From: an uncultured Candidatus Poseidoniales archaeon
Lineage (GTDB): Archaea > Thermoplasmatota > Poseidoniia > Poseidoniales > Poseidoniaceae
Length of the DNA: 62,690 bases
Direction: 5' to 3'
Assembly (NCBI GenBank): GCA_964412625.1
Contig: CAYPPO010000005.1
Span: 1 to 62,690, forward strand
The translations under genes were made by a program, and so were the position numbers. The notes beneath the pieces were generated by a model that worked only from the letters and a program-made list of their open reading frames with translations, did no database searches and was not told where the DNA came from. Below, one piece after another: positions 1-62,690 of this stretch (positions are counted from its first letter, which is position 1; the number at the start of each line of letters is the position of its first letter).

Positions 1-2
1 AA

Positions 3-944
3 GGAAGCCTGTGGGATTTATTGCATGAGCCATGTTGGGAATCTAATGACCCAATAGAATGTCATCTATGGTTAGCATTGGATGCAAGTGATTCCAATCC
101 AAACGATGACACAAGTGGTCGTGATGAAATAAGACGCGACATGGTAAATGTCGTGTTTGATACCCTGAGTGAGGAAGTAAAATCCATGCTGCTTAACGAA
201 CAAGGCACAAAGGGTATTGTCTATGTTACTCAACCGTATATGAATCTAAATGAAGCAGCTGTACTAAGGGAAGATATTGACGCAATGCTTCTTGAGGATA
301 CGGGTTTGGAAGGCACAGAGTCCTCTAAACTGACTGGTGGATTGCCAGTTTCTTTGGATATAAATGAGGGAATTCACAGTTCGCAAAATGTAACAACAAT
401 TGTTACAATGATAATCTTGACAATTGTCCTTGGAATAGTGTTTAGGTCAGCAAGATTGGGTATTATAACGATGGTCCCTGTGGCAGTTGTTATTCTTTGG
501 CAACCACTATTAATGAATAGTCCAGATGTGAATGTCAACATTTTCACGGCGATGATTGGAACAATTGTGTTTGGCATCGGGGTGGATGATGCAATACACG
601 TTATGCATCGAATACAAGAAGAGGGTGAGACGCCGGTAGGCATTGCTAATGCTATTGAGGAGACGGGTCAAACCATTTTTGAAACTACTATTACCACTGT
701 GAGCGGCATAGGTGCTGGATTCTTAGTGACATTCCCCGGGTTGGAGAATTTCTTCATGATAATGTGTCTTTTGATTATTTTTGCCTTCATTACGAGCACA
801 TTCCTGATGCCTGCGGTAATAACCTCAGAAAAAGTTGTCAAATCGATGATTAAGGGTGAGCCATATTGGGTTGATTATGGTGAGGGAATAGCGTTAGCAT
901 CGCCTATATCTATGAAACCGCTCGACGCGGTATTGGAAGATTAG
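3..944 (+). CDS. MMPL/RND-family transporter, C-terminal fragment (5' end outside window)
   Basis: Frame is open from the window edge. Periplasmic segment (LTGGLPV) is followed by about 6 hydrophobic helices with the RND/MMPL signature GIGVDDAIHVMHRIQEE and TITTVSGIG. Confidence 0.85.
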   Translation, partial: GSLWDLLHEPCWESNDPIECHLWLALDASDSNPNDDTSGRDEIRRDMVNVVFDTLSEEVKSMLLNEQGTKGIVYVTQPYMNLNEAAVLREDIDAMLLEDTGLEGTESSKLTGGLPVSLDINEGIHSSQNVTTIVTMIILTIVLGIVFRSARLGIITMVPVAVVILWQPLLMNSPDVNVNIFTAMIGTIVFGIGVDDAIHVMHRIQEEGETPVGIANAIEETGQTIFETTITTVSGIGAGFLVTFPGLENFFMIMCLLIIFAFITSTFLMPAVITSEKVVKSMIKGEPYWVDYGEGIALASPISMKPLDAVLED

Positions 945-945
945 C

Positions 946-1246
946 GAGGGAGTAGGGAGTAAGCCCCTTTCTGTTACCTTTCGGCGACTGCATTCAACTT
1001 AGCATCCTACCTGTTCCTAGGCGCGCTACCTCGATGGAACTGCTTGGACTTGCTCCTGCGCGGTTGCTCGTTTCATCGACCATAAGGAAATCTCTGTCTT
1101 TCAACATCATTGTACAACCCCTATATCGTTCGTTTCTATTGCATTGACCAAACCATCTCTGATTTCTCCCTTCTGTGAGGCACATGCGCTATGGAGAGGG
1201 GACTTTCCTCAGAGTCGAACTCTGTCAGCAGTCCTCCTACTCCCTC
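946..1246 (-). ncRNA. rnpB: Ribonuclease P RNA, archaeal type A
   Basis: Minus strand reads GAGGAAAGUCC (CR I), GCAAUAGAAACGA (CR II), GAUGAAACGAGCAACC (CR III), GCUAAGUUGAAUGC (CR IV) and AACAGAAAGGGGCUUA (CR V). Terminal P1 helix is GAGGGAGUAG/CUACUCCCUC, P16 is GUUCC/GGAAC, L15 has GGUA; length about 301 nt. Confidence 0.95.
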
Positions 1247-1287
1247 AGACAGGTGCTTTCTAGTATTCCACTTGAAACCTTCGACAT

Positions 1288-4200
1288 TTACTGATACGGG
1301 TTGTCTCCAGGGGAATTGGGTACTTGTTGTTGGGCATAATGGTGATGTTGTTGGGGCCTTATTTGTCGATTTACAGATTGGTAATTCTTGTTAAGTGGCA
1401 GCCTTTGATCGTGAACTTGTTTTGGCGTCCGAAGACCAAAAATTAGTAATCCGGCTAATGCGGCAATAAGCAGGAATATGATGATTAGTAAGACAGGATT
1501 CATTTCTGATATGCCGCCAAAGAAACCATCGCTATTACCGTCGTCTACATAGAAAGTATCAGTTTGTGCCATAGGGCCACCAACAATGATGAATTCAATC
1601 CACATTGAGCCATCTCTGTCTGGTGACCATCGATGATTAAATACTCCTGTTCCGCCAGAATTTACCTGAATTTCCTGTGTGTGAATAATAGTTCTAGCAC
1701 CATTTGTCTCAACTCTTTCCACCCTAAGTTGTGCGTCGCCATCAGACTTGCCGACATTCTTGATAACCACAGACAAATCTACTGAGTTTCCAACGCTTAA
1801 TTTGCCGCCGTAACTAATTGAAGGTTGCACTAATGAATAATCAGGTAACTGTTGTTCTAATTCCCACACTGCAAATGGGGTATAAATTTCATCAGAAACT
1901 GATCCAAACGTATTACCCGCCATATCACTGCCATTAATCCATATTCTAAGTTCTAAGGCATCTGTTCGCAATTCCTCAGGAACAGCACTATCGATATCGA
2001 TGGGAAAAACACCTGAAATTGAATCGCCAAATGGCATACCTCCCAAGATTTCGATTTTGCCAATGCCGCTGGCGATACTAGAGGACGTAAAGCCAAATCC
2101 AGATGGGTGAATCTCCCATTTCAAATTCAGTGAATCAATGTCAAGGAAATTGTTTTCTTCCAGGGTCATCAGAATCTCAAAAGAATCCCATACCTGTTCT
2201 TCAATTACCTGCCCTGGTAGTGGATAATCTATGCTATTGATTGATGGAATATCGTTATCGACGATAAACCATAGCAATGGCGAATAGGGTTGAACAATTG
2301 TAGCTCCATTGGGCGCATTCTTCAATTGAATGTCAATTGGGTAATTACCTGGTGTAGCCGGTGAGATTATTGTTCCATTAAACATGCCATCACGATAATC
2401 AACTACAGCTTGATTTAGCCCAAGGGTGAACAATAAATCTAAGTTTTGTGTGACCGGCCTAAGTGTCTTAGCCCATGTCAGTGAGCCTGATATCGCTATG
2501 TCTTCTCTTGCTTTGACCCACGAACCCGTAACCGATTCACTGTTACCTGAGGTGATGTATTGTAAACTATCTTCATCCACAGCCATTTCACCTGAATACT
2601 TCCAGTTTAAATCTGAAAGTTCCAGTGTTGTTGATTGTCTATTCAAATCTATTAGTCTGACTAAAGGTGTTCTAACTATGCTATCATCTGGATTGAATCC
2701 CCATCTTAATTGAAAGTCTATTTCGAAATTGCCCGAATTGGTAAATAATCCAGATCCACTATCCCCCACCATGCGGCATTCATTGATTTGAATATACAGA
2801 GTAGAACTTGTACATATTCCGCTTTGTCTGTTCCAGTAAATGGAAGATGAGTCCGGTTGATTTACCGATAAATCCACCTCAATGTCAGTAATGTCTGTGA
2901 TTCCATTTTTGTCCCATACCGGAATAGTCAATGTAATATCCTCACCGGGGTGTAGCCAAGGAAGATATCCGTATTCCCATGAAAGTTCAGAATAACCCAA
3001 CTGTGGTGACCCATCACTACTAATTAACAAATTAAACAGTGGTTGTGATAGATTACCAGAATCTACTAACATATTTCCAGCTGAGTCTGCAACCTCTATC
3101 CAGCCCCTTACATAGCCACCGTCAGGTGCGTTTGAGGAATCAAGATTGAAGGTATATATTCCTTCCAAATTGCCTAAATTATTGGGTAATTCAAGTTCTT
3201 CTCGAGTTATTTCAGCTAAATCAATCTGTCCATTTTGATTAAAATCATGCTCCCAAGAATTCCAGAGAATAATTTCAGCCTGTGTCGGTAGTAGCGGGCG
3301 GTCAGTAATAGTGAACTCAAGTGAGGTTGAAGGGTTGGACGGGAAGTGGTCAAATTCATCAATATTCATTGAGATTAGTTGCGGATTAACTGCATCATAT
3401 CCAAACTCAACGACGTTTTGAACTTCATAGGAAACTGATTGGCCTCTTAGGGGTTGGAGATCTATCTCTAATTCCACTGTTTCGCCAACTAATGGAATCA
3501 CCCATGGAATCGAGGCAATACCATCGTTAATAATCGAGGTTGCACCGTATTCGTTACCATTAACCAATAACCTAACAAGAACGTGCCCGGTCCTTGGAGC
3601 AGTGCCCTCATCACCTTCAAAACCTAGGTTTGCTTGAACAACGACTGGTTCACCCCGTTGGCTTTGTAGGTAAGGATATTCGTTATCAGACGGAATACCG
3701 TTTGCACCAATTATGGACCACTGTTTTAGAGAGACATCATTTTCAACACCTTGTGAATTGCCAAGTCCAAACGATTTGCTGACAGAGAGCATTGGTCCGG
3801 TTGTTGACACCATATTTACGGAGACTGACAAAAACTCCTCATCATTCCATTCCACCGGGAATTTGAATCTGTGGTGAAATTCTAGGATTGATGACGACCC
3901 TGACATTGAGATGATACCGTTAGTTCCAAGGTCTGACCAAATTAATTCGACTCCGCTCTGTATACAACTATTGACACCGTTGCCGTTTATTGGTAAGGCA
4001 GTAGTGCTACAACGTAATTGTGCCGCATTATTTTGACCAACCATGTTAAAATCAACTAACCATGAGCCGGCTTTAACAAACGATTCGGGATTATTCACAC
4101 CTATGCCCGAGAAATCGAAGCTACTGGTTACGTCAATCCATTGCATGGATGGTGTAAATGTGTCAGTTACATTACTAACCTGAATTGTGAGAGGAGTTAT

Positions 4201-6312
4201 TGATGCTGCTGTGTAGACCGAATTTACCGTCATTCTTACAGCACCGGTACTCTTCATTCTAACCGGCAGTGTAACTTCCCTAAACCCGTTGACTAATTTG
4301 GCATTGGGAAGTATGCTATTGAGGCTGATTATCAAGCCGTCAACTCCAGTAAAATCTAGGTTAACCGAACTGTCGTAAGTAGCCATAACCCCGCCTAAGT
4401 GAACAACTGAGGTAGATGAAGAAGACCCTATTTTAATCAGGATTTCAGAAAACTGTAATCCATTGAGGTTTACCGCAGGAACAGATTGTGATATTGCGTT
4501 GTTTATGCTACTGATTTGTGAGGGGGTAAATCGGATTTCGACAATGTTTGAGAAATCGCTTAGCGAGCTGGTTAGGATGTCTTGATTGTTATATGATACT
4601 GTCATGTAAGGGTTGATTAAGTTAGTAGAAGGACTCATTATCGCAAACTCAAAATCGTTTAATCCCTGTTTTGGGACTAGTAATGAGAATTGAGATGGAG
4701 AGGAAGGGGAACTTTGTGAGCTTGACCATAGAGTTCCGTCAGATAACCTGTCTTGAATTCCAAGGCGTCCAACTCCCGTTCTATCCATTGACCAGTCTCC
4801 TGTGCCATCCAAGCCAATGTCTAATTCAAGTCCGTCTGCAACGCTTGTTCGGATTAGTTCAACTGAAATCTTATCGAAAGTCCAACTACCACCTGTACTC
4901 ACAACTCTAAGCATCACATTGAAGTGTGGCTCAGTCATTGATTGGAGGTTGTTGTTGGGCAAAATTACCCAAGATTGGCCAGAATCTAATGAATATTCCA
5001 TCCTGCCCGACCCATTAAGGTATGAGCTTGATTTTATACCGACAAAACCACTTCTAATTGAATATAGGGGACTTTCCATTGTTCCTGTTCCAGAGGTTGA
5101 CCCAGAATTCCAGTTTGCTCCACTCATTGTCCAACCATTCAAATTTGGATTTGAATCAAAATCGTCCTCAATTACTCCATCAAAGTGTATACCGTGAACA
5201 ATTGGCAGAGAACCAGTGGTTGTCGCCATGTCGATCTGCATTTTAATTAACGGATAAGTCTCCCAATCAATCACACCAAAATCCATTGATATTTGTGTCA
5301 AGTCATCAAATCCAGGTATGACCATGTTTGTTGATGCGTCTAAAACTCGCCACTCAAAAGAAGCGTCTAATGGAATGTAAGCATCCATGTACATCAAGCC
5401 AAAAGACCTAATCTCACCTTGTCCTGATAATTGTGGACCAAAAGCAGGAGACGTCCATGAACCTTGACCGTTACCAGCGCCTCCGGTAGGCGTTATTACG
5501 ATATTGTCAATCCAAGCAGTATCAAGACCTGAATTAGCGCTGCCATCTTTGGCATATTTCCAGGTTAGAGTTTGAGCCGCAGCGGGTATGGTGAAAGTAT
5601 GAGTACCGCTGGTGAACCCGGCCCATCTGCTGTTGAAACCGCTCGACCTTGTACAACCAGGGTTATCGATACAGAACACCAAATAGTCAAAACTACTCTC
5701 TGACTCAACTCGATATTCAAATGTTCCATCTCCGGCAGGGATTGTAGACACATCAAGAGTGATCGAACTCTCCTGGTTATGAGTTATTCGACCTGCCTGC
5801 GGTGTTTGACTACCAGATAGGACATTTCCTGTCTGTATATTCCAGTTGGAAGTACCAGCCAAAGTCCACTCCGGTCCAAATGACCCTGATTCAAAATCCC
5901 AAGACCATTCCTGAGGGAGAAGAGAAAGTGATGATGTATTGACATTCACGCCATTGTATAAGTTTGAACTGGCAAAGTCCACACTTTCACTGAAAGAATA
6001 TGCGGTAGAAGTTGCCAAATCTGCAGACTCCAAATCGATATTCATCGATTGAACCACTTGACCATCTGGCACGGTTATTTTGACCTTCTCAACTGCGCCA
6101 TCCGGGTATGACCCAATAGCGATTTTTTCCTCTTGACCCAAGGTGTTAATTGTAACAGAAGCACTGTTTTCTAATTTAGGATTATTATCTGAGACGTAAT
6201 AGGTCTGCGTAGAAATAGCAAACAACAGTAACATGAATATTGCTAAACCTTGTCGGCCGACCCGCCCCCCCATAGAATAAGACGGGCTATTAAAGGTCAA
6301 AACCTTTCTCAC
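1288..6312 (-). CDS. Very large secreted, membrane-anchored surface protein (beta-sandwich/jelly-roll modules, C-terminal CARDB-like domain, TM helix, Gln/Pro-rich tail)
   Basis: 1674-aa ORF. N-terminal hydrophobic signal (LAIFMLLLFAIS); S/T/N/G-rich beta composition; module ESESSFDYLVFCID...WKYAKDGS...DTAWIDNI; CARDB-like VVIKNVGKSDG; C-terminal TM PVLLIIIFLLIAALAGLLIFGL. True start may be the ATG at 6273. Confidence 0.8.
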   Translation of the reverse strand: MRKVLTFNSPSYSMGGRVGRQGLAIFMLLLFAISTQTYYVSDNNPKLENSASVTINTLGQEEKIAIGSYPDGAVEKVKITVPDGQVVQSMNIDLESADLATSTAYSFSESVDFASSNLYNGVNVNTSSLSLLPQEWSWDFESGSFGPEWTLAGTSNWNIQTGNVLSGSQTPQAGRITHNQESSITLDVSTIPAGDGTFEYRVESESSFDYLVFCIDNPGCTRSSGFNSRWAGFTSGTHTFTIPAAAQTLTWKYAKDGSANSGLDTAWIDNIVITPTGGAGNGQGSWTSPAFGPQLSGQGEIRSFGLMYMDAYIPLDASFEWRVLDASTNMVIPGFDDLTQISMDFGVIDWETYPLIKMQIDMATTTGSLPIVHGIHFDGVIEDDFDSNPNLNGWTMSGANWNSGSTSGTGTMESPLYSIRSGFVGIKSSSYLNGSGRMEYSLDSGQSWVILPNNNLQSMTEPHFNVMLRVVSTGGSWTFDKISVELIRTSVADGLELDIGLDGTGDWSMDRTGVGRLGIQDRLSDGTLWSSSQSSPSSPSQFSLLVPKQGLNDFEFAIMSPSTNLINPYMTVSYNNQDILTSSLSDFSNIVEIRFTPSQISSINNAISQSVPAVNLNGLQFSEILIKIGSSSSTSVVHLGGVMATYDSSVNLDFTGVDGLIISLNSILPNAKLVNGFREVTLPVRMKSTGAVRMTVNSVYTAASITPLTIQVSNVTDTFTPSMQWIDVTSSFDFSGIGVNNPESFVKAGSWLVDFNMVGQNNAAQLRCSTTALPINGNGVNSCIQSGVELIWSDLGTNGIISMSGSSSILEFHHRFKFPVEWNDEEFLSVSVNMVSTTGPMLSVSKSFGLGNSQGVENDVSLKQWSIIGANGIPSDNEYPYLQSQRGEPVVVQANLGFEGDEGTAPRTGHVLVRLLVNGNEYGATSIINDGIASIPWVIPLVGETVELEIDLQPLRGQSVSYEVQNVVEFGYDAVNPQLISMNIDEFDHFPSNPSTSLEFTITDRPLLPTQAEIILWNSWEHDFNQNGQIDLAEITREELELPNNLGNLEGIYTFNLDSSNAPDGGYVRGWIEVADSAGNMLVDSGNLSQPLFNLLISSDGSPQLGYSELSWEYGYLPWLHPGEDITLTIPVWDKNGITDITDIEVDLSVNQPDSSSIYWNRQSGICTSSTLYIQINECRMVGDSGSGLFTNSGNFEIDFQLRWGFNPDDSIVRTPLVRLIDLNRQSTTLELSDLNWKYSGEMAVDEDSLQYITSGNSESVTGSWVKAREDIAISGSLTWAKTLRPVTQNLDLLFTLGLNQAVVDYRDGMFNGTIISPATPGNYPIDIQLKNAPNGATIVQPYSPLLWFIVDNDIPSINSIDYPLPGQVIEEQVWDSFEILMTLEENNFLDIDSLNLKWEIHPSGFGFTSSSIASGIGKIEILGGMPFGDSISGVFPIDIDSAVPEELRTDALELRIWINGSDMAGNTFGSVSDEIYTPFAVWELEQQLPDYSLVQPSISYGGKLSVGNSVDLSVVIKNVGKSDGDAQLRVERVETNGARTIIHTQEIQVNSGGTGVFNHRWSPDRDGSMWIEFIIVGGPMAQTDTFYVDDGNSDGFFGGISEMNPVLLIIIFLLIAALAGLLIFGLRTPKQVHDQRLPLNKNYQSVNRQIRPQQHHHYAQQQVPNSPGDNPYQ

Positions 6313-6371
6313 TGTTTACGCCTTATTGACACAACACAACACTCAAAGGCCGTACTAACTAACACCGAAGC

Positions 6372-7076
6372 ATGGACAATGTTGAAGCCCTCAAACAACA
6401 GGCAGGTATCGAAGCTTGTAAATTCATAAAAAGTGGTATGAAAGTGGGTCTAGGAACTGGTTCTACAGTTAGACATACAGTTATTGAATTAGGGCGAAAA
6501 ATCGAGCAGGAAGATTTGCAGATAATTGGGGTGCCAACATCACTCGCTACCGAAAAATTAGCAATAAAGGTTGGAATACCGCTCGTGGAACTGTCTGAAT
6601 GTGATGCATTGGATATTGTTATTGATGGTGCTGATGAATTTGACAGTAATTTTAACCTGATTAAGGGCGGAGGTGCAGCCTTACTAAGAGAAAAAATCGT
6701 CGCCCAAGAATCTTTGTCGATGGTAGTTGTTGCTGATGAGAGAAAGATGGTTGATACATTGGGAGCATTTCCATTACCGATTGAGATTACTCCATTTTCG
6801 CATCAGGCTACTATTCGTCAACTGACACGATTGTTGGATTGCAGAGTAAATTGCCGCATGGCAGGTGATAATCCAGTGGTCACAGATAACGGGAATTACA
6901 TCGCTGACGCACATTGTGGACCTAAACTAAACGAACCAGAAGAACTCGAAGTTGACATTCTAAAAATTGCGGGAGTAGTACAAGTTGGATTATTCAACAA
7001 CATGTGCGATGCAGTGGTACTTGCGAAAAATTCTGGAGTTGAAACCATAATTAATCCAAATGGTAGAATGGCGTAA
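6372..7076 (+). CDS. rpiA: Ribose-5-phosphate isomerase A
   Basis: GLGTGST, DGADE, IKGGGAALLREK and VTDNGNYI motifs. Confidence 0.97.
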   Translation: MDNVEALKQQAGIEACKFIKSGMKVGLGTGSTVRHTVIELGRKIEQEDLQIIGVPTSLATEKLAIKVGIPLVELSECDALDIVIDGADEFDSNFNLIKGGGAALLREKIVAQESLSMVVVADERKMVDTLGAFPLPIEITPFSHQATIRQLTRLLDCRVNCRMAGDNPVVTDNGNYIADAHCGPKLNEPEELEVDILKIAGVVQVGLFNNMCDAVVLAKNSGVETIINPNGRMA

Positions 7077-7124
7077 CAGCATATGGAAATCAATGATTAA
7101 ATACAAAGTGCGGCAGGGGAGACT

Positions 7125-7198
7125 GGGCCTGTAGCTTAGTCAGGTAGAGCGACGGACTCTTAATCCGTCGGTCGCGGGTTCGAACCCCGTCAGGCCCG
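7125..7198 (+). tRNA. tRNA-Lys (anticodon CTT)
   Basis: Cloverleaf: GGGCCTG/CAGGCCC acceptor stem, ACGGA-CTCTTAA-TCCGT anticodon arm (CTT at 7159-7161), GGTTCGAACCC T-arm. No intron; CCA not encoded. Confidence 0.96.
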
Positions 7199-7483
7199 CT
7201 AGTCTGCAACAGCAATTATGGAATCTAGGCCAATCATCCCGAAGTTATGTGAATCGTTACTTGCAGTGGGATCGGGGTTATCGCCCTCAACGAATAATCT
7301 ACCATCAATTACGCTTTTTACACGTTTAGCAGCTATTACGTTATTATCAAAAGGGTGTTTGAATACTACTATCTGTCCTAGCATAATTTGTTGTCCTTCA
7401 TAGCATGTACATACAATCTCTTGCCCATCTAATAAAGTAGGCCACATGCTATTGCCACGAATGGTAACATGAAATTTTTTCAT
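7199..7483 (-). CDS. sodX: Nickel-SOD maturation protease (S26 peptidase family)
   Basis: IRGNSMWPTL (catalytic Ser), AAKRV (Lys), VEGDN and SNDSHNFG. Directly downstream of sodN. Start moved to ATG 7483 (MKKFHV) because the track start overlaps sodN. Confidence 0.9.
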   Translation of the reverse strand: MKKFHVTIRGNSMWPTLLDGQEIVCTCYEGQQIMLGQIVVFKHPFDNNVIAAKRVKSVIDGRLFVEGDNPDPTASNDSHNFGMIGLDSIIAVAD

Positions 7484-7487
7484 GCAA

Positions 7488-7922
7488 TCAGCTTGCTCTA
7501 ATCCAAGGAACTTCTCTTCCCTTAGCAGCCCAGAACATATTGTGAATTGCTTCAACAGCATCCATCAATTCTTGAGCATGTTGAGCAGAAACCTCGACCT
7601 TGCAGGCGCTACACAACTTAGCAGCATTCCAGAATATTTCATGAAGATTTGGATTAGATTCAAGGTGAATAGGCTTGAAAAAATCAGTCCAGAGGACCAG
7701 CAATTCTTCCTTACATTTGTGAGCTTCTTCTTCTTTGATTGCTGCGTACCTGCTCATAGTGTTTAGGTAGGCTGCTGATCCACAATCAGCAGAGTGGTTT
7801 TCTGCTAATGTTAGCATTTTCTTGGTCATTGATTGTACTGCTTCTGCAGCGACTCTGGCGCTTGCAGGGTCATAAACTCCACACGGTCCGTCACAATGGG
7901 CACTTGCTTCTATTCTGTTCAT
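7488..7922 (-). CDS. sodN: Nickel superoxide dismutase precursor
   Basis: Ni-hook HCDGPCGVYDP follows an 8-aa leader (MNRIEASA); KEELLVLWTDFFKP and AAKLCSACK are present. Confidence 0.97.
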   Translation of the reverse strand: MNRIEASAHCDGPCGVYDPASARVAAEAVQSMTKKMLTLAENHSADCGSAAYLNTMSRYAAIKEEEAHKCKEELLVLWTDFFKPIHLESNPNLHEIFWNAAKLCSACKVEVSAQHAQELMDAVEAIHNMFWAAKGREVPWIRAS

Positions 7923-7960
7923 AGTTATACCAACAGGTTACAACTTATGAATTTGTGGTA

Positions 7961-8872
7961 TTATTTTACAACAATCGTAGTTCCTGCTTCACCTCTAAGC
8001 GATTTCAACGCATCGCCTGGTTGGCATAGTATGGCCGTAAGTGAAGGGTTGTGGAGTGAGGCTTCCATTAAACTACCAATCTTCGGCCCCATCGAACCTG
8101 CTGGAAATTCTCCCTGTTCCATGTAAGATTCACATTCATCGAGGGTTAATCTTCGATGGGCAACCTCGTTTTTGGATCCAAACCCAGTCTTGACGGAGTC
8201 AACTGCTGTTGAGATAATTAACGCGTCGGCATGCAGTTTGATTGCAATGAGGGCTGATAATCGATCCTTGTCAATAACTGCTGGTACACCGACGTAGTGG
8301 TTATTTTTCTTAACCACCGGAATTCCACCGCCTCCACCACAAATCACCACTGCTCTTAATCCCACTAATTTTCGAATAACATCGATATCTAACACACTCA
8401 TTGGCATTGGACTAGCAACCACTCGCCGTGGACCATTGACCGTCTCAGCAATATCCCAGTCAACGCTCATCACAACCTTATCAGATAATATTGGTCCGAC
8501 GGGCTTAGTGGGGAGCTTGAATCCAGAATCTTCTGGGTCGACTTCTACCCTAGTGATTATCGACGCAGTTCTTTCTGGTCGTCTCCTTTTGAGCAAAATT
8601 GAATCTAAATTTATCGCCAAAGAGTGGCCTATCATGCCCTGAGTTGCTGAAACCCACTCATCCATATCATGGGTTAAATCTTCGTCAATCTGCATCAGAT
8701 GACCTACTTGTGGACCGTTCCCGTGAGTTAGGACAACTCCCCATCCTGATTCAAGTAAATCAATTACATCGCTCATCACTTTAGCCAAGACCTCGGATGA
8801 TTTGCTTGAATCAGAATCCATCGGGTTTTGGAGAGCATTACCACCGATGGCATAGACAACTGTTTTGTGCAT
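7961..8872 (-). CDS. arcC: Carbamate kinase
   Basis: AIGGNAL, THGNGPQVG, TQGMIG, PTKPVGP, RRVVASP, GGGGIPV, AVIDKD and GSMGPKI. Start taken at ATG 8872 (MHKTVVYAIGGN). Confidence 0.92.
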   Translation of the reverse strand: MHKTVVYAIGGNALQNPMDSDSSKSSEVLAKVMSDVIDLLESGWGVVLTHGNGPQVGHLMQIDEDLTHDMDEWVSATQGMIGHSLAINLDSILLKRRRPERTASIITRVEVDPEDSGFKLPTKPVGPILSDKVVMSVDWDIAETVNGPRRVVASPMPMSVLDIDVIRKLVGLRAVVICGGGGGIPVVKKNNHYVGVPAVIDKDRLSALIAIKLHADALIISTAVDSVKTGFGSKNEVAHRRLTLDECESYMEQGEFPAGSMGPKIGSLMEASLHNPSLTAILCQPGDALKSLRGEAGTTIVVK

Positions 8873-8999
8873 TGCCAACAAAAATGACCACATAAGTTTG
8901 AGGTTTTCCATATTCTGCTTACAAAAATCCTCATTTGCATGCCTTGGTTAGGAAGCGAGATTTCAATTACAGGCTCTACTAGGGTGGTTTGGTGACGAC

Positions 9000-10328
9000 A
9001 TGAAGACAATTTGGATTTCTGATATCTTGAATGGCAAATATGACGGCCAAAGAGTAGAACTGAAAGGCTGGGTAAAACGCTCTCGGGGTTCTAACAAAAT
9101 TCGATTTATTGTTCTACGAGATTCAACTGGCTCGATACAATGTGTTGCCAAGAGAGATGTAATTGGTGATGAATCTTTTGAGGCAATTAAATCTGCACTA
9201 ATTGAGTCGTCAATGATTTTACACGGCACAGCAAATCCGGATGAAAGAGCAGATGGTGGCTATGAAATTGTCATTGATAAGATAGAAATTGTTGGAGCAG
9301 TGAATCCTGAAACACCATTCCCAATAACGGAATCTGCGATGATTGCCGCTGATGGCGGTGAGACTGAATTCTTACTAGACAATAGACACTTGTACCTAAG
9401 AACCTCAAGAATGACAACAATGCTCAAGCTAAGAAGTACCGTTTTTGGTGCAATTCATTCATATTTCCGTGATCAAGATTTCTTAGAATATCAAGCCCCG
9501 AATTTTGTTGCTGGAGCCGTTGAGGGTGGATCTACACTTTTCGAAGTCCCATATTTTGGCAGGAAGGCATACCTAACTCAGTCATGGCAATTGTACGCAG
9601 AGGCTGCTATGCCTGCGCTTGAAAAATTGTACACAATTGCCCCGTCATTTAGGGCTGAAAAATCAAGAACAAGAAGACACTTAACCGAGTTTTGGCATGC
9701 TGAGATGGAAGTTGCATGGGCAGATAACCAAGAAATCATGACTTATGGTGAAGGAGTTGTCCGTAAAATTGCAGCAACTTTACTCGAAGAGAGGAGCCAA
9801 GAATTAGAATCACTGGGAAGGGATCTCGAAGTAATATCCAGATATGCTGACTCAAAATATCCAAGGATGAGATATGATGAAGCAATCGAAACATTACAAG
9901 GTATGGGGGTTGAAGTTGAGTGGGGCCAGGACCTAGATTATTCAAAAGAAAAAGTGCTAACACAGGATTTTGATGTACCTCATTTCTTGACACACTATCC
10001 AAAAATCGCCAAACCATTTTATCACAGAGTAGACCCAGATGACGGGAACTATGTCCTCTGTCATGATTTGCTCGCCCCAGAAGGATATGGCGAAATCATT
10101 GGCGGCGGGGAGAGAACTTGGTCTGAAGAAGAGATACTCGCACGAATTGATGAAGAGGGTACTCCGAGAGAACCATATCAATTCTACATCGACACTCGAA
10201 CCTATGGTGGCGTGCCACATGGAGGTTTTGGCTTAGGTGTAGATAGGGTATGTTCATGGTTAAGTGGTGCTGAACATATTCGTGAAGTGATACCGTTCCC
10301 AAGAGATTCTAGAAGAGTCACACCCTGA
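9000..10328 (+). CDS. asnS: Asparagine--tRNA ligase
   Basis: N-terminal OB fold (FIVLRDSTG), RHLYLR, YLTQSWQLY, motif 2 FRAEKSRTRRHLTEFW and motif 3 PHGGFGLGVDR. Confidence 0.9.
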   Translation: MKTIWISDILNGKYDGQRVELKGWVKRSRGSNKIRFIVLRDSTGSIQCVAKRDVIGDESFEAIKSALIESSMILHGTANPDERADGGYEIVIDKIEIVGAVNPETPFPITESAMIAADGGETEFLLDNRHLYLRTSRMTTMLKLRSTVFGAIHSYFRDQDFLEYQAPNFVAGAVEGGSTLFEVPYFGRKAYLTQSWQLYAEAAMPALEKLYTIAPSFRAEKSRTRRHLTEFWHAEMEVAWADNQEIMTYGEGVVRKIAATLLEERSQELESLGRDLEVISRYADSKYPRMRYDEAIETLQGMGVEVEWGQDLDYSKEKVLTQDFDVPHFLTHYPKIAKPFYHRVDPDDGNYVLCHDLLAPEGYGEIIGGGERTWSEEEILARIDEEGTPREPYQFYIDTRTYGGVPHGGFGLGVDRVCSWLSGAEHIREVIPFPRDSRRVTP

Positions 10329-10336
10329 GTGATCAC

Positions 10337-11389
10337 ATGTACGACGTCATCGCATTAGGCTGTGGACTAGTCGGTGAATTTGTGGTGAGAAAATTAAGTG
10401 AGCTAGGATACAAAATCCATGTTATTGATTTGAAAATACCACTCGAAGTTAAGGAGAATTCTAGGATTAGTTATGAAGAGGGTGACATTTTCCATTTACT
10501 CGATAACCTACCAAAAACCAAAGTCGTTCTAAATCTCTTACCCGGAAGCATCGGGGAAAATATTAGACCAATACTAATTTCTCGTGGAGACGACATCGTC
10601 GACTTGGCTTTTACCGAGGCTGAACCAACTATCCATAATCAACATGCTATCGAAAATAATTGCACACTGATTTGGGATGTGGGTATTGCACCAGGGTTAT
10701 CAAATATGTTGGTTAAGAAGGAATTTACTAGAGACAGTAAGATTAGAGATATTTCCATAAAAGTAGGCGGTAACCCTGCACAGCCTGATGACAATTGGTC
10801 ATACATGGCACCATTTTCTCCATCGGATGTTATTGAGGAGTACACTAGGCCAGCGAGAATAATTGAAAATGGGGCAGAAAAGACGGTAGACGCCCTAACT
10901 GATTTACACCGAATAAAGGTAAGTAGTTTTGGAGTAATGGAGGCATTTTTGACTGACGGATTGAGGAGTTTACTCAATTCCAAGATGGCTGAAAATATGA
11001 GGGAATACACTGTTCGATGGCCGGGACATATACAAAAATGGCTCACTTCAAAAGATACATTAACCGATGAAGAACTAATAGAGTCATGGAAATTTGACCA
11101 AAATAGGGATGAATTCACATGGATGGAAATCAACTTCACCTATGATGGATATCAGGTAACTTGGGAAATTTTGGACACTGGTAAAGATGGTGCAAGTTCA
11201 ATGGCGAGAACCACAGGATTGGTAACACTGGCGTGTGCTGTAGATTTATTGGAGCACGTAGGGAGTGGATCAAAAGAGTATGCATTGGGGGTTCTGGCTC
11301 CCGAGGACTTGCCAACGGAATCTATAGAAAGAGTAATACAATTCATGAAATCTGAGAGTGTGGAAATTACTCGTACAATTAAAGAATAG
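10337..11389 (+). CDS. Saccharopine dehydrogenase / lysine 6-dehydrogenase family oxidoreductase
   Basis: Rossmann motif LGCGLVG, DVGIAPGLSN, VGGNPAQP, YTVRWPGH and SSMARTTG. Confidence 0.85.
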   Translation: MYDVIALGCGLVGEFVVRKLSELGYKIHVIDLKIPLEVKENSRISYEEGDIFHLLDNLPKTKVVLNLLPGSIGENIRPILISRGDDIVDLAFTEAEPTIHNQHAIENNCTLIWDVGIAPGLSNMLVKKEFTRDSKIRDISIKVGGNPAQPDDNWSYMAPFSPSDVIEEYTRPARIIENGAEKTVDALTDLHRIKVSSFGVMEAFLTDGLRSLLNSKMAENMREYTVRWPGHIQKWLTSKDTLTDEELIESWKFDQNRDEFTWMEINFTYDGYQVTWEILDTGKDGASSMARTTGLVTLACAVDLLEHVGSGSKEYALGVLAPEDLPTESIERVIQFMKSESVEITRTIKE

Positions 11390-11492
11390 TTTCACCACAC
11401 ATTGGGCACTCCATTCCGGGAACAAATTCACCCAGCATAAACCCACAGTTCAGACAAATCGAGGATATGAAGCTATAATCATCAACCGGCAT
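11379..11492 (-). CDS. 37-aa zinc-finger microprotein (CxxC...CPxCG), not in the ORF track
   Basis: Hand translation: MPVDDYSFISSICLNCGFMLGEFVPGMECPMCGETIL*. ATG at 11492, TAA at 11379-11381; 28 nt downstream of the co-oriented HAD gene. Confidence 0.7.
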   Translation of the reverse strand: MPVDDYSFISSICLNCGFMLGEFVPGMECPMCGETIL

Positions 11493-11520
11493 TGATATTC
11501 CATAGATCGGTATAAAATAA

Positions 11521-12282
11521 TTATTTGCTAAATTTATTTTGAATCTCTTCTAGGACTAATTTCAAGTCTTTTTCCTCTATCACTACATCGCAATGAGCTA
11601 TTGGCCTATCATCCCATGGATTGAAGCATATTGCTAAGCCTGACTCTTCAAACATACCAATGTCACCTGCAGAATCCCCTACTGAGGCGGTTTTGTCTTT
11701 GCTTATGTTGTATCTTCTCTGTAACATCTTTACGATAGCACCCTTACCATTCATTTGGACCTGGTATCTGCCAAAATCGTCTAGTTTGTACTGCCCGTCA
11801 TCAGTTTTATTCCCCCTAAGCCAGCCATTGGTGAAAATTGTCAATTGAGAATCATAGCCATTTCCATAACGTTGGGCAGTAAATCTATCGATTCCACCCC
11901 ATCTACGCTTCCATGGAATGTTAGACGGGAATTTAGCTGCAATATCCCGAGCAGTTTGTTGAAGGCCTCCCGATATAATTGCGACTTTTGCACCGTCTCT
12001 CAATAATTCTGTAATTAATAATTGCCAGTTTTTCATCATAGGCATACCTTCCATAAGCAATCTAAGTTCCTCATCAGTAATATCTCGATTTTTGATGCTA
12101 TCTTTGATTAACGCAATATCTAATTTTATCCAATCCCATTCATCAAGCAATCCTTGATTGTAAAGTTCAAATGATTCGTCATTTGAAATGCCCAATTTAT
12201 CGTAGACAAATTGCCAAGTAGACAGATGATCGACTAGGACTCTGTCCATGTCTAAACACACTAAATAATGGTAATCGTTCAT
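11521..12282 (-). CDS. HAD-IB family hydrolase (phosphoserine phosphatase-like)
   Basis: Motif I DMDRVL, motif II ISGG, motif III KG and motif IV VGDSAGD. Start taken at ATG 12282. Confidence 0.85.
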   Translation of the reverse strand: MNDYHYLVCLDMDRVLVDHLSTWQFVYDKLGISNDESFELYNQGLLDEWDWIKLDIALIKDSIKNRDITDEELRLLMEGMPMMKNWQLLITELLRDGAKVAIISGGLQQTARDIAAKFPSNIPWKRRWGGIDRFTAQRYGNGYDSQLTIFTNGWLRGNKTDDGQYKLDDFGRYQVQMNGKGAIVKMLQRRYNISKDKTASVGDSAGDIGMFEESGLAICFNPWDDRPIAHCDVVIEEKDLKLVLEEIQNKFSK

Positions 12283-12295
12283 GAAAATACACCGT

Positions 12296-13147
12296 TCAAG
12301 TAGTTTTATCATCAATGTTTTTCCAATTATATTGAGATTGAATCTGCTCGACCTGTTTGCCCATTATGTACAAAATTAGAGCAATCATCATGGCAAACAG
12401 ACCAATCAAAGTCATTGCAATTGTTGTCAACGTTACTCCAATCGATACCGAGTTTAACTCACTGAAAGTATCGACTACATTACCCGATAAGCGATAGCCT
12501 AAAACGAAGAGAACAATACCAGGAATGCCAAACAAAAATAATGGATGTTTAGTCTCCAACATCCAATAAAATAGTTGAGCAAATCTAGACGCCGTTGCTA
12601 GTGATTGGCGTTGTGGTAATTTTATTTTGCCCGATGATTCAATAACTCTAACTCTTAGTTCACTAGGAAAATTAACTGTACTAGTCATCGAATTTGCTCT
12701 TGCTAGTTCATCGAGTCCTCGATTTGAGAGGAATAAATAATCTACTTCTAAAGAGCCAATAACCAATTCTTCAGCAACTAAATCATCATTTCCTAATCCT
12801 TTGTCATATGACACATAAATGTCCCAGCCTTCTCTTGAACAATTAACAATAACAGGTAGGTCTCTAAGCCGCCACTCATCGGTAACATAGATGATGAGAT
12901 TAGATAGGCCATCTGATAATTTTGATTTGGTCAAAAATTGTGCTAACTTCGGTGCGGTGATATCGACTTCCGAATATTTCATAATTTTACAGTCAATCTC
13001 TTCGGCAAATTGTATTGTTCTGTCCGTTGAACCAGTGTCAACAAAAACAACTTCTCCCGCAATTTCCTTAGCTCTAACAAGCAAGGAAATTATTCGTAAT
13101 TCTATGTTGCAACCAACATAGATTAGCCTCAGTTCTTGGCTAGTCAC
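12296..13147 (-). CDS. Divergent glycosyltransferase family 2-like protein with two C-terminal TM helices
   Basis: VVFVDTGSTDRT GT2 motif, no clear DxD, C-terminal HPLFLFGIPG plus two TM helices as in DPM1-like GT2s; GTG start. Confidence 0.6.
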   Translation of the reverse strand: MTSQELRLIYVGCNIELRIISLLVRAKEIAGEVVFVDTGSTDRTIQFAEEIDCKIMKYSEVDITAPKLAQFLTKSKLSDGLSNLIIYVTDEWRLRDLPVIVNCSREGWDIYVSYDKGLGNDDLVAEELVIGSLEVDYLFLSNRGLDELARANSMTSTVNFPSELRVRVIESSGKIKLPQRQSLATASRFAQLFYWMLETKHPLFLFGIPGIVLFVLGYRLSGNVVDTFSELNSVSIGVTLTTIAMTLIGLFAMMIALILYIMGKQVEQIQSQYNWKNIDDKTT

Positions 13148-13271
13148 ATATTCGTGTAAATTCTATTGAACTTATAACCTACGACCAATAGTCCAAAAAA
13201 TCTGACTTTTTGAATCTAAACTTACTAATCCAGAAAGTTATATTCATGATAGTTGACCTCTTAGGCCTATC

Positions 13272-14216
13272 ATGCGTAAAGAATGGCATGTCGGAATTGT
13301 CATTCCTGCGAGAAATGAGCAAGAGTTCATTGGAACTGTAATTGAATCAATTCCAGATTTTGTTGACAAAATTATTGTTGTTAATGACGGGTCATCAGAT
13401 AATACAAAAAAAATAGTTGAAGAAAAGATTAATGCTAAAAATAAAATTGAGTTGATAAATTTGGCTGGCGAAGGTGTTGGTCGTGCTATCGATTGTGGAC
13501 ATCAATATCTGTTAGATAATCTGCAAAAACCATTTGTGAGCGTGGTTATGGCTGGTGACGGGCAAATGGATGTTGAAGATTTGCCACATGTGATTGAACC
13601 GATAATTCAAGAACAAACCGATCACGTAAAAGGTAACAGATTTCACCATCCTGATGGGACTGGAAACATGCCTGCTACGAGGAAATTAGCTAGTAAACTG
13701 TTAGGATTTTTCACCACTTTGGCTGCTGGCCGGCAAGTAACTGACCCGCAATGTGGTTATACTGCTACCAGCCACATCGTGCTTGAGAATTGGAATTGGA
13801 ATGTTTCATGGAAAGGTTATGGCTATCCAAATTATTGGTTAATTGAGATGTCTAAAAAGTCATTTCGACTCAAAGAGGTTCCTGTTAAATCGGTCTACGC
13901 AAACGAAAAGTCAGGAATAAAGAATTTCTCATTTTTCATCTCAGTAGGTTTAATGATGTTGGTAATGCACCATAAAAGGTGCTTTTCGATGTTATTTAGT
14001 AGGTCAGTAGCGCCACACACAATTCTAGCTTTTACCGCATATGCCATAGGATGGATTGCTTTAATTCCCGGAATAAGCACAGATCTTGAACGTGAGTTAA
14101 CCAGTGGATTTCCCTCAAAACTTGTATTGGTATTACTATGTTGGATATGCGCTCATATATTTGACCGACTAGCAGTAAAATCAAGAACGGAGTTGAGAAT
14201 AAATGCGCAGGCATGA
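13272..14216 (+). CDS. Glycosyltransferase family 2 (Dol-P-Man synthase-like)
   Basis: IVIPARNE, VVNDGSSD, MAGDGQMD, VKGNRF, TDPQCGY and EVPVKSVY, followed by two TM helices. Confidence 0.9.
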   Translation: MRKEWHVGIVIPARNEQEFIGTVIESIPDFVDKIIVVNDGSSDNTKKIVEEKINAKNKIELINLAGEGVGRAIDCGHQYLLDNLQKPFVSVVMAGDGQMDVEDLPHVIEPIIQEQTDHVKGNRFHHPDGTGNMPATRKLASKLLGFFTTLAAGRQVTDPQCGYTATSHIVLENWNWNVSWKGYGYPNYWLIEMSKKSFRLKEVPVKSVYANEKSGIKNFSFFISVGLMMLVMHHKRCFSMLFSRSVAPHTILAFTAYAIGWIALIPGISTDLERELTSGFPSKLVLVLLCWICAHIFDRLAVKSRTELRINAQA

Positions 14217-14526
14217 TAAAAGAAATAACCCAAGAAAGGCCCATGTCAGACACATACTAGTTCCCGACAAACCCCTTGCCAGAAAACTAATTGAGGAGAT
14301 TACAAGTGCTAGAAATCCACTTAAATCATTTAAAAAATGTGCTAAAACATATTCAACGTGCCCCAGTGGTTCGAAAAAAGGCGATTTAGGTGAATTCGTT
14401 GAAGGCCAGATGGTAAGGGAATTTGAATCTGCAGTTTGGCAAACACAGGTTGATGAAGTGCCTAATAGGTTTATCAAAACCCAATTTGGTTATCACATAA
14501 TTTGGGTACATTCCAAGACTGATTAA
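14203..14526 (+). CDS. Parvulin-type peptidyl-prolyl cis-trans isomerase (PpiC family)
   Basis: HVRHILV, AKTYSTCPS, GDLGEF, MVREFE and KTQFGYHII. Confidence 0.93.
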   Translation: MRRHDKRNNPRKAHVRHILVPDKPLARKLIEEITSARNPLKSFKKCAKTYSTCPSGSKKGDLGEFVEGQMVREFESAVWQTQVDEVPNRFIKTQFGYHIIWVHSKTD

Positions 14527-14532
14527 GATAAA

Positions 14533-14610
14533 TGGTGGGCGTACCAAGATTTGAACTTGGGTCCAAGCGTCCCAAACGCCCGAGTATAGGCCAAACTAAC
14601 CCATACGCCC
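14533..14610 (-). tRNA. tRNA-Pro (anticodon TGG), CCA encoded
   Basis: Reverse complement: GGGCGTA/TACGCCC acceptor stem, anticodon loop TTTGGGA, CCAAG-TTCAAAT-CTTGG T-arm, ends ACCA. Two G-U pairs at the top of the anticodon stem. Confidence 0.92.
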
Positions 14611-14644
14611 GTTGTGTTTGGCCACAACTTCCCTGTTATCAAAT

Positions 14645-15082
14645 TCACTCAAGAAATTGCCATAATCCCTTACCCAATCTGAGTATTGTGCCTTGGGCCT
14701 CCGCCATTTCCAAAAAGTGGTTAACCTCTCCATCGAAACCCTTGGAACTAAACGCAAGTTTTAGTTTATCTAAAGTAAAATTCCCATTTTCATCTAAGGA
14801 ATTCCTCAAAATACTAAGACCCTTAGAAGGCGAAAAATTCGACGCTACATCTAACAAATTTTCCGAAACTTCAAGCCTATTTGACAACGATTCCCTCAGT
14901 TCAGCAGGTGTATTAGCTATTATGACTTTCATGCGCAATTCTGCAGGATTATCGGCGTAATCGACTACAGGGGTTTTTTCAATGACTCTCTGTCCGCAGT
15001 GAGGGCAGTTATGTCCAGGTGATTTCCTACCATGGCACATTGCACATGCAAGGCATTTGAAGACTTTCCACGCCCCTGACAT
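14645..15082 (-). CDS. Hypothetical protein with N-terminal zinc ribbon and possible C-terminal winged helix
   Basis: CLACAMCH...CPHCG near the N-terminus, followed by a helical region ending ILRLGKGLWQF. Confidence 0.55.
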   Translation of the reverse strand: MSGAWKVFKCLACAMCHGRKSPGHNCPHCGQRVIEKTPVVDYADNPAELRMKVIIANTPAELRESLSNRLEVSENLLDVASNFSPSKGLSILRNSLDENGNFTLDKLKLAFSSKGFDGEVNHFLEMAEAQGTILRLGKGLWQFLE

Positions 15083-15118
15083 GTTGGTTAATCATGACGA
15101 AGGTACTTGAAAATATTG

Positions 15119-15772
15119 TCATAGGGAAAAATCAGTATTACTGCCACCACCACGTCTGCTGCCGGGTCTCAAGGCTGGAGCTGCGGGGGCTTTGACATCA
15201 ACCCGTTTCTGTTGTTTTTCTTCGGGCACAGTCAAGCCACCTCTTATCGGGCCTGTAGATTGTCTACCACCAATTGACAGAGAATTTGGCATAATTAGAG
15301 CCGCCATTGCAACGCCATGATGGTCTGCACCAGCGGTGACTTCATCCACAGCCACATCAAAACTTATTACTTCAAGGTCTCTTGTTGCTAGCCTTCTTTG
15401 CAGATTCCTTCTCAACAATAACGATGTTTCCTCGTAATCCAACTCAGTACTGATGGTTGCAACTACGGCACACTCATCACCTTCAGGGGTAACACATGAT
15501 GCCCAAGCAACGCCAGCACAAGCACTCGAACCGTTATATGCATAAGCAGTTGCCATGTGACATTCGACTAAGGAACCCATCGGTAATGCCCTTGGGGGGG
15601 TTGCTTCAAAATTTAGCGGTAACATGGCACCCTTGGCTTCAATCAAACGGGTATCGCCCAATCCTAGTTCTACCAATCCCTGATCATACGCATCTTCGGA
15701 ATTTTCACCCCATGGAGCGACAGCAGTCATCAGCCATCCGTGACACCTCCGAGGTACTCTACCGGGCTTCAT
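15119..15772 (-). CDS. Pyruvoyl-dependent arginine decarboxylase (PdaD)-like protein, apparently lacking the pyruvoyl-forming Ser
   Basis: SEDAYDQGLVELGLGDTRLI...MLP, GSLVECHMA, SACAGVAWA and HHGVAMAALI match the PdaD fold pattern, but the Ser-Ser cleavage site reads AKGAM. Start taken at ATG 15772. Confidence 0.7.
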   Translation of the reverse strand: MKPGRVPRRCHGWLMTAVAPWGENSEDAYDQGLVELGLGDTRLIEAKGAMLPLNFEATPPRALPMGSLVECHMATAYAYNGSSACAGVAWASCVTPEGDECAVVATISTELDYEETSLLLRRNLQRRLATRDLEVISFDVAVDEVTAGADHHGVAMAALIMPNSLSIGGRQSTGPIRGGLTVPEEKQQKRVDVKAPAAPALRPGSRRGGGSNTDFSL

Positions 15773-15801
15773 ATTGTAAGACAGACGCAAGAGGTTCTTG
15801 A

Positions 15802-16131
15802 ATGAAATGGTCATCACGGTATATGAGTCGGGCGTATAAGTGGTTGATTTTGACTACTGGTTTTACCCTGATAATTTTAGGATTTATTTTAGGTAACAGT
15901 GGATCAAGTATCCCTTTTTCAGCCTATTTTTTGGCTGTTATCTTGTTACTAATTGTTATTATTTTTTGGAAATCATTTGACACAAAAGCTGGATATCGGG
16001 AAAATTCAGGGTCCAGTCCAGGTGTTACGTCGCTTCATGATAATCACAGTGAATTACGCACGATCGAAACTGAAAGCAAGACATCAATTCCTAACCCATT
16101 GGATTCTGATATTGATATTCCACTGATGTGA
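15802..16131 (+). CDS. Small two-TM membrane protein, hypothetical
   Basis: Two hydrophobic segments followed by a polar tail ending DIDIPLM; fills the gap between convergent neighbours. Confidence 0.6.
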   Translation: MKWSSRYMSRAYKWLILTTGFTLIILGFILGNSGSSIPFSAYFLAVILLLIVIIFWKSFDTKAGYRENSGSSPGVTSLHDNHSELRTIETESKTSIPNPLDSDIDIPLM

Positions 16132-16132
16132 T

Positions 16133-18037
16133 TTAGATTAACCTGATTGTTTCAAGATTTTTTGGTGCGTAAGTTCTACATTTGTAACGTTCTCTTAGAG
16201 CATGTCCAAGTTCGTTACATTTGTGATAATCGCCATGATGACAGATAATATTCCTTGGCTTAGGATGGAGTTGTTCGACAAATTCTAACAATTGTCTCCT
16301 GTCAGAGTGACCGGAAAATCCGTCAATAGTCGCCATCTCACAACCAACTTTTACAATTTCAGTCTGTCCATTGATGACCATTGGAACTTCGCTAAATCCT
16401 TTCTGCAACCTTCTACCAAGTGTACCTTCTGCTTGATAGCCGACAAAACATAGTGAATTACGTTCGCTATATGCCCAGTTTTTGAAATATTCTACAACTG
16501 GTCCTGCATTCATCATTCCGGAAGTTGCTAGAACAATGCATGGAGACGAATCCATCAGTATTTTTTCACGCAACTCACGACCCTTAACTGGTCGGAACCA
16601 CTCATTGCTAAATGGATTTCCACCATCGTCTTTTAGCAGTGATTTACGCAGTGCATTAGTTAGATAATTTGGATGCGCAGCGTGGATTGCAGTTGCTTCT
16701 TCAATCATGCCATCCAACCAAACAGGGACAGGCTTAACATTGCCAGATCTAAACAATTCATCGATAGCAATCATGACTTCTTGACTTCTACCAACAGCAA
16801 AAACCGGGAATATCATTTTACCACCACGACTGATGGTTCTTGAAACGATGTCCACTAATTCTTGATTAGCTTCTTGTCGAGATGGCTGATAATCTCCTGC
16901 AGAACCATAAGTTGATTCAAGGACGAGAGATTCGACTTTTGGAAATCGTGTATTTGCTGCATCAAATAACCATGATTTCTCATACTTTTGGTCGCCACTA
17001 AATAACAGATTGTGTTTGCCATCGCCTATGTGTAAGTGTACTGCTGAGGATCCAAGAATATGACCAGAGTTAGAAAATGTCATTTTGATATCTGGTGCAA
17101 TATCTGTTGTTTGATCCCATGGAACATCAATCACATGTCTTTGGCAGGTTCGAATATCCTCCATGCTGTAAGGAGCCATTCTACCTTCAGACCCACTAAT
17201 TTTTAGATAATCTGATTGGAGTAATAGCATTAAATCTCTTGTTGGTGGCGTGCAGAAAACCGGACCTCGATAGCCATACTTGAATAAAACTGGCAACATT
17301 CCTGCATGATCTAGGTGAGCATGTGTTAGGATTACCGCGTCTAGTTTGTCGATCGGTAAAGCCTCCGGAGCGTTAAAAAATGGCATTGGGTCTAAGTCAT
17401 TAGCAACATTTACGCCCACATCAATCATTATTCGAGACTCGTTAGTGGTGACGAGGTGACACGCTCTACCAACTTCCCGATAGGAACCAAGGGCGGTGAC
17501 TCTTGCCCATGTTGAACCTGGACGTTTTGGCCTATGCATGTTTAGTCCAAAGTCCTTCAGCAGTTTCTTTCTTTCTTCAACATTCGCTTGACGATAACCC
17601 CTGATATCATGAACAGTCTTAGACAAAAGTGGTGGTGTTCGTTCAACAATTGGTATCCAACCTGTTCGGTCTCTAATTTCGTTTACATTAGCACCTTTAC
17701 GACCTACTGCTTCACCTGGATTCTTGCATTGAATGGTTACTTCACTGAAACATCCATCAAAATATATTTGAGAAATCTCAGCTTCTTCGGGAATTATCGA
17801 TTCGATTGTTGACCTCGCTTCTTGTTCGGGTTTGACAATACTTGGGTCTGGCCTTATCTTGATTCTACGCTTAATCTTCTTGGCAATCTTACCAACCAAG
17901 CCGTCACCGCCGCCGAATTCTTTTGGTACATCTGTCACAATAGCAATATCTCCAGCCTCTAAGCCAACCTTGTAGTTGATTGACTTGGGGACTATTCTAG
18001 CGATTTCATCTTTTAATTCTTTAAATGTTAGGCGCAT
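16133..18037 (-). CDS. aCPSF1/FttA beta-CASP ribonuclease (KH domains + MBL + beta-CASP), transcription termination factor
   Basis: Two N-terminal KH domains (AVGRKGANV), EVGRAC, THAHLDHAG, SGHILGS, LESTYG, VFAVGRSQE, ATSGMM and GFSGHSDR. Confidence 0.96.
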   Translation of the reverse strand: MRLTFKELKDEIARIVPKSINYKVGLEAGDIAIVTDVPKEFGGGDGLVGKIAKKIKRRIKIRPDPSIVKPEQEARSTIESIIPEEAEISQIYFDGCFSEVTIQCKNPGEAVGRKGANVNEIRDRTGWIPIVERTPPLLSKTVHDIRGYRQANVEERKKLLKDFGLNMHRPKRPGSTWARVTALGSYREVGRACHLVTTNESRIMIDVGVNVANDLDPMPFFNAPEALPIDKLDAVILTHAHLDHAGMLPVLFKYGYRGPVFCTPPTRDLMLLLQSDYLKISGSEGRMAPYSMEDIRTCQRHVIDVPWDQTTDIAPDIKMTFSNSGHILGSSAVHLHIGDGKHNLLFSGDQKYEKSWLFDAANTRFPKVESLVLESTYGSAGDYQPSRQEANQELVDIVSRTISRGGKMIFPVFAVGRSQEVMIAIDELFRSGNVKPVPVWLDGMIEEATAIHAAHPNYLTNALRKSLLKDDGGNPFSNEWFRPVKGRELREKILMDSSPCIVLATSGMMNAGPVVEYFKNWAYSERNSLCFVGYQAEGTLGRRLQKGFSEVPMVINGQTEIVKVGCEMATIDGFSGHSDRRQLLEFVEQLHPKPRNIICHHGDYHKCNELGHALRERYKCRTYAPKNLETIRLI

Positions 18038-18112
18038 TTTACCACCTTTTGGTTACCACAGATTCAGGACAAATGTGTCAAGCACATTGCAGAAAACTGC
18101 GGGAGTAAAAAA

Positions 18113-18739
18113 TCAAGAAAGTAATTTGTTGATTTGGTCTTGAGTTTGTAAAACAAAGCCGTCTTTCTTGGTAATAACAGCGAGATCCATGCCGTTGCCA
18201 GAGGCTGCGTCACGTTGTCCCGACGCGTGTAGGGCGCGGGCTGCGAGTTTCAATGCTTCGGCTTCGCTCATATCTGGCTTAAACCCATCTTCGAGCACAC
18301 CATACATGTATGGAGAGCCTGATCCTGTCGCACAGTATGTGTCAGGTATTGAACCACCAGCAGAATCTATAGAATAGACATGTCCGCCATCTTCATCAAC
18401 GCCGACAATCAGTAATTGAACCCAATGCGGCCTACCGGAGAGTATGTTCGCAGTGAGAGTAGCGGCTCCCTTTACGGTCATTGGTTGTTGTCGACGTAGT
18501 TCGAATAGCGCAACTTCCGCTGAAAGTGTTCTTGAAAGCGACTGGGCGTGACCAACCAGACCAGCCGTTGTGAGAGCAAGTCTATCACCAATTTGGAACA
18601 ATTTCTGGACAGACTTGTTAGCGATGAAATGACCCATTGTCGCTCGGTGGTCTGCACCAACTACCACTCCTCCTTTGAAAGTGATTCCTAATGTACTAGT
18701 CCCCGTTTTTAGCAAGTTTGCGTTGTTGTCCATCATCAT
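18113..18739 (-). CDS. psmB: Proteasome subunit beta
   Basis: Propeptide ending KTG followed by the catalytic Thr (TSTLG), ADHRAT, TGSGSPY and RDAASG. Conserved archaeal adjacency to aCPSF1. Confidence 0.95.
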   Translation of the reverse strand: MMMDNNANLLKTGTSTLGITFKGGVVVGADHRATMGHFIANKSVQKLFQIGDRLALTTAGLVGHAQSLSRTLSAEVALFELRRQQPMTVKGAATLTANILSGRPHWVQLLIVGVDEDGGHVYSIDSAGGSIPDTYCATGSGSPYMYGVLEDGFKPDMSEAEALKLAARALHASGQRDAASGNGMDLAVITKKDGFVLQTQDQINKLLS

Positions 18740-18792
18740 CTATACACTCCTGAGGTCGGCACCTTTTCAACATTGGTGTATCACATGCAGCA

Positions 18793-18822
18793 TACCAATA
18801 TATTTCAATATTGATATTGGTA
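18793..18822. promoter_or_regulatory. Nested inverted repeat in the divergent psmB/sepF intergenic region (candidate operator)
   Basis: TACCAATAT (18793-18801) and ATATTGGTA (18814-18822) are reverse complements, flanking the perfect palindrome TCAATATTGA (18805-18814). Confidence 0.35.
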
Positions 18823-18904
18823 CACAAATCTCACCACACTAAATAGGTAAAACAGATACAAATCAATCGCAGTATTATTGTGATATGAGTGAACAGACTA
18901 AGTC

Positions 18905-19483
18905 ATGAAGCGAAAGAAAGACACTGATCCCCATCAGTCATCACTAGATTCTTTTGCTGATGTAGAGCTACCGAGTATGCCTGACTTAGACCAACTAGCA
19001 AAAGCAGACAAGATTCTAAAAGAAAACCAGACTATCAAGGAAGGCGAAAAAAGTAACACCTTGAATACGTTCGAAATGCCCAGCATGTCTAAAACTACCA
19101 AGAAAAACGAGGTCCCATCAAAACTAATCTTCCATAATTTAGGAAATAAGTACCCTGACCCGCCAATAATTTCCAATGATAATGGACTTGTAGTACACAG
19201 AGCGGTTTTGAATGATATGACTGGAATTCCAACCCTCCTAAACTGGCTTGCCGATGGTCACGCATCAATAGTTGAAATGGGTCGTTTGATAAAACGAGAC
19301 ACCGAATTTAGCGCCGCCTTAGATGAAATGCATACATTCATTGAGGGTGATTTGGGTGGACAAATTATACAGATAACCGATACAAGATTAATGCTTTTAC
19401 CCCCTGGCTGTCGAGGGCTTAAGGGAGTGGAAATGGAAGCATTTGCAGCGGGTGCCGAGGAGCTCGGTCGGAGAAGGTTGTAA
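18905..19483 (+). CDS. sepF: SepF-like cell division protein with long N-terminal low-complexity extension
   Basis: C-terminal ~90 aa fit the archaeal SepF pattern (LNWLADGHASIVEM...GGQIIQITDTRLMLLPPG). Adjacent to a ZPR1 gene, a common archaeal arrangement. Confidence 0.6.
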   Translation: MKRKKDTDPHQSSLDSFADVELPSMPDLDQLAKADKILKENQTIKEGEKSNTLNTFEMPSMSKTTKKNEVPSKLIFHNLGNKYPDPPIISNDNGLVVHRAVLNDMTGIPTLLNWLADGHASIVEMGRLIKRDTEFSAALDEMHTFIEGDLGGQIIQITDTRLMLLPPGCRGLKGVEMEAFAAGAEELGRRRL

Positions 19484-20115
19484 TGCAGGAATCACCAGTT
19501 GACATACCTTGTCCAATATGCCATCTGGAGGGTAAGGTCTACATGATTGCTCATATTGATGAAATTCCGTATTTTGGAGAACATACTCAGGTAACAGTGA
19601 TGTGTCATTCTTGTGGATGGAAACAGACCGATTTTATTCCTGCCGAAGGGAAAAAAGCGGGTTGTTGGTCTTTGAGTGTCAAAAATCAAACGCAATTAAA
19701 ATCAAGAGTTGTTAGGTCGTCTTCTTGCACCATTAGAATACCTGAACTAGACTTACAGGTAAATCCTGGTAGCAATGCGACTGGTTATGTTTCTAATGTG
19801 GAAGGGGTAATCAATAGATTTGTTGAGGTTATTAATATGGTGTTAAGAGACCTACAAAATGAGGTTTCAGCCAAATTGAGCGAAACCCAAACTGCAAGTT
19901 TGAGTTCTAGTATCAAAGAGATAGAGGAACTTGAATTATTAATTAGTCGATTAACAGGAATAGGTCAGGACAACAACGAACCGTTTACTCTGGAGTTACT
20001 TGACCCGCATGGTCATTCGATGATTATTGATGAATTAGCTAGCGAACGTGAATTATCAGACGAGGAAATTATCAGTTTGCCTACTGGACCGGACCCGGCA
20101 GTATTCTCTGCCTAA
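19483..20115 (+). CDS. ZPR1 zinc finger domain protein
   Basis: CPIC...EIPYFGE...CHSCGWK, RVVRSSS, IPELDL, NVEGVI and LLDPHGHSMI. Confidence 0.92.
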   Translation: MQESPVDIPCPICHLEGKVYMIAHIDEIPYFGEHTQVTVMCHSCGWKQTDFIPAEGKKAGCWSLSVKNQTQLKSRVVRSSSCTIRIPELDLQVNPGSNATGYVSNVEGVINRFVEVINMVLRDLQNEVSAKLSETQTASLSSSIKEIEELELLISRLTGIGQDNNEPFTLELLDPHGHSMIIDELASERELSDEEIISLPTGPDPAVFSA

Positions 20116-21501
20116 CTACTGCGCATCTCTAGCCAAAAAATCATGTGTTAAATGTTCTGTTTGGGCGCGCAACTCTTGGTGATTTTTCATCCAGTCAGTG
20201 GCCTTATCAATACATAATTGCTTCATTTCACCGGCTAGAATTTTACCGCTTCGATAAGCTGAATTTATTTCACCGAGATAAGCATCATCTTGTTCAAAGA
20301 AATACATCATGTACTGATAAGCAACATCAATATCAGGATTACCTCCTAGCCTACGATGTTCCTCTATGGTTGATTGACCACCGGAATACGCCTTGCTTAT
20401 TTTCTTGGTTACAGACTCTATATCATCATCCAAGAATATTGTAGTTTTGGGTTTGCTGCTGCTCATTTTTTCTCCAGTCAATCCAACAGCAAAGTGGTGA
20501 TAAGTTGATGACGGTGCAAGCAAACCCATGCCACCTAATTTACGTTCGAGTTCAAGCAACTTAAGTCGGATATCAATCATATCTCTATTTGTAGCACTTG
20601 GCACCACAATAGTTCCCTGCTTTGGATTCGAGTTTATGTCTGAGAAGCCGATTTCTGCTAAATCTGCAACTATCATATCGAAAACACTGGCAACTTTTTT
20701 GCGGTCTATTCTGCCGTTGGGTTGTTGACCTAATAGATCTGCATTTTCATCCTGAACTGAAAGTCCAATCAAAACGCCTGGGCCATTGTTATTCTTGATG
20801 TTAAACCAGTTCGTTTTTGATGCAATTCCTCTTGTTAACCGTAAGTGTGGATCTTGATCCACTCCTACCGGCACTACAATTGGTCTCAAGCCGCCAAAAT
20901 CTTCCGTCTGCGGGTGCAAAATATCGCCAACTTGGACCATCGGAGCTTGAACATGAGCCAAGTTAGTCTCACCACGGAATCCATAAATTGACTCAAATTC
21001 ACTAAGATTGGTGCGCTTTCCCAACTTAAAGCCAAGGCGTTGAACCTCGGAACGTGTGGATTGGAAATAGACATTTGTCAAATTCGGGTCTAATCCCAAT
21101 GCAGCATAATTCGCCACATATTCAGTTAGTGCGATATTTCTACCGTTTTCTAAACTCACACCCCTTGTTGCTTGACTTTCCAAGTCTGCTACGGCAATTG
21201 TAACATCACCACCCATTTCTTGGAACCACCTAACCTGTTCAATTACCATAGAATGACCTAGGTGCATTCTCCCACTTGGCATCAAACCAGTAAGTACTCC
21301 AAATTCACCCCCGGTTTTTTGTGCGTGTAAAACAACATCCAAGTCTCGATGTGCAAAGATTATCCCTCGCCTGTGTAGGTGGGACGGATTTGGTATTGAC
21401 AAATTATTCATGTTTGAAAGCCCGAACTGCTCGATAATTCTGGAATAATCTGTAGATTGGGTACTACTCCATGGGTCTATCTTTAAATCATCAGCCACCA
21501 T
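20116..21501 (-). CDS. trpS: Tryptophan--tRNA ligase (archaeal type, with ~90-aa insertion)
   Basis: GLMPSGRMHLGH (HIGH), VGVDQDPHLRL and KMSSS. Confidence 0.95.
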   Translation of the reverse strand: MVADDLKIDPWSSTQSTDYSRIIEQFGLSNMNNLSIPNPSHLHRRGIIFAHRDLDVVLHAQKTGGEFGVLTGLMPSGRMHLGHSMVIEQVRWFQEMGGDVTIAVADLESQATRGVSLENGRNIALTEYVANYAALGLDPNLTNVYFQSTRSEVQRLGFKLGKRTNLSEFESIYGFRGETNLAHVQAPMVQVGDILHPQTEDFGGLRPIVVPVGVDQDPHLRLTRGIASKTNWFNIKNNNGPGVLIGLSVQDENADLLGQQPNGRIDRKKVASVFDMIVADLAEIGFSDINSNPKQGTIVVPSATNRDMIDIRLKLLELERKLGGMGLLAPSSTYHHFAVGLTGEKMSSSKPKTTIFLDDDIESVTKKISKAYSGGQSTIEEHRRLGGNPDIDVAYQYMMYFFEQDDAYLGEINSAYRSGKILAGEMKQLCIDKATDWMKNHQELRAQTEHLTHDFLARDAQ

Positions 21502-21571
21502 CTTTTCCCCTAAGGTTGACTCGCTAGCCTTATTTCATCAAGCCTTCGATTAAAATTGAAAGATTGTGTTC

Positions 21572-22783
21572 TTATCGATTAGTTTCTCGTTTTGCCAAAG
21601 GCCCTAATCCTTCTCGTCTCAACACCAGCATCATGGTCAATATTGCGGTTGCGCCAATACCGACAGCTGCATATGGCAACCAATCTGCATTTCCATCGAG
21701 TTCCCGCGGTTGAATTAACCACGTGAATACCAAGTCCTCCTGGTCGACAAATCTTTTCGACCACTTGAACAAATCCGCAGTTTCATGTGCCGCAATTGTG
21801 ATTGCCGCAGTATGATTGTTCCAAAAATTAGCAATCCCCATGACGTCGTAATAATTTGACTCTATTGTGATGTTTACAGATTTTCCATCAACTACACTGA
21901 GATGTAAATACTGGTTGGCTAATTTTGTATAGCCCTCTTGAGTATGACGTTCTTGCTTGATATCAATCATCACCTCACCACCAGACGATATATTCAAGAT
22001 TTCAGAATTCCCTAAATCTACCACCCAGGTAATTGGAACATTCCACCTCTCAGGGAATAAATTAGTACATTGCTCTTTGACAAGAGACTGAAAGGTAAGG
22101 ATGAAATTCTCACCTTGTGGAGAAATTGAATGGTCAAATTCGTAACACCTACTTTTTGCCCAATATGACCATGTCTGTCCCCATGTGGTCAGCCAAGCAT
22201 CAGCATCTTCGGCGATGTAATCTTCGATGTCTGAGTCATGACGAATCGTTGCTTCATTAACCCGACCTATCCAATACAGATTTACTAAACCACCCTCTTC
22301 AACCGCAGTTTGAACATCATCAACAGAACCGATTATTTGCTCTAAACTACCACCTCTACGCCCTAAATTATACCAGTCCCAGAGGTCTTGTGGGATGTCT
22401 GAGGAATTGTGCCAAGCAGTATAATCAAGACCATTTAAGTCACCATGGACAACAAATCCTTGTTTTGAAATAACTTCGTGCTGATTCATCGTCAACCCAC
22501 TCGGCGTGTAAGTGGAAATCGGATTTACGCCCCATCTATTGGCTTCAATTCGCTGCTCAATGTACTCTCGGCATTCAGACGCGACAGCCCCTGGGTCGGC
22601 TTTCCAAGATAGACCCGGAATTTCGTAGCATCCGAATTCATCGCCATTATTCAACCGCTCCTGAACCAAATTCGTGTTTAGCCAACCATCCTCATCCCAC
22701 TCAGCGTCAGCAATAGCAACCGGTGAAAAAATAAGGCCGAGGATGACAAAAAGGACACAACCTGTAGACTTTGCGTACCTCAA
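21572..22783 (-). CDS. Secreted membrane-anchored protein, possibly a circularly permuted degenerate CE4/polysaccharide deacetylase fold
   Basis: Signal peptide and C-terminal TM helix. Internal segments resemble NodB motifs in permuted order (see findings). TTG start. Confidence 0.6.
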   Translation of the reverse strand: MRYAKSTGCVLFVILGLIFSPVAIADAEWDEDGWLNTNLVQERLNNGDEFGCYEIPGLSWKADPGAVASECREYIEQRIEANRWGVNPISTYTPSGLTMNQHEVISKQGFVVHGDLNGLDYTAWHNSSDIPQDLWDWYNLGRRGGSLEQIIGSVDDVQTAVEEGGLVNLYWIGRVNEATIRHDSDIEDYIAEDADAWLTTWGQTWSYWAKSRCYEFDHSISPQGENFILTFQSLVKEQCTNLFPERWNVPITWVVDLGNSEILNISSGGEVMIDIKQERHTQEGYTKLANQYLHLSVVDGKSVNITIESNYYDVMGIANFWNNHTAAITIAAHETADLFKWSKRFVDQEDLVFTWLIQPRELDGNADWLPYAAVGIGATAILTMMLVLRREGLGPLAKRETNR

Positions 22784-22924
22784 TCAAACACAACCCAAAC
22801 GGGAGTTGCTCAATTAACATGTTTTTCATACTTCGTATTCGGGTGGATATCTATGTATGGCTAATTGGCATTTTTTTACCAATTTCAAAAGCAACTATGA
22901 AAGAGTAAACCATTTAGCATTTGC

Positions 22925-23713
22925 ATGACCAATTCGCTAAGCAGCTTAGAAAATGCTTGGCAACTCCTCGAGGAACACTGGAGAATTCAGCCTCACAGCG
23001 GAGGAATTGGTTATACGCCAGGATACTCAATTATCAGGTTCATATTCTCACCGATAATAAGAAGTATGGCGCGGATTAAATCAACCGGATGTGAACACAT
23101 CCCCGGTAGTGGCGCTACTATTTTTGCAGCAAATCATCTATCACACGTAGACCCGATATTGGTGATTGCATCATCAAGACGGAAAGTCCATTATCTTGCC
23201 AAAGATGGCCATTTCAAAAATTTCTTTCTGCGTATGGTGATGAATATTACTGGACAGATAGAGACCCACAGGGAAGCAGGTGGGGATGCAGCTCTAGCAT
23301 CTGCTTCAGATGTTTTGGCATCCGATTCGGCTTTGGGAATTTTTCCTGAAGGAACCAGATCAAAAAAGACAGAAAAGCCGTTTCTACTGCCTGGCAAAAC
23401 CGGCATTGCTAGACTAGCAGCATCATTTCCACATGCAAAAATAATTCCTGTAGCACTTGTTGGAACAAGAGAAATGATGGCTCCTCAAGAAGACAAGTTA
23501 CCGAAAATTTGGAAGGCGGTGAATGTCAATTTCGGACGCGATATTACTTGGCTACAATGGCTAGGAGACCCTAAAGGTGGTGCTATGAACACAACAATGT
23601 TAGAGGAGTTACTAACCAAAGAAAAGCACGAAATTAAAACAATAATCGCCGGATTATACAGAAAATTTACTGACCAACTTATGCAAAGTATTTCCACACT
23701 GGGTGCCCCTTGA
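22925..23713 (+). CDS. plsC: 1-acyl-sn-glycerol-3-phosphate acyltransferase (PlsC/LPLAT family)
   Basis: NHLSHVD (HX4D), YLAK, IFPEGTRS, GKTGIARLA and IPVAL. Confidence 0.9.
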   Translation: MTNSLSSLENAWQLLEEHWRIQPHSGGIGYTPGYSIIRFIFSPIIRSMARIKSTGCEHIPGSGATIFAANHLSHVDPILVIASSRRKVHYLAKDGHFKNFFLRMVMNITGQIETHREAGGDAALASASDVLASDSALGIFPEGTRSKKTEKPFLLPGKTGIARLAASFPHAKIIPVALVGTREMMAPQEDKLPKIWKAVNVNFGRDITWLQWLGDPKGGAMNTTMLEELLTKEKHEIKTIIAGLYRKFTDQLMQSISTLGAP

Positions 23714-23772
23714 ATATAATTTAATCGAGAAATTATCAAGTGCTGGCTTCCGATGGTAAGGCTGGTGATGGT

Positions 23773-24567
23773 GTGGAACAGTATCTGAATCTTATTCAGA
23801 GGATCCTCGATGATGGCGAGCAAAAAGGCGACAGAACAGGTACTGGGACGCTATCTGTTTTTGGTCACCAAATGAGGTTCGACCTATCGAAGGGGTTTCC
23901 CATGGTCACTACAAAAAAATTACATCTAAAATCCATTATCTATGAATTACTTTGGTTTCTTAAGGGTGATACAAATGTCAAATATCTCCAGGACAATGGC
24001 GTTAGAATTTGGAATGAATGGGCTGACCATAATGGTGATCTGGGACCGGTTTATGGCAAGCAGTGGCGTAAATGGGAAACAAAAGATGGACGGGTTATCG
24101 ATCAAGTTGCAGAAGCTATTGAAATGATAAAAAACAATCCAAACAGCAGAAGAATAATTGTTTCCGCATGGAACGTCGGTGAATTGGATGAAATGGCATT
24201 AATGCCCTGTCATGCCTTTTTCCAGTTCCATGTTGCTAACGGAAAACTAAATTGCCAGTTGTATCAAAGAAGTGCAGACGTATTTCTTGGAGTGCCGTTT
24301 AATATCGCATCATATGCTTTACTTACTGAAATGATGGCTCAAGTATGTGGATTGAAACCTGGAGTCTTTGTCCACACAATAGGCGATGCTCACCTCTACA
24401 ATAACCATCTTGAGCAAGCCAAGTTACAAGTCACACGAAAACCACTCCCATTACCAAATCTGAAATTAAATCCAGAAATAGATAATATTGACAACTTTCA
24501 TTTTGAAGATATTGAAGTTCTAAATTATCAACATCATCCGCATATCTCAGCCCCTATTTCGATATGA
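23773..24567 (+). CDS. thyA: Thymidylate synthase, bacterial type
   Basis: [63 protein letters not shown] and GDAHLY. GTG start at 23773 after GGTGA (MEQYLNLI). Confidence 0.97.
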
Positions 24568-24576
24568 GGTAATTAT

Positions 24577-25047
24577 ATGTTGACAATGATATTTGCTTGT
24601 GATATGAATAATGCCATTGGAAAAGATGGGGATTTGCCATGGCGACAATCCACAGACTTGCAGCACTTCAAGAAAATTACATTGGGTGGAACGATTGTCA
24701 TGGGCAGGAAAACGTGGGAGAGTCTACCGGGTAGGTTACCCGACCGTAGACACTTAGTGATGACTCGTGGCAATCGGGAAGATGTTGACACAATTACCTA
24801 TCAAGAGGTTTTAGAGCTCTCGAAAGAGGAAGAGATTTTTATTATTGGTGGGGGTGAAATATACACACTCTTCCTGCCTCATGTCAATAAGATTCATCGG
24901 ACAATAATCCATTGCGAAGTCGATAATGCAGACACCTTTGCTCCTGAGATAAATTCAGAAATTTTCAAAGTTTCACAAAGTGAAATGGTGCCAAAATCTG
25001 CTAGGGATGAATACGACATGACTTTCGAATTACTACTACGAATCTAA
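24577..25047 (+). CDS. folA: Dihydrofolate reductase
   Basis: IGKDGDLPW, DLQHFK, VMGRKTWESL, LPDRRH, FIIGGGEIY and ADTFAP. 9 nt after thyA. Confidence 0.95.
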   Translation: MLTMIFACDMNNAIGKDGDLPWRQSTDLQHFKKITLGGTIVMGRKTWESLPGRLPDRRHLVMTRGNREDVDTITYQEVLELSKEEEIFIIGGGEIYTLFLPHVNKIHRTIIHCEVDNADTFAPEINSEIFKVSQSEMVPKSARDEYDMTFELLLRI

Positions 25048-25128
25048 CTATTCTTGCTCCTCGCCAATTTGTAGTTCCGTCTAGTCGATTTAGTTATTTG
25101 ATTCTACAAGCTTATGCTAAGAATTTGA

Positions 25129-25500
25129 TTAATCCTTATTTTGATACTCAGTGACTCTTACTCCTAGCCTACCAGTTAACGCTTTTCGTTGCATTATTCT
25201 ATGATATTTCTTTTCAAATGCTGATTTTAAATCAACTTTCATTGCGATTGAATGCCCCAACAACAATATCAATACGTCCGCCATCTCCTCGGCACATTCT
25301 TCCAATGGTTTACCCTTGGTGATGGCTGCTGACAGTTCGCCAAGTTCCTCAACAGTCAAAGCAATCCGATAACCCATATCATGACCATTTTTGCCGGCAA
25401 AGTCATGTTTATGATGAAATTCTGCAACTTTTTTCATCATTACTTCCCATTCGTTTGTTGGTTCGTAAGATACCCAATCGGTTACCGACATACCGTCCAT
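25129..25500 (-). CDS. MazG-like nucleotide pyrophosphohydrolase
   Basis: EELGEL...EEMADVL ExxE/ExxD pattern. Start taken at ATG 25500 (TTATAT about 23 nt upstream). Confidence 0.85.
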   Translation of the reverse strand: MDGMSVTDWVSYEPTNEWEVMMKKVAEFHHKHDFAGKNGHDMGYRIALTVEELGELSAAITKGKPLEECAEEMADVLILLLGHSIAMKVDLKSAFEKKYHRIMQRKALTGRLGVRVTEYQNKD

Positions 25501-25537
25501 GCAGGCAATGGATTCGAGAAGCAGAATATAACTTTCC

Positions 25538-26338
25538 TCATGCAGCCAGTAACTCAAAAATGCTGTGGAGCACTGGATCAAGACGTTGATTAGCCTGTTG
25601 TGATACTAGTGTATGAGACAAATCTGCTGTTGGATCACCCGGCTCCCTTCCTGCAGCCCAGTTTGATGATATGCATACCGCTGAGTATGGGATTGACAAT
25701 TCATTGGCTAATTTGACCTCACGAGCCATGGTCATTCCGACCATCTCTCCACCTAGTTTATCGATAGCATCAACTTCTGCTCTAGTCTCAAAGTGTGGAC
25801 CTTGCGCCAACCAATAAGTGTAGTACATCTTTTCGCTTTCTGAGAAACCTTGAGAGTTCCTGAGATAATTTTCAAGTATACTGTTTAATTGTGCACTAAA
25901 TGGTTCTGTGACCGAAGTGAAAACGGCAAAAGTATCATTGAAGCTAGTTGCAATTCCAGTAAAATCGATGTATTGTCCAGCGAGAACAACTTTACCCGGC
26001 GGTAAATCACTTACTATTGCCCCAATTGAGCAAACAGATACTATAGCATCACAACCGGAATCTTGCAATGCTTTGAGGTTAGCTTTGTGGTTAATCATGT
26101 GAGGTGGCTTGTTGGCACTTCCCTTGTTGTGATGGCGTTGAAGAAAAATCAATTCTTTGATTTTCCCATTACACCTGATAGATATACATCTTAAAGGAAC
26201 CTGACCAAAATCGGTCTCTGCAGTTACGTCATCTACCCGTATTACTTCGAGACCTCTAGATTTCAGTTCTGATTCATGCTGCGACTCTATGTCAATAGAA
26301 ACTAAACCAGTTCCACCGATGATGCCTATTCGGTCCAT
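25538..26338 (-). CDS. Methylthioadenosine phosphorylase / purine nucleoside phosphorylase family
   Basis: IGIIGGTG, FLQRHH, PPHMINHKAN, QGPHFETRAE, VGMT and SNWAAG. Confidence 0.9.
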   Translation of the reverse strand: MDRIGIIGGTGLVSIDIESQHESELKSRGLEVIRVDDVTAETDFGQVPLRCISIRCNGKIKELIFLQRHHNKGSANKPPHMINHKANLKALQDSGCDAIVSVCSIGAIVSDLPPGKVVLAGQYIDFTGIATSFNDTFAVFTSVTEPFSAQLNSILENYLRNSQGFSESEKMYYTYWLAQGPHFETRAEVDAIDKLGGEMVGMTMAREVKLANELSIPYSAVCISSNWAAGREPGDPTADLSHTLVSQQANQRLDPVLHSIFELLAA

Positions 26339-26361
26339 ATGCCGACAACACCTTGGGAAAG

Positions 26362-27345
26362 TTATTCTTGTAATCTAGCGATTAATTCTGCTTTCTTACC
26401 CGATACTGGTTTACCAGCAGCCTTCAGTAATTCTTTGAGTTCTGCAACAGTCATATTATCATAATCTTGACTATCTGATTCCGATACCTCATCAACTTCA
26501 ACTGATTCTGACTCCTCAGGTACTTCCGCCTCAGCTGCTGGACCTGCCTCTTCCTCTGAATTCTCCTCTTCTGATTCTGGGTCCATAGCCTCTGCAGCAT
26601 CTAGAATTGAGGGGGATTCTCCTGCTTCCTCCTCCATTGCAGCAGCAAGTGCAGCTGCTTTCTTGGCTTTAACTTCAGCAGCAACTCTGGCCTCTTCTGC
26701 ATGAATCTCATCTAGCGTAGGCCCTTTCTCAGTTACGACACCAGACTGTAGTAGTTGGCTCTTTCTGATGGATACTGACTTTATTGGATAAACTGGTTTA
26801 ACCGTTTTACGGATATCTTCTTCAAGCTCTCCACCTAGGATTGATTCCTGTAGTTTTGCGTAGGTGCTCTTTGCGGCAAATCCGAGTAACAAATCTCTTG
26901 TCTTGGATCGCATTACTTGCTTGACTGATGTTTGTACTCGCTTTTGAGTAATGATTAGCGGTTTGAGCCTAACGAGGTAGCCATCGGTTGTGACCACATC
27001 TACAACGTCATCTATTTTACCTCGATAACGTCTAATTTGTCTCCTTGTGTGATCAGTCTGGTGGTGATGTCCAATGAAGGTAGTCAATGCATCTTGTCCA
27101 ACACATTCATCCACTCTAAATCTAAGGATAACATGCATTTTAGTGAAATCGCCATTAAATTCTTGCAGAGTCATTTCGTAAACTCTACCGATAATTGATT
27201 CGTCCGACTCTCCGATTGTCTCTCCGATGTTCTTGAAATCCCAAGGGTGTCGTGGTGCACGTATTGTGTACCACCGCTTCATCTTCCACTTGTCACGCTG
27301 TTTTCGTGCTGCTGCACGTGCTTTTGCACTCACTTTCTTTGCCAT
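26362..27345 (-). CDS. rps3ae: 30S ribosomal protein S3Ae (eS1) fused to an acidic linker and C-terminal SAP domain
   Basis: RDKWKMKRWYTIRAP, RRYRGKID and YPIKSVSIRKS core, then an Ala/Glu-rich linker and MTVAELKELLKAAGKPVSGKKAELIARL (SAP consensus). Start taken at MAKKVS. Confidence 0.93.
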   Translation of the reverse strand: MAKKVSAKARAAARKQRDKWKMKRWYTIRAPRHPWDFKNIGETIGESDESIIGRVYEMTLQEFNGDFTKMHVILRFRVDECVGQDALTTFIGHHHQTDHTRRQIRRYRGKIDDVVDVVTTDGYLVRLKPLIITQKRVQTSVKQVMRSKTRDLLLGFAAKSTYAKLQESILGGELEEDIRKTVKPVYPIKSVSIRKSQLLQSGVVTEKGPTLDEIHAEEARVAAEVKAKKAAALAAAMEEEAGESPSILDAAEAMDPESEEENSEEEAGPAAEAEVPEESESVEVDEVSESDSQDYDNMTVAELKELLKAAGKPVSGKKAELIARLQE

Positions 27346-27357
27346 CGATATCAACTC

Positions 27358-27403
27358 GGTTAGTCTTGCGGGGGCTACCCCACTAGCAAGTTGCCGACTA
27401 ACC
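27358..27403. other. Compound stem-loop upstream of rps3ae
   Basis: GGTTAGTC (27358-27365)/GACTAACC (27396-27403), TTGC/GCAA and GGGG/CCCC nested pairings. Confidence 0.4.
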
Positions 27404-27490
27404 TCCCCTATTTGAAAGAGACTATTGTGAACACATCGTTAGATTCAGCAGTTCAATAAACCTCATGAATGATAATTTATCGGGCAAATT

Positions 27491-27907
27491 ATGGGAGTTC
27501 ATCACCTCACCTGCCGCGCAACGGCAAGTGGAATCGACAATCTTTCGGCAATCGCCAATGCAATAGCATGGTTGTGCGGTGATATAGATTTAGTGAATAT
27601 CGATAAAACAACTTCCTATCACGGATCTGAAATAAACATAATAACGGTGAAAGTTGCAAAAAATAGTGATATTAAGTCGGTGGTTGAAAAATTGAAACTG
27701 GGTAACCTGGCAAAACTCAAGGTCAATCTAAAACAAAGGATTGACGAGAATAACACATTGCACTTTCGTTTGTGCCTTAATTCGATCATAAATGAAAAGA
27801 TAATTGTCGTTGATGCTGAAGAAAAGTCAGTTAAGTTTAGCATCAAAATTGAGGCATATCCTGGACAAAATCCGATGGATAATATATCATCGATTCTTGG
27901 ACTATAA
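27491..27907 (+). CDS. Archaeal RNA-binding protein (PF01877/DUF54-like)
   Basis: HATED-like RATASGID, SYHGSEINII and LHFRLC pattern; divergent from rps3ae. Confidence 0.7.
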   Translation: MGVHHLTCRATASGIDNLSAIANAIAWLCGDIDLVNIDKTTSYHGSEINIITVKVAKNSDIKSVVEKLKLGNLAKLKVNLKQRIDENNTLHFRLCLNSIINEKIIVVDAEEKSVKFSIKIEAYPGQNPMDNISSILGL

Positions 27908-27991
27908 TAACTATTGTCGCACTGAGATAAATTTAGGTAAATCACAAGTAATTAAGTATCCTGAGCGTCGGCATAGAGGTGAGGAGAGATT

Positions 27992-28267
27992 ATGCCCCAT
28001 GTAGTAACCTCCGCATGTGTCGACCACAAGTATCAAGACTGCGTTGCCGTATGTCCAGTAGATGCTTTCAGGGAAACACACACTTATCTCGTCATCGACC
28101 CAGATGAGTGCATAGACTGTGGCGCTTGTGCGCCAGAGTGTCCGGTAGATGCGATATTCTCCGACATGGACATTCCAGAAATTGAAGAAGAGTGGATTAA
28201 CATTAACGCCAATGAGTCGATTAATGCTGATGTCGCTGAAGGCGATTCTCCAATTCTTGCAGAATAA
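27992..28267 (+). CDS. Dicluster ferredoxin of the 7Fe (FdI/FdxA) type
   Basis: C-x7-C-x3-CP ([16 protein letters not shown]) plus [16 protein letters not shown]. Confidence 0.9.
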
Positions 28268-28282
28268 ACATGATGTGATACT

Positions 28283-29275
28283 ATGAGTGATTTAGATTTT
28301 AATAAATTCCGTAACGGAAGCGAGTTGTTGAAAAGAGGATTTGCAAGAATGCAACAGGGTGGCGTCATCATGGATGTTGTCAACCCAGAGCAGGCTGCTG
28401 TGGCAGAGGACTCTGGAGCGGTCGCAGTAATGGCCCTAGAAAGAGTTCCCGCTGACATCCGCAAACAAGGCGGCGTCGCTAGAATGAGCCACCCAGATAT
28501 GATACAAGGAATTCTTGACTGCACCTCGATTCCGGTAATGGCTAAATCGAGAATTGGCCATGAGGGTGAATCTAGAGTACTGGAATCTATGGGAGTAGAC
28601 ATGATTGACGAATCTGAGGTGTTAACACCAGCAGACCCATTTTTCCACATCAATAAGAAAGATTTTGAAATCCCGTTCGTTTGTGGTGCAACTGAGTTAT
28701 CCGAAGCCGTGCGCAGGATTTTCGAAGGTGCTGCCATGATTAGAACCAAAGGCGAAGCTGGAACCGGTAACGTCGTTGCTGCAGTTACCCATGCAAGAAT
28801 AATTGACCAAGAGATTAAACAATTGCAAAATTTAGATCAAGACAAATTAGCATTAGCCGCTGATTCAATTATCTCACGCTACAAAGTGTTAGCAAACAAG
28901 TCCTCATTGCCGGGAACCTATGACATGACTCCGTTTGGACCGATCGATGTCGACATGCACAGCGAAGTTGTACAAATTTTATCAGAGGTTAAAGAATACC
29001 AAAGATTGCCGGTAGTTACCTTCTCTGCAGGTGGCATTGCCACGCCCGCAGACGCATCATTAATGATGAGAATGGGTATGGATGGAGTATTTGTTGGATC
29101 AGGTATCTTCAAATCAGACGATCCAAAAACTATGGCTGAAGCAATCGTTCTTGCAACACATCATTACGACGATGGGGCAAAGGTTGCCGAGGCAATGGCT
29201 ATGACAGAGGGAGACCCCATGAAAGGTGACGAGCTAGAAACACTAGAAGTTCGCCTCGACCAGCGTGGATGGTAA
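28283..29275 (+). CDS. pdxS: Pyridoxal 5'-phosphate synthase lyase subunit
   Basis: [51 protein letters not shown] and FVGSGIFKS. Confidence 0.97.
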
Positions 29276-29342
29276 TGCTTGTTATACTTCTTACTGATTT
29301 AGCACTCTTTTTACTTAAAATAATTCTCCCAAAAACTGCAGC

Positions 29343-30422
29343 TTAATTTCCATTGATGGTTTCATTAGATACCTTTTCTGAGTGTAGCTTTGTACCAACT
29401 TGGATAATTACGTTATCACCAATCACGCAATCTATCAATTCGCAATGGTCCTCAATCTTGACGTTCTCTCCAATGATTGTTCTAATTACTGAACAATTGT
29501 TTCCAACTTTTGTCCCATCCATTACAAAGGTATCAATAAGTTTTGAATCACGCCCAATAATAGAGTTGTTTGAAACTACCGTCCTACAAAGCTGCGAATG
29601 TGAGCTTGAATTACCCAAAACATAACTATCATCATCAAGATATCTACCACTAGGTAAGCCAAATGGCAATGTTTGAGAATTTCTTACTAAATGGTTTTGA
29701 GCTCTGATTAGCTCTTGAGGCGTTCCGACATCAAACCAAACCCCATTCAATTTAACTCCATACATCGGCATATCAAGTTCCAATAATTTGGGAAACAACT
29801 CTTTGCTAAAGTCAAACTTAGTACCCTCTGGGATGTAAGACAACACATCAGGTTCAATAATATACAAACCTGCATTAATGACATTACTAAACGCATCACT
29901 AAGTGCGGGTTTTTCTTGAAATTTCACAATATATCCTTCATTAATGCGGCTATCAACATTGCCATTTTGCATTTTCGATAACCCAACTATGCCATATTGT
30001 GTTGGATCATCAACTTCCCATAGAGCCATAGTTACCTTTGCGTTAGATGATTTGTGTGCTGTAACCAAGGCTTCTAAATCTGAGGATAGTACTGAATCAC
30101 CTGAGGCGACAATGAAGGTATCAGAGAGTTTTTCTTCAAGCAATTTTACGCTTCCTGCAGTACCCATGGGAGTACTTTCCTGATTTACCGAAAATAACAC
30201 CTCGGAGTCCTGATTCCAAGCGTCAACAACTTGCTGCAACCCTTCCCCCATGTAACCAGTAGTAAGGATGACTTCATCTGTGCCAATATTTACTAATGCA
30301 TCTTTTACATACTCAATTACTGGTTTTCCCAACAAGCTAACCAATGGTTTTGGCTTGTTTTCAGTCAGGGGCAGTAATCTAGTGCCTTTCCCACCAGCCA
30401 TAATTATGCCAATCATGGGCAC
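29343..30422 (-). CDS. NDP-sugar synthase (mannose-1-phosphate guanylyltransferase family)
   Basis: AGGKGTRLLPLT...PKPL, GTAGSVK, KFQEKP, INAGLY and WFDVGT, with a C-terminal hexapeptide-repeat domain. Confidence 0.9.
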   Translation of the reverse strand: MPMIGIIMAGGKGTRLLPLTENKPKPLVSLLGKPVIEYVKDALVNIGTDEVILTTGYMGEGLQQVVDAWNQDSEVLFSVNQESTPMGTAGSVKLLEEKLSDTFIVASGDSVLSSDLEALVTAHKSSNAKVTMALWEVDDPTQYGIVGLSKMQNGNVDSRINEGYIVKFQEKPALSDAFSNVINAGLYIIEPDVLSYIPEGTKFDFSKELFPKLLELDMPMYGVKLNGVWFDVGTPQELIRAQNHLVRNSQTLPFGLPSGRYLDDDSYVLGNSSSHSQLCRTVVSNNSIIGRDSKLIDTFVMDGTKVGNNCSVIRTIIGENVKIEDHCELIDCVIGDNVIIQVGTKLHSEKVSNETINGN

Positions 30423-30425
30423 ACC

Positions 30426-31430
30426 TTATCTACGCCTTGATGAATTCATGTCGACTCTACGCATGTTCTTTTTCTTGTCAGACTTCCTTGACCTACCCTT
30501 AGATACAAAATCTTCTTGGCTCAGCCCGCCGAAGGTAATGCTACCTGTTGAAAGTAAGGATTTAGTTAGTTTCTCTGCAACTCGCTCGGATTGAGCACCG
30601 GTTTGCATTTCTTCAGCAACTGCTGCGTTGTGATCAGTTAACCATGATTTCCTCTCCTCACGCACAGATTTTAATTCGTCACGAGCTTTATTGACATCCA
30701 CCATCAATTCCTCAATCTTAGCGTGAACATCATTGGCCTTTTCCTTTAGCTCAACAAATTCAGTATGAAAACGGTCTCCTTCTGCTTTTAAGAAATCGCG
30801 GTGTGCGAATGCCTCATCGACTTCTGGTGTCTTGAGGTTCAATCTTTCCACGGCCTGTATCATCTCGTTGTGTGCAGCGTCTGCCTCAGATTTCAAGGTT
30901 TTAATTGCGGCATCAATATCTGACATATCGACTTCGACCATCTTGAATTTTGTAACCTCTGGTTCTAGTTCTTCTATTCTCTTGGAGAATTCCTTAATTT
31001 TTTTGACCATTTCTTTTTCTTTATTGATGCCAACCGAAGTTGTTTCAAATTTCTTCTCAAGTGAATCAACTTGCTGTTTTAAGTCTGCATACTCTGCTGT
31101 TGCAGAGCGCTTGCTGTTGTGATCTTTCCTTTTTCCCTTGATTTGTGAAATCAAATCTCGCATTTGGCTTTGAATAGTATTCCGCTTTTCTTTAAAGGAT
31201 TTTATTTCGGCGCGCATTGCTCTAACTTCGGCTACCAACAACTCTATTTTCCCACGATGCTCTTTGTACTGAGACTGCACTGAATTTCTTTTTTCAGCAG
31301 AAACTTTGGCCTGAGCATTGAAATTATTTCTGGTTTCACGCATCTTGCGAACTTTTGTTTCCATCGCATGGAGTCTTTCACGTAAGTCTGCATCTGGCCT
31401 TTCATCACCGTCATTCAGTCTACCGCGCAT
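30426..31430 (-). CDS. Archaeal coiled-coil protein (COG1340-like)
   Basis: Heptad-rich throughout; RNNFNAQ, SLEKKFETTSVGINKEKEMVKKIKE and ADAAHNEM patterns. Confidence 0.75.
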   Translation of the reverse strand: MRGRLNDGDERPDADLRERLHAMETKVRKMRETRNNFNAQAKVSAEKRNSVQSQYKEHRGKIELLVAEVRAMRAEIKSFKEKRNTIQSQMRDLISQIKGKRKDHNSKRSATAEYADLKQQVDSLEKKFETTSVGINKEKEMVKKIKEFSKRIEELEPEVTKFKMVEVDMSDIDAAIKTLKSEADAAHNEMIQAVERLNLKTPEVDEAFAHRDFLKAEGDRFHTEFVELKEKANDVHAKIEELMVDVNKARDELKSVREERKSWLTDHNAAVAEEMQTGAQSERVAEKLTKSLLSTGSITFGGLSQEDFVSKGRSRKSDKKKNMRRVDMNSSRRR

Positions 31431-31481
31431 GGTATGTCCTGTAGGTTCACCATTTCAAAATTATGCTTGGTGATAAATTTC

Positions 31482-33167
31482 TCAAACAATGATATATGTT
31501 AGCAAAGAGGCTGAAATCAAAGTGCCAATAATGCCAATCATATTGAATACCACAGACGACGCCGACCGTATGCGCTCTTTGAACACCGACCTTATCCTAA
31601 CATTCATCTGTGAACCAACCAATAATTCGCCATTGACTTCCTCTAGCCTAACACTGACCGTCGCCTCACCAAACCTTTCTGGCAGCAAGGTTTGCCAAGC
31701 AACAGTTCCGTCGCGTAAAAGGGCGGACATGATTGCTAAAATATCTTCATTCCCTGATTGGGCAAGAGGAACGCCAGTATCCGGCCAAACTTTTTCCTCA
31801 CCTGGTTGTAAAAGATATGTCATAGCGATATCGTGCGGTCTAAAATCAGGAGATTGAACTCTCAAGACCACCGTTCTAGGTTCATCCGATAAATTGTGCA
31901 TGTAAGTGAAAAGATTGGCTTTTCCATGAACAACATTCTCCATATCAACTTCGAAGATAATATCATCATTGATCGACTTCCTTCCCGAAGCTAGGTCCTC
32001 TTCGATACGACCGATCATTCGGAAAAATGCAGGACACCTAAGTTCTAAATGGTCAATTATCAAAAGCCATTCTTCAATGGTAAAAACTTCGTGAGTTCTA
32101 ACTAATTCAACCCCTGCTTTAGTAAACACCTCAGAGAATTCGGATTCGACCGAAGATAAATCTAGACCCTTTGAGTGCTTATACAAAGTCATCATCATCT
32201 TCTCTCTGGCAAATCTGGGGTCCACTCCACGCTTAACATGCGACTCTAATTCCCTAGTAAAAACCTCATATTCTGATTTGAGTAACGGATCTAGTTGTGA
32301 TTTAACTAAATCGGAGAACACCATGTCAAGAGTAGAAGGATGTATCGGAGAATTGTAAGCGTTCAGTAATCCAGTTCTTTCAGCCATGTTAAAGCTGGAT
32401 GATCTCGTTGAAACATGTTGTCCCACAGATAGGACAGTTAACGAAAATGAAAGTGCTAAACAGTATTTGCCCATATCTGTTTGAATTCCATAGAATGCAA
32501 TAGCAGAAAGTGAAAATATTGCTAGCAAAGCGCAGACTAATGAGAAAAAGTGTTTTGTTACTGAGCGCTTAATTGAATCTTCTAATGGTTCATAACCATG
32601 AAGAGATTTTATAGAAAGATGCTTTGATTGGGCAGATTTTACTTGCTCTTCAAATGTTTTTATAGTCAGGTTGACTCTATGACGATGCAATGCTAGTGCT
32701 AATATGTATCCAAGTAAAATTACGAAAACTAGGGCAACAAGAATTGTTGAAAAACTCTGTCCAATAGTAGGTTCGATAAAATCAACCCACCAACTAGGCG
32801 AGGAACTAGAATATGCCCAAGCGCCAAAATAAGCCAGTATAGCGAAACCTGGCAAGAATAGTAACAGCCTAATTCCAAACGATATTAATTGTCTGTCGAA
32901 AGCATATAGAAATGATTCATTATTCCACTTACTCAACTGTTTCATAGATTTTGAACTCAAATTTTTAACAGTAGCAGAGAATTTCACTTTTTCAGAACTT
33001 TCTTTTTCTTGCAAGACATCTGACGTGACCTCATTTTCAAGGTTTTTGACCGGTTCCCCACCACTTGGCTTTTCTGGCTTGTCAACTCTAGATTTCTCAG
33101 CCTTGTCATTGTCTGCCATATCATTTCCAGTAAGACAATACTCTAAAGTGTTAAGTTCTAAAATCAC
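31482..33167 (-). CDS. Hypothetical membrane protein (four N-terminal TM helices, large soluble domain, C-terminal TM)
   Basis: 561-aa ORF with clear hydrophobic segments. Likely true start at MADNDK (33119). Confidence 0.7.
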   Translation of the reverse strand: MILELNTLEYCLTGNDMADNDKAEKSRVDKPEKPSGGEPVKNLENEVTSDVLQEKESSEKVKFSATVKNLSSKSMKQLSKWNNESFLYAFDRQLISFGIRLLLFLPGFAILAYFGAWAYSSSSPSWWVDFIEPTIGQSFSTILVALVFVILLGYILALALHRHRVNLTIKTFEEQVKSAQSKHLSIKSLHGYEPLEDSIKRSVTKHFFSLVCALLAIFSLSAIAFYGIQTDMGKYCLALSFSLTVLSVGQHVSTRSSSFNMAERTGLLNAYNSPIHPSTLDMVFSDLVKSQLDPLLKSEYEVFTRELESHVKRGVDPRFAREKMMMTLYKHSKGLDLSSVESEFSEVFTKAGVELVRTHEVFTIEEWLLIIDHLELRCPAFFRMIGRIEEDLASGRKSINDDIIFEVDMENVVHGKANLFTYMHNLSDEPRTVVLRVQSPDFRPHDIAMTYLLQPGEEKVWPDTGVPLAQSGNEDILAIMSALLRDGTVAWQTLLPERFGEATVSVRLEEVNGELLVGSQMNVRIRSVFKERIRSASSVVFNMIGIIGTLISASLLTYIIV

Positions 33168-33826
33168 TCTTTAGGTGATATTAGTATCAGTTCTGCCAAT
33201 GTCGGAGAAATTAGTATCTTTTTGCCGTTGATTTCGAATTCCTCTTCACTTAATCGGCTAATTTCACAATCAATTTGAATATCTTGCTGGTTTAGATTCC
33301 CTATGATTTTTTGATTTGCACTGATTAATCTCACGGTTGAAACAAGACCTTTTTCTAAATCAGTGAGAGGAATCAACACCTTGCCCTCACCAAGGATTTT
33401 ATCTTCGACATCTTGGGACATGCTAGGTATTTTCACGCCATGGATATCAACGGTCGGGTTGTTAAAATATACTGTTAGTGCTGCTTCTAAATTATCGTCA
33501 ATTGCGTGCTCTAGCCGACATGCGGTCACGTGCTGATTACCATCAAATGGCAAGTGTTCAAGCAACATTTCTGCTAGGCGATAACGACGTTTCATTTTCC
33601 TACCGTGGACCAGGCCTTTCTCTGTTAACATCGAACCTTTGTATGGGATATACTCAAGATAGCCTTTAGCCGCAAGTCTCTGGACCATTTCAGTCGTAGA
33701 TGCAGGAGTTACCCGCAATGCCTCAGCAAGGTCACCGGTCCGAACTTTTGCCTCAGGATTTTTCTCGTAGAATTCGTATAAAGTTTTGAAATACATTTCC
33801 TCAAATTCTTTGATTGGATCAGACAT
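33164..33826 (-). CDS. DtxR/MntR family metal-dependent transcriptional regulator with FeoA-like C-terminal domain
   Basis: EMYFKTLY, HTH GDLAEALRVTPASTTEMVQRL, YIPYKG and ACRLEHA. Confidence 0.9.
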   Translation of the reverse strand: MSDPIKEFEEMYFKTLYEFYEKNPEAKVRTGDLAEALRVTPASTTEMVQRLAAKGYLEYIPYKGSMLTEKGLVHGRKMKRRYRLAEMLLEHLPFDGNQHVTACRLEHAIDDNLEAALTVYFNNPTVDIHGVKIPSMSQDVEDKILGEGKVLIPLTDLEKGLVSTVRLISANQKIIGNLNQQDIQIDCEISRLSEEEFEINGKKILISPTLAELILISPKE

Positions 33827-33885
33827 AAGACTACCCCGATAATTAATCCAATAATTCGTTTTTTAAATAATTGTATACTTTACAG

Positions 33886-36384
33886 TTAGGATGAACTAAA
33901 GACATTTTTACATGCTGGACATCTTACAGAACCTTCGTAGGATTCTGGAATACGTAAACTTTGAGAACATTCTGGACAAGAAATTTCTATCTTCCCGTCA
34001 TTCTTTACCGGGACCTCTTTATCAGGTATTTCGCTTTCAGTTTCTTCATCTTGTACTTCAGTGCCTGCACCGACTTCAAAACTATTCGAGCAATCAGGGC
34101 ACTTAACCGAACCTTGATAATTCTCTGGAACTCTTAGTTGTCTTGAGCAAACTGGACAACTAATTTCTATTTTTACGTCTGACAGCTGTGTTGTCTCGGG
34201 TTTAGATGATTGTTTTTTTGGCTTGTTTCTTGGTTGCTTGTTAGAATCCCCTTTAATTCTTACAGCGAGGATTATCAAGGCAGAAATTGCGAGGCCACCT
34301 AAAATTCCAGACCATGGAATTGAAATTTCTTCTTTCGATTCTTGCACAGTAATTGAAGACAGGAAATTTTGCTCAACGATTTTTGATTCACCATCATAAT
34401 CCCACTTTGCGGTCAATTTAACCTCATCTGTTTCGGGCCACGCAAAACTGAGTGTTATTGTCTGGGATGATCCGGCACTTAATGTTGGAGTAATAGTTTC
34501 GGCTAGCATAGTCCCGTCTTCTTTATTGTAAATGATTAATATTCCAGCAGATCCATCGATATTGCCTTGATTTTGAATCGAAACAGATACACTAGCTGAT
34601 TCACCAGCTGTTGGCCTGTTCGGGTTTGATTGCGAATTAAATACCATATTATATTCTGGCCTTTCTTGCGGTATCGATTTGGTAAATGATGTAAATGATG
34701 AAGCTGCGGTCCAATTTATTTCTTGAACCCTAATAATAACATAATCTCCATCCACAAAGCCGAAATTTATCGAACCTATTGTCTGACCCTCGTTTATTAG
34801 CATGTCAACATCATAGACGAAGATATCCTGTAAACCACCACCATAACCTAATTTGACATTTATTTCACGGTCTATTCCACTACTCAAATTCAAGGACCAG
34901 TGTGCAGTTAATCCGTCCTCAGTTGTCCAAGAGATATCATAGAGCGATAGTTCAAGGCTCTGTCGAACTGAGATTGGTAATGAAATTGTACCATTTATTC
35001 CATCCTCGACCTCTCCATCTGTAGTATATAGTGACCAATTGAATTGCTCATTCCCAGAATTCAGTAATGGAACAGTAATCGTTACTTCTCCTGCTTGATC
35101 AGGTTGAAGCGCGACTAAATTTCCTTGGTAATTTTCTGAGGATGATTCCATTCTCAAAGTCACGTTGCCTTGTTTTGTTCCTGTGTTACGAACTAATAGT
35201 GAAAAGGTTGCATCATCTCCTACATGCCAAGGGCCATCGGTCGCTGATGGACTGAAACTACCGGCGTATTCGAATAACGCTGATTCAACATCGAAAAGTA
35301 TGGATATATTGTTCAATGAATTTTCATCTATTCTTTGACCAGTAAAGTAACAAACAAGTTCGCCTGGTTTAATTGTTACAGAAAAATTGGCTGTTTCTGA
35401 GGTCGAACTAGAAATATCTACAGTTGAGTTATAGACTAACTCATCATTCAACATACAGTTTTGTGCACCCGTAAAGTCTACTGTTCCATTGTTGTAATTT
35501 GTCAAATAAATTTCCAGAGATTCACCCGAGATCAACTCATTGTCGTAATAATTTATCCAAGTTGATAATAGCGGAAGTGGAGGAGGATTTACTGGTTTTG
35601 TGAAATTTTGGTAATTATCGATGATATAATCATCAATCAAACCGCCGAGGCTAATTGAAACCGAGAATAATCCCTCAAAAACTTGAATTGTTGAATTAAA
35701 GACAACTATCTGTGTATTCATACCCATGATAACCAATGTAGGTGATGTTTGCACATCAATACTAATCCCATTATCGATCACTAAAGTTATATTACCTGTC
35801 CAATTATAATCTCCGTCATTTATTATGGGAATTTGGAATTGAACATAATCGCCGTCGCTCAATGAATTATTACCAGTAATAGCACCTGTTGAATCCACTG
35901 ATTCAGCCAGTATAGAAGAACTGGCAGCAATTGAAACATTCAACGGTTTTAATCGATGAATTGTTCTTTGAAAACTCAATAATTCATTACTTGATTCTAC
36001 GCCTAAATCACCAGACAAAACTACCGATATGGTAGTGTAGCCATAACTTAGTGTTGAGAAATTATAGATTATTGATTCAACACCTCCTTCTTCTAAAGAA
36101 TAATTAATCGAGGAGTTAGACAAAAGAGTACCATCGATTGCTGATGTTTCAAAATGTATTTGCCCAACAAAATTTTGTCCTGATCCCTGATTGGTTGCTG
36201 TTAAGTTAAATTCTAGATTATAGTAAGAGTTGTCTGTAGTTTCAAAATTTTCTAGGTTTATTGAATTCCCATCAATGGTAACCCCTGACTGTGTTGCTGC
36301 AACTTGAGGGGTAGGAATGATGAAAAAAAAAGCAACCATGATAGTCAGAACAGCAACTCTGACGCAGTTACTCTCACCCGCCAT
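33886..36384 (-). CDS. Secreted CARDB/Ig-like repeat protein with TM helix and two cytoplasmic zinc ribbons
   Basis: Signal peptide (start taken at ATG 36384), repeated N-x-G CARDB-like strands, TM WSGILGGLAISALIILAV, then two CPxC-x15-CPxC units. Confidence 0.8.
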   Translation of the reverse strand: MAGESNCVRVAVLTIMVAFFFIIPTPQVAATQSGVTIDGNSINLENFETTDNSYYNLEFNLTATNQGSGQNFVGQIHFETSAIDGTLLSNSSINYSLEEGGVESIIYNFSTLSYGYTTISVVLSGDLGVESSNELLSFQRTIHRLKPLNVSIAASSSILAESVDSTGAITGNNSLSDGDYVQFQIPIINDGDYNWTGNITLVIDNGISIDVQTSPTLVIMGMNTQIVVFNSTIQVFEGLFSVSISLGGLIDDYIIDNYQNFTKPVNPPPLPLLSTWINYYDNELISGESLEIYLTNYNNGTVDFTGAQNCMLNDELVYNSTVDISSSTSETANFSVTIKPGELVCYFTGQRIDENSLNNISILFDVESALFEYAGSFSPSATDGPWHVGDDATFSLLVRNTGTKQGNVTLRMESSSENYQGNLVALQPDQAGEVTITVPLLNSGNEQFNWSLYTTDGEVEDGINGTISLPISVRQSLELSLYDISWTTEDGLTAHWSLNLSSGIDREINVKLGYGGGLQDIFVYDVDMLINEGQTIGSINFGFVDGDYVIIRVQEINWTAASSFTSFTKSIPQERPEYNMVFNSQSNPNRPTAGESASVSVSIQNQGNIDGSAGILIIYNKEDGTMLAETITPTLSAGSSQTITLSFAWPETDEVKLTAKWDYDGESKIVEQNFLSSITVQESKEEISIPWSGILGGLAISALIILAVRIKGDSNKQPRNKPKKQSSKPETTQLSDVKIEISCPVCSRQLRVPENYQGSVKCPDCSNSFEVGAGTEVQDEETESEIPDKEVPVKNDGKIEISCPECSQSLRIPESYEGSVRCPACKNVFSSS
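33900..34173 (-). repeat. Tandem duplicated zinc-ribbon coding unit (about 94 bp x2)
   Basis: KIEISCPVCSRQLRVPENYQGSVKCPDC (34080-34173) versus KIEISCPECSQSLRIPESYEGSVRCPAC (33900-33993). Confidence 0.85.
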
Positions 36385-36473
36385 AGTTGGCTCAATTAGT
36401 TGAGGTTCTTGACCTTCGCGCAAAATCAAACATCTGCGCCATGTTTTTCAACATTGAATTTCACCCACTGCAC

Positions 36474-37163
36474 ATGACCCCCGAGGACTTATTGCGTGTT
36501 GAGCCTGAAGTCCTTGCAAAACTAATACTTCATAAAAGAGAGAGGATTTCCCACACCCTGCCAAAAATGCTCGAGTCGGTAGGTACAGAAAAGCAGACTG
36601 CGGAGCAACTCGCTCGTCGGTCACGGGATAAAAAAGCAGATATTGAACCAAAATTCAACAACCTGATCAAAGAGCGTAATGAGCTAACAAATTCAATTCC
36701 TCAAGAATTTAACTTAGGAGTTATGAATGCTACTGAGTTAAATGATTTCAACCAATTGTTGTCCCGGATTCAATCAGAAAAAACAACTCCGGACGAATTT
36801 TTACAATATCTCAAGAAATTATCTAACATTTGTTCTCAACACGGGTTTGAACTCGAAACATTGAGGAATTATAATTCTTCAATCAAGGCAAATCAGGCGC
36901 TCTCAGAATTATCTAACGATTACAAATTGGCCATGAGTAATTGGAATGAAAATGAATCTCACAGACGTAAGTTAGAATCAAAATTTACCAAATTGTCGGC
37001 AAATTTGAAAAATTCTGACGTGGCTATAGCATATTGGCAAGAAAAACTGAATTCCAATTTTGATGAACTACTGATTGATGCAAAACGAGTTGCCGATGGT
37101 GGCCCATCTAGCAGACAATTATCCCGAAACAAGAAACGAAGTAACAATCAAAGGGGGAGTTAA
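36474..37163 (+). CDS. Hypothetical coiled-coil protein
   Basis: Helical, heptad-rich. Start taken at ATG 36474 (TTTTTCAA box 23 nt upstream). Stop is 1 nt before the nucleotidyltransferase start. Confidence 0.7.
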   Translation: MTPEDLLRVEPEVLAKLILHKRERISHTLPKMLESVGTEKQTAEQLARRSRDKKADIEPKFNNLIKERNELTNSIPQEFNLGVMNATELNDFNQLLSRIQSEKTTPDEFLQYLKKLSNICSQHGFELETLRNYNSSIKANQALSELSNDYKLAMSNWNENESHRRKLESKFTKLSANLKNSDVAIAYWQEKLNSNFDELLIDAKRVADGGPSSRQLSRNKKRSNNQRGS

Positions 37164-37164
37164 T

Positions 37165-39231
37165 TTGTTGACTAATTTCGAGAACCAGAATATCGATATG
37201 AAGTATCTGAACAATTACTCATATGTCAAGGACGTAATCAACCAAGATTATCGGTTTAACAATGTAGTCGAAGATGACGAATACGTTGGAAATCTCGAAC
37301 GACAAATCCAGAAATTCGTCGAGACCCAAACCATAACTAAGCCTTTGACAAATAGAAGGAATGGTATTATCAAACATCTAAGAAAAATCCTGACAAACAA
37401 ATTCCAGACAGCTAAATTGTCATCCTTTGGTTCGTTTGAATCAGGATTAAGCCTCTCATTCGGAGACATTGACTTATGCCTTGAATTTGATGGTGGGGCG
37501 CCAAAAAATGTACTAAAAAAGATTGCTCGCATGCTAGATGAAGATGGAATGAACGATGTTAAAATAATCACTAATGCTAAAGTTCCAATTGTGAAATGTA
37601 TCGATGGTAAATCAAAGATAGCAATCGACATATCGGTAAATAACAATCTATCAGTGTACAATACAGAATTGCTCAGACGGTACAATAAACTAGATGCTCG
37701 AGTTAAACCATTTATCTTAGCGATAAAATATTGGGCGAGGAGTCGGGGTATTTGTGAACCAACATCGGGTACATTTTCTTCGTATGCTTGGACATTGATA
37801 GCTATCAATGCACTACAAACGATGGAAAACCCGGTGATTCCTAACTTAACCCCAAAAGACGGCCGCCAGGCAGTAACAATAGAAGGGAAGAAATTCGACA
37901 TATCGATGTTGGATGTAGAAAATATCAATTTCATCTCTAAAAATGCAGATACTACCGCAGAATTAATCATTAAATTCTTTTCTTACCTTGCACTCAAGTG
38001 GCCATGGAATGACTCCGTTATTTCTGTAGGCAGTGGCAGGTTGTTATCAAGGAAACAGAAAAACTGGGAACACCAAAAGCCGTATATCAACACCGTGATT
38101 CAAGAAAAAAAACCAGTTCGTGTTGGTAAACATCCGCTACCAGTAGAGGATCCATTTGATCAATTACATGACTTGAGCGTAGTATTGGATGCAGAGGGCG
38201 TTTTCGAGATAAGAGATGAGGTGCTAAGAGCTCATGCGTTAATTCACGAATCAAATGATTGGGCCACAATTTGTCAAATAAAATACCCAGAACTATCTTA
38301 TGGCACACCTCAATTGGATTTGTTTGAAGATTTAAGAAGTAAAAATGAATCTGAAATTAAAGAAGAATTGCAAGAGCTTTTTTCACATCTAAATCGAGTA
38401 GAAAAAAGTGTATCTGTACGAGAAAGCGAAAGAAATGATGCAATTAGAATGTCAAAAGCCCTAAGAAAAAATGCTGAATTAGCTAGAGAACAGGCATCAC
38501 TGTCATCCGAACTAAAACCAAGAAGGTCGAAAATTCATGAACTACAGAGTAAACGAGACCTAAGCAACAATCATTACATTCCAGTTCATTTTATTGAAGA
38601 GGAATTACAGCGGGTCTATTATGCTCTGAGTCAAGAAGCTGAAACCGGCATAGAATTGTCTTTTGAAAAGGAGAAGTATTTGTTTTCTTGGTTTTTTGAG
38701 TTACAAAGTATGCATAAGCATGCAAAATTAACTAGAAAATACCACCGTGAATTCCTTAAATTAGTTAACCAACAGGAGCAATCCATTGAGCACATCAGTA
38801 GCATCCGTGAAGGAATTATCAACGTCTCCAACCTTGGAACATTTACTCAATTTGATGACTTAGCAAGGCGTTTACTTGCAGAGTTGAATCCGCTAAAAAA
38901 AGAGCGAAGAAGGCTCCGAAGAGAAATCGGTCGGTTGGAGGCATGGCTAAGAAAGCTTAACTTCACTGAGAAAAATCGCACGTCAAGCAAGAAACGGTTC
39001 AACAAAAGCAGGAAATCCCACAGTGCGATAACTGAAGTCAAAAATAAAGTGATATCCGGTGATTCTTTTTCATTACAGGACCTAGATATATTACTGAAAA
39101 ATGGTGGCATTAATTCGGTCGATAAGCAAACCGCTAATACACACAAAACCAACACCAAATCGAGGAAAAATAAACCATCGCTTCAACCGCACAGAGGTAA
39201 AAGAGGGAAATCCGCAAAAAATAGTCAATAA
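37165..39231 (+). CDS. Eukaryote-like Cid1/TUT4-7/TRF4-family terminal nucleotidyltransferase (NTase + PAP-associated domain) fused to a COG1340-like coiled coil
   Basis: FGSFESGLSLSFGDIDL (Asp at 37465 and 37471), AKVPIVKC, IDISVNN (Asp 37627), NTELL, IKYWARSRGI, GTFSSYAWTL, LIIKFFSY and NRM VEDPFDQLHDLS (His 38167). Start likely TTG 37165/37168 after GGGGAG, or ATG 37198. Confidence 0.88.
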   Translation: MLTNFENQNIDMKYLNNYSYVKDVINQDYRFNNVVEDDEYVGNLERQIQKFVETQTITKPLTNRRNGIIKHLRKILTNKFQTAKLSSFGSFESGLSLSFGDIDLCLEFDGGAPKNVLKKIARMLDEDGMNDVKIITNAKVPIVKCIDGKSKIAIDISVNNNLSVYNTELLRRYNKLDARVKPFILAIKYWARSRGICEPTSGTFSSYAWTLIAINALQTMENPVIPNLTPKDGRQAVTIEGKKFDISMLDVENINFISKNADTTAELIIKFFSYLALKWPWNDSVISVGSGRLLSRKQKNWEHQKPYINTVIQEKKPVRVGKHPLPVEDPFDQLHDLSVVLDAEGVFEIRDEVLRAHALIHESNDWATICQIKYPELSYGTPQLDLFEDLRSKNESEIKEELQELFSHLNRVEKSVSVRESERNDAIRMSKALRKNAELAREQASLSSELKPRRSKIHELQSKRDLSNNHYIPVHFIEEELQRVYYALSQEAETGIELSFEKEKYLFSWFFELQSMHKHAKLTRKYHREFLKLVNQQEQSIEHISSIREGIINVSNLGTFTQFDDLARRLLAELNPLKKERRRLRREIGRLEAWLRKLNFTEKNRTSSKKRFNKSRKSHSAITEVKNKVISGDSFSLQDLDILLKNGGINSVDKQTANTHKTNTKSRKNKPSLQPHRGKRGKSAKNSQ

Positions 39232-39243
39232 AGTGATTGTGTT

Positions 39244-39717
39244 ATGAAATTAAAATGGATTTTAGGCCCTAGGCCTGAGAATATGTCACAACATTGGCAA
39301 GCGAAAGTAACCGAACTCTTCAAACAAGAAACCGGAGAAACTTACACCGAGACAACCTTCAGAATGCTCGGAATTCCGGAATGGTATGGAAATAAACTTC
39401 TGATAGATACTGCCATTTATCCATCACCAGATTCATTATTTGGTGTAATGTGGTCCAAACCATTACTTGACGATCGAATTCGGATTGTCGCACTCGTAAT
39501 TGATAAGCAAGCACAGAACAACAATTACGGCACTGATATAATCTCGGAATTAATCAATACATCAAAAAAAACTGGGAAAAATCACATTCAGTTAGAAGTG
39601 CGGAAATCAAATCACAGAGCGCAGAATTTTTACTCGCGACACGGGCTGAAAATAGAAAGAACCATTCAAAATTATTACTCCAATGAGGATGGTTTTGTGA
39701 TGTGTGGTAAACTGTGA
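39244..39717 (+). CDS. GNAT N-acetyltransferase (RimI/Ard1-like)
   Basis: IVALVIDKQAQNNNYG (acetyl-CoA loop), LEVRKSNHRAQNFYSRHG and NYYSNEDGFVM. Confidence 0.85.
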   Translation: MKLKWILGPRPENMSQHWQAKVTELFKQETGETYTETTFRMLGIPEWYGNKLLIDTAIYPSPDSLFGVMWSKPLLDDRIRIVALVIDKQAQNNNYGTDIISELINTSKKTGKNHIQLEVRKSNHRAQNFYSRHGLKIERTIQNYYSNEDGFVMCGKL

Positions 39718-39756
39718 CTGTGATTACAATTATACACCTCACCGATATGACAATCC

Positions 39757-40089
39757 ATGGAGGAGTTTGTCGTTTCTGATTTGAGTGACTCTGAGTACAT
39801 ATTTAGTGCTGCAATATTAGATGATCAAGGTTTCATAAAAACATCAAACCCTGAAGATTCCAAGACGAAGGAACGATTGGCAAAATTTGCTGAAGTACTA
39901 TATGCATCAGATGATTTTGAAAAAACCACAATTATTACTGAACACCGTATTTTAGTAATTCACAGATTGGTTAGAAATTTTACGTTAGTAGTCGAGTGTT
40001 CAACAGATTCAAATTTAGGCATGATACGTGACGAGGTTACCGACGCAGTGACCCGCTTAGACACTTACTTTAATTCGACATCGAGGTAA
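39757..40089 (+). CDS. Roadblock/LC7-like small protein
   Basis: SAAILDDQGFIKTS near the N-terminus, and TLVVECSTDSNLGMIR...AVTRL C-terminal helix typical of Roadblock/MglB domains. Confidence 0.65.
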   Translation: MEEFVVSDLSDSEYIFSAAILDDQGFIKTSNPEDSKTKERLAKFAEVLYASDDFEKTTIITEHRILVIHRLVRNFTLVVECSTDSNLGMIRDEVTDAVTRLDTYFNSTSR

Positions 40090-40182
40090 TTAACGTATAT
40101 ATGCTGTCAATCGTCAATATCAAGCATTAAATGGGGGATATAGGTCCCAAGGACAGTGTAAGGTGGGAATCTTGCACACAAG

Positions 40183-41070
40183 GTGAGTATTGTAATGAGT
40201 GAAATTAATCAAATTCTTGAACAAAAAAAGAATATGGTAAATGAAAAAGCAACAAAATTTCGTGAAACAAGAGATGAATGGAACAAGAAATCCAAAACAC
40301 ATTCCACCGCAAGAAACGAATTAAATGCTGAAGTTAAGGAATTGATTGTCCAAGTAAGAGAGCAACGTGAAATTAGAGAACAAATGAACGAAATTGTCCG
40401 TGAAAAGAAAACGGTCAGACAAGAAGCAAATTCTGCAGTAAAAGAGATTAAATCCCGAATAGAGTCCAGTAGAGGCCCAGTTGAGCAAGATAACTCCCGA
40501 GGCAGGCGAGGGCAAAGACCCGTTACATCTCACCAACTCAGGCGAGAACTTGAAAGACTTGAAAGAGAATTTGAGCAAGGCAGACATACTGGTAAGAACG
40601 AAAAGAAAGTTATGAAAAGAATGAAAGAAATCAGTTCAAAACTAAAGCAAATGACGACAATCGATGAAGGTAATGAAGACATGAAGGGCCTAAGAATTGA
40701 ATTGAAGTCCGCTCTTGAAAAGCAAGAGGAAGCCCATGAAGAAGTGCAAAATGCAGCAAACGCTGCACAAGAGGCACATGAACTGATGCTACAGTGGAAC
40801 AAAGAAGTTGACAAACAAAGAGACAAGGCTGAATCTTGTCATAGAGAATTACGTAAGTCAAAGAAAGAAGCAGATAAGGCTCATCACTTATACATAGTTT
40901 CGTTACGTTGTTTGCACTCTATTCAAGACATGATTTCAGCAATGTCTGGAAGTGAAGAAACCACTGGAAAATCCGAAGCAAGAGTCGAAGTTCAGGATTT
41001 GATGACTAAACTAATGTCTGGTGACACATTGTCTACTGAAGAACTAATGCAGCTGCAGAAATTTGATTGA
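40183..41070 (+). CDS. Archaeal coiled-coil protein (COG1340-like)
   Basis: RDEWN, RNELNAEV, LERLEREFEQ...NEKKVMKRMKE, AQEAHELM, ADKAHH and C-terminal KLMSGDTLSTEELM. Confidence 0.8.
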   Translation: MSIVMSEINQILEQKKNMVNEKATKFRETRDEWNKKSKTHSTARNELNAEVKELIVQVREQREIREQMNEIVREKKTVRQEANSAVKEIKSRIESSRGPVEQDNSRGRRGQRPVTSHQLRRELERLEREFEQGRHTGKNEKKVMKRMKEISSKLKQMTTIDEGNEDMKGLRIELKSALEKQEEAHEEVQNAANAAQEAHELMLQWNKEVDKQRDKAESCHRELRKSKKEADKAHHLYIVSLRCLHSIQDMISAMSGSEETTGKSEARVEVQDLMTKLMSGDTLSTEELMQLQKFD

Positions 41071-41104
41071 AACATGATACATAGTAGAGTCGCATTAAAG
41101 ATAG

Positions 41105-42271
41105 GTGTTCAGTATGATAGGCAAGGACGATATTGCGTTGATTGTTGAGGAGTATGACCGTTTAAAATTACGAATTGGAATGACGGCATCTCATTCTGCA
41201 CTTGACATTTGTGATGGGGCAATAGAAGAAGGGTTTCCAACTGTAGCCTATTGCAAAGAGGGGCGTCACAAAACTTATGCAAATTATTTCAAGACACACC
41301 GAACCGGCTCTGGTAGAGTAAAACGTGGAATGGTTGACAAAACAATCATCATGCCTTCATTTAATGATGTAATGCAAGAGAGTATGCAAGTCGAAATGCG
41401 AAAAAGAAATGTTGTCTACATCCCTAACCGATCATTTACTTCATATTCAACAATTGATGATGTAGAAAATAACTTCCATGTTCCCTTATTTGGCTCAAGA
41501 AACATGCTAAGGATGGAAGAAAGAACTGAAGAACAAGATTATTACTGGATTCTAGAGAAAGCAGGATTGCCGTTTCCTGAAGCCATTCATAACCCTGAGG
41601 AAATCGACTGCTTAGTAATTGTAAAGCTTCATCATGCACAGAAAAAACTAGAACGGGGATTCTTCACCTGTGCATCTTATCAAGAGTATACCGAAAAATC
41701 CCAAGAACTCTTGAAAACGGGGATTATTGATCAAACATCATTAGACGGTGCTCGAATTGAAAAGTACGTTATTGGACCTGTTTTCAACCTAAATTTCTTT
41801 TACAGCCCATTATCAGACGAAGGAGAAAAATTGGAACTGCTTGGTGTTGATTGGCGCTTTGAATCGTCACTAGATGGGCATGTTAGGTTACCCGCTCCTC
41901 AACAAATGACAATGCCATTACATCAACAAATTCCTGAAATGACAGTGGTTGGACATAACACGGCAACAATTAGAGAATCGCTATTAGAGAAGGCGTTTGA
42001 ACTCGGCGAGAAATTTATCAAAGCAAGCAAAGAGTATTATGATCCGGGGATAATTGGTCCATTTTGTCTACAAACCTGTATTGACAAAGATATGAACTAT
42101 TACATCTATGATGTTGCTCCAAGGCTAGGAGGTGGCACAAATGTACATGTCAACGTTGGACATCCATATGGAAATGCAACCTGGAGAAAACCAATGTCAA
42201 GTGGCAGGCGAATTGCGATGGAATTGCGCATGGCTGCTGAACAAGATCGCTTATTAGAAGTATTAACTTGA
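41105..42271 (+). CDS. PurP-like formate--phosphoribosylaminoimidazolecarboxamide ligase family protein (ATP-grasp)
   Basis: ASHSALDICDGAIEEGF, IPNRSF, PLFGSRNMLR, RGFF, IGPFCLQ and DVAPRLGGGTN. Likely ATG start at 41114. Confidence 0.88.
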   Translation: MFSMIGKDDIALIVEEYDRLKLRIGMTASHSALDICDGAIEEGFPTVAYCKEGRHKTYANYFKTHRTGSGRVKRGMVDKTIIMPSFNDVMQESMQVEMRKRNVVYIPNRSFTSYSTIDDVENNFHVPLFGSRNMLRMEERTEEQDYYWILEKAGLPFPEAIHNPEEIDCLVIVKLHHAQKKLERGFFTCASYQEYTEKSQELLKTGIIDQTSLDGARIEKYVIGPVFNLNFFYSPLSDEGEKLELLGVDWRFESSLDGHVRLPAPQQMTMPLHQQIPEMTVVGHNTATIRESLLEKAFELGEKFIKASKEYYDPGIIGPFCLQTCIDKDMNYYIYDVAPRLGGGTNVHVNVGHPYGNATWRKPMSSGRRIAMELRMAAEQDRLLEVLT

Positions 42272-42296
42272 TTATTCTTCAAACATTATGTGATAA

Positions 42297-45200
42297 TTAT
42301 CCCATGAAATTAGGGAAATATTGCTGGGTGTATGCCACCGCATGCTCGTGTGGGTAACCTTGATTCAAGAGATTCTGATAGTATTCTCTTGCAGGGTCTG
42401 CTGCAGTAACTGGTTGTTGCACATAGGCCTGTGTGGGTTGATAGTTCTGGCTTTGTTGAGGCACAGCATATGTTTTAGCCATCTGTTGGTTAATACCGAT
42501 TACATTATTTTGCCTGTTATTACCTCTGCTGCGGATGAATAGTAGGGTTGCGATAATAATCAATACTAGAATTCCTCCTCCTGTCACGGCTACTGTTCCA
42601 AACGAGGCACCATCGGAATTAGGTGGTGGACCCCATCTTGTTGGGTCATCTGGATAACCGTCTGCACCGTCCGAATAACCCCAATTGTTGTCTTTATTTG
42701 AGTGACCATCACCATCACTATCGAAACATCCAAACCTATCGACTGTTGAATTACCGATTACGCTTGAGCAGGCATCAGCACCCATTGAAGTATTCCAATT
42801 TGCTGTTGGATCAGAATATCCATCCGAGTCAAAATCTGAACATCCCAACCGATCAATTGTTGAATCTCCTGCTACATCTATGCAAGCATCTGATATTGGA
42901 GTCCCCGGGTTGTCACCATAACCATCACCATCTGAGTCTGCCCATTGTAGGGGATTCTGTGGATAGACATCACCGCCACTGTATTTTGTCCAAAACTCAT
43001 CAATGTTCGAGTAACCATCGCCATCACTGTCGACACACCCCTTCCTGTCCTGATTTGACGTCCCAGCAATAAGTGGACAGTAATCGCCATTAAATCCTTC
43101 CAAATTGTCCCCAAATCCATCACCATCAGAGTCAAGCCATTGGCTTGATTCTTGAGCGAAGGCATCTATGTCATCATACCAACCATCTCCATCAATATCT
43201 GGGCAACCATATATGCCTTGTTGATTTGATGTACCAGGTTGGAACGGACAAGCATCCTGCTCATTTTGGTTTATTGTTTCAATATATTCGCCTGGCCAAG
43301 TTACAGGGCGATCAAACCAAGTAGAATTACCCCAATTATCTCCTAATCCATCACCATCAAAATCAGACCACTGAAGTGGATTTTGTGGGAACGCATCGGC
43401 ACCATCATTTTGATCCCAAGCACCATCGGGATTAGAATAACCATCCTCATCAAAATCAAAACATCCTTGACGGTCAAAAATTGAGTCACCTGCGATATCA
43501 ATACAATCGTCTGCATTGATGCCATCTGGATTATCACCAAATCCATCATTATCTAAGTCAGACCATTGACTTGGTTCGAAATCAAACGCATCATCGACAT
43601 TTGCCCATCCGTCACCATCACTATCCAAGCAACCAATTTTACCATTGGCTGTTGAATTACCAGATTGTAATGGACATGTATCTGTGCCATCCGACCAAGT
43701 ATCGCCATCAGAGTCTGCACAGCCCTGCTCCCCCTGTGTTGAGGTGCCATAATATGTTGGACAATCGTCAAATGAATCGTCGAACGCATCACCGTCATCA
43801 TTGATATCTTCATCACTGTCTCTGCAACCGTCGCCATCCATATCGGTAGTCTGATCTGAAATCCAGGTTGGTCGAGGTGGGTTATATGATGTTCTTGGAC
43901 AATTATCATCAGCATCTAAAATTCCATCATTGTCGTCATCCAAATCCTCAGGATGATCGTCTTTACAACCATCATTATCCCAATCGGTAGAATTGGAGGG
44001 GTTACTAAAATCTCTCGTGCTTGTCCACCCTGTTTGGCTATTGCGTGGACAATTATCTGGGAAATTATCTGTTATGCCGTCGTTGTCATCATCAGAATCA
44101 CACGCATCACCTTTAGAATCTAAATCAGTATTCTCTTGACCTGAATTGGGGGTGTTAGGGCAATTATCATCTTCATCAGCAACTCCATCTCCATCAGCGT
44201 CGAGTATTGCGATAGTTTCAGTAAGCCAAACATACGGCACTAGGACCGATGTGGATTGGGTTTGGGCTGATGAGGTACCAAAATCGATTGTCCCGTTATA
44301 GTTGCCGCCGACAGCTAGTGCACCGTTTGACATCATTGAAATTCCAGAAACTGCATCATCATCTGAGCTCCCAGCGTCAAACAAGGCGACTGGATTACCA
44401 TTTGAATTGAATGTAACAACTACTGAATCATTGTAACCTCTAGTTGAAAAAGACTGACCGGCAAAATTAAAATTGCTTTGCGATGATAGACCTAACAAAG
44501 TATAACCCGTATTACTATCAAATTCTACACCACTACCTGAATCATAACTTGAACCGCCAACAGAGTTAGCCCAATTCCATGAACCAGTACTTGTCATACT
44601 GGCTACAAATGCATCCGATTGTCCTGCGCTGGTTAGTTGGGTTCCAAGGTTAATCGCACCTGTGTATACTCCGGACATTAACAAATTGTTTTGATTGTCC
44701 ATCGTAAAATCGGTCGCTATAGGTTGACCACTACCTGTGGTCGCATATGCAGATTGCCAAGCACCGGCTTGGCTTATCTTCGCAATCCCAAGTGGGACTT
44801 CATTTATTCCAGCATTTGCAACAACACTGCCAAATGTCATGCTCACCTCAAAATTGGTTGCAACCCAAATATTGTTGCTACCATCGACTGTCATTGCATT
44901 TATTTCTTGGGCGCCTTGACCTCTTGCTACTTCTGACCATTGGAGGTTTCCGGAGTTACCGTATTTGGCAACAAAAACCTCTATGTCATCACCATTTTGT
45001 GCACCAGTATCAGCGGCTACACCAACATCGGTATTGCCTAGGAACCAACCGCCGATGATTGGATTGCTGTTTGAATCAGTAGTAATTGAGGTCCCGTATA
45101 CAACGTCTAGAGTGGTGACGGTAACTCCGTCATAATCACCGTTGCCGCGTAATGCTTGAGCCCATTGCCATTGCCCATTTGGCGATAACTTAGCAGTCCA

Positions 45201-45725
45201 ACAATCCCAGTATCCTGTCGACGTTAGTGTAATTGAGCCAAATGCAATCGATTCGTAAAACATCCCGGTAGCAAATATATCTCCATTCGGAGCCACGGAG
45301 ATATCCTGTAGAGTCGCTTCTGCGTACTGAGACGTCCCAGTCACTGAAACTTTGGTAATCCATTGCCAATTCCCATTTGAGTCGGCTTTACCAATCCATG
45401 GTTCTATTAATTGGCCAGATGTTACTGATGAAGAACCCATCGTCATTGTGGTAGAACCACTGATAATTCCTGCTACAACTATTTCATTATTTGATGATGT
45501 ATCAATTGAATTCATTATCACCGGATTTGCTGCATTACCAGATGCTGACCAGTCGTTTGAATTTCTTGGTGAAAAATCACTGATATTATCATGTGGGGAA
45601 AGCTCTGTCTGAAATTCGCTAGCACCTTCATAATCAGATAGTAATGTCGTCGACAAAATAGACAAAAACAGCAGGATGATAATAACTAAACTGAACGATT
45701 TCGCTATACGCATGGCTAGGACCAC
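42297..45725 (-). CDS. Large surface protein: beta-propeller repeats + thrombospondin type-3 Ca-binding repeats + TM + Gln-rich tail
   Basis: Signal peptide; repeated GNWQW/GQWQW blade motifs; many DxDxDG...D-x-C-P units; TM VAVTGGGILVLIIIATLLFI. Confidence 0.88.
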   Translation of the reverse strand: MVLAMRIAKSFSLVIIILLFLSILSTTLLSDYEGASEFQTELSPHDNISDFSPRNSNDWSASGNAANPVIMNSIDTSSNNEIVVAGIISGSTTMTMGSSSVTSGQLIEPWIGKADSNGNWQWITKVSVTGTSQYAEATLQDISVAPNGDIFATGMFYESIAFGSITLTSTGYWDCWTAKLSPNGQWQWAQALRGNGDYDGVTVTTLDVVYGTSITTDSNSNPIIGGWFLGNTDVGVAADTGAQNGDDIEVFVAKYGNSGNLQWSEVARGQGAQEINAMTVDGSNNIWVATNFEVSMTFGSVVANAGINEVPLGIAKISQAGAWQSAYATTGSGQPIATDFTMDNQNNLLMSGVYTGAINLGTQLTSAGQSDAFVASMTSTGSWNWANSVGGSSYDSGSGVEFDSNTGYTLLGLSSQSNFNFAGQSFSTRGYNDSVVVTFNSNGNPVALFDAGSSDDDAVSGISMMSNGALAVGGNYNGTIDFGTSSAQTQSTSVLVPYVWLTETIAILDADGDGVADEDDNCPNTPNSGQENTDLDSKGDACDSDDDNDGITDNFPDNCPRNSQTGWTSTRDFSNPSNSTDWDNDGCKDDHPEDLDDDNDGILDADDNCPRTSYNPPRPTWISDQTTDMDGDGCRDSDEDINDDGDAFDDSFDDCPTYYGTSTQGEQGCADSDGDTWSDGTDTCPLQSGNSTANGKIGCLDSDGDGWANVDDAFDFEPSQWSDLDNDGFGDNPDGINADDCIDIAGDSIFDRQGCFDFDEDGYSNPDGAWDQNDGADAFPQNPLQWSDFDGDGLGDNWGNSTWFDRPVTWPGEYIETINQNEQDACPFQPGTSNQQGIYGCPDIDGDGWYDDIDAFAQESSQWLDSDGDGFGDNLEGFNGDYCPLIAGTSNQDRKGCVDSDGDGYSNIDEFWTKYSGGDVYPQNPLQWADSDGDGYGDNPGTPISDACIDVAGDSTIDRLGCSDFDSDGYSDPTANWNTSMGADACSSVIGNSTVDRFGCFDSDGDGHSNKDNNWGYSDGADGYPDDPTRWGPPPNSDGASFGTVAVTGGGILVLIIIATLLFIRSRGNNRQNNVIGINQQMAKTYAVPQQSQNYQPTQAYVQQPVTAADPAREYYQNLLNQGYPHEHAVAYTQQYFPNFMG
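42600..44200 (-). repeat. Thrombospondin type-3-like (DxDxDGxxD/CP) protein repeats
   Basis: Repeated DADGDG, DSDDDNDG, DSDGDG and DFDSDG units with interleaved Cys-Pro in the translation; degenerate at DNA level. Boundaries approximate. Confidence 0.85.
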
Positions 45726-45778
45726 GCTAACCGTGTCATAGGAGGGTCAAGAAACCTTCCCAAATTTGTCTCAGTTAT

Positions 45779-46126
45779 TCATTCTATGTTAGAATCTAGA
45801 GATAGAATGTCACTATCCCCACCTTCTATTATGGTAATTGTTGATACTGCAAATGGTTTACCACAAGCAATTCCTAGTTCTCGGTTGACCAGCATAGCTC
45901 GATATTTGATTACGCTAGGGTGGCTGGCATGTAAGTTATCGATATACTCTTGCGGGCAATTTGCTGCAAGAATTATCATCTTGGCTTCACCGGATGCGCA
46001 TGCATCTAATGCTTGGCGTTGTCCAAATAATAGTTTACCAGTTGCTATTGCTGTCTTTAATTGTCTACTTAAATCCATATTTTTTCCTCCATACTCCACT
46101 TTGTTTCTCATGGTTGGAATAATCAC
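45779..46126 (-). CDS. rpl30e: 50S ribosomal protein L30e
   Basis: [18 protein letters not shown] and [13 protein letters not shown]; downstream of rpoA''. Confidence 0.93.
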
Positions 46127-47694
46127 TCCTCAGGTATGTAATATAACTCTACACTACCAGTTCCGAGAGATATTGGCTGACCGACAATGATGTTTTCTGC
46201 CACACCAGTTAATTGATCTCTCTCTCCAATGATACCCGCTTTCAATAAGTGATTAACAGTGACTTCGAATGCAGCACGGGCAAGAATACTGTGCTTCGTG
46301 CCTGAAACACCGTGCCTACCAATTGCTCTAACTTCTCCTTCAGAAGTCATTACATCTGCAACTAGTAGTAAGTGCCTAACATCTACTTCCAACCTAGCGC
46401 CGTCTAGAGTTGCTTGTAATTCGTTGACAATCGCTTGTCTGGCTGCTTCGATTCCTAAGTATTCGTAGATTTCAATAATGTTGTTGGTGTATGTTCTACT
46501 TCTGTCGATGGTTTCGATTTCGCTAACTCTTGACAAGTTGGAACCAATTGTTGACAGATAATATTCTCCGGTTTTATCGTCTAGTTGAACGTTGGCTCTC
46601 TCGACATTTGGGATACCCTTCAATCGTAGGTCTCTAATTTTCTCCTCGAGTTGTAGTAGCATTGTGTAAGATGGTGGGTTTTCAGCAAGTTCTGCTAAAT
46701 CTTCCTCAGAGTGAACTCCTGGAATCATGGTCAATTTAGACGCCTTATTGCCGTCTTTGTCTGCTTGTACATACAATCTAGTTGCTTGTTCCAATTTGTC
46801 CTTGACCTCTGATGCAGTCATATTCTTTTGCTTAAGATTGGATTTGTTTAGTTTCAAGACAAGCCTTCTCTGAGCAACATCTGTTTCTAAACTGGCAATG
46901 CCAACGGTTGTAGTAACTTCGATTGCGGCTGCAAGTTTTTGTGCCTCTTCAGCCGATGTCCTCTTGTCTGCTGTTAATCTGATTGTCATTGTAGGTGTTT
47001 GAGGAACTTTTCTAGCATCGACTATTTCGATGATTCTTGGAAGACCTTGAGTAACGTTTACTGTAGCTACACCCGCATAGTGGAAAGTACGCATGGTCAT
47101 CTGTGTACCTGGCTCACCAATTGATTGGGCGGTAATGATTCCTGCTGCTTCATAAGGATCGATGCTGGCCCTCTTCAGTGCAAAGATTGCCTCTTGAACT
47201 ACTTTCTTTGCTTGTGGTTTGGTTAGTTTCTTCTTGCCACGGGCATGGATTGCAGTAGTTAGGTCATGGAAAATTCTGTTGGTAAATCTTCTAGAGCCTG
47301 ATTCTTCGACTGCGGCAACCAGACTCTGGTAAACTGGATCATCAGAAAGTTCATCCTCGAGACTGATTAGTTTGGCATCGGCGTTGTAGGTGTCGATGTC
47401 TGCTGTAGGTTTCACTCTAGAGCGAGCTCTCTTTCTCCCGGTTCTACTGAGTCTGACAGATGTAACCGGGCCAATTGCTTCATTATTGGCCAATTTGTTC
47501 TTCTGATTTGCGCCATCAATAATGCCCTTAATTTGAGTAGCAGTTTCTGAATCGGTTTCGCAAATCTGTGCGATGTTCTCGGTCGGTAGGATTTTAACAT
47601 CATCCCATTTCCTATCATCGGCTAGTATATGCGCAAAGTTCTCTGCAATACCTAAGTCCATTAGCTTCTTTTTAGTTGCACTCTTTACTACCAT
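46123..47694 (-). CDS. rpoA2: DNA-directed RNA polymerase subunit A'' (Rpo1C) with N-terminal HhH-like extension
   Basis: [12 protein letters not shown]-like [43 protein letters not shown] and ARAAFEVT. Confidence 0.96.
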
Positions 47695-50600
47695 CAGTTG
47701 TCCCCTCCATCGTTATTTGATTCCTCGAATTCCCAAGCACCCATATCTTCTTCGCTTTCATCTCGATCTCGAGATTTACGCTCAACGATTGTTGCGCCTT
47801 CAGTTCCAAGGGCTTCATCAACGATTACATCGATGTTAAATGGTGATCCATGCACACCCCTAGATGGGTCAATGCCATCTTCGCCATAACTGAACTGGAT
47901 GATACGGTTTGCTGTGTTTCTTACCGACAACATCTCATCATCATAGACTTTCAAATCATCCATAGCATTGATCAGTCTTCTCTGCATGTAACCCGATTTA
48001 GCAGTTCTAACCGCTGTATCAACTAATGATTCTCTTCCTGATACTGATAGCATGAAGAACTCTGTTGGTTCAAGACCACGCTTGAAAGAGTTCGAGATGA
48101 ACCCCCGATCAAGAGCACCGCGACCGCCTCTCTTGAAATGGGCCAAGACTCTATCATTATATCCTCTCTCTAATCGCTTGCCACGAACCTTCGCTTGACC
48201 GATAGAACCAGCCATCATAGTCAAATTGTCCATTGAACCTCTTGCACCAGATATAGCCATGTTAACTGCTGCGTTTGTAGATCCAGATTGATTTAGTTCA
48301 TCCTTAGCAATGTCACCAGCTTTTTGCTTACCTTCATCGAGCATGACCATGATATTTTCCTCGAGAGTTTCTCGCGGAGTTCTTCCTGGTCTAGTTTCAT
48401 ACCCTTTACCGTCTTTACCGAATGCTGCAAGTTCTTCTTCGACTAACTTTCTAGCATCAGCGTTAGCTTGCTCGATTGCATCGAGAGATTGGGGAGACAA
48501 ATCTTCATCGTCGATACCTGTGGTGAATCCTAAAGCAGTACATGCTGCTATAGATAACTGAGTGAATTCATCAAGGAATTTAGCACCCTGTTCAGGACCA
48601 TTTGTCTGAACAATTGCGTCGAGCAATCTTCCATCCTCAGCACCAATTGCTCTCTTGTCCAGAGTACCTTCAACGCTACCATTTTTAACAACTACATCAT
48701 CGTTTGAACGACTTCTAAATCTCAAGTGTATGTTATCTGGTATAATCAGCGAAATGATATCTTGACCTCTGAAACTATCCCGACCATTTTCATCTTTGAC
48801 GACTTCGGGTAGTGAGCCAGTCCATCCTATGTTTCCTAGCATCTCCAAACCGTGTTCGACTGAAATTAGCGTACCTGGTCTAGATAGTAGGTAAGCACCG
48901 GAAATGTGGTCGTGAATACCGCCGATTACTGCACCGCCATATCTTGGAGTCAAGATGTGCTCTTGTACTCTCATCAAAATCTTCGCCTCTGCTCTTGCCT
49001 CTTCAGACTGAATCACGTGAAGGTTCATTTCATCGCCATCAAAGTCAGCGTTATATGGCGTACAAACAGCCAAGTTAAACCTAAACGTGTGACCCTGCAT
49101 TACTCTAACCTCGTGAACCATCATCGACATCCTGTGCAATGAAGGTTGTCGATTGAAAATCGCAACATCACCGTCGATTAAATGTCGCTCGACAAGCATA
49201 CCAGGTTTTGGGTTTCCATCTCTATCAAAGGTTGAAAGCCTATCTTCGACTGTAGTTCTTTCGCCCCATTCATCTGAAGGACTACCACAGTGAGGGCAAG
49301 TGATTTCCAGATGTTCTGGAAGTGGATCACGGTTCACCTTGTCAAGTTGCTCTAATTCCCACATCCACTTGTAATGTAGGATAGCTCGTGGGTCATCTTT
49401 TTCCAGTGCGTTACCGTTGACATCTTCCCCGCGTAGGTTTGCGAGTGTCGCGTTATCATCAGCAACATAATTTGTCACCTCAATGCTTGGATCGACGACA
49501 GATCGGCTAATTTCTTTCTTGATAACTAACCCGGGTAAGAAATTTGGTGCAGGCATTACTTGATGTAAGTCAGGCCTCATGGTTGTTTCTTCCATACATT
49601 CAGGATTGTGGCATCTAAATCCTGCGTTAATTAGTCGGCTTCTGGAATTAATTCTGACTCTTCGCTTATCTCCGCGGATGATATAGTTGACACCAGGATG
49701 TACATCCGGCCCTCTTAGAATCATCTGCCGCATTTGCTCTCGGTTTCTCATAGTAACTCTAATCGGTACCGTAAGTTCTCTAGCAATCTTCTCTGGAACT
49801 CCGACTTCATTGACACCAAGATATGGATCTGGCGAGATTACAGAACGTGCACAGAAGTTGACACGCTTACCTGAGAGGTTGCTTCGGAATCTACCTTCCT
49901 TACCCTTCAATCTCTGAGTTAGAGTCTTGAGTGTTCTTCCTGAACGATGTCTTGCAGGTGGAATTCCGGAGGTTTGGTTGTCGAAGTAAGTGGTAACGTG
50001 GTACTGTAACAACTCCCACAAATCCTCAACAATCAACTGTGGAGCACCAGAATCTCTGTTTTCCCTTAGTCTTTGATTGATACGCAGAACGTCGACTAGT
50101 TTGTGAGTTAAGTCATCTTCTGAGCGGTCACCACTATCTAAGGTAATGGATGGCCTAACGGTAATAGGTGGAACTGGTAGTACTTTCAACACAGTCCACT
50201 CCGGTCTGTTTTGAGTATCCATTCCGATGAATATCAGGTGTTCCACTGGAATACTACTCAACCATTCTCTTACATCCCTTGGATTCAATTTTCTTTCAGT
50301 TTCTTTACCGGTGCCTTGAGTCTCAAGTTTTTCTTTGAAAGTAGTTGGCTTATCTAGAGTTATTTTTCCTTGAGCGGCGCCACAGTGCATACAGACTTTT
50401 CTCTTGGCACCTGAAGTAACCTTCTCAATTTCTTTGATAATCTTAGAGAATTCTGTTGAGCCCACACCGTGTTTTAAGATAATATCGCGAACTCTTGTTC
50501 GGTAGTAATCTTGCTCACTCAGTTCTGGATTTGAAGGGTGAGTGTTTGGCTCATCGTGCAGTAGAATTTTGCTACATGAATTACATGTAGCTTTGAGAGC

Positions 50601-50894
50601 GGTTTTGATGAGGCCAACGAAACCGATGTGAATTACTGGCAGTTCAAGTTGGATATGCCCAAAGTGACCTGGGCTCTCGTCATACTTACAATTGTCAGTT
50701 GGACATACTAAACCTGGCTCAATTACACCCATGTGAGGGTCCATCAAACCTTGGCGATATGCGTGTCCATCATCCTTGTATGTATCTGCAGTCTTAACTT
50801 CTACAGCCGACATTTTTCTAATCTCACTTGGGTCCATAAGACCAAATCTGATGCTAGCAATTCGCTTTGGTATAAGGGTGGTAACTCTGCTCAT
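47694..50894 (-). CDS. rpoA1: DNA-directed RNA polymerase subunit A' (Rpo1N) with a large insertion
   Basis: [33 protein letters not shown], catalytic [10 protein letters not shown] and [16 protein letters not shown]. Confidence 0.98.
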
Positions 50895-53800
50895 CTTCTG
50901 TCCTCCAGTTCTAATCTCATGGCTACACCTAAACTCTTCATTTCATCTAGTAGTAACTTGAATGCGTAGGATGTTTGTACCTTGTAAACTTCCGCACCGT
51001 CCCCGTGTATCGGGCTGACATAGGTTCTTCTCTTGGGATCATACCATGCAAGGTGACCAGATTGAGCACAAACATACATGTCTATACCATCGGATTCATC
51101 TAGCAATCTATCCTTGATTACCATGGATGCTCCGTGGGCGATCAAACAATCACGCTCCATTTCACCAAATCTTAGACCACCTTGACGAGCGCGACCTTCG
51201 GTCGGCTGCCGGGTAAGGATCTGTACACGGCCTCTGGAACGGGCGTGAATTTTTGAACTTACCAAGTGATGCAATCTCTGGTAGTAAATACAACCAATGA
51301 AAATCTCTGCTGGGTAAGCCTGACCAGTCTCACCATTAATCATGGTTTCACGGCCTGAGTGAGCAAATCCGTTTCTGATTAGTCCATCTCTTAGACTACC
51401 TTCTTTCTCTCCACGGAAAGCAGTCCCGTCGATTCTCCTTCCTTCAAGAGAGCCTACTTTACCACCAATCATTTCCAGCACGTGTGCAACTGTCATTCTT
51501 GACGGAATTGCGTGTGGGTTGATGATCAGATCTGGTACGACACCATCGGCGGTGAAAGGCATATCCTCTGGATTGACTAGCCTTCCAATGACACCTTTTT
51601 GACCGTGTCTTGAAGCAAATTTATCTCCTACTTCTGGAACCTTGTGGCTCCTTACCATGACTCTTACCATACGACCGGAATCCAGAGATTCTGTTACGTA
51701 GACGTTGTCTACCCAGCCCTTTTCACCATGTCTAACAAGCATTGAGGATTCTCTTCTTTCCTGTGCCATCAAAAAGGCACCACCAGAGGATTCTTCCAAG
51801 AATCTTGGAGGGCTGGTTTTTCCAACTAGTACATCGCCACCCTCTAGATACTTCTCTGGCAGCGGCAATCCGTCTGCCTCTAAGTGAACATATGATTCAT
51901 CAGGTTTCAATCCCTTAACTTCCTGCAGAGATGTTCCCGGCTTTTCAATTTCTTCTACTTGACCACCTGGGAATCTTCTTCGCTCAGCGTTGTAGGTTCT
52001 CATAAAGGTTGAGCGCCCGAGACCTAGGTCGATTGAGCCTCGGTTCATGATAACAGCGTCTTGCATGTTGTATCCATGAAGTGACATAATCGCAACTATG
52101 AAGTTTTGACCACCTGGCCTTTCATCGAAGTTTGTCGTTTCCATAGCTCTTGTGCGGGTTATGGATCGTTGAGGGTAGTGCAGTATGTGCGCTCTAGTAT
52201 CGGGTCTTAGCCTGTAGTTAGAGGATGGTAGTCCCAAAGATTGCTTAACCATCGCCGTACCACCGGTAACACGTGGTGTTGAGTTGTGTTCTGGATATGG
52301 AATTAGTGATGCACAGACACCTAGAACTAGTTGTGGGTCAATCTCACAGTGGCTATGTTCAGGAGTGTATTCTAACGGTACAGAGAAACTTGCAACTTCC
52401 CAGTCATTGTTTGGCATTCTAATTCTTGCCTTCAGTTTTGCTTCGGTAGCACCTGGTTCCCCAAGGTTAGTCCATTCGACACTTTCGTTGGTTATTGGAC
52501 GCCCAGCGAATTTGCCTTTCGGTACGGTAGCCGGAAGTACGAATGGTTTTGGTGCAATGTAAAGGTCTTCCTCTTCTTCAGCATCGACCCATTCGATGAT
52601 TCCTTCATTAACCAAATTCTTGAATGTCATCTCACCCTGAGTAAGGGCATCCAAATGTTGTGAGGTCAATCTTGGAGCACCATCATAAAGTATCAAGAGT
52701 GGACGAAGGATTCTACCTTTATCGGTGTTGATGAATATATCTCGATTCTCGCTATCATAACGAATTGAAACTTCGGGAGGAATTGTTCCACGACGACGAG
52801 CTGATTTAAAGTGACGTACCAGATTTGTACCACGCTTGTGAATACCGTAAATGTCACCGTTGACGTGCACTCTGTCACCGTCACTCCAGTCATCCGGTTG
52901 ATAAACATCTAATTCGTCTAACTGATTGCGAACATCTTGCTCGCTAATGTATTCGGAGACATCAATCATTTGAGCAGCATTCTTTACCAGACCGCAGTTT
53001 TGTCCTTCTGGAGTTTCGTTGGGACAAAGTCGGCCCCAGTGGGTTGGGTGTAAGTCACGGGCCTCAAAATGGGGCTGGCTTCTTACTAGTGGCGAAGTAA
53101 CTCTGCGCATGTGTGACAAGGCAGCGAGATAGGTGGTTCGGTCGAGTAATTGACTAACTCCCGATCTCCCGCCGACCCAATTACCGGTCGCCAGTGCGTG
53201 CATGATTTTCGAAGTGAGAACATCAGGCCTCAAACACGATGTAATTCTTAGTTCGCGCTTTCTGTTGTGGTGTCTTTCCAATTGATACTTCAAATCTCGG
53301 GCAAGTTGGTTGGATGAAACTCTGAACAAGTCCTCGATCAAATCTCCTGCTAGCCTCACTCTCTTGTTGGCATAATGATCCTTATCGTTAGGCTCTTTGG
53401 AGTGCATAGCCATCTCCAATACCTGCCTGACGATGCGTCCTAGGAATACTGCTTTCTTCTTTCGGTCGGTTCCTTGGTCACCGAGGTGAGGCAGTAACTC
53501 TCTGTCCAGCAGTTGATCGACTCTTGCCTCTCGGTAATCTTTTTGCTGACCTGCGGCAAATTTCTTCTGCAACCACTCATGCGCCTCAAGCATGTTCTGA
53601 ACAGCGTATTCTTCGTTGTCGTTGACTTCGTTGATGTTTGCTACAATATACTTGAAGGTATCAGTTGGACCGGCAATGGCAGTAAATATTTCTTGGTCAT
53701 TATCAATGCCTAGAGCACGCATCAACAGTACAACTGGAATTGGCGTGGTGCCCGCTGTGCTAATTTTAACCATCAGCATACCGTCTCTTCTCTTTTCTAC

Positions 53801-54499
53801 GGTGAGTGGTTTTCTCATACCGTCTTTTTGTGAGAAAATTTTGGCAACTTCAGTCCTTTTAGCATACCGATTATTGATCTCAACCGTTACTCTGTTTGGA
53901 GCAAGGTCTTCAGTGGAAATCAGTACTCTTTCCGTACCATTTATGATAAAATAGCCACCAGGATCTAACGGGTCTTCGCCTTTAGTCTTCAACAGATCTT
54001 TCCACAGGTCTGAATCCTCATTGGATGTTGTTGGATATAGTTGCCTATCTCCTGCAATGTGAGCAGGGTGTAGATTGCATCTTTTTGATCGTACCATGAT
54101 TGGCATGTTACCGACCTGAACCCCTTCTTCTTTGGGAGATGGGATGCCGTTTCTAACGATTTGAAAATCAATGGTTACGGGTGACATGTAGGTCAATTTC
54201 CTTAATCTACATTCCATTGGGGTCGATGGGTGCTCAGAGCCGTTTGCCTCTCTTATTGTGGGTTCTCCTAGTTGAATATTTTTTAGTCTGATAACAATAT
54301 CTTGGTCTACGACGTCGAGTTTGATGAAGCCGCCTTCGTTATCTTCAACTTCGCCATCAATACCAACACGGATGTTGCGAATTATTTTTTCCATTCGAGA
54401 CAACATGTTGTCACCGGCAGGGATACAGTCATCGTAAGACGCAATCTGATGATTTACTAGACTTCTTTCCTTGAAAAATGATTGAATTATTTCTTGCAT
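50891..54499 (-). CDS. rpoB: DNA-directed RNA polymerase subunit B (Rpo2), unsplit
   Basis: GGYFIINGTERV, ETPEGQNCGLVKN, GDKFASRHGQKG, NPHAIPSRMT and GGLRFGEMERDC; single 1202-aa ORF. Confidence 0.98.
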   Translation of the reverse strand: MQEIIQSFFKERSLVNHQIASYDDCIPAGDNMLSRMEKIIRNIRVGIDGEVEDNEGGFIKLDVVDQDIVIRLKNIQLGEPTIREANGSEHPSTPMECRLRKLTYMSPVTIDFQIVRNGIPSPKEEGVQVGNMPIMVRSKRCNLHPAHIAGDRQLYPTTSNEDSDLWKDLLKTKGEDPLDPGGYFIINGTERVLISTEDLAPNRVTVEINNRYAKRTEVAKIFSQKDGMRKPLTVEKRRDGMLMVKISTAGTTPIPVVLLMRALGIDNDQEIFTAIAGPTDTFKYIVANINEVNDNEEYAVQNMLEAHEWLQKKFAAGQQKDYREARVDQLLDRELLPHLGDQGTDRKKKAVFLGRIVRQVLEMAMHSKEPNDKDHYANKRVRLAGDLIEDLFRVSSNQLARDLKYQLERHHNRKRELRITSCLRPDVLTSKIMHALATGNWVGGRSGVSQLLDRTTYLAALSHMRRVTSPLVRSQPHFEARDLHPTHWGRLCPNETPEGQNCGLVKNAAQMIDVSEYISEQDVRNQLDELDVYQPDDWSDGDRVHVNGDIYGIHKRGTNLVRHFKSARRRGTIPPEVSIRYDSENRDIFINTDKGRILRPLLILYDGAPRLTSQHLDALTQGEMTFKNLVNEGIIEWVDAEEEEDLYIAPKPFVLPATVPKGKFAGRPITNESVEWTNLGEPGATEAKLKARIRMPNNDWEVASFSVPLEYTPEHSHCEIDPQLVLGVCASLIPYPEHNSTPRVTGGTAMVKQSLGLPSSNYRLRPDTRAHILHYPQRSITRTRAMETTNFDERPGGQNFIVAIMSLHGYNMQDAVIMNRGSIDLGLGRSTFMRTYNAERRRFPGGQVEEIEKPGTSLQEVKGLKPDESYVHLEADGLPLPEKYLEGGDVLVGKTSPPRFLEESSGGAFLMAQERRESSMLVRHGEKGWVDNVYVTESLDSGRMVRVMVRSHKVPEVGDKFASRHGQKGVIGRLVNPEDMPFTADGVVPDLIINPHAIPSRMTVAHVLEMIGGKVGSLEGRRIDGTAFRGEKEGSLRDGLIRNGFAHSGRETMINGETGQAYPAEIFIGCIYYQRLHHLVSSKIHARSRGRVQILTRQPTEGRARQGGLRFGEMERDCLIAHGASMVIKDRLLDESDGIDMYVCAQSGHLAWYDPKRRTYVSPIHGDGAEVYKVQTSYAFKLLLDEMKSLGVAMRLELEDRR

Positions 54500-54510
54500 G
54501 ATTATCCCTC

Positions 54511-55161
54511 TCAGTTACCTTCTACGATCAGCCTGTAAGCAATCGTCTTTCCCGCTGAAGGTGAGCGCCTAATTACCTTGACAACTCTGTCAGCAATCCA
54601 ACCTGCCGCCAGAGGTTTGTGTTCAGGGTCTGCTGCTAATTTAGCATTGTCAATAGATTCTGCTTGCTCTTTCAATACTTGAACGACAGGGTCTGTGATC
54701 AGTATTTTTGGCAGCAATTCTTTGGCAATTCTTGGTAGTCCTGTTTCATCGTCGATTTCGACCATCTGCCAAGGTGCTAGTTCAGCTTTCTCGATTTCGT
54801 ATTGTTCTTCTTCACTAATGTTTGCTTCACCAACCAATTCTTGATGAGGCACTAACTCATGATTTAATGCGTTAAATCTGAGCGTGATTTCTGGTCGATC
54901 AAAGTCATCGATAGCCCTTGATCTGATGGTTATTTTCTTACTTTTCTTTTGGGCTCTTCTTCTCGAGCCTTGCTCGGCGATTACTGACATGACGTTAGTG
55001 AACGCTTCAGAATCCTTGGAAGTACCCAAAATCGATGCTATTTCATCATGAGAAAGGGTTTTGATATCTGTCATGTTCCTGTCGGTCGCCAATTTGTGAG
55101 CGAATTCTTCAGAAACACCTAGTTCCATTAGCCGTTTTTTTGTTGCGCTTTTTACTACCAT
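54511..55161 (-). CDS. rpoH: DNA-directed RNA polymerase subunit H (Rpo5) with N-terminal HhH-like extension and internal insertions
   Basis: FNALNHELVPHQEL, LPKILITDPVV and VKVIRRSPSAGKTIAYRLIV. First gene of the RNAP operon; start taken at MVVKSAT (55161). Confidence 0.9.
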   Translation of the reverse strand: MVVKSATKKRLMELGVSEEFAHKLATDRNMTDIKTLSHDEIASILGTSKDSEAFTNVMSVIAEQGSRRRAQKKSKKITIRSRAIDDFDRPEITLRFNALNHELVPHQELVGEANISEEEQYEIEKAELAPWQMVEIDDETGLPRIAKELLPKILITDPVVQVLKEQAESIDNAKLAADPEHKPLAAGWIADRVVKVIRRSPSAGKTIAYRLIVEGN

Positions 55162-55210
55162 GCCAGACCCCTCAAACACCCGCAACATGCTAGACCGGCA
55201 GCGAATCAGG

Positions 55211-55284
55211 CGGGCCCGACGGGGTTCGAACCCGCGACCGTCCGGTTAAAAGCCGGATGCTCTACCTGACTGAGCTACAGGCCC
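55211..55284 (-). tRNA. tRNA-Lys (anticodon TTT)
   Basis: Reverse complement: GGGCCTG acceptor strand, TCCGG-CTTTTAA-CCGGA anticodon arm, GGTTCGAACCC T-arm; 74 nt, no intron. Confidence 0.96.
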
Positions 55285-55417
55285 AACGTAGCAACTTGGG
55301 CTTTACAGCCGACTTGCCTTGCGTTATTATATTTTCCGGCATGGTCAGCCCAGCCTCGCTATTGCGAAGCCCAACCAAAATCGGCCATTTTGAGCGTCCT
55401 GAGGGTATTGGCCGCTG

Positions 55418-56932
55418 GTGATGGTAATGAATAAATGCTTCGTCGAAAACAATAATGGTGTGAGCGGACCTGTTTTTTCTGATGATTCGGTTGCTAGAGA
55501 GATGGAATTACTCGACACATCAGCACAGATTCACCATTGGCAATCACCCACCGGAGAAATCTTTCATCTCGAGTTACCACACACGGTTTACCCGCCACGA
55601 GAAGATACCGATTTTATGGCTAAAAACCTCCTACGTCTCGGGCCAGGTAAAGGAAGAAAATGTCTCGAAATTGGGGTTGGAAGTGGCGTTTTATCGCTAT
55701 TTTGTCATCGCCAAGGATGGAAAGTTTCAGCCTGTGACATAAACCCGTATGCAATAGCCGCTGCTCGAGAGTTTTTTCGTTGTAATTCTGGTAGCGAGAT
55801 AAAATTGAGTGAGGGGGGGCCTGGACCGAAAGACGATGGTCGTCTTGAACAATGGTCTGGTAGCATAAATTATGATCTAATATTCTGGAATATCCCTTAC
55901 ATTAAACCAGCTACTCACAACTTTCAGCACCTCGGCCCATTGGAAGACGCTGCATTAATAGATACCAGTGAACAGAGCCTTGTAGCCATAACATTGGAAA
56001 AGATAAAGTCCGCAAATATGCTTAAACCGTCTGGTGTTGGCCTATTCACAATCGGAGAGACATACTCTGAAGAGCAGATCAATTCTTGGTGTGCGACAAA
56101 TGGCTTCGCATCCAGAATAACCAATCGGTTGAATTTTGAGGATGGAGAATGCTTGAGAATTTTGGCATTCTGGCACCCATTTGCTAAAGCAACTCACACA
56201 CACAAGGAAGTCGTTGGCTCAACAAATAGTGAACTGTTAACGGAGGATTGGCCTGTTGGTACTTCCATATCGGCTGATTATCAAACAGCAGGACGTGGCA
56301 GATACAACAGAGAATGGACAAATTCCGCTGAATTAATGGCCTGTTCTTGGAAAATTGCTAACCAACGTGAAATAACTCCCGAGATTTTACAGATATTATG
56401 CGGCTATATCGTAAAGGAGTCATTTGAATCGGCAGATTCCCCTTTTTCAGATTGCAAAGTATTACTTAAATGGCCCAATGATTTGATTTTAGTGAAAAAA
56501 AACTACTGGGGCAAAGTTTGTGGGATTCTGGTTGAATCTATTTCTAAAGGTAATGATAACCAAATCGTTATCGGAATCGGAATTAACATTTCCAACGGAG
56601 GTATTGAATCGGACACAAAATTTCCGATTGGATTTGCAGAATGGTATTCAAAAAACATAACAAAAGAGTTCTTATTCAACCAAATCCACTGCCGCCTTGC
56701 AGGGATGTTTGAGAATGTCAATGGCATTCCTAAGCTTAATTTCGATAACATTAAGCAATATGTATTCGACGCAGTTACACATGGATTTATGCAAGCCAAG
56801 TCATTATTCTATAGAAATAGTTCAGTTTCTTTAGATAGCATCAATGACGATGTTAGTGTCAATCTTATCACCCATGATAAGCAAGTTATCACCTGCTATG
56901 AAAGCGAGGATTTGACTTGGTTATTCCTATAA
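55418..56932 (+). CDS. Fusion: HemK2/PrmC-like SAM methyltransferase + biotin--protein ligase (BirA catalytic domain)
   Basis: N-half: VYPPREDTD, LEIGVGSG, DINPYA, IFWNIPY. C-half: GSTNSEL, QTAGRGR, KWPNDL, KVCGILVE, IGIGINI. Exact start uncertain. Confidence 0.88.
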   Translation: MMVMNKCFVENNNGVSGPVFSDDSVAREMELLDTSAQIHHWQSPTGEIFHLELPHTVYPPREDTDFMAKNLLRLGPGKGRKCLEIGVGSGVLSLFCHRQGWKVSACDINPYAIAAAREFFRCNSGSEIKLSEGGPGPKDDGRLEQWSGSINYDLIFWNIPYIKPATHNFQHLGPLEDAALIDTSEQSLVAITLEKIKSANMLKPSGVGLFTIGETYSEEQINSWCATNGFASRITNRLNFEDGECLRILAFWHPFAKATHTHKEVVGSTNSELLTEDWPVGTSISADYQTAGRGRYNREWTNSAELMACSWKIANQREITPEILQILCGYIVKESFESADSPFSDCKVLLKWPNDLILVKKNYWGKVCGILVESISKGNDNQIVIGIGINISNGGIESDTKFPIGFAEWYSKNITKEFLFNQIHCRLAGMFENVNGIPKLNFDNIKQYVFDAVTHGFMQAKSLFYRNSSVSLDSINDDVSVNLITHDKQVITCYESEDLTWLFL

Positions 56933-57424
56933 TTCTAATTCAGCATCTACAGGTTGATTTGCCGTCTCACCTTTACGCTTCTGTAGACCATAAATAAGGA
57001 TGGCAGCGCCGATGGGATATATGATGAAATCTAGCATCAACGTACGGCTAATATCAGCATCAATTTCTATCGATCCGTAATCTACACTTATTTCGATTAA
57101 ATATTCACCATATTCTTTGGACTCCAAAGTAGGCATAGATTTTGTTTCCCCCGAAGTCATGGTGAATTGCTCATCTTCAATTGATTCTGAATCTAAGAAT
57201 ATCTCTACATTAACTCGGGAATCCGTAAGCGCTTGGTAGTCTAGTATCAGTTTGTCGCCCTTGAGGAGATAAACTGATTTTTCGTACTTGGACTGACCGT
57301 CTGCGTCAATCTGCGCATTTTCAACCCATCCATGCATAATGAAACCGGCGCATAGCATGCCGATGCCCACAAGAATGAGGACATCGCTAAACTTCATCGC
57401 ATCCGCACTGCCACCAGCCCCCAT
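56927..57424 (-). CDS. Hypothetical two-TM membrane protein with extracytoplasmic beta domain
   Basis: N- and C-terminal hydrophobic helices flank a beta-rich acidic loop. Confidence 0.65.
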   Translation of the reverse strand: MGAGGSADAMKFSDVLILVGIGMLCAGFIMHGWVENAQIDADGQSKYEKSVYLLKGDKLILDYQALTDSRVNVEIFLDSESIEDEQFTMTSGETKSMPTLESKEYGEYLIEISVDYGSIEIDADISRTLMLDFIIYPIGAAILIYGLQKRKGETANQPVDAELEL

Positions 57425-57461
57425 GGTCAGGACTCAACAACACAGACACATGAATTCTTCC

Positions 57462-57797
57462 TTATCGAAGATTAGAGAGTCTTTGCCTGACAAGTCTAAT
57501 TTTGCCGCTTGTTGTTAGACTCATAATGCCAATTTTGTCTAATGATTCAACATTAGATATAGATTCTCTGAATTCTTGGTAGTCTGTCAAAGGAATCTGG
57601 ATTACAGCAGTACCACAACCATCGGCAAGTGCATGTTGATTGAAATCAATTAATTTAGGAGTTGCTGACAATTGCAAATCAGTGGAAATGGTTTCAAGAA
57701 TCTTTTTTGTTTCACTCCTAGATGATACTTCGGCAGAGATTTGCACCCCAATCCAACGTCGCTTCCCGCGTAGTGCCTTCGAGAGACGTTTGGCCAT
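57462..57797 (-). CDS. RNase P protein component, Rpp14/Pop5 family
   Basis: KALRGKRRWIGVQI N-terminus, GTAVIQI and TTSGKIRLVRQRL C-terminus. Confidence 0.7.
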   Translation of the reverse strand: MAKRLSKALRGKRRWIGVQISAEVSSRSETKKILETISTDLQLSATPKLIDFNQHALADGCGTAVIQIPLTDYQEFRESISNVESLDKIGIMSLTTSGKIRLVRQRLSNLR

Positions 57798-57877
57798 AGC
57801 CTTCGTTACCGGGGATTTCTCTTAATTTCTTTGGATAATATGAAATCTAAACCCCATCTCGGTTACTATGTCGCAAT

Positions 57878-59260
57878 ATGCTAGAGAGTTCGGAATCAGA
57901 CAAACATAGCGCTGAATCAGGAGATGATTTGCTATCAATATACGAACAACAAAGCGTCTCGATGTTTAGTCTAATCAAAACATTACTAGCAACTGCTACA
58001 ATGCCACACATCATCCTTATCATCTTACTTTCAGTGATTTTTTACGTAATTGCCAGAATAGATTCCATGACTGTTTTCGCCGCAATGGCGTTCACTAGCC
58101 TCTCTGTATCTTACGCAATAACTGCACTGTTGATTAGAAATAAGACTGTAAAAAACTGGGTAACTCCAAACGAACAGAACTCACATGATGATTTAGCAAT
58201 GATCATGCGAGTAATCTTGCGATTTCGAATTTGCTTGTTGCCGTTGATTTCTGCAATTTTTATACTTATCTTGATTGTTTTAACTACTGGTGAAAACGGT
58301 ATTATCGCTAACGCTAACAAATCGATTCCGTTGGCTCTTGGAATGTTATTCGTTGCTTGGTCAATAGTGCAAGGAACCTCGTTCGCACAGTGGGCATCAA
58401 CAACGAGTGCCAAGAAGTTTCATACTGGTAAAAAAATGAGCAAGATTAGTACATCCATTGTGATATTAAGCGTAATTGTTGGCTCTGTTAGTTTATTGCT
58501 AGCGTGCCTCTTCTATCAACTGGAAGATTTCAACAATTTATTATCTGAATCATTGTTAGAAAGTATTCCGTTCACCCTCAGTGCCCTTGGCGTAACATTT
58601 GTCAGCCTCAGTTACTCCTGGAAGTACAAAAAACTCTCATCCATGAAACCAAGGTTACAAAAATTTAGTCATAGATGGACTGTTTTGTGCCACTTGTTCA
58701 TAACTTGGCACCTGCTTACTATATGGCGTCAGAACTTCATGCAGCCATCGATTCTCCAAGTATTCATCGAGGAAATTGCATTGATGATCTTCACTGTATT
58801 TGTGGCAATTTGGTCGATGACCGCAAAAGGATACAAAAGCAAATTCAAGCTCATAACGGAAGAAAATGCGCTGACTTGGGGGCTCGCATTCGGATACGCA
58901 TACGCGGGAAGTGTAGCGATGCTGACTACATTTTTTGACGACATCAAGGTTGTGATGTCAATCGGTCACGCAGTCGTCGTAATTACGATATTTTATGTTC
59001 ACAAACTTGTACTTGGAAAAGTAATCCAAAAGGATAACACAAGTGTTGATGTGAAGCGAATCGTGGGAGATACAGAAGCATCGAAAATTACAGAAGAAAA
59101 ACAGATTGAATTAGTACAAACTAAATTAAAATCTAGCACAACAACAAAGCAAGAATCTGCTGAGGTTTGGCAGGAAGACAATGACGTTGATTGGGATAGC
59201 GAGAAAAAACAGGTTCAAATCGATGATATCGAATGGGATGAAACAATTGATTTGGATTAA
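57878..59260 (+). CDS. Multi-pass membrane protein, hypothetical
   Basis: About 10 hydrophobic helices and an acidic C-terminal tail with repeated W-D/E motifs. Confidence 0.75.
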   Translation: MLESSESDKHSAESGDDLLSIYEQQSVSMFSLIKTLLATATMPHIILIILLSVIFYVIARIDSMTVFAAMAFTSLSVSYAITALLIRNKTVKNWVTPNEQNSHDDLAMIMRVILRFRICLLPLISAIFILILIVLTTGENGIIANANKSIPLALGMLFVAWSIVQGTSFAQWASTTSAKKFHTGKKMSKISTSIVILSVIVGSVSLLLACLFYQLEDFNNLLSESLLESIPFTLSALGVTFVSLSYSWKYKKLSSMKPRLQKFSHRWTVLCHLFITWHLLTIWRQNFMQPSILQVFIEEIALMIFTVFVAIWSMTAKGYKSKFKLITEENALTWGLAFGYAYAGSVAMLTTFFDDIKVVMSIGHAVVVITIFYVHKLVLGKVIQKDNTSVDVKRIVGDTEASKITEEKQIELVQTKLKSSTTTKQESAEVWQEDNDVDWDSEKKQVQIDDIEWDETIDLD

Positions 59261-60174
59261 TTTTCAGGGATACCAGACAGGAGCGTTACAACCCGCATTA
59301 CGCCATGTAAGTCTTCACTTACTCTCGCACCTAGGATTACTTGGGCATCGGAATCAAGCGCGTTAGTGAATAACCTTGCTACTGTATCAACTTGACTCAA
59401 AGTCATGCCTAGACCACCCTCTATTTGAATCAGGCAACCGGTCGCGCCCCCAACATCAAGCGCCGCTAGAGGGGCCATAAGCGCTGAATCAAGAATTTTT
59501 TCAGGCTCATTAGGATCTCCCATTCCAACTAGCAAAGTGGATTTACCGGCCTGTTCCACTATCGCCCTTAAATCCATCAAATCAAGATTTATCAAGCCCA
59601 TTCTAAGAAGGGTTCTAACAAGGCCGTCTACTAAATCTTCTACCCATTCAGCGCCCATTTGCCACGACCGACCTTTTTCCCTTGCTTGTCTTGCTAATCG
59701 TTCCAATGACAAGCGCGCAGTGACGTGCGCAAAGCTATCCAATCGAGCAAACCCTTCTTCTGCGATTACTTGTCGAGTTGATTGTATGTCAAACGGCATT
59801 GCAGCAACGGCAATAACCATTGCTCCGGACAACCTTGCTTGACGAGCAAACTCTTGCGCAGCACCAGTGCCAGTACCACCTCCAAGGCCAGTCAACAAAA
59901 TCACTAACTCGACAGGTTCCATCAATTTTCTCACCACGGCTGACACGCTTCGCATCCTTTGCTCAGCAAGCGGGGGTAAAGCAGCACAACCGAGTTTATC
60001 GACGACTGAACCCAGTCGCAATACATGGCCTTGCTGAATTGAAGAAAAACTTTCATCATCAGCATCAATCAGCAGGATGTCTGCTTCAGAATCACATCGA
60101 GACCAAGCCCCTTTGGCCCATGAACAGCCTAAGCCGCCCACCCCGGCAATCAAAATCTGAGATGATTCCATCAA
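59257..60174 (-). CDS. Divergent FtsZ/tubulin-family GTPase without C-terminal tail
   Basis: GVGGLG (T1), GLGGGTGTG signature (T4), AMPF, GLINLDLMD (T7), ALDVGGATGCLIQIEGG and QVILGA. Confidence 0.85.
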   Translation of the reverse strand: MMESSQILIAGVGGLGCSWAKGAWSRCDSEADILLIDADDESFSSIQQGHVLRLGSVVDKLGCAALPPLAEQRMRSVSAVVRKLMEPVELVILLTGLGGGTGTGAAQEFARQARLSGAMVIAVAAMPFDIQSTRQVIAEEGFARLDSFAHVTARLSLERLARQAREKGRSWQMGAEWVEDLVDGLVRTLLRMGLINLDLMDLRAIVEQAGKSTLLVGMGDPNEPEKILDSALMAPLAALDVGGATGCLIQIEGGLGMTLSQVDTVARLFTNALDSDAQVILGARVSEDLHGVMRVVTLLSGIPEN

Positions 60175-60208
60175 TGTGTGGTAGTATTGATGCTCAATGA
60201 ACTTTCGC

Positions 60209-60508
60209 TCACTTTTCGATGTACCTTAGATATCGTCTTCTAGAATCACGAGCCCAAGCATTATCCGGTTCGAGTGCCAATACTCGATCGTAGTACTTGA
60301 CTGCAGTACTGAATTCTGATAGATAACGACCGTATAGATGGCCTAGGTTGGATAACACTGGAATGCATTTATCATCTTGGTTCAACATATCCAAGAGTAA
60401 TTCTTCAGCGTTACCAAGATCGTTTTTTAGCATCATTTCCTCGGCTTTTTCCAAATCTAACAGCTGTTTTTCAGACAATTCATAGGTATTATCGAACGGG
60501 GTCGGCAT
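60209..60508 (-). CDS. Small TPR-repeat protein
   Basis: VLSNLGHLY...AVKYYDRVLALEPDNAWA TPR pattern. Start taken at ATG 60508. Confidence 0.8.
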   Translation of the reverse strand: MPTPFDNTYELSEKQLLDLEKAEEMMLKNDLGNAEELLLDMLNQDDKCIPVLSNLGHLYGRYLSEFSTAVKYYDRVLALEPDNAWARDSRRRYLRYIEK

Positions 60509-60578
60509 CGCTATCAAAATGCACAAAAACTGCCTGTTTTTGAACTATTCCCTTTAATAAGTATTTTAAGCCGGTTTT

Positions 60579-60595
60579 CGACCTATATAAGGTCG
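60579..60595. promoter_or_regulatory. Inverted repeat enclosing a TATA-like core
   Basis: CGACCT-ATATA-AGGTCG in the divergent intergenic region before the Reeler/Rieske genes. Confidence 0.3.
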
Positions 60596-60681
60596 GGCAA
60601 AAACGAGGCACTGCGGATTAATCCGACCACTAAATTTGGTAATGTTTAAAGGGTTCACACCGGTGGCATATTTAACTGGGT

Positions 60682-61506
60682 GTGTCAATGCTGCGCAAGC
60701 CTATCTCCAATCGCCTTGCGCTAGGCACCATGTTGTTGATTTTGCTGACACTTCCAGGCATTGCTTCATCCTACCATGGCGGCATTGGTGGCGAACAAAT
60801 TAACGCTGGTGAAACCATTGATGATGTCGCAAAAGAAGGCTGCTTGTGCCACAATGCAGTCGCAGACAATACCGTCCAGATAATTCTCGATGATGTCCCC
60901 TATGCTTGGGAAGCCGGTCAAATCTATGAGTTAAAACTGCAAATAATTGGCGGTCCTGCCGCAGCAAGCCCATGGACTGCAGGATTCTCCATGCGAGTTT
61001 CTGATGGCATACTGTCCGGTGAGAACCTGCAAAACTGGGAAGATGATCCAACAACGTTGACTCAAACAGAAGCAGCTGCGGGAGGAAGTGACAGATTATG
61101 GATGCTATCTTGGGAAGCTCCCGTGGCCGATACAGGCGTAGTTGACTTTTGGATAACTGGCAATGCGGTCAACGGAGACCAAGGACCAGGACCTGAGGAT
61201 AAGTGGAATCAACTCATTTTCGCGCTACAAGAAGGCGACGAAAAAACCACTGCTATGGGCACTAGAACCCTGTTTGCTGGAGATGGTAACGTCAGTCCGC
61301 CTGAGCCTCAAGAGACGGGGGTTGACCTCAAGCACATGGGAGCAGAATTTAGAGCGCACGTTCTCGGATTGCTAGGATTTGGCGCAGTAATTGCAGTAGT
61401 ACTGTTCTCTGGACTTATGCTAAGATACAGTTTTTCGTCTTCATACAAGGGAAGAAGCAACCAGTTGCGCTTGCGTTACAAGATAAGAAGAAGAGGTGAT
61501 CAGTGA
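60682..61506 (+). CDS. Secreted Reeler-like (choice-of-anchor V) domain protein with CxCH motif and C-terminal TM
   Basis: Signal peptide, GCLCH (CLCH at 60841-60852), AGF, W..SWEAP...G.VDFWITGNAVNGD...DKWN, TM helix. Confidence 0.75.
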   Translation: MSMLRKPISNRLALGTMLLILLTLPGIASSYHGGIGGEQINAGETIDDVAKEGCLCHNAVADNTVQIILDDVPYAWEAGQIYELKLQIIGGPAAASPWTAGFSMRVSDGILSGENLQNWEDDPTTLTQTEAAAGGSDRLWMLSWEAPVADTGVVDFWITGNAVNGDQGPGPEDKWNQLIFALQEGDEKTTAMGTRTLFAGDGNVSPPEPQETGVDLKHMGAEFRAHVLGLLGFGAVIAVVLFSGLMLRYSFSSSYKGRSNQLRLRYKIRRRGDQ

Positions 61507-61949
61507 TGGATGACGCAATTACCAAGTTGTTGCGCGGCGTAGCACGTGGAGATATCAGCATCGATGATGCTAGAAAATCTCTCGAAGATGCTTCATTGAC
61601 CGAAGAGCAGATGGAAATGGCTATTGACAAAGGAGTTTTTACCGAGGCAGATATGGGCTCCGTAGTTAGCGCAAAACTAGCACCGTCTGGAGCATCTTAC
61701 CTCACTATGTTTTTCTTCATTTGGGGTATTTTCTGGGCATGCTATTGGATGTTTTCATTAATCTACGGGCTGGCCAATGATTGGGACCAGCGCCAATTAG
61801 CATTCCACCTCGCAATAGGAATTACAACACTGATACTGATGGGGTTAGTTTATCTCAGATTCATCCTTCCAGATACAATTATTGTCAAGCATGCGATTAA
61901 CAAATTTATTCCAGAACATGAGAAGGACTGGAAAGAATACAAGGTGTGA
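61503..61949 (+). CDS. Hypothetical two-TM membrane protein
   Basis: Overlaps the upstream stop (GTGATG); two hydrophobic helices; co-oriented with the Rieske gene. Confidence 0.7.
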   Translation: MMDDAITKLLRGVARGDISIDDARKSLEDASLTEEQMEMAIDKGVFTEADMGSVVSAKLAPSGASYLTMFFFIWGIFWACYWMFSLIYGLANDWDQRQLAFHLAIGITTLILMGLVYLRFILPDTIIVKHAINKFIPEHEKDWKEYKV

Positions 61950-61954
61950 TTTAG

Positions 61955-62690
61955 TTGGCGAGGGAATACGATCTAAAACCAGCTCCGTCACTAAGCGATA
62001 GTGATTCAGTTCTTGGTGGTAGTAAAGTAATCAACCGTCGGCAATTCCTCAAATATGGTTTCAATACCGCCACAGGAGTTCTCGCTGCGTCCCTTGGTGT
62101 TCTAGGTTTTTCAGCGATTCTATTGCCACCCGGAGCAGATTCGGGAGGGAGCAACAATGGCGTTATATTTTGGGCCAAAGGTAGAGAAGATGAAGCATGG
62201 TATGGTGCAAAACATGAACTGGCAATGACTAGACAAGACTTCGTTGATGAAGCAGCAAAGTCATCCACTGGAACAGCCGGTGCGGCTGGAATCTGGGCAG
62301 GAGTGCCAGTAATTGTTGTTTATGTAGACCACACGAAGAACAAAGATTTACCGGATTCAAGTGGTAAGGCAAGATTCCAAATGATGGAAGGGTATGACGA
62401 AACAGGAAAGCGGATTGGACACTTTGAGGACATGTCTGACTTAGATCCTAGGATATTCCCGAGTGACAACCTAGTGATAATTTATGGACGCTGTACACAC
62501 TTATGCTGCATACCAGGTTGGCAGTTAGTTTCTAATTCTTTCACAGACGACTCATGGACGCCAGGCGGAACTGATGATGGTGGAACCAAGTTATTTTGTA
62601 TCTGTCATTCATCAAGATTTGACCCGACTGCTTTAGAGATGAATTCAAACAGAAACCGTGCTAATGGCGCCACATTTAACTATGCCGGGA
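61955..62690 (+). CDS. Rieske [2Fe-2S] protein of a bc-type complex, Tat-exported, truncated by the window end (not in ORF track)
   Basis: Hand translation from TTG 61955: MAREYDLK...NRRQFLKYG (twin-Arg), TM anchor, box 1 CTHLCC and box 2 CICHSSRFD. No stop before the window end. Confidence 0.9.
   Translation, partial: MAREYDLKPAPSLSDSDSVLGGSKVINRRQFLKYGFNTATGVLAASLGVLGFSAILLPPGADSGGSNNGVIFWAKGREDEAWYGAKHELAMTRQDFVDEAAKSSTGTAGAAGIWAGVPVIVVYVDHTKNKDLPDSSGKARFQMMEGYDETGKRIGHFEDMSDLDPRIFPSDNLVIIYGRCTHLCCIPGWQLVSNSFTDDSWTPGGTDDGGTKLFCICHSSRFDPTALEMNSNRNRANGATFNYAG

What the first reader, a model, noticed from the sequence alone, without database searches (positions are those of the whole stretch)
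36474..42271. Operon around the nucleotidyltransferase: coiled coil - TUTase - GNAT - Roadblock - COG1340 - PurP-like
Seen: six co-oriented genes with gaps of about 1, 12, 39, 90-105 and 35-45 nt, a TATA-like box 23 nt before the first, and GGGGAG before the NTase start. Inference: the first four or five genes form one module. Two coiled-coil proteins could scaffold the enzyme, the RimI/Ard1-like acetyltransferase could modify it or its RNA/ribosomal targets, and the Roadblock protein could act as an adaptor. The PurP-like gene may be incidental. I know of no described system with this composition.
Basis: inference. Interest (0 to 1): 0.7.

Follow-up and report, generated by a model that had tools for sequence, protein, structure and literature searches.

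The report
Archaeal uridylyltransferase four-gene operon
Marine Group II archaea carry a tightly coupled four-gene operon (a coiled-coil protein, a eukaryote-type RNA uridylyltransferase, an acetyltransferase and a Roadblock adaptor) that no described system matches; the two genes after it are a separate unit.

Summary
The six co-oriented genes are real and lie at the stated coordinates and spacings. Their order is kept in all 50 related loci examined, although partial loci hold only part of the block and two lineages have a gene inserted on the opposite strand. The flanking genes are equally syntenic, so gene order alone proves little.

Finer evidence splits the region in two.
- **g1 to g4:** g1, g2 and g3 are translationally coupled. 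The g1/g2 spacing is -4 to +2 nt, and the ribosome-binding sites for g2 and g3 lie inside or at the stop of the preceding gene. Metatranscriptome contigs bridge g1/g2 and g2/g3. In deeper lineages g3 and g4 also overlap by 4 nt.
- **g5 and g6:** g5 has its own conserved TTAAAT box and a covarying leader hairpin. It evolves 3-10 times more slowly and shows a 4-26-fold step up in RNA depth. In two lineages an opposite-strand KaiC-like gene separates it from g4.

New points:
- g1 is a diverged paralogue of g5 (DUF7121/COG1340), and a third paralogue lies upstream.
- g2 is a Cid1/TUT4/7-type enzyme that keeps the U-selecting histidine. It is found only in Poseidoniales, and its next-best matches that carry a source name are eukaryotic.
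- One clade has lost all catalytic residues of g2 yet keeps the operon.

The function is inferred, not shown.

The parts
36444..36451 (+). TATA-like box of the g1 promoter (TTTTTCAA here; TTTATT[CG]AA in relatives), 23-30 nt before the g1 ATG. The g1 mRNA is therefore probably leaderless or has a very short leader.
   Evidence: Conserved in position in the 27 related loci compared. RNA depth is near zero just upstream of g1 and rises inside it in four metatranscriptomes laid on L026. The promoter function itself is inferred.
36474..37163 (+). g1: a 229-aa coiled-coil protein, a fast-evolving paralogue of DUF7121/COG1340. Conserved N-terminus MTPEDLLxVxPxxLAKxILH[KR]RE. C-terminus LLxDAKRVxxGGPSS followed by a basic tail.
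   Evidence: 9 of 22 orthologues hit PF23435, best E 2.6e-10. Precomputed DUF7121 hits lie on the g1 position in L039-L050. hhalign g1 against g5 gives E 4e-6 and against the third paralogue 1.5e-7; reversed controls are 0.12 or worse. The window copy alone gives no Pfam hit.
37153..37159 (+). Shine-Dalgarno-like GGGGGAG for g2, lying inside the last codons of g1.
   Evidence: Conserved as GGAGG or GGAGGTGA, 5-12 nt before the g2 start, in all 15 related loci compared. In distant lineages the g1 C-terminal GGEEE codons themselves spell GGAGGTGAAGAAGA-ATGA.
37165..38304 (+). g2, N-terminal half: the catalytic and PAP-associated domains of a Cid1/TUT4/TUT7/URT1-type terminal nucleotidyltransferase, predicted to be U-specific.
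   Evidence: Pfam PF22600 at 106 bits and PF03828 at 38 bits. Profile against PDB: TUT7 1.8e-71, TUT4 1e-70, URT1 6e-64, Cid1 4.5e-50. G89-S90, D101/D103 and D155 are conserved. His335 aligns with Cid1 H336 and the URT1 histidine, the marker of confirmed poly(U) polymerases (PMC3479196).
38305..39231 (+). g2, C-terminal half: a roughly 300-aa antiparallel coiled-coil domain (motifs MSKALRKN and FSWFFELQSM), then two short helices carrying SGDSFSLQDL, then a lysine/arginine-rich tail.
   Evidence: Conserved at full length in all family members, about 665-726 aa. AlphaFold2 model with pLDDT 78 gives helices 24-96, 103-118, 129-179 and 189-227, then 248-260 and 266-274. Foldseek returns only generic coiled coils. 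No significant link to DUF7121.
39244..39717 (+). g3: a 157-aa GNAT acetyltransferase of the Ard1/RimI/Naa type, with a family-specific N-terminal region of about 75 aa.
   Evidence: PF00583 at 38 bits. TIGR01575 rimI scores 63 bits, below the cut-off of 86. The best PDB match is 4PV6, an ARD1 N-terminal acetyltransferase subunit, E 7e-6. The stop of g2 overlaps the site TGAGGTGAT in relatives, and the gap is usually 0-27 nt. The acetyl-CoA motif QxxGxG is canonical in most orthologues but reads QNNNYG here.
39728..39735 (+). Possible internal promoter box for g4 (AATTATAC here; CAAAGGTTA[TA]GC in other lineages), about 22-30 nt before the g4 start.
   Evidence: Conserved within clades. RNA contigs start just inside g4, and none bridges g3/g4 among those shown. 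In the deeper lineages g3 and g4 overlap by 4 nt, so no such promoter exists there. Inference only.
39757..40089 (+). g4: a 110-aa Roadblock/LC7 (MglB-like) domain protein, the fastest-evolving of the six.
   Evidence: 16 of 19 orthologues hit PF03259, best E 3e-4. The L045 orthologue scores 29 bits against a cut-off of 23. Profile against PDB: Roadblock/LC7 proteins 9jue E 0.004 and 7f8m E 0.022, with MglC and MglB weaker. An HMM finds it in every locus where tblastn missed it; only L042/L043 carry a truncated remnant.
40127..40132 (+). TATA box TTAAAT of the separate g5-g6 promoter, preceded by CAAGCA.
   Evidence: Near-invariant: TTAAAT in 18 of the 20 loci aligned, TTATAT in L042 and TCTTAT in L032. 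RNA depth steps up 4-26-fold about 25-65 nt before the g5 ATG in three of four metatranscriptomes. A window-matching RNA contig starts at 40162.
40156..40177 (+). Conserved hairpin in the g5 leader: a 9-bp stem with a GGGA loop. The ribosome-binding site AGGTGAG follows at 40181-40187.
   Evidence: RNAalifold: 9 pairs, 7 of them with compensatory changes. MFE -12.3 kcal/mol, z -2.5. No Rfam family matches. Absent or different in L039 and L042.
40195..41070 (+). g5: a 291-aa canonical DUF7121/COG1340 coiled-coil protein, slowly evolving. It heads a separate transcription unit and is not part of the transferase module.
   Evidence: PF23435 at 64 bits against a cut-off of 29. 53-94% identity across loci where g2 is 30-72%. 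AlphaFold2 model with pLDDT 83 shows two helices of about 90 residues plus two short C-terminal helices. Separated from g4 by a minus-strand KaiC-like gene in L042-L050.
41114..42271 (+). g6: a 385-aa PurP-family ATP-grasp protein (FAICAR synthetase-like), co-transcribed with g5.
   Evidence: PF06849 and PF06973. NCBIfam PurP equivalogs score 309 bits, below the cut-off of 556. 83-97% identity across loci. RNA contigs bridge g5/g6 in five runs.
30426..31430 (-). Context: a third DUF7121 paralogue (334 aa) four genes upstream on the opposite strand. It carries the same type of C-terminal motif followed by a basic tail.
   Evidence: Pfam E 6e-5, below the cut-off. hhalign against g5 gives E 3.5e-9. 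Sequence read. Conserved at this position in 29 related loci and also called in L045/L046 and L049/L050.

Best explanation
The region holds two adjacent units rather than one six-gene operon.

**Unit 1 (g1-g2-g3-g4)** is an operon specific to Marine Group II (Poseidoniales). I read it as encoding the subunits of one complex built round a eukaryote-type terminal uridylyltransferase.
- g2 supplies the catalytic Cid1/TUT-type domain. It also has a long antiparallel coiled-coil arm and a basic tail that would hold RNA.
- g1, a diverged copy of the housekeeping coiled-coil protein DUF7121, is made in fixed proportion by translational coupling. It most likely pairs with the coiled-coil arm of g2.
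- g3, an Ard1/RimI-like acetyltransferase, is coupled in the same way. It would acetylate a partner protein or a substrate.
- g4, a Roadblock/LC7 protein, would act as a dimeric adaptor.
- The expected activity is addition of non-templated U to RNA 3' ends.

**Unit 2 (g5-g6)** pairs the conserved DUF7121 orthologue with a PurP-family enzyme. It has its own promoter and structured leader and is more highly expressed. Its link to unit 1 is mainly that g1 is a paralogue of g5; which copy came first was not tested.

**Shown:** gene coupling, conservation, transcript bridging, domain identities, catalytic-residue conservation and its loss in one clade.
**Inferred:** the physical complex, the RNA substrate, U-specificity, and the roles of g1, g3 and g4.

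I put the two-unit architecture at about 0.85 and the 'one tailing complex' reading at about 0.4-0.5.
For: **Coupling.** The g1/g2 spacing is +1, -1, -4 or +2 nt in all 34 loci of the first set that hold both genes, and -4 in L039-L050. The ribosome-binding site of g2 lies in the last codons of g1, and that of g3 overlaps the g2 stop. g3 and g4 overlap by 4 nt in L045 and by 8 nt as called in L049; in L047 they are 5 nt apart.

**Transcripts.** Metatranscriptome contigs bridge:
- g1/g2 in 2 runs on the window and 4 runs on L026;
- g2/g3 in 1 and 3 runs;
- g5/g6 in 1 and 4 runs.
A contig bridges g4 to g5 in only one run. Depth rises 4-26-fold just before g5.

**Separability.** A minus-strand KaiC-like ATPase gene sits between g4 (or its remnant) and g5 in L042-L050, while g1-g3/g4 stay intact.

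**Evolutionary rates.** Mean Kimura distances are g1 1.26, g2 0.86, g3 0.84 and g4 1.40, against g5 0.34 and g6 0.09.

**The enzyme.** PDB profile hits to TUT7, TUT4, URT1 and Cid1 range from 1e-71 to 1e-50. The catalytic G-S, DxD and third Asp are conserved. The U-selecting His is conserved.

**Distribution.** An exhaustive search finds about a dozen full-length archaeal clusters (208 bits or more), all of this architecture; every one that carries a source name is Poseidonia or unclassified archaeon. Scores then drop to eukaryotic TUT-like proteins at 179 bits or less.

**Paralogy.** g1, g5 and the third copy are related at hhalign E 4e-6 to 3.5e-9, with reversed controls at 0.12 or worse.
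Against: - There is no direct evidence that the four proteins bind each other or that g2 tails RNA.
- The whole neighbourhood of 11 or more genes on both strands is syntenic in these genomes. Order conservation therefore adds little, and archaeal operons can mix unrelated functions.
- A clade with at least three sublineages has lost every catalytic carboxylate and the His of g2 yet keeps the operon. Tailing therefore cannot be the whole function.
- The residual rate-covariation test gave no signal among g1-g4.
- Roadblock proteins usually accompany small GTPases, and none is in the operon.
- No RNA contig shown bridges g3/g4. A conserved box before g4 suggests it may be transcribed separately in MGIIa.
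- The RNA evidence comes from assembled contigs, which can contain DNA.
Confidence: 0.5

Rival explanations
1. The complex is centred on the acetyltransferase or on scaffolding, not on RNA tailing. The NTase-fold domain of g2 would serve mainly as a binding or scaffolding module, as the inactive NTase domain of TUT4/7 does. The coiled coils and Roadblock would position an Ard1-like acetyltransferase on its targets, for example nascent chains or ribosomal proteins, loosely as Naa15 positions Naa10.
For: The pseudo-enzyme clade keeps g1-g4 tightly coupled after losing G-S, both DxD aspartates, the third Asp and the His. Its g3 keeps a canonical acetyl-CoA motif, RGRGLA or RLKGYA. The best solved relative of g3 is an ARD1 N-terminal acetyltransferase subunit.
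Against: In all other lineages the catalytic residues of g2 are conserved, and nearly all are invariant, which argues for selection on catalysis. The window's own g3 has a deviant acetyl-CoA motif, QNNNYG. No TPR scaffold like Naa15 is present. The g3 match to Ard1/RimI is below the NCBIfam cut-off.
Confidence: 0.15
2. An operon of convenience. g1-g4 are co-transcribed and g1-g3 translationally coupled, but they act in unrelated processes. The arrangement persists only because Poseidoniales genomes rearrange slowly here.
For: Flanking genes on both strands are equally syntenic in the loci long enough to show them: the DtxR-like repressor, the CARDB surface protein, the TSP3-repeat protein and the RNA polymerase subunit. 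Rate covariation gave no signal. The functions of the four parts have no established connection.
Against: The 4-nt overlaps and embedded ribosome-binding sites persist across lineages that differ by 65-75% in these proteins. They persist even where downstream synteny is broken and a gene has been inserted next to the block. g1-g4 share a fast rate that contrasts with their neighbours g5 and g6. g2 was never found outside this context in 50 loci.
Confidence: 0.2
3. All six genes, or at least g1-g5, form one functional module. The conserved DUF7121 protein g5 would work with the transferase complex.
For: g1 and g5 are paralogues. g5 follows g4 in every locus, directly or after one inserted gene. 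One RNA contig reads from g4 into g5 (X5). g2 and g5 share a short C-terminal motif SGD[ST][FL]S[LT]xxL and a similar predicted helix topology.
Against: g5 has its own invariant TATA box and leader hairpin. RNA depth steps up 4-26-fold before it. An opposite-strand insertion separates g4 and g5 in two lineages. Rates differ 3-10-fold. The similarity of the g2 C-terminus to DUF7121 is no better than the controls.
Confidence: 0.1
4. An anti-virus or conflict system built on a nucleotidyltransferase.
For: NTase-fold enzymes and coiled-coil or SMC-like proteins recur in defence systems. There are weak PADLOC hits: g1 to LmuB and PDC-S01 at E about 1e-3 to 1e-4, and g2 to PDC-S09 at 2.5e-4.
Against: The hits are coiled-coil noise and far from significant. 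The genes sit at a fixed, vertically inherited position beside core genes such as RNA polymerase and purP, not in a variable island. They are present in every lineage sampled.
Confidence: 0.03

Closest known systems
Eukaryotic Cid1-family terminal uridylyltransferases (S. pombe Cid1, Arabidopsis URT1, human TUT4/TUT7) and their accessory-protein complexes
   Same: The g2 N-terminal half has the same catalytic palm and PAP-associated domains, the G-S/DxD/D catalytic set and the U-selecting histidine. As in eukaryotes, the catalytic domain has no classical RNA-binding domain and is likely to depend on extensions or partners.
   Different: The host is an archaeon. The enzyme is fused to a roughly 300-aa coiled coil and a basic tail instead of zinc knuckles or a Lin28-interacting module. 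It is encoded in an operon with a DUF7121 paralogue, a GNAT and a Roadblock protein, none of which is a known TUTase partner. There is no Dis3L2-type or Lsm-type reader in the locus.
TRAMP complex (Trf4/5, Air1/2, Mtr4)
   Same: The concept is shared: a non-canonical nucleotidyltransferase working in a stable complex with non-catalytic partners that bring the RNA.
   Different: No zinc-knuckle (Air) or helicase (Mtr4) homologue is present. The His at the nucleotide-recognition position predicts U rather than A. The partners here are coiled-coil, GNAT and Roadblock proteins.
DUF7121 / COG1340 archaeal coiled-coil proteins
   Same: g5 is a clear member. g1 and the upstream gene at 30426-31430 are diverged paralogues.
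   Different: [quoted passage not shown] Recruitment of a fast-evolving paralogue into an operon with a nucleotidyltransferase has not been described.
Roadblock/LC7/MglB platform proteins (MglB-MglA, Ragulator LAMTOR2-5, dynein LC7)
   Same: g4 has the Roadblock/LC7 signature and size.
   Different: These proteins normally partner a small GTPase or dynein. No GTPase gene is in or beside this operon.
NatA-type N-terminal acetyltransferase (Ard1/Naa10 with the helical scaffold Naa15) and bacterial RimI
   Same: The nearest solved relative of g3 is an ARD1 N-terminal acetyltransferase subunit, 4PV6, and its best NCBIfam model is rimI. It is co-encoded with large helical proteins.
   Different: Scores are below the family cut-offs. 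The helical partners are coiled coils, not TPR. The window's own copy has a deviant acetyl-CoA motif.

Membership tests
Cid1/TUT-type non-canonical nucleotidyltransferase (g2) | Pol-beta-like palm with the G-S motif, DxD and a third catalytic Asp | tested here: met
   FGSFESGLSLSFGDIDL and IDIS. G89 and D103 are invariant in both alignments, D155 in A1 and in all active lineages of A7, and S90/D101 are near-invariant in active lineages. PF22600 scores 106 bits against a cut-off of 27.
Cid1/TUT-type non-canonical nucleotidyltransferase (g2) | PAP-associated (PAP/25A core) domain following the palm | tested here: met
   PF03828 scores 38 bits against a cut-off of 22.6. It aligns with URT1 and Cid1 across this domain.
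Cid1/TUT-type non-canonical nucleotidyltransferase (g2) | Histidine at the nucleotide-recognition position (Cid1 H336) that marks poly(U) polymerases | tested here: met
   VEDPFDQLHDLS aligns with Cid1 IEDPFEISHNVG and URT1 IEDPFETSHDLG. H335 is invariant in A1. The rule comes from PMC3479196.
Cid1/TUT-type non-canonical nucleotidyltransferase (g2) | Template-independent addition of UMP to RNA 3' ends | not testable with these tools
   This needs an enzyme assay or 3'-end sequencing of raw reads.
DUF7121 / COG1340 (g5, g1, g2 C-terminus) | Match to the PF23435 profile over most of its length | tested here: met
   g5 scores 64 bits against a cut-off of 29, covering profile positions 38-303 of 307. 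For g1 the window copy has no hit, but 9 of 22 orthologues hit (best E 2.6e-10) and profile-profile E is 4e-6. The g2 C-terminal domain does NOT meet it: no Pfam hit in 5 lineages, and hhalign E 0.002-0.017 against controls of 0.011-0.26.
Roadblock/LC7 (g4) | Match to PF03259 and a size of about 100-125 aa | tested here: met
   16 of 19 orthologues match. L045 scores 29 bits against a cut-off of 23. PDB Roadblock proteins match at E 0.004-0.02. The window copy alone is below detection. The fold was not modelled.
Roadblock/LC7 (g4) | Genomic or functional pairing with a small GTPase (MglA/Rag/Arf-like) | tested here: not met
   No GTPase gene lies within the block or its immediate flanks in any locus table.
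Ard1/RimI N-alpha-acetyltransferase (g3) | GNAT fold with the acetyl-CoA motif Q/RxxGxG/A, and a score above the family-specific cut-off | tested here: inconclusive
   PF00583 is met at 38 bits against 20.7. TIGR01575 rimI scores 63 against 86, so it is not met. 4PV6 ARD1 matches at E 7e-6. The motif is canonical in most orthologues but reads QNNNYG in the window.
PurP (FAICAR synthetase) (g6) | DUF1246 and DUF1297 ATP-grasp architecture, and a score above the equivalog cut-off | tested here: inconclusive
   Both Pfam domains are strong, at 138 and 254 bits. The best NCBIfam equivalog scores 309 bits against a cut-off of 556.
Single operon g1-g6 | One promoter, no internal promoters, and an uninterrupted co-oriented block in relatives | tested here: not met
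   g5 has a conserved TATA box and leader. RNA depth steps up before g5. An opposite-strand gene lies between g4 and g5 in L042-L050.
Operon g1-g2-g3(-g4) | Overlapping or abutting genes with embedded ribosome-binding sites, and transcripts that bridge the junctions | tested here: met
   for g1/g2 and g2/g3. g3/g4 overlap by 4 nt in L045 and by 8 nt as called in L049. No bridging contig was seen for g3/g4 in MGIIa.
TRAMP-like complex | Zinc-knuckle RNA-binding subunit and a Ski2-type helicase | tested here: not met
   Neither domain occurs in the six genes or their flanks.
Known anti-phage defence systems (PADLOC) | Significant match of components to defence-system models | tested here: not met
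   Only weak hits to g1 (LmuB, PDC-S01, DruC) and g2 (PDC-S09), E 2e-4 or worse.

The most novel reading that the evidence does not exclude
Marine Group II archaea, among the most abundant archaea in the surface ocean, may possess an RNA 3'-uridylation machinery. It would be a complex of a eukaryote-type TUTase, a coiled-coil partner, an acetyltransferase and a Roadblock adaptor, with the enzyme probably acquired from a eukaryote and then fused to a coiled-coil arm. One clade would have converted the enzyme into a pseudo-enzyme while keeping the complex. This would be the first uridylation system outside eukaryotes and a new kind of NTase-GNAT-Roadblock assembly.
Probability: 0.3. Interest if true: 0.8.

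Novelty: new variant of a known kind. Interest (0 to 1): 0.62.

Why it matters
As far as I know, RNA tailing by Cid1-type uridylyltransferases is treated as a eukaryotic trait, and archaea are thought to tail RNA, if at all, through the exosome.

A conserved and expressed operon built round such an enzyme in a globally abundant archaeal order would give a concrete, testable entry into archaeal RNA 3'-end modification. It would also be a case of eukaryote-to-archaeon gene flow that became embedded in a host-specific complex.

It gives the first functional handle on a paralogue of DUF7121/COG1340, a conserved archaeal family of unknown function.

The pseudo-enzyme clade is a natural experiment that separates the catalytic role from the structural one.

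On method, the case shows that order conservation within a highly syntenic order is not evidence of a module. Junction anatomy, insertions and transcript structure were what resolved it.

Tried and rejected
1. **Is the C-terminal coiled coil of g2 a DUF7121 domain, which would make g2 a fusion with a g1/g5-like protein?** Not supported.
   - Pairwise BLASTP found nothing.
   - Pfam gave no hit in five lineages.
   - hhalign E was 0.002-0.017 against reversed-profile controls of 0.011-0.26.
   - Foldseek of both models returns the same generic SMC-arm and SH3BP5 coiled coils, all above E 0.006.
   - What remains is a short shared C-terminal motif and a similar helix topology.

2. **Evolutionary-rate covariation among the genes.** I used residuals of pairwise Kimura distances across 20 loci. 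Correlations were weak (|r| 0.5 or less) with no g1-g4 cluster. Uninformative.

3. **Defence-system models (PADLOC).** Only weak hits to g1 and g2, E 2e-4 or worse.

4. **Rfam for the g5 leader.** No match.

5. **Sequence search of g5 against PDB.** No hit.

6. **The sigma-70 promoter and terminator scanner.** Not used, because the organism is an archaeon (RNase P RNA). I compared conserved boxes across loci instead.

7. **Literature searches for COG1340/DUF7121, TUTase in archaea or Poseidoniales, and Roadblock with GNAT.** No description of this system.

8. **Family-level taxonomy of the deeper lineages (L039-L050).** It could not be settled from source names. Whether they are MGIIb is unknown, and MGIII was not reached.

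Full report
**1. The observation**

The window is archaeal. It carries an archaeal RNase P RNA at 948-1244, and its closest relatives are Poseidoniaceae, that is Marine Group IIa.

- g1: 36474-37163
- g2: 37165 (TTG) to 39231
- g3: 39244-39717
- g4: 39757-40089
- g5: 40195 (ATG; an in-frame GTG lies at 40183) to 41070
- g6: 41114 (ATG; GTG at 41105) to 42271

The gaps are 1, 12, 39, 105 (93) and 43 (34) nt. GGGGGAG at 37153-37159 precedes the g2 start by 5 nt.

Pfam and NCBIfam give these assignments:
- g2: MTPAP-like palm plus PAP-associated domain
- g3: GNAT; the best model is rimI, below its cut-off
- g5: DUF7121
- g6: the two PurP domains, below the NCBIfam equivalog cut-offs
- g1 and g4: no hit on their own

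**2. Is conservation of the order meaningful?**

A scan of one genome per GTDB species returned 38 loci, all Poseidoniales. Every locus that holds the region keeps the g1 to g6 order.

The five flanking genes I tracked on the opposite strand are kept just as well. These are a 561-aa membrane protein, a DtxR-like repressor, a CARDB/zinc-ribbon surface protein, a TSP3-repeat protein and an RNA polymerase subunit. Gene order alone therefore cannot separate a module from general synteny.

**3. Junction anatomy**

- **g1/g2:** the stop and start are 1 nt apart or overlap by 1 or 4 nt in 33 of the 34 loci of the first set that hold both genes, and are 2 nt apart in the other. A GGAGG or GGAGGTGA site lies inside the last g1 codons. 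In distant lineages the g1 C-terminal residues GGEEE are the ribosome-binding site plus the ATGA overlap.
- **g2/g3:** the gap is usually 0-27 nt, and the site (TGAGGTGAT) overlaps the g2 stop. There is no room for a promoter.
- **g3/g4:** the spacing is 7-66 nt in the first set, with a clade-conserved box about 22-30 nt before the start (AATTATAC here, CAAAGGTTATGC elsewhere). This could be an internal promoter.
- **g4/g5:** the spacer is always 87-156 nt. It holds a near-invariant TTAAAT (TTATAT in L042, TCTTAT in L032), a 9-bp hairpin in which 7 of 9 pairs show compensatory changes, and an AGGTGA site.
- **Before g1:** a T-rich box lies 23-30 nt before the ATG and is conserved in position.

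**4. Deeper lineages give natural experiments**

I followed g5 homologues of 53-57% identity to their contigs. The RNA polymerase subunit there is only 70-78% identical to the window's.

- **L039-L041** keep all six genes.
- **L042-L044** keep g1-g2-g3. Only a truncated remnant of g4 remains, and a KaiC-like ATPase gene on the opposite strand lies between it and g5.
- **L045-L050** hold three sublineages that are 44-45% identical to each other in g2. They keep g1-g2-g3-g4, with a 4-nt overlap at g1/g2. g3 and g4 overlap by 4 nt in L045 and by 8 nt as called in L049, and are 5 nt apart in L047. The opposite-strand KaiC-like gene follows, then g5-g6. Synteny downstream of g6 is different.

So g1-g4 travel as one block, g5-g6 travel as another, and the two can be separated.

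**5. Transcripts**

Assembled metatranscriptome contigs laid on the window bridge g1/g2 (37000-38141 and 37134-37286), g2/g3 (39023-39312) and g5/g6 (40299-41513).

On L026, a distant MGIIa relative, I used four metatranscriptomes from different studies:
- Contigs bridge g1/g2 in 4 runs, g2/g3 in 3, g5/g6 in 4, and g4 to g5 in 1.
- None of the contigs shown bridges g3/g4.
- Depth is near zero just upstream of g1.
- Depth rises 4-26-fold about 25-65 nt before the g5 ATG in three runs.

Contigs are a blunt tool: they are flat in depth, can include DNA, and are not stranded. Even so, the picture matches the junction anatomy.

**6. What the proteins are**

**g2.** A profile of the family hits solved structures of TUT7 (1.8e-71), TUT4, URT1, CutA and Cid1. 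G-S, DxD and the third Asp are conserved. His335 aligns with Cid1 H336, the residue found in all confirmed poly(U) polymerases (PMC3479196).

An exhaustive search of 1.84 billion representatives finds about a dozen full-length clusters of this archaeal architecture, at 208-858 bits and 673-726 aa. The source names are Poseidonia or archaeon. Scores then drop to 179 bits or less, and of the five highest-scoring such proteins looked up, four carry a source name and all four are eukaryotic: a mollusc CCHC TUT-like protein, Fabomonas, Filamoeba and Pigoraptor. The fifth is an unnamed metagenome protein.

The C-terminal 300 residues are conserved throughout the family. They model as an antiparallel coiled coil plus two short helices and a basic tail.

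**g1.** It is a DUF7121 paralogue. So is a third gene at 30426-31430 on the minus strand.

**g3.** Its best match among solved structures is an ARD1 N-terminal acetyltransferase subunit, 4PV6.

**g4.** It is a Roadblock/LC7 protein by orthologue and profile evidence.

**g5.** It models as two helices of about 90 residues plus two short helices. No informative structural neighbour was found.

**7. A pseudo-enzyme clade**

In L045, L047 and P0512 the g2 orthologue is 30% identical to the window's over 634 residues (E 5e-60). It has these substitutions:
- SGN or SGI in place of FGS
- GGIE[LV] in place of GDxDL
- VRIS in place of [IV]D[IL]S
- K, Y or F in place of the U-selecting His

It gives no Pfam NTase hit. 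The coiled-coil half, the C-terminal motif and the operon are retained, and g3 keeps a canonical acetyl-CoA motif. Whatever the block does, part of it does not need catalysis by g2.

**8. Interpretation**

The best-supported reading is two units.

Unit 1 (g1-g4) is a Poseidoniales-specific operon. Its products most likely form one complex round a terminal uridylyltransferase. Translational coupling suggests fixed stoichiometry, above all for g1 and g2. A paralogous coiled coil next to a coiled-coil-bearing enzyme suggests heteromeric pairing. The basic tails suggest RNA binding. These steps are inference.

Unit 2 (g5-g6) is a conserved and more strongly expressed pair. Its adjacency to unit 1 may reflect local duplication, since g1 is a paralogue of g5. 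Which copy is ancestral was not tested.

The rivals are:
- an acetyltransferase-centred or purely structural complex, which the pseudo-enzyme clade favours;
- an operon of unrelated genes;
- a single six-gene module;
- a defence system, for which PADLOC gave nothing.

**9. Comparison with known systems**

g2 passes the sequence-level membership tests for the Cid1/TUT family. Its activity is untested.

The assembly does not fit TRAMP, because there is no zinc-knuckle protein and no helicase. It does not fit NatA, because there is no TPR scaffold. It does not fit MglA/MglB-type modules, because there is no GTPase.

DUF7121/COG1340 has no known function (PMC1322226). I found no paper describing this operon or a TUTase in Poseidoniales. 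The library is limited to open-access papers and preprints.

**10. Verdict**

- Novelty: a new variant of a known kind, namely a Cid1-type transferase in an unprecedented host, fusion and operon context.
- Interest is moderately high. The function rests on inference.

Noticed in passing
L045:6102-8102, L047:1226-3220, L049:10001-12016 (orthologues of window 37165-39231): A clade with at least three sublineages in which the transferase has lost the G-S motif, both DxD aspartates, the third Asp and the U-selecting His. It keeps its coiled-coil half and the g1-g4 operon, so it is a pseudo-enzyme.
   Followed up: yes
window 40156-40177 (leader of g5): A conserved 9-bp hairpin with a GGGA loop between the g5 TATA box and its ribosome-binding site. 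7 of 9 pairs covary across 18 MGIIa loci. No Rfam family matches. It is absent or different in two deeper lineages. It may be a regulatory or protein-binding leader for the DUF7121-PurP unit.
   Followed up: partly
window 30426-31430 (-): A third DUF7121 paralogue (334 aa), conserved at this position in the related loci that reach it. Three copies of this unknown-function coiled-coil family therefore lie within 11 kb.
   Followed up: partly
L042:9157-9882, L045:8988-9740, L047:4140-4916, L049:12940-13512 (all minus strand): A KaiC-like ATPase gene (PF06745) is inserted convergently between g4 and g5 in the deeper lineages. In L042/L043 it coincides with truncation of g4 to an 89-aa remnant.
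   Followed up: partly
window 39055-39130 (g2), 40990-41065 (g5), about 30500-30560 (third paralogue): g2, g5 and the third DUF7121 paralogue share a short C-terminal two-helix motif (roughly [VL]xxK[LV]xSGD[ST][FL]S[LT]xxL). In g2 and the third paralogue a Lys/Arg-rich tail follows. g1 has a related LLxDAKRVxxGGPSS plus basic tail. This may be a common docking motif. Statistical support is weak (hhalign E 0.016-0.085).
   Followed up: partly
window 33886-36429 (-): A large, fast-evolving CARDB-domain protein with two C-terminal zinc ribbons is transcribed divergently from g1. At most about 90 nt separate the two start codons, and the region is conserved in all loci that reach it. The two promoters must overlap.
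   Followed up: no
window 39520-39545 (g3 acetyl-CoA motif): The window's clade has QNNNYG (QCNNHG in L001) where most orthologues have the canonical QxxGxG. The acetyltransferase may be weakened in this clade.
   Followed up: partly
L006:5334-6117; L009:5887-5902; L035:9545-10021: Apparent disruptions in single genomes: g3 split by about 380 nt in L006, a frame break in g2 of L009, and a poorly matching g2 C-terminus in L035. These may be assembly errors or real lesions.
   Followed up: no
window 948-1244 (-), 7125-7199, 14533-14610, 55209-55284: An archaeal RNase P RNA and three tRNA genes (Lys-CTT, Pro-TGG, Lys-TTT) lie elsewhere in the window. Rfam's gathering threshold reported only the two tRNA-Lys genes; ARAGORN alone found the tRNA-Pro.
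   Followed up: no
window 12001-14000 and 32001-42000: GC content falls to 0.36-0.39 in these stretches, against 0.41-0.46 elsewhere. The whole g1-g6 block and its upstream neighbours lie in the lower-GC part, with a strongly positive AT skew on the coding strand.
   Followed up: no

What the first reader, a model, noticed from the sequence alone, without database searches (positions are those of the whole stretch)
37165..39231. Eukaryote-type terminal uridylyltransferase (Cid1/TUT4-7-like) in an archaeon: candidate RNA 3'-uridylation system
Seen: every hallmark of the TRF4/Cid1 non-canonical poly(A)/poly(U) polymerase family, in order: FGS-x3-G-x5-GDID, AKVPIVK, IDISVNN (third Asp), NTELL, IKYWARSRGI, GTFSSYAWTL, LIIKFFSY, ISV, and the nucleotide-recognition loop VEDPFDQLHDLS. 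Known: in S. pombe Cid1 (EDPFEISHNVG) and human TUT4/7 (EDPFDLNHNLG) the His in this loop selects UTP; adenylating members lack it. Here the His is present (38167-38169) and the following Asn is Asp. These enzymes mark RNAs for decay and restrict viral and retroelement RNA in eukaryotes. I know of no described archaeal member; known archaeal tailing is exosome-made and A-rich. The gene is intron-free, overlaps no other credible gene, is tightly coupled to archaeal-style neighbours, and is fused to an archaeal coiled-coil domain, which argues for a domesticated gene rather than contamination. Inference: this lineage uridylates RNA 3' ends.
Basis: partly seen in the sequence, partly recalled or inferred. 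Interest (0 to 1): 0.92.

Follow-up and report, generated by a model that had tools for sequence, protein, structure and literature searches.

The report
Eukaryote-type RNA uridylyltransferase in marine archaea
A marine planktonic archaeon (Marine Group IIa) carries an intact, long-resident copy of the enzyme family that eukaryotes use to add U tails to RNA, fused to a long coiled coil, which suggests but does not prove that these archaea tag RNA 3' ends with uridines.

Summary
Gene 37165-39231(+) encodes a 688-aa protein. Residues ~45-380 are a complete Cid1/TUT4-7/URT1-type terminal nucleotidyltransferase (Pfam PF22600 2e-30, PAP_assoc above cut-off). The best solved relative is Arabidopsis URT1 (E 6e-46), and the AF2 model superposes on it at TM 0.85. 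All catalytic and UTP-contact residues are present, including the PUP-type loop D329-x2-D332-x2-H335.

It is not contamination. The window is archaeal core chromosome (RNase P RNA, rpoH-B-A'-A'', FttA). Orthologues occupy the same syntenic slot in at least 81 GTDB species, in single-cell genomes and on 1.5-2.2 Mb contigs. Every carrier I could classify is MGIIa (Poseidoniaceae); none is MGIIb.

The archaeal proteins form one clade, 28-38% identical to eukaryotic TUTases and nearest the URT1/TUT4-7/Cid1 branch. This points to one ancient eukaryote-to-archaeon transfer.

Residues 385-688 are a conserved antiparallel coiled coil with a basic tail and no known family. The gene is translationally coupled to a DUF7121-like coiled-coil gene, followed by a RimI-like GNAT, a Roadblock-like protein and another DUF7121.

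U-addition and its biological role are inferred, not shown. About 12% of orthologues have Arg instead of the His. I found no paper describing this protein.

The parts
36441..37163 (+). Upstream partner gene 'up240' (240 aa from ATG 36441; longest ORF from 36387): a divergent DUF7121-like coiled-coil protein with a basic tail, translationally coupled to the TUTase.
   Evidence: The stop TAA at 37161-63 lies one base before the TUTase start. An upstream ORF of this family was found in 75 of 87 loci; the window itself is among the 9 scored absent, only because of the position cut-off in my script. In 65 of the 75, its stop overlaps the first start codon of the TUTase reading frame by 4 nt. hhalign against the downstream DUF7121 gives 90-94% probability. 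Pfam calls the orthologue DUF7121 in L087 and L090.
37153..37159 (+). Shine-Dalgarno-like GGGGGAG upstream of the TTG start.
   Evidence: Read directly from the sequence.
37165..39231 (+). TUTase gene, 688 aa, TTG start, TAA stop.
   Evidence: (P0001 is 100% identical at 688 aa).
37297..38304 (+). Catalytic module (aa 45-380): Pol-beta NTase palm inserted in a PAP/OAS1 substrate-binding domain.
   Evidence: Pfam PF22600, PF01909 and PF03828. URT1 alignment over 94-406 in 718-aa numbering. Foldseek to URT1 7xs4, TMt 0.85.
37426..37473 (+). hG[GS] (G89-S90) and DxD (D101, D103) catalytic motifs.
   Evidence: D101 and D103 are each conserved in 258 of 260 orthologues and G89/S90 in 259 of 260. 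They correspond to Cid1 S90/D101/D103 (PMC5689010).
37624..37644 (+). Third catalytic Asp strand, IDISVNN (D155).
   Evidence: Aligns with URT1 D547, the position mutated to Ala in the crystallised protein. Conserved in 259 of 260 orthologues.
37660..37785 (+). NTP-contact residues N166/T167, K188 and S205-S206-Y207.
   Evidence: They are equivalent to URT1 N558 (binds uracil O2) and Y599 (stacks on the base), and to Cid1 N171/T172, K193 and S211/Y212. Each is conserved in 258-259 of 260 orthologues, except T167, which is Thr or Ser.
38143..38178 (+). Nucleotide-recognition loop VEDPFDQLHDLS, with cluster D329-x2-D332-x2-H335 (His codon 38167-38169).
   Evidence: It matches the PUP-type 'DxxD/ExxH' cluster of PMC5689010. 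URT1 H714 hydrogen-bonds to uracil O4. Across orthologues: His 226, Arg 32, Leu 1, Val 1 of 260.
38317..38982 (+). C-terminal long antiparallel coiled coil (aa 385-606) with conserved motifs DLFEDLR, MSKALRKNAEL, YIPVHFIE, SWFFELQSMH and REIGRLEAWLR.
   Evidence: Alignments A1 and A2. AF2 models predict helices 395-467, 500-550 and 560-606 with pLDDT about 80-95. No Pfam family. Foldseek returns only generic coiled-coil hits.
39055..39108 (+). Conserved C-terminal helical motif SGDSFSLQDLDILLKNGG (aa 631-648).
   Evidence: G632, S636, L637, D639, L640, L643, L644, G647 and G648 are invariant in A1. The motif aligns with the C-terminal SGDTLSTEELMQL of the DUF7121 neighbour at P 0.002-0.005.
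39118..39228 (+). Lys/Arg-rich, low-confidence tail ending in a conserved PHRGKRGKS.
   Evidence: Residues 601-688 are 25% K+R and 7% D+E. pLDDT is below 50. Conserved R677, G678, R680, G681.
39244..39717 (+). RimI-like GNAT acetyltransferase, immediately downstream.
   Evidence: Pfam Acetyltransf_1 at 1.7e-9. TIGR01575 rimI at 2e-17, below its cut-off. Present directly downstream in 64 of 87 loci by my script (17 more had enough flank but no qualifying ORF), overlapping the TUTase stop by 4 nt in 18.
39757..40089 (+). 110-aa protein, possibly Roadblock/LC7-like.
   Evidence: Three of four orthologues hit Robl_LC7 weakly (E 0.0015-0.1); the window copy does not. Found downstream in 59 loci.
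40183..41070 (+). DUF7121 coiled-coil protein (295 aa).
   Evidence: Pfam PF23435 at 1.6e-17. Present downstream in 78 loci. JGI names it 'uncharacterized coiled-coil DUF342 family protein'.
41105..42271 (+). PurP (FAICAR synthetase; DUF1246 + DUF1297), the last gene of the conserved same-strand block. Probably unrelated in function.
   Evidence: Synteny.
30426..31430 (-). Third DUF7121 paralogue nearby (334 aa).
   Evidence: Pfam DUF7121 at 5.9e-5, below the gathering score. The same gene is present in L001 and L004-L006. hhalign against the downstream paralogue gives 95% probability.

Best explanation
The gene encodes an active, template-independent RNA 3'-terminal nucleotidyltransferase of the eukaryotic Cid1/TUT4-7/URT1 branch. 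It most likely adds uridines. An ancestor of Marine Group IIa (Poseidoniaceae) acquired it once from a eukaryote, and it has been kept since at a fixed chromosomal position.

Mechanism, by analogy with solved Cid1 and URT1 structures:
- D101, D103 and D155 hold two Mg2+ ions. These activate the RNA 3'-OH to attack the alpha-phosphate of UTP.
- N166 and H335 read uracil O2 and O4.
- Y207 stacks on the base.
- D329 and D332 complete the PUP-type recognition loop.

The added 300-aa C-terminal module is an antiparallel coiled coil, a short conserved helical motif and a basic tail. With the translationally coupled DUF7121-like protein, it is inferred to provide dimerisation or partner binding and RNA or target recruitment, as cofactors do for eukaryotic TENTs.

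Shown here: family, fold, residue conservation, synteny, distribution and monophyly. Inferred: activity, UTP preference, RNA targets, the complex with neighbours, and what a U tail would do downstream (decay mark, or 3'-end protection through Sm-like proteins).
For: - Family and fold: Pfam PF22600 2e-30, PAP_assoc 38 bits above cut-off. PDB sequence search gives URT1 6e-46, TUT7 and TUT4 about 1e-40, CutA 5e-37, Cid1 1e-35, far above Gld2 3e-23, TUT1 1e-16, MTPAP 1e-13 and Trf4 2e-9.
- Structure: Foldseek top 50 are all TENTs, with URT1 at TMt 0.85.
- Residues: each catalytic and NTP-contact residue is conserved in 258-260 of 260 unique orthologues (T167 is Thr or Ser), and the His in 226.
- Residue roles come from URT1 and Cid1 papers (PMC9561377; PMC5689010; PMC6240794).
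- Residency: the window has archaeal RNase P RNA, rpoH-B-A'-A'' and FttA. The same gene order holds down to 30-36% identity, including Ca. Poseidonia alphae and 1.5-2.2 Mb contigs. There are 81 GTDB species hits, including two single-cell genomes and the 2012 MG-II chromosome CM001443.1.
- Coupling: a 4-nt overlap with the upstream gene in 65 of 75 loci, and an SD-like element plus TTG start in the window.
- Single origin: in an exhaustive HMMER search of 1.84 billion representatives, the archaeal clade is separated by a gap (6e-57 to 3.5e-47) from eukaryotic hits of several supergroups at 28-38% identity. NJ monophyly is 44 of 50 bootstraps.
- Subfamily placement: eukaryotic TUTs score the archaeal domain (164-175 bits) between Cid1/CutA and Gld2.
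Against: - There is no biochemical or transcriptomic evidence; everything functional rests on analogy.
- 12% of orthologues carry Arg at the His position, as C-preferring CutA does. One has Leu and one Val. In URT1 itself H714A only partly reduces activity, so the His predicts specificity but does not guarantee it.
- One orthologue (P0180) has lost all three Asp residues yet keeps full length and synteny. P0069 lacks the first Asp. These hint at a non-catalytic role as well.
- No U-tail reader was identified here.
- The window's protein has Val at position 339, where most orthologues have Arg.
- The direction and donor of the transfer rest on similarity ranks and an NJ tree without outgroups.
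Confidence: 0.62

Rival explanations
1. It is an active RNA tailing enzyme, but its physiological product is not U. [quoted passage not shown]
For: CutA is among the close solved relatives (5e-37). Arg replaces the His in 32 of 260 orthologues in at least three lineages, and Arg at this position is the hallmark of CutA's ExxNxxR cluster. Known TUTases deviate from the rule: HESO1 has Val.
Against: The window's own protein has the full DxxDxxH cluster that PMC5689010 assigns to PUPs, not the D/ExxXxxN of PAPs. It lacks the Arg four residues downstream that stabilises ATP in PAPs (V339). The nearest relatives (URT1, TUT4/7, Cid1) all add U.
Confidence: 0.2
2. Catalysis on RNA 3' ends is not the main role. 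The protein may act chiefly as a coiled-coil scaffold with the DUF7121 proteins. Alternatively it may nucleotidylate something else, such as a protein or small molecule, or make oligonucleotide signals like OAS/cGAS, which share the PAP/OAS1 fold.
For: The C-terminal half is as conserved as the catalytic half. A catalytically dead orthologue is retained in synteny. The gene sits among three DUF7121 coiled-coil genes, a GNAT and a Roadblock-like gene, none of which has a known RNA role.
Against: The catalytic triad and the base- and ribose-contact residues are kept in about 99% of 260 orthologues. That is not expected for a scaffold. No OAS, cGAS or CD-NTase match appears in the PDB sequence search, the Foldseek top 50 or PADLOC. 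The best matches are RNA-tailing enzymes only.
Confidence: 0.1
3. Artefact: a eukaryotic or viral fragment mis-assembled or mis-binned into an archaeal contig.
For: The family is otherwise eukaryotic. The local GC (0.37-0.38) is below the window mean of 0.42.
Against: The low GC spans the whole 33.9-42.3 kb block, including clearly archaeal genes. The gene order is identical in more than 80 independent MAGs, in single-cell genomes and on contigs up to 2.2 Mb. The gene overlaps its archaeal neighbours by 4 nt. There are no introns. No viral relative was found in IMG/VR, INPHARED or BFVD.
Confidence: 0.01
4. Evolutionary rival: the archaeal clade is ancestral or sister to the eukaryotic family rather than derived from it, so the transfer ran from archaea to eukaryotes or the family is vertically inherited.
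For: The archaeal clade is not nested within any sampled eukaryotic lineage in the unrooted NJ tree. The nearest eukaryotic hits come from several supergroups with similar scores.
Against: The gene was found only in one family of one archaeal order. Its similarity is graded: URT1/TUT4-7 at 141-161 bits, Cid1 127, Gld2 86, Trf4 40. This is the pattern of a member of one eukaryotic sub-branch, not of an outgroup to all of them. From general knowledge, eukaryotic paralogues are thought to predate LECA.
Confidence: 0.04

Closest known systems
Arabidopsis thaliana URT1 (UTP:RNA uridylyltransferase 1; PDB 6L3F, 6L8K, 7XS4)
   Same: It is the best solved match (E 6e-46, about 30% identity, Foldseek TMt 0.85). 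It shares the catalytic Asp triad, N558/Y599/H714 equivalents (N166/Y207/H335) and even the H-D-L sequence after the loop.
   Different: URT1 has a long disordered N-terminal region. I did not test for it; this is from general knowledge. It has no C-terminal coiled coil. It is eukaryotic, monocistronic, and acts on oligoadenylated mRNAs and miRNAs. The archaeal protein has about 300 extra C-terminal residues and sits in an operon.
Human TUT4/TUT7 (ZCCHC11/ZCCHC6) catalytic module
   Same: E about 1e-40. It has the same fold and the DxxExxH-type recognition loop. Long metazoan TUT4/7-like proteins are among the nearest database neighbours.
   Different: TUT4/7 are 1500-1650 aa, with an inactive N-terminal NTase copy and CCHC zinc knuckles. 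None of these is present here.
Schizosaccharomyces pombe Cid1 poly(U) polymerase
   Same: E 1e-35. S90, D101, D103, D160, N171/T172, K193, S211/Y212 and D330/E333/H336 all have equivalents.
   Different: Cid1 is a minimal enzyme of about 400 aa. The middle acidic residue of its loop is Glu, whereas it is Asp here. Position 339 is Val in the window protein, where Cid1 has R340.
Fungal CutA (C/U-adding enzyme)
   Same: E 5e-37. The 12% of MGIIa orthologues with Arg at position 335 share CutA's terminal Arg.
   Different: CutA's cluster is ExxNxxR. The window protein has DxxDxxH, and the Arg variants have DxxDxxR.
Prokaryotic RNA 3'-tailing systems: archaeal exosome/DnaG heteropolymeric A-rich tails, bacterial PAP I and PNPase, class I and II CCA-adding enzymes
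   Same: They also add non-templated nucleotides to RNA 3' ends. CCA enzymes and PAP I share the Pol-beta NTase palm.
   Different: They belong to different families and have different accessory domains. No CCA enzyme or PAP I appears among the sequence or fold matches. None is known to make U tails (general knowledge). MGII genomes carry a separate class II CCA-adding enzyme (supplement of PMC9723583).
DUF7121 (apparently COG1340, a conserved archaeal coiled-coil family of unknown function)
   Same: The neighbours up240, 40183-41070 and 30426-31430 belong to or resemble this family. The TUTase C-terminus shares a 26-residue terminal motif with it.
   Different: No Pfam hit for the TUTase C-terminal module. 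The profile-profile probability is only 7-13%. The family's function is unknown.

Membership tests
Cid1/TENT non-canonical ribonucleotidyl transferases (Pol-beta NTase palm + PAP/OAS1 substrate-binding domain) | Catalytic motifs hG[GS], [DE]h[DE]h and h[DE]h | tested here: met
   G89-S90, D101-I-D103 and I-D155-I are present. Each residue is conserved in 258-259 of 260 orthologues.
Cid1/TENT non-canonical ribonucleotidyl transferases (Pol-beta NTase palm + PAP/OAS1 substrate-binding domain) | PAP-associated / PAP-OAS1 SBD domain above the curated threshold | tested here: met
   PF03828 scores 38.3 bits against a 22.6-bit cut-off, and PF22600 scores 106 against 27. PAP_assoc hits 13 of 13 diverse orthologues.
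Cid1/TENT non-canonical ribonucleotidyl transferases (Pol-beta NTase palm + PAP/OAS1 substrate-binding domain) | Bilobal fold superposable on solved members | tested here: met
   The AF2 model has pLDDT 80-94 over most of the domain. Foldseek gives URT1 TMt 0.85, TUT7 0.84 and Cid1 0.71-0.79.
Cid1/TENT non-canonical ribonucleotidyl transferases (Pol-beta NTase palm + PAP/OAS1 substrate-binding domain) | NTP ribose, phosphate and base contacts (Cid1 N171/T172, K193, S211/Y212) | tested here: met
   N166/T167, K188 and S206/Y207 are present.
Cid1/TENT non-canonical ribonucleotidyl transferases (Pol-beta NTase palm + PAP/OAS1 substrate-binding domain) | Template-independent extension of RNA 3' ends | not testable with these tools
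   Needs recombinant enzyme assays.
UTP-selective subgroup (PUPs/TUTases: Cid1, TUT4/7, URT1) | NRM cluster DxxD/ExxH with the inserted His | tested here: met
   D329, D332 and H335 are present in the window; the rule is from PMC5689010. The His is kept in 226 of 260 orthologues and is Arg in 32.
UTP-selective subgroup (PUPs/TUTases: Cid1, TUT4/7, URT1) | Closer to U-adding than to A-adding members | tested here: met
   URT1 161, TUT7 143, TUT4 141 and Cid1 127 bits, against Gld2 86, MTPAP 54 and Trf4 40.
UTP-selective subgroup (PUPs/TUTases: Cid1, TUT4/7, URT1) | Demonstrated preference for UTP | not testable with these tools
   Needs an assay with all four NTPs.
TUT4/TUT7 orthologous group | CCHC zinc knuckles and a duplicated (inactive N-terminal) NTase module | tested here: not met
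   There is no zf-CCHC and no second NTase domain in Pfam scans at E up to 1. It is therefore a relative, not a TUT4/7 orthologue.
[quoted passage not shown] | Sequence or fold affinity to CCA-adding enzymes and their tRNA-binding body and tail domains | tested here: not met
   No CCA enzyme appears among the 35 PDB sequence hits or the top 50 Foldseek hits. There is no matching NCBIfam model.
CD-NTase / cGAS-OAS signalling synthases | Match to CD-NTase, OAS or Mab-21 models, or to a defence-system context | tested here: not met
   PADLOC gives only a weak generic minimal-NTase hit (E 2.5e-4) and no CBASS components nearby. No OAS or cGAS appears in the fold or sequence hits.
DUF7121 (apparently COG1340) archaeal coiled-coil family, for the C-terminal module aa 385-688 | Profile match to PF23435 or to the neighbouring DUF7121 paralogues | tested here: inconclusive
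   There is no Pfam hit at E up to 1 in 13 orthologues. hhalign gives P 0.002-0.011 and probability 4-13%, confined in the larger alignments to the last 26 residues.

The most novel reading that the evidence does not exclude
MGIIa archaea run a genuine RNA 3'-uridylation pathway, the first in any prokaryote. It would be built from a eukaryote-derived TUTase working in a complex with archaeal DUF7121 coiled-coil proteins, and possibly the GNAT and Roadblock-like neighbours. U tails would mark transcripts for decay, or create or repair the oligo-U 3' ends that Sm-like proteins bind. Some lineages would have retuned nucleotide choice through His-to-Arg changes. Because MGIIb appears to lack the gene, the two abundant sister families would differ in a whole layer of post-transcriptional control.
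Probability: 0.3. Interest if true: 0.85.

Novelty: new variant of a known kind. Interest (0 to 1): 0.72.

Why it matters
RNA uridylation by Cid1-family enzymes is treated in the literature I could search as a eukaryotic process. Known archaeal tailing is exosome-made and A-rich (general knowledge). An intact TUTase that has been vertically kept for the whole history of one of the ocean's most abundant archaeal families would extend U-tailing to prokaryotes.

It also gives a clean case of ancient eukaryote-to-archaeon transfer of an RNA-metabolism gene. It attaches a first functional lead to the widespread but uncharacterised DUF7121 archaeal coiled-coil family (apparently COG1340).

The claim is directly testable. 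The enzyme can be made recombinantly, and MGIIa versus MGIIb reads in existing marine metatranscriptomes provide a natural plus/minus comparison. The recurrent His-to-Arg changes offer a natural experiment on nucleotide selection.

Tried and rejected
1. Homology of the C-terminal module to its coiled-coil neighbours. BLASTP found nothing. hhalign with small and large alignments gave only a short terminal motif. Pfam found nothing. Not established.
2. Fold search with a separate C-terminal model (pLDDT 80). It returned only generic SMC, SH3BP5 and Rad50-type coiled coils with TM at or below 0.34, and no hit at E 0.001 or better. Uninformative.
3. Viral origin or relatives. The IMG/VR pattern scan, tblastn against INPHARED and BFVD Foldseek all found nothing.
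4. Defence-system context. PADLOC was negative apart from coiled-coil noise.
5. The first large up240 alignment gave 99.9% probability to DUF7121. That was an artefact, because 23 ORFs were counted in both sets. After separating the sets the probability was still 90-94%, so the homology is kept as probable.
6. A metagenomic near-neighbour on a 31-kb contig (P0143) was checked as a possible second prokaryotic lineage. Its contig carries PsaO and Kelch genes, so it is algal.
7. Literature. Seven searches combining archaea, MGII or Poseidoniales with Cid1, TUTase, uridylation, COG5260 or DUF7121 found no description.
8. Expression evidence in the supplement of an MGII metatranscriptome paper (PMC9723583). 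The gene was not found in the stored, truncated tables.
9. MGIIb synteny could not be examined.
10. NJ tree. It has no outgroup sequences (Gld2, Trf4), so nestedness within eukaryotes was argued from bit-score ranks instead.


Full report
**1. The observation**

ORF listing gives one long open frame, 37075-39231 on the + strand (718 aa). No supported competitor exists on either strand.

- It is a TTG one base after the upstream gene's TAA (37161-37163).
- It is preceded by GGGGGAG at 37153-37159.
- It is where orthologues begin (ML-x-x-FE...).
- It gives a 688-aa product identical to database protein P0001.

The His codon is CAT at 38167-38169.

The match is far beyond chance:
- Pfam MTPAP-like_central E 2e-30.
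- PAP_assoc 38 bits (cut-off 22.6), NTP_transf_2 above cut-off, TUTase domain 25.6 bits against 25.8.
- phmmer against PDB sequences: Arabidopsis URT1 6e-46, TUT7 1.5e-40, TUT4 5.5e-40, CutA 5e-37, Cid1 1e-35.

**2. What the protein is**

An AlphaFold2 model built on 12 orthologues (mean pLDDT 74.6; 80-94 over most of the catalytic module) was searched against the PDB. The top 50 hits are all terminal nucleotidyltransferases. URT1 (7XS4) is first at TM 0.85, followed by Cid1, TUT7, CutA, Gld2 and TUT1. No CCA-adding enzyme, OAS/cGAS or CD-NTase appears. PADLOC finds no defence-system family. NCBIfam has no model for this protein, which explains the 'hypothetical' and 'nucleotidyltransferase domain-containing' labels in GenBank.

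Residue mapping onto published structure-function work:

| Residue(s) here | Equivalent | Role |
|---|---|---|
| G89-S90, D101, D103, D155 | Cid1 S90, D101, D103, D160; URT1 D547 | Catalytic centre |
| N166/T167 | Cid1 N171/T172; URT1 N558 | N558 hydrogen-bonds uracil O2 |
| K188 | Cid1 K193 | Phosphate contact |
| S206/Y207 | Cid1 S211/Y212; URT1 Y599 | Y599 stacks on the base |
| D329-x2-D332-x2-H335 | Cid1 D330/E333/H336; URT1 H714 | H714 hydrogen-bonds uracil O4 |

Kobylecki et al. (PMC5689010) propose a rule for the loop cluster: DxxD/ExxH marks poly(U) polymerases, D/ExxXxxN marks poly(A) polymerases, and ExxNxxR marks C-preferring CutA. The window protein is of the first type.

**3. It is a resident archaeal gene**

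The window carries archaeal RNase P RNA (948-1244), three tRNAs, the rpoH-rpoB-rpoA'-rpoA'' operon (46123-55188), FttA/aCPSF1 (16133-18037) and a proteasome subunit.

The first protein search found 182 homologues; the 120 listed are almost all 613-716 aa. They go down to 47% identity and sit on contigs up to 1.8 Mb. The exhaustive search adds more divergent clusters (36-42% identity), among them RefSeq WP_338171946.1 of Ca. Poseidonia alphae.

I inspected gene neighbourhoods in eight divergent lineages. All show the same order:
- CARDB/Zn-ribbon surface protein on the opposite strand
- a 170-290-aa coiled-coil gene (not called in one of the eight, L089, where a 740-nt uncalled gap sits in its place)
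- the TUTase
- a GNAT
- a gene of about 105 aa (replaced in L090 by an opposite-strand ATPase-domain gene)
- DUF7121
- PurP

A scan of one genome per GTDB species found 81 relatives. All are in Poseidoniales-type MAGs, two single-cell genomes and the 2012 MG-II chromosome CM001443.1. One contig in a 'Salinimicrobium' bin is evidently misbinned.

Across 87 loci, my ORF/HMM script found:
- an upstream partner ORF in at least 75; its stop overlaps the first start codon of the TUTase reading frame by 4 nt in 65
- a GNAT directly downstream in 64
- the small protein in 59
- DUF7121 in 78

. The script's position cut-offs miss some real cases: the window itself is scored as lacking the upstream partner.

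The low GC of the gene (0.37-0.38 against 0.42 for the window) is shared by the whole 33.9-42.3 kb block. Contamination or chimerism is excluded.

**4. Distribution**

Every carrier that could be classified is MGIIa:
- Eleven MAGs are labelled MGIIa in Tully 2019 supplementary table 1 (one of them printed 'MGIa').
- About ten more appear in that paper's MGIIA AAI matrix or in ANI groups with MGIIa MAGs.
- Isolate names include MGIIa-K1, -L1 and -L2.
- NCBI labels say Poseidoniaceae. None says Thalassarchaeaceae, although that taxon exists.

MGIIb MAGs are frequent in the stretches of that table returned by the look-ups. The exhaustive HMMER search shows no additional archaeal-type cluster.

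The gene therefore looks specific to Poseidoniaceae. There is a caveat: the DNA pattern used for the GTDB scan was derived from MGIIa sequences, and I could not inspect an MGIIb locus.

**5. Origin**

In the exhaustive search the archaeal clusters (E 1e-236 to 6e-57) are followed, after a gap, by eukaryotic proteins. These start at 3.5e-47 and are 28-38% identical among the first ten. Those I named include:
- a mollusc TUT4/7-like protein
- Fabomonas, Filamoeba and Pigoraptor proteins
- a spider TUT4
- a plant URT1-like protein

. One unnamed neighbour lies on an algal contig.

In an NJ tree of 156 catalytic domains the 22 archaeal sequences form one clade (44 of 50 bootstraps). That clade is not nested in any sampled eukaryotic lineage.

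Similarity is graded the way it is for eukaryotic members of the U-adding branch:

| Query | URT1 | TUT7 | TUT4 | CutA | Cid1 | Gld2 | TUT1 | MTPAP | Trf4 |
|---|---|---|---|---|---|---|---|---|---|
| Archaeal protein (bits) | 161 | 143 | 141 | 131 | 127 | 86 | 64 | 54 | 40 |

A plant and an amoebozoan TUTase score the archaeal domain at 164 and 175 bits. That falls between their scores to CutA or Cid1 and to Gld2.

This fits a single old transfer from a eukaryote into the MGIIa stem, followed by divergence. It argues against an ancestral archaeal origin. A rooted tree with all subfamilies is still needed.

**6. Conservation and variants**

Among 260 unique full-length orthologues:
- each of the three catalytic Asp in 258-259; all three together in all but three sequences, one of which only has an ambiguous residue
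- G-S in 259
- N166 in 259
- S-S-Y in 258-259
- E328-D329 in 259-260

His335 is kept in 226. It is Arg in 32, in at least three lineages, including P0038, which is 63% identical to the window protein. It is Leu once and Val once.

Two exceptions stand out. P0069 has Ala for the first Asp. P0180 has E-G-N for the triad yet keeps full length, the C-terminal module and the syntenic slot.

The catalytic centre is therefore under strong constraint in general. Nucleotide choice may vary among lineages. The protein may also have a non-catalytic function.

**7. The C-terminal module and the neighbours**

Residues 385-688 are as conserved as the enzyme. Conserved motifs include DLFEDLR, MSKALRKNAEL, YIPVHFIE, SWFFELQSMH, REIGRLEAWLR, SGDSFSLQDLDILLKNGG and a terminal PHRGKRGKS.

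Both AF2 models predict very long helices (395-467, 500-550, 560-606), a small helical end and a disordered Lys/Arg-rich tail. Pfam finds no family. Foldseek finds only generic antiparallel coiled coils.

The upstream partner is a divergent DUF7121-like protein: hhalign gives 90-94% probability, and Pfam calls it DUF7121 in two lineages. With 40183-41070 and 30426-31430, that makes three DUF7121-type genes around the TUTase.

JGI names these 'uncharacterized coiled-coil DUF342 family protein'. From memory, that is the COG1340 label. COG1340 has been described as a highly conserved archaeal family of unknown function (PMC1322226).

The TUTase C-terminus shares only its last conserved motif with DUF7121 (P 0.002-0.005).

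The GNAT is RimI-like. The 110-aa protein is weakly Roadblock/LC7-like.

**8. Most likely mechanism**

Shown here:
- a complete TENT active site with a uracil-reading loop
- fusion to a coiled coil and a basic tail
- translational coupling to a coiled-coil partner

Inferred:
- Two-metal catalysis adds UMP to RNA 3'-OH ends.
- The coiled coil and tail, with the DUF7121-like partner, recruit or position RNA or another target. Eukaryotic TENTs depend on cofactors in a comparable way.
- The consequence of a U tail is open. It could be a decay mark, or an oligo-U end for Sm-like proteins.

I put about 0.97 on family membership, about 0.85 on catalytic activity, about 0.6 on UTP preference for this protein, and about 0.3 on a eukaryote-like decay-marking role.

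**9. Novelty**

Reviews I read treat this family and RNA uridylation as eukaryotic. Seven full-text searches found nothing on an archaeal or MGII member, on COG5260 in archaea, or on DUF7121. Database pipelines have labelled the proteins generically.

I classify it as a new variant of a known kind. The enzyme family is known. What is new is the domain of life, the C-terminal architecture and the operon.

Noticed in passing
Orthologues P0124, P0125 and P0038 clusters; loci L027, L029, L046, L050, L051, L055, L079: The UTP-selecting His335 is replaced by Arg in 32 of 260 orthologues, in at least three separate lineages, giving DxxDxxR. Arg at this position is the hallmark of C-preferring CutA. 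One orthologue has Leu (L047) and one has Val (L052).
   Followed up: partly
L087:8001-10082 (protein P0180): This is a catalytically dead orthologue. The triad D-D-D has become E-G-N, and G-S, N166, K188 and S-S-Y are also lost. It nonetheless keeps full length, the C-terminal module and the exact syntenic position.
   Followed up: partly
window 30426-31430(-), 36441-37163(+), 40183-41070(+): Three DUF7121-type coiled-coil paralogues lie within 11 kb around the TUTase. The family is conserved in archaea and has no known function.
   Followed up: partly
window 16133-18037(-): FttA/aCPSF1, the archaeal transcription termination and 3'-end cleavage factor (KH_TffA + MBL + beta-CASP + RMMBL), lies 19 kb from the TUTase. 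It is next to a proteasome subunit (18113-18739).
   Followed up: no
window 1288-6312(-): A 1674-aa ORF with no Pfam match at E 1e-5 or better. It lies beside the RNase P RNA gene.
   Followed up: no
window 14533-14610(-): A tRNA-Pro(TGG) is called by ARAGORN but is not reported by Rfam at gathering threshold. The two tRNA-Lys genes are found by both tools.
   Followed up: no
window 23740-25047(+): Adjacent ThyA-type thymidylate synthase and DHFR genes, a bacterial-style pair, in this archaeal genome.
   Followed up: no
L078 (CAXRAI010000081.1): A 59-kb contig binned as 'Salinimicrobium sp.' (Bacteroidota) carries the MGIIa TUTase. It is almost certainly a misbinned archaeal contig.
   Followed up: no
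L012 and L013 (MAG NAT37, contigs NZXL01000002.1 and NZXL01000075.1): One MAG carries two copies of the gene on two contigs, both about 49% identical to the window protein. This could be strain mixture or a duplication.
   Followed up: no
Supplement of PMC9723583 (SIMO Bin 19-2, gene 425; MG2_0632): MGII genomes are annotated with a class II ('Poly A polymerase head domain', COG0617) CCA-adding enzyme, not the usual archaeal class I type.
   Followed up: no
L089:3818-6091: In this lineage the TUTase is called as 757 aa and no upstream partner gene is called in the 740-nt gap. The partner may be fused, degraded or missed.
   Followed up: no
window 33886-42271: The whole conserved block, from the surface protein to PurP, has lower GC (0.37-0.40) than the rest of the window (0.42-0.46).
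   Followed up: partly
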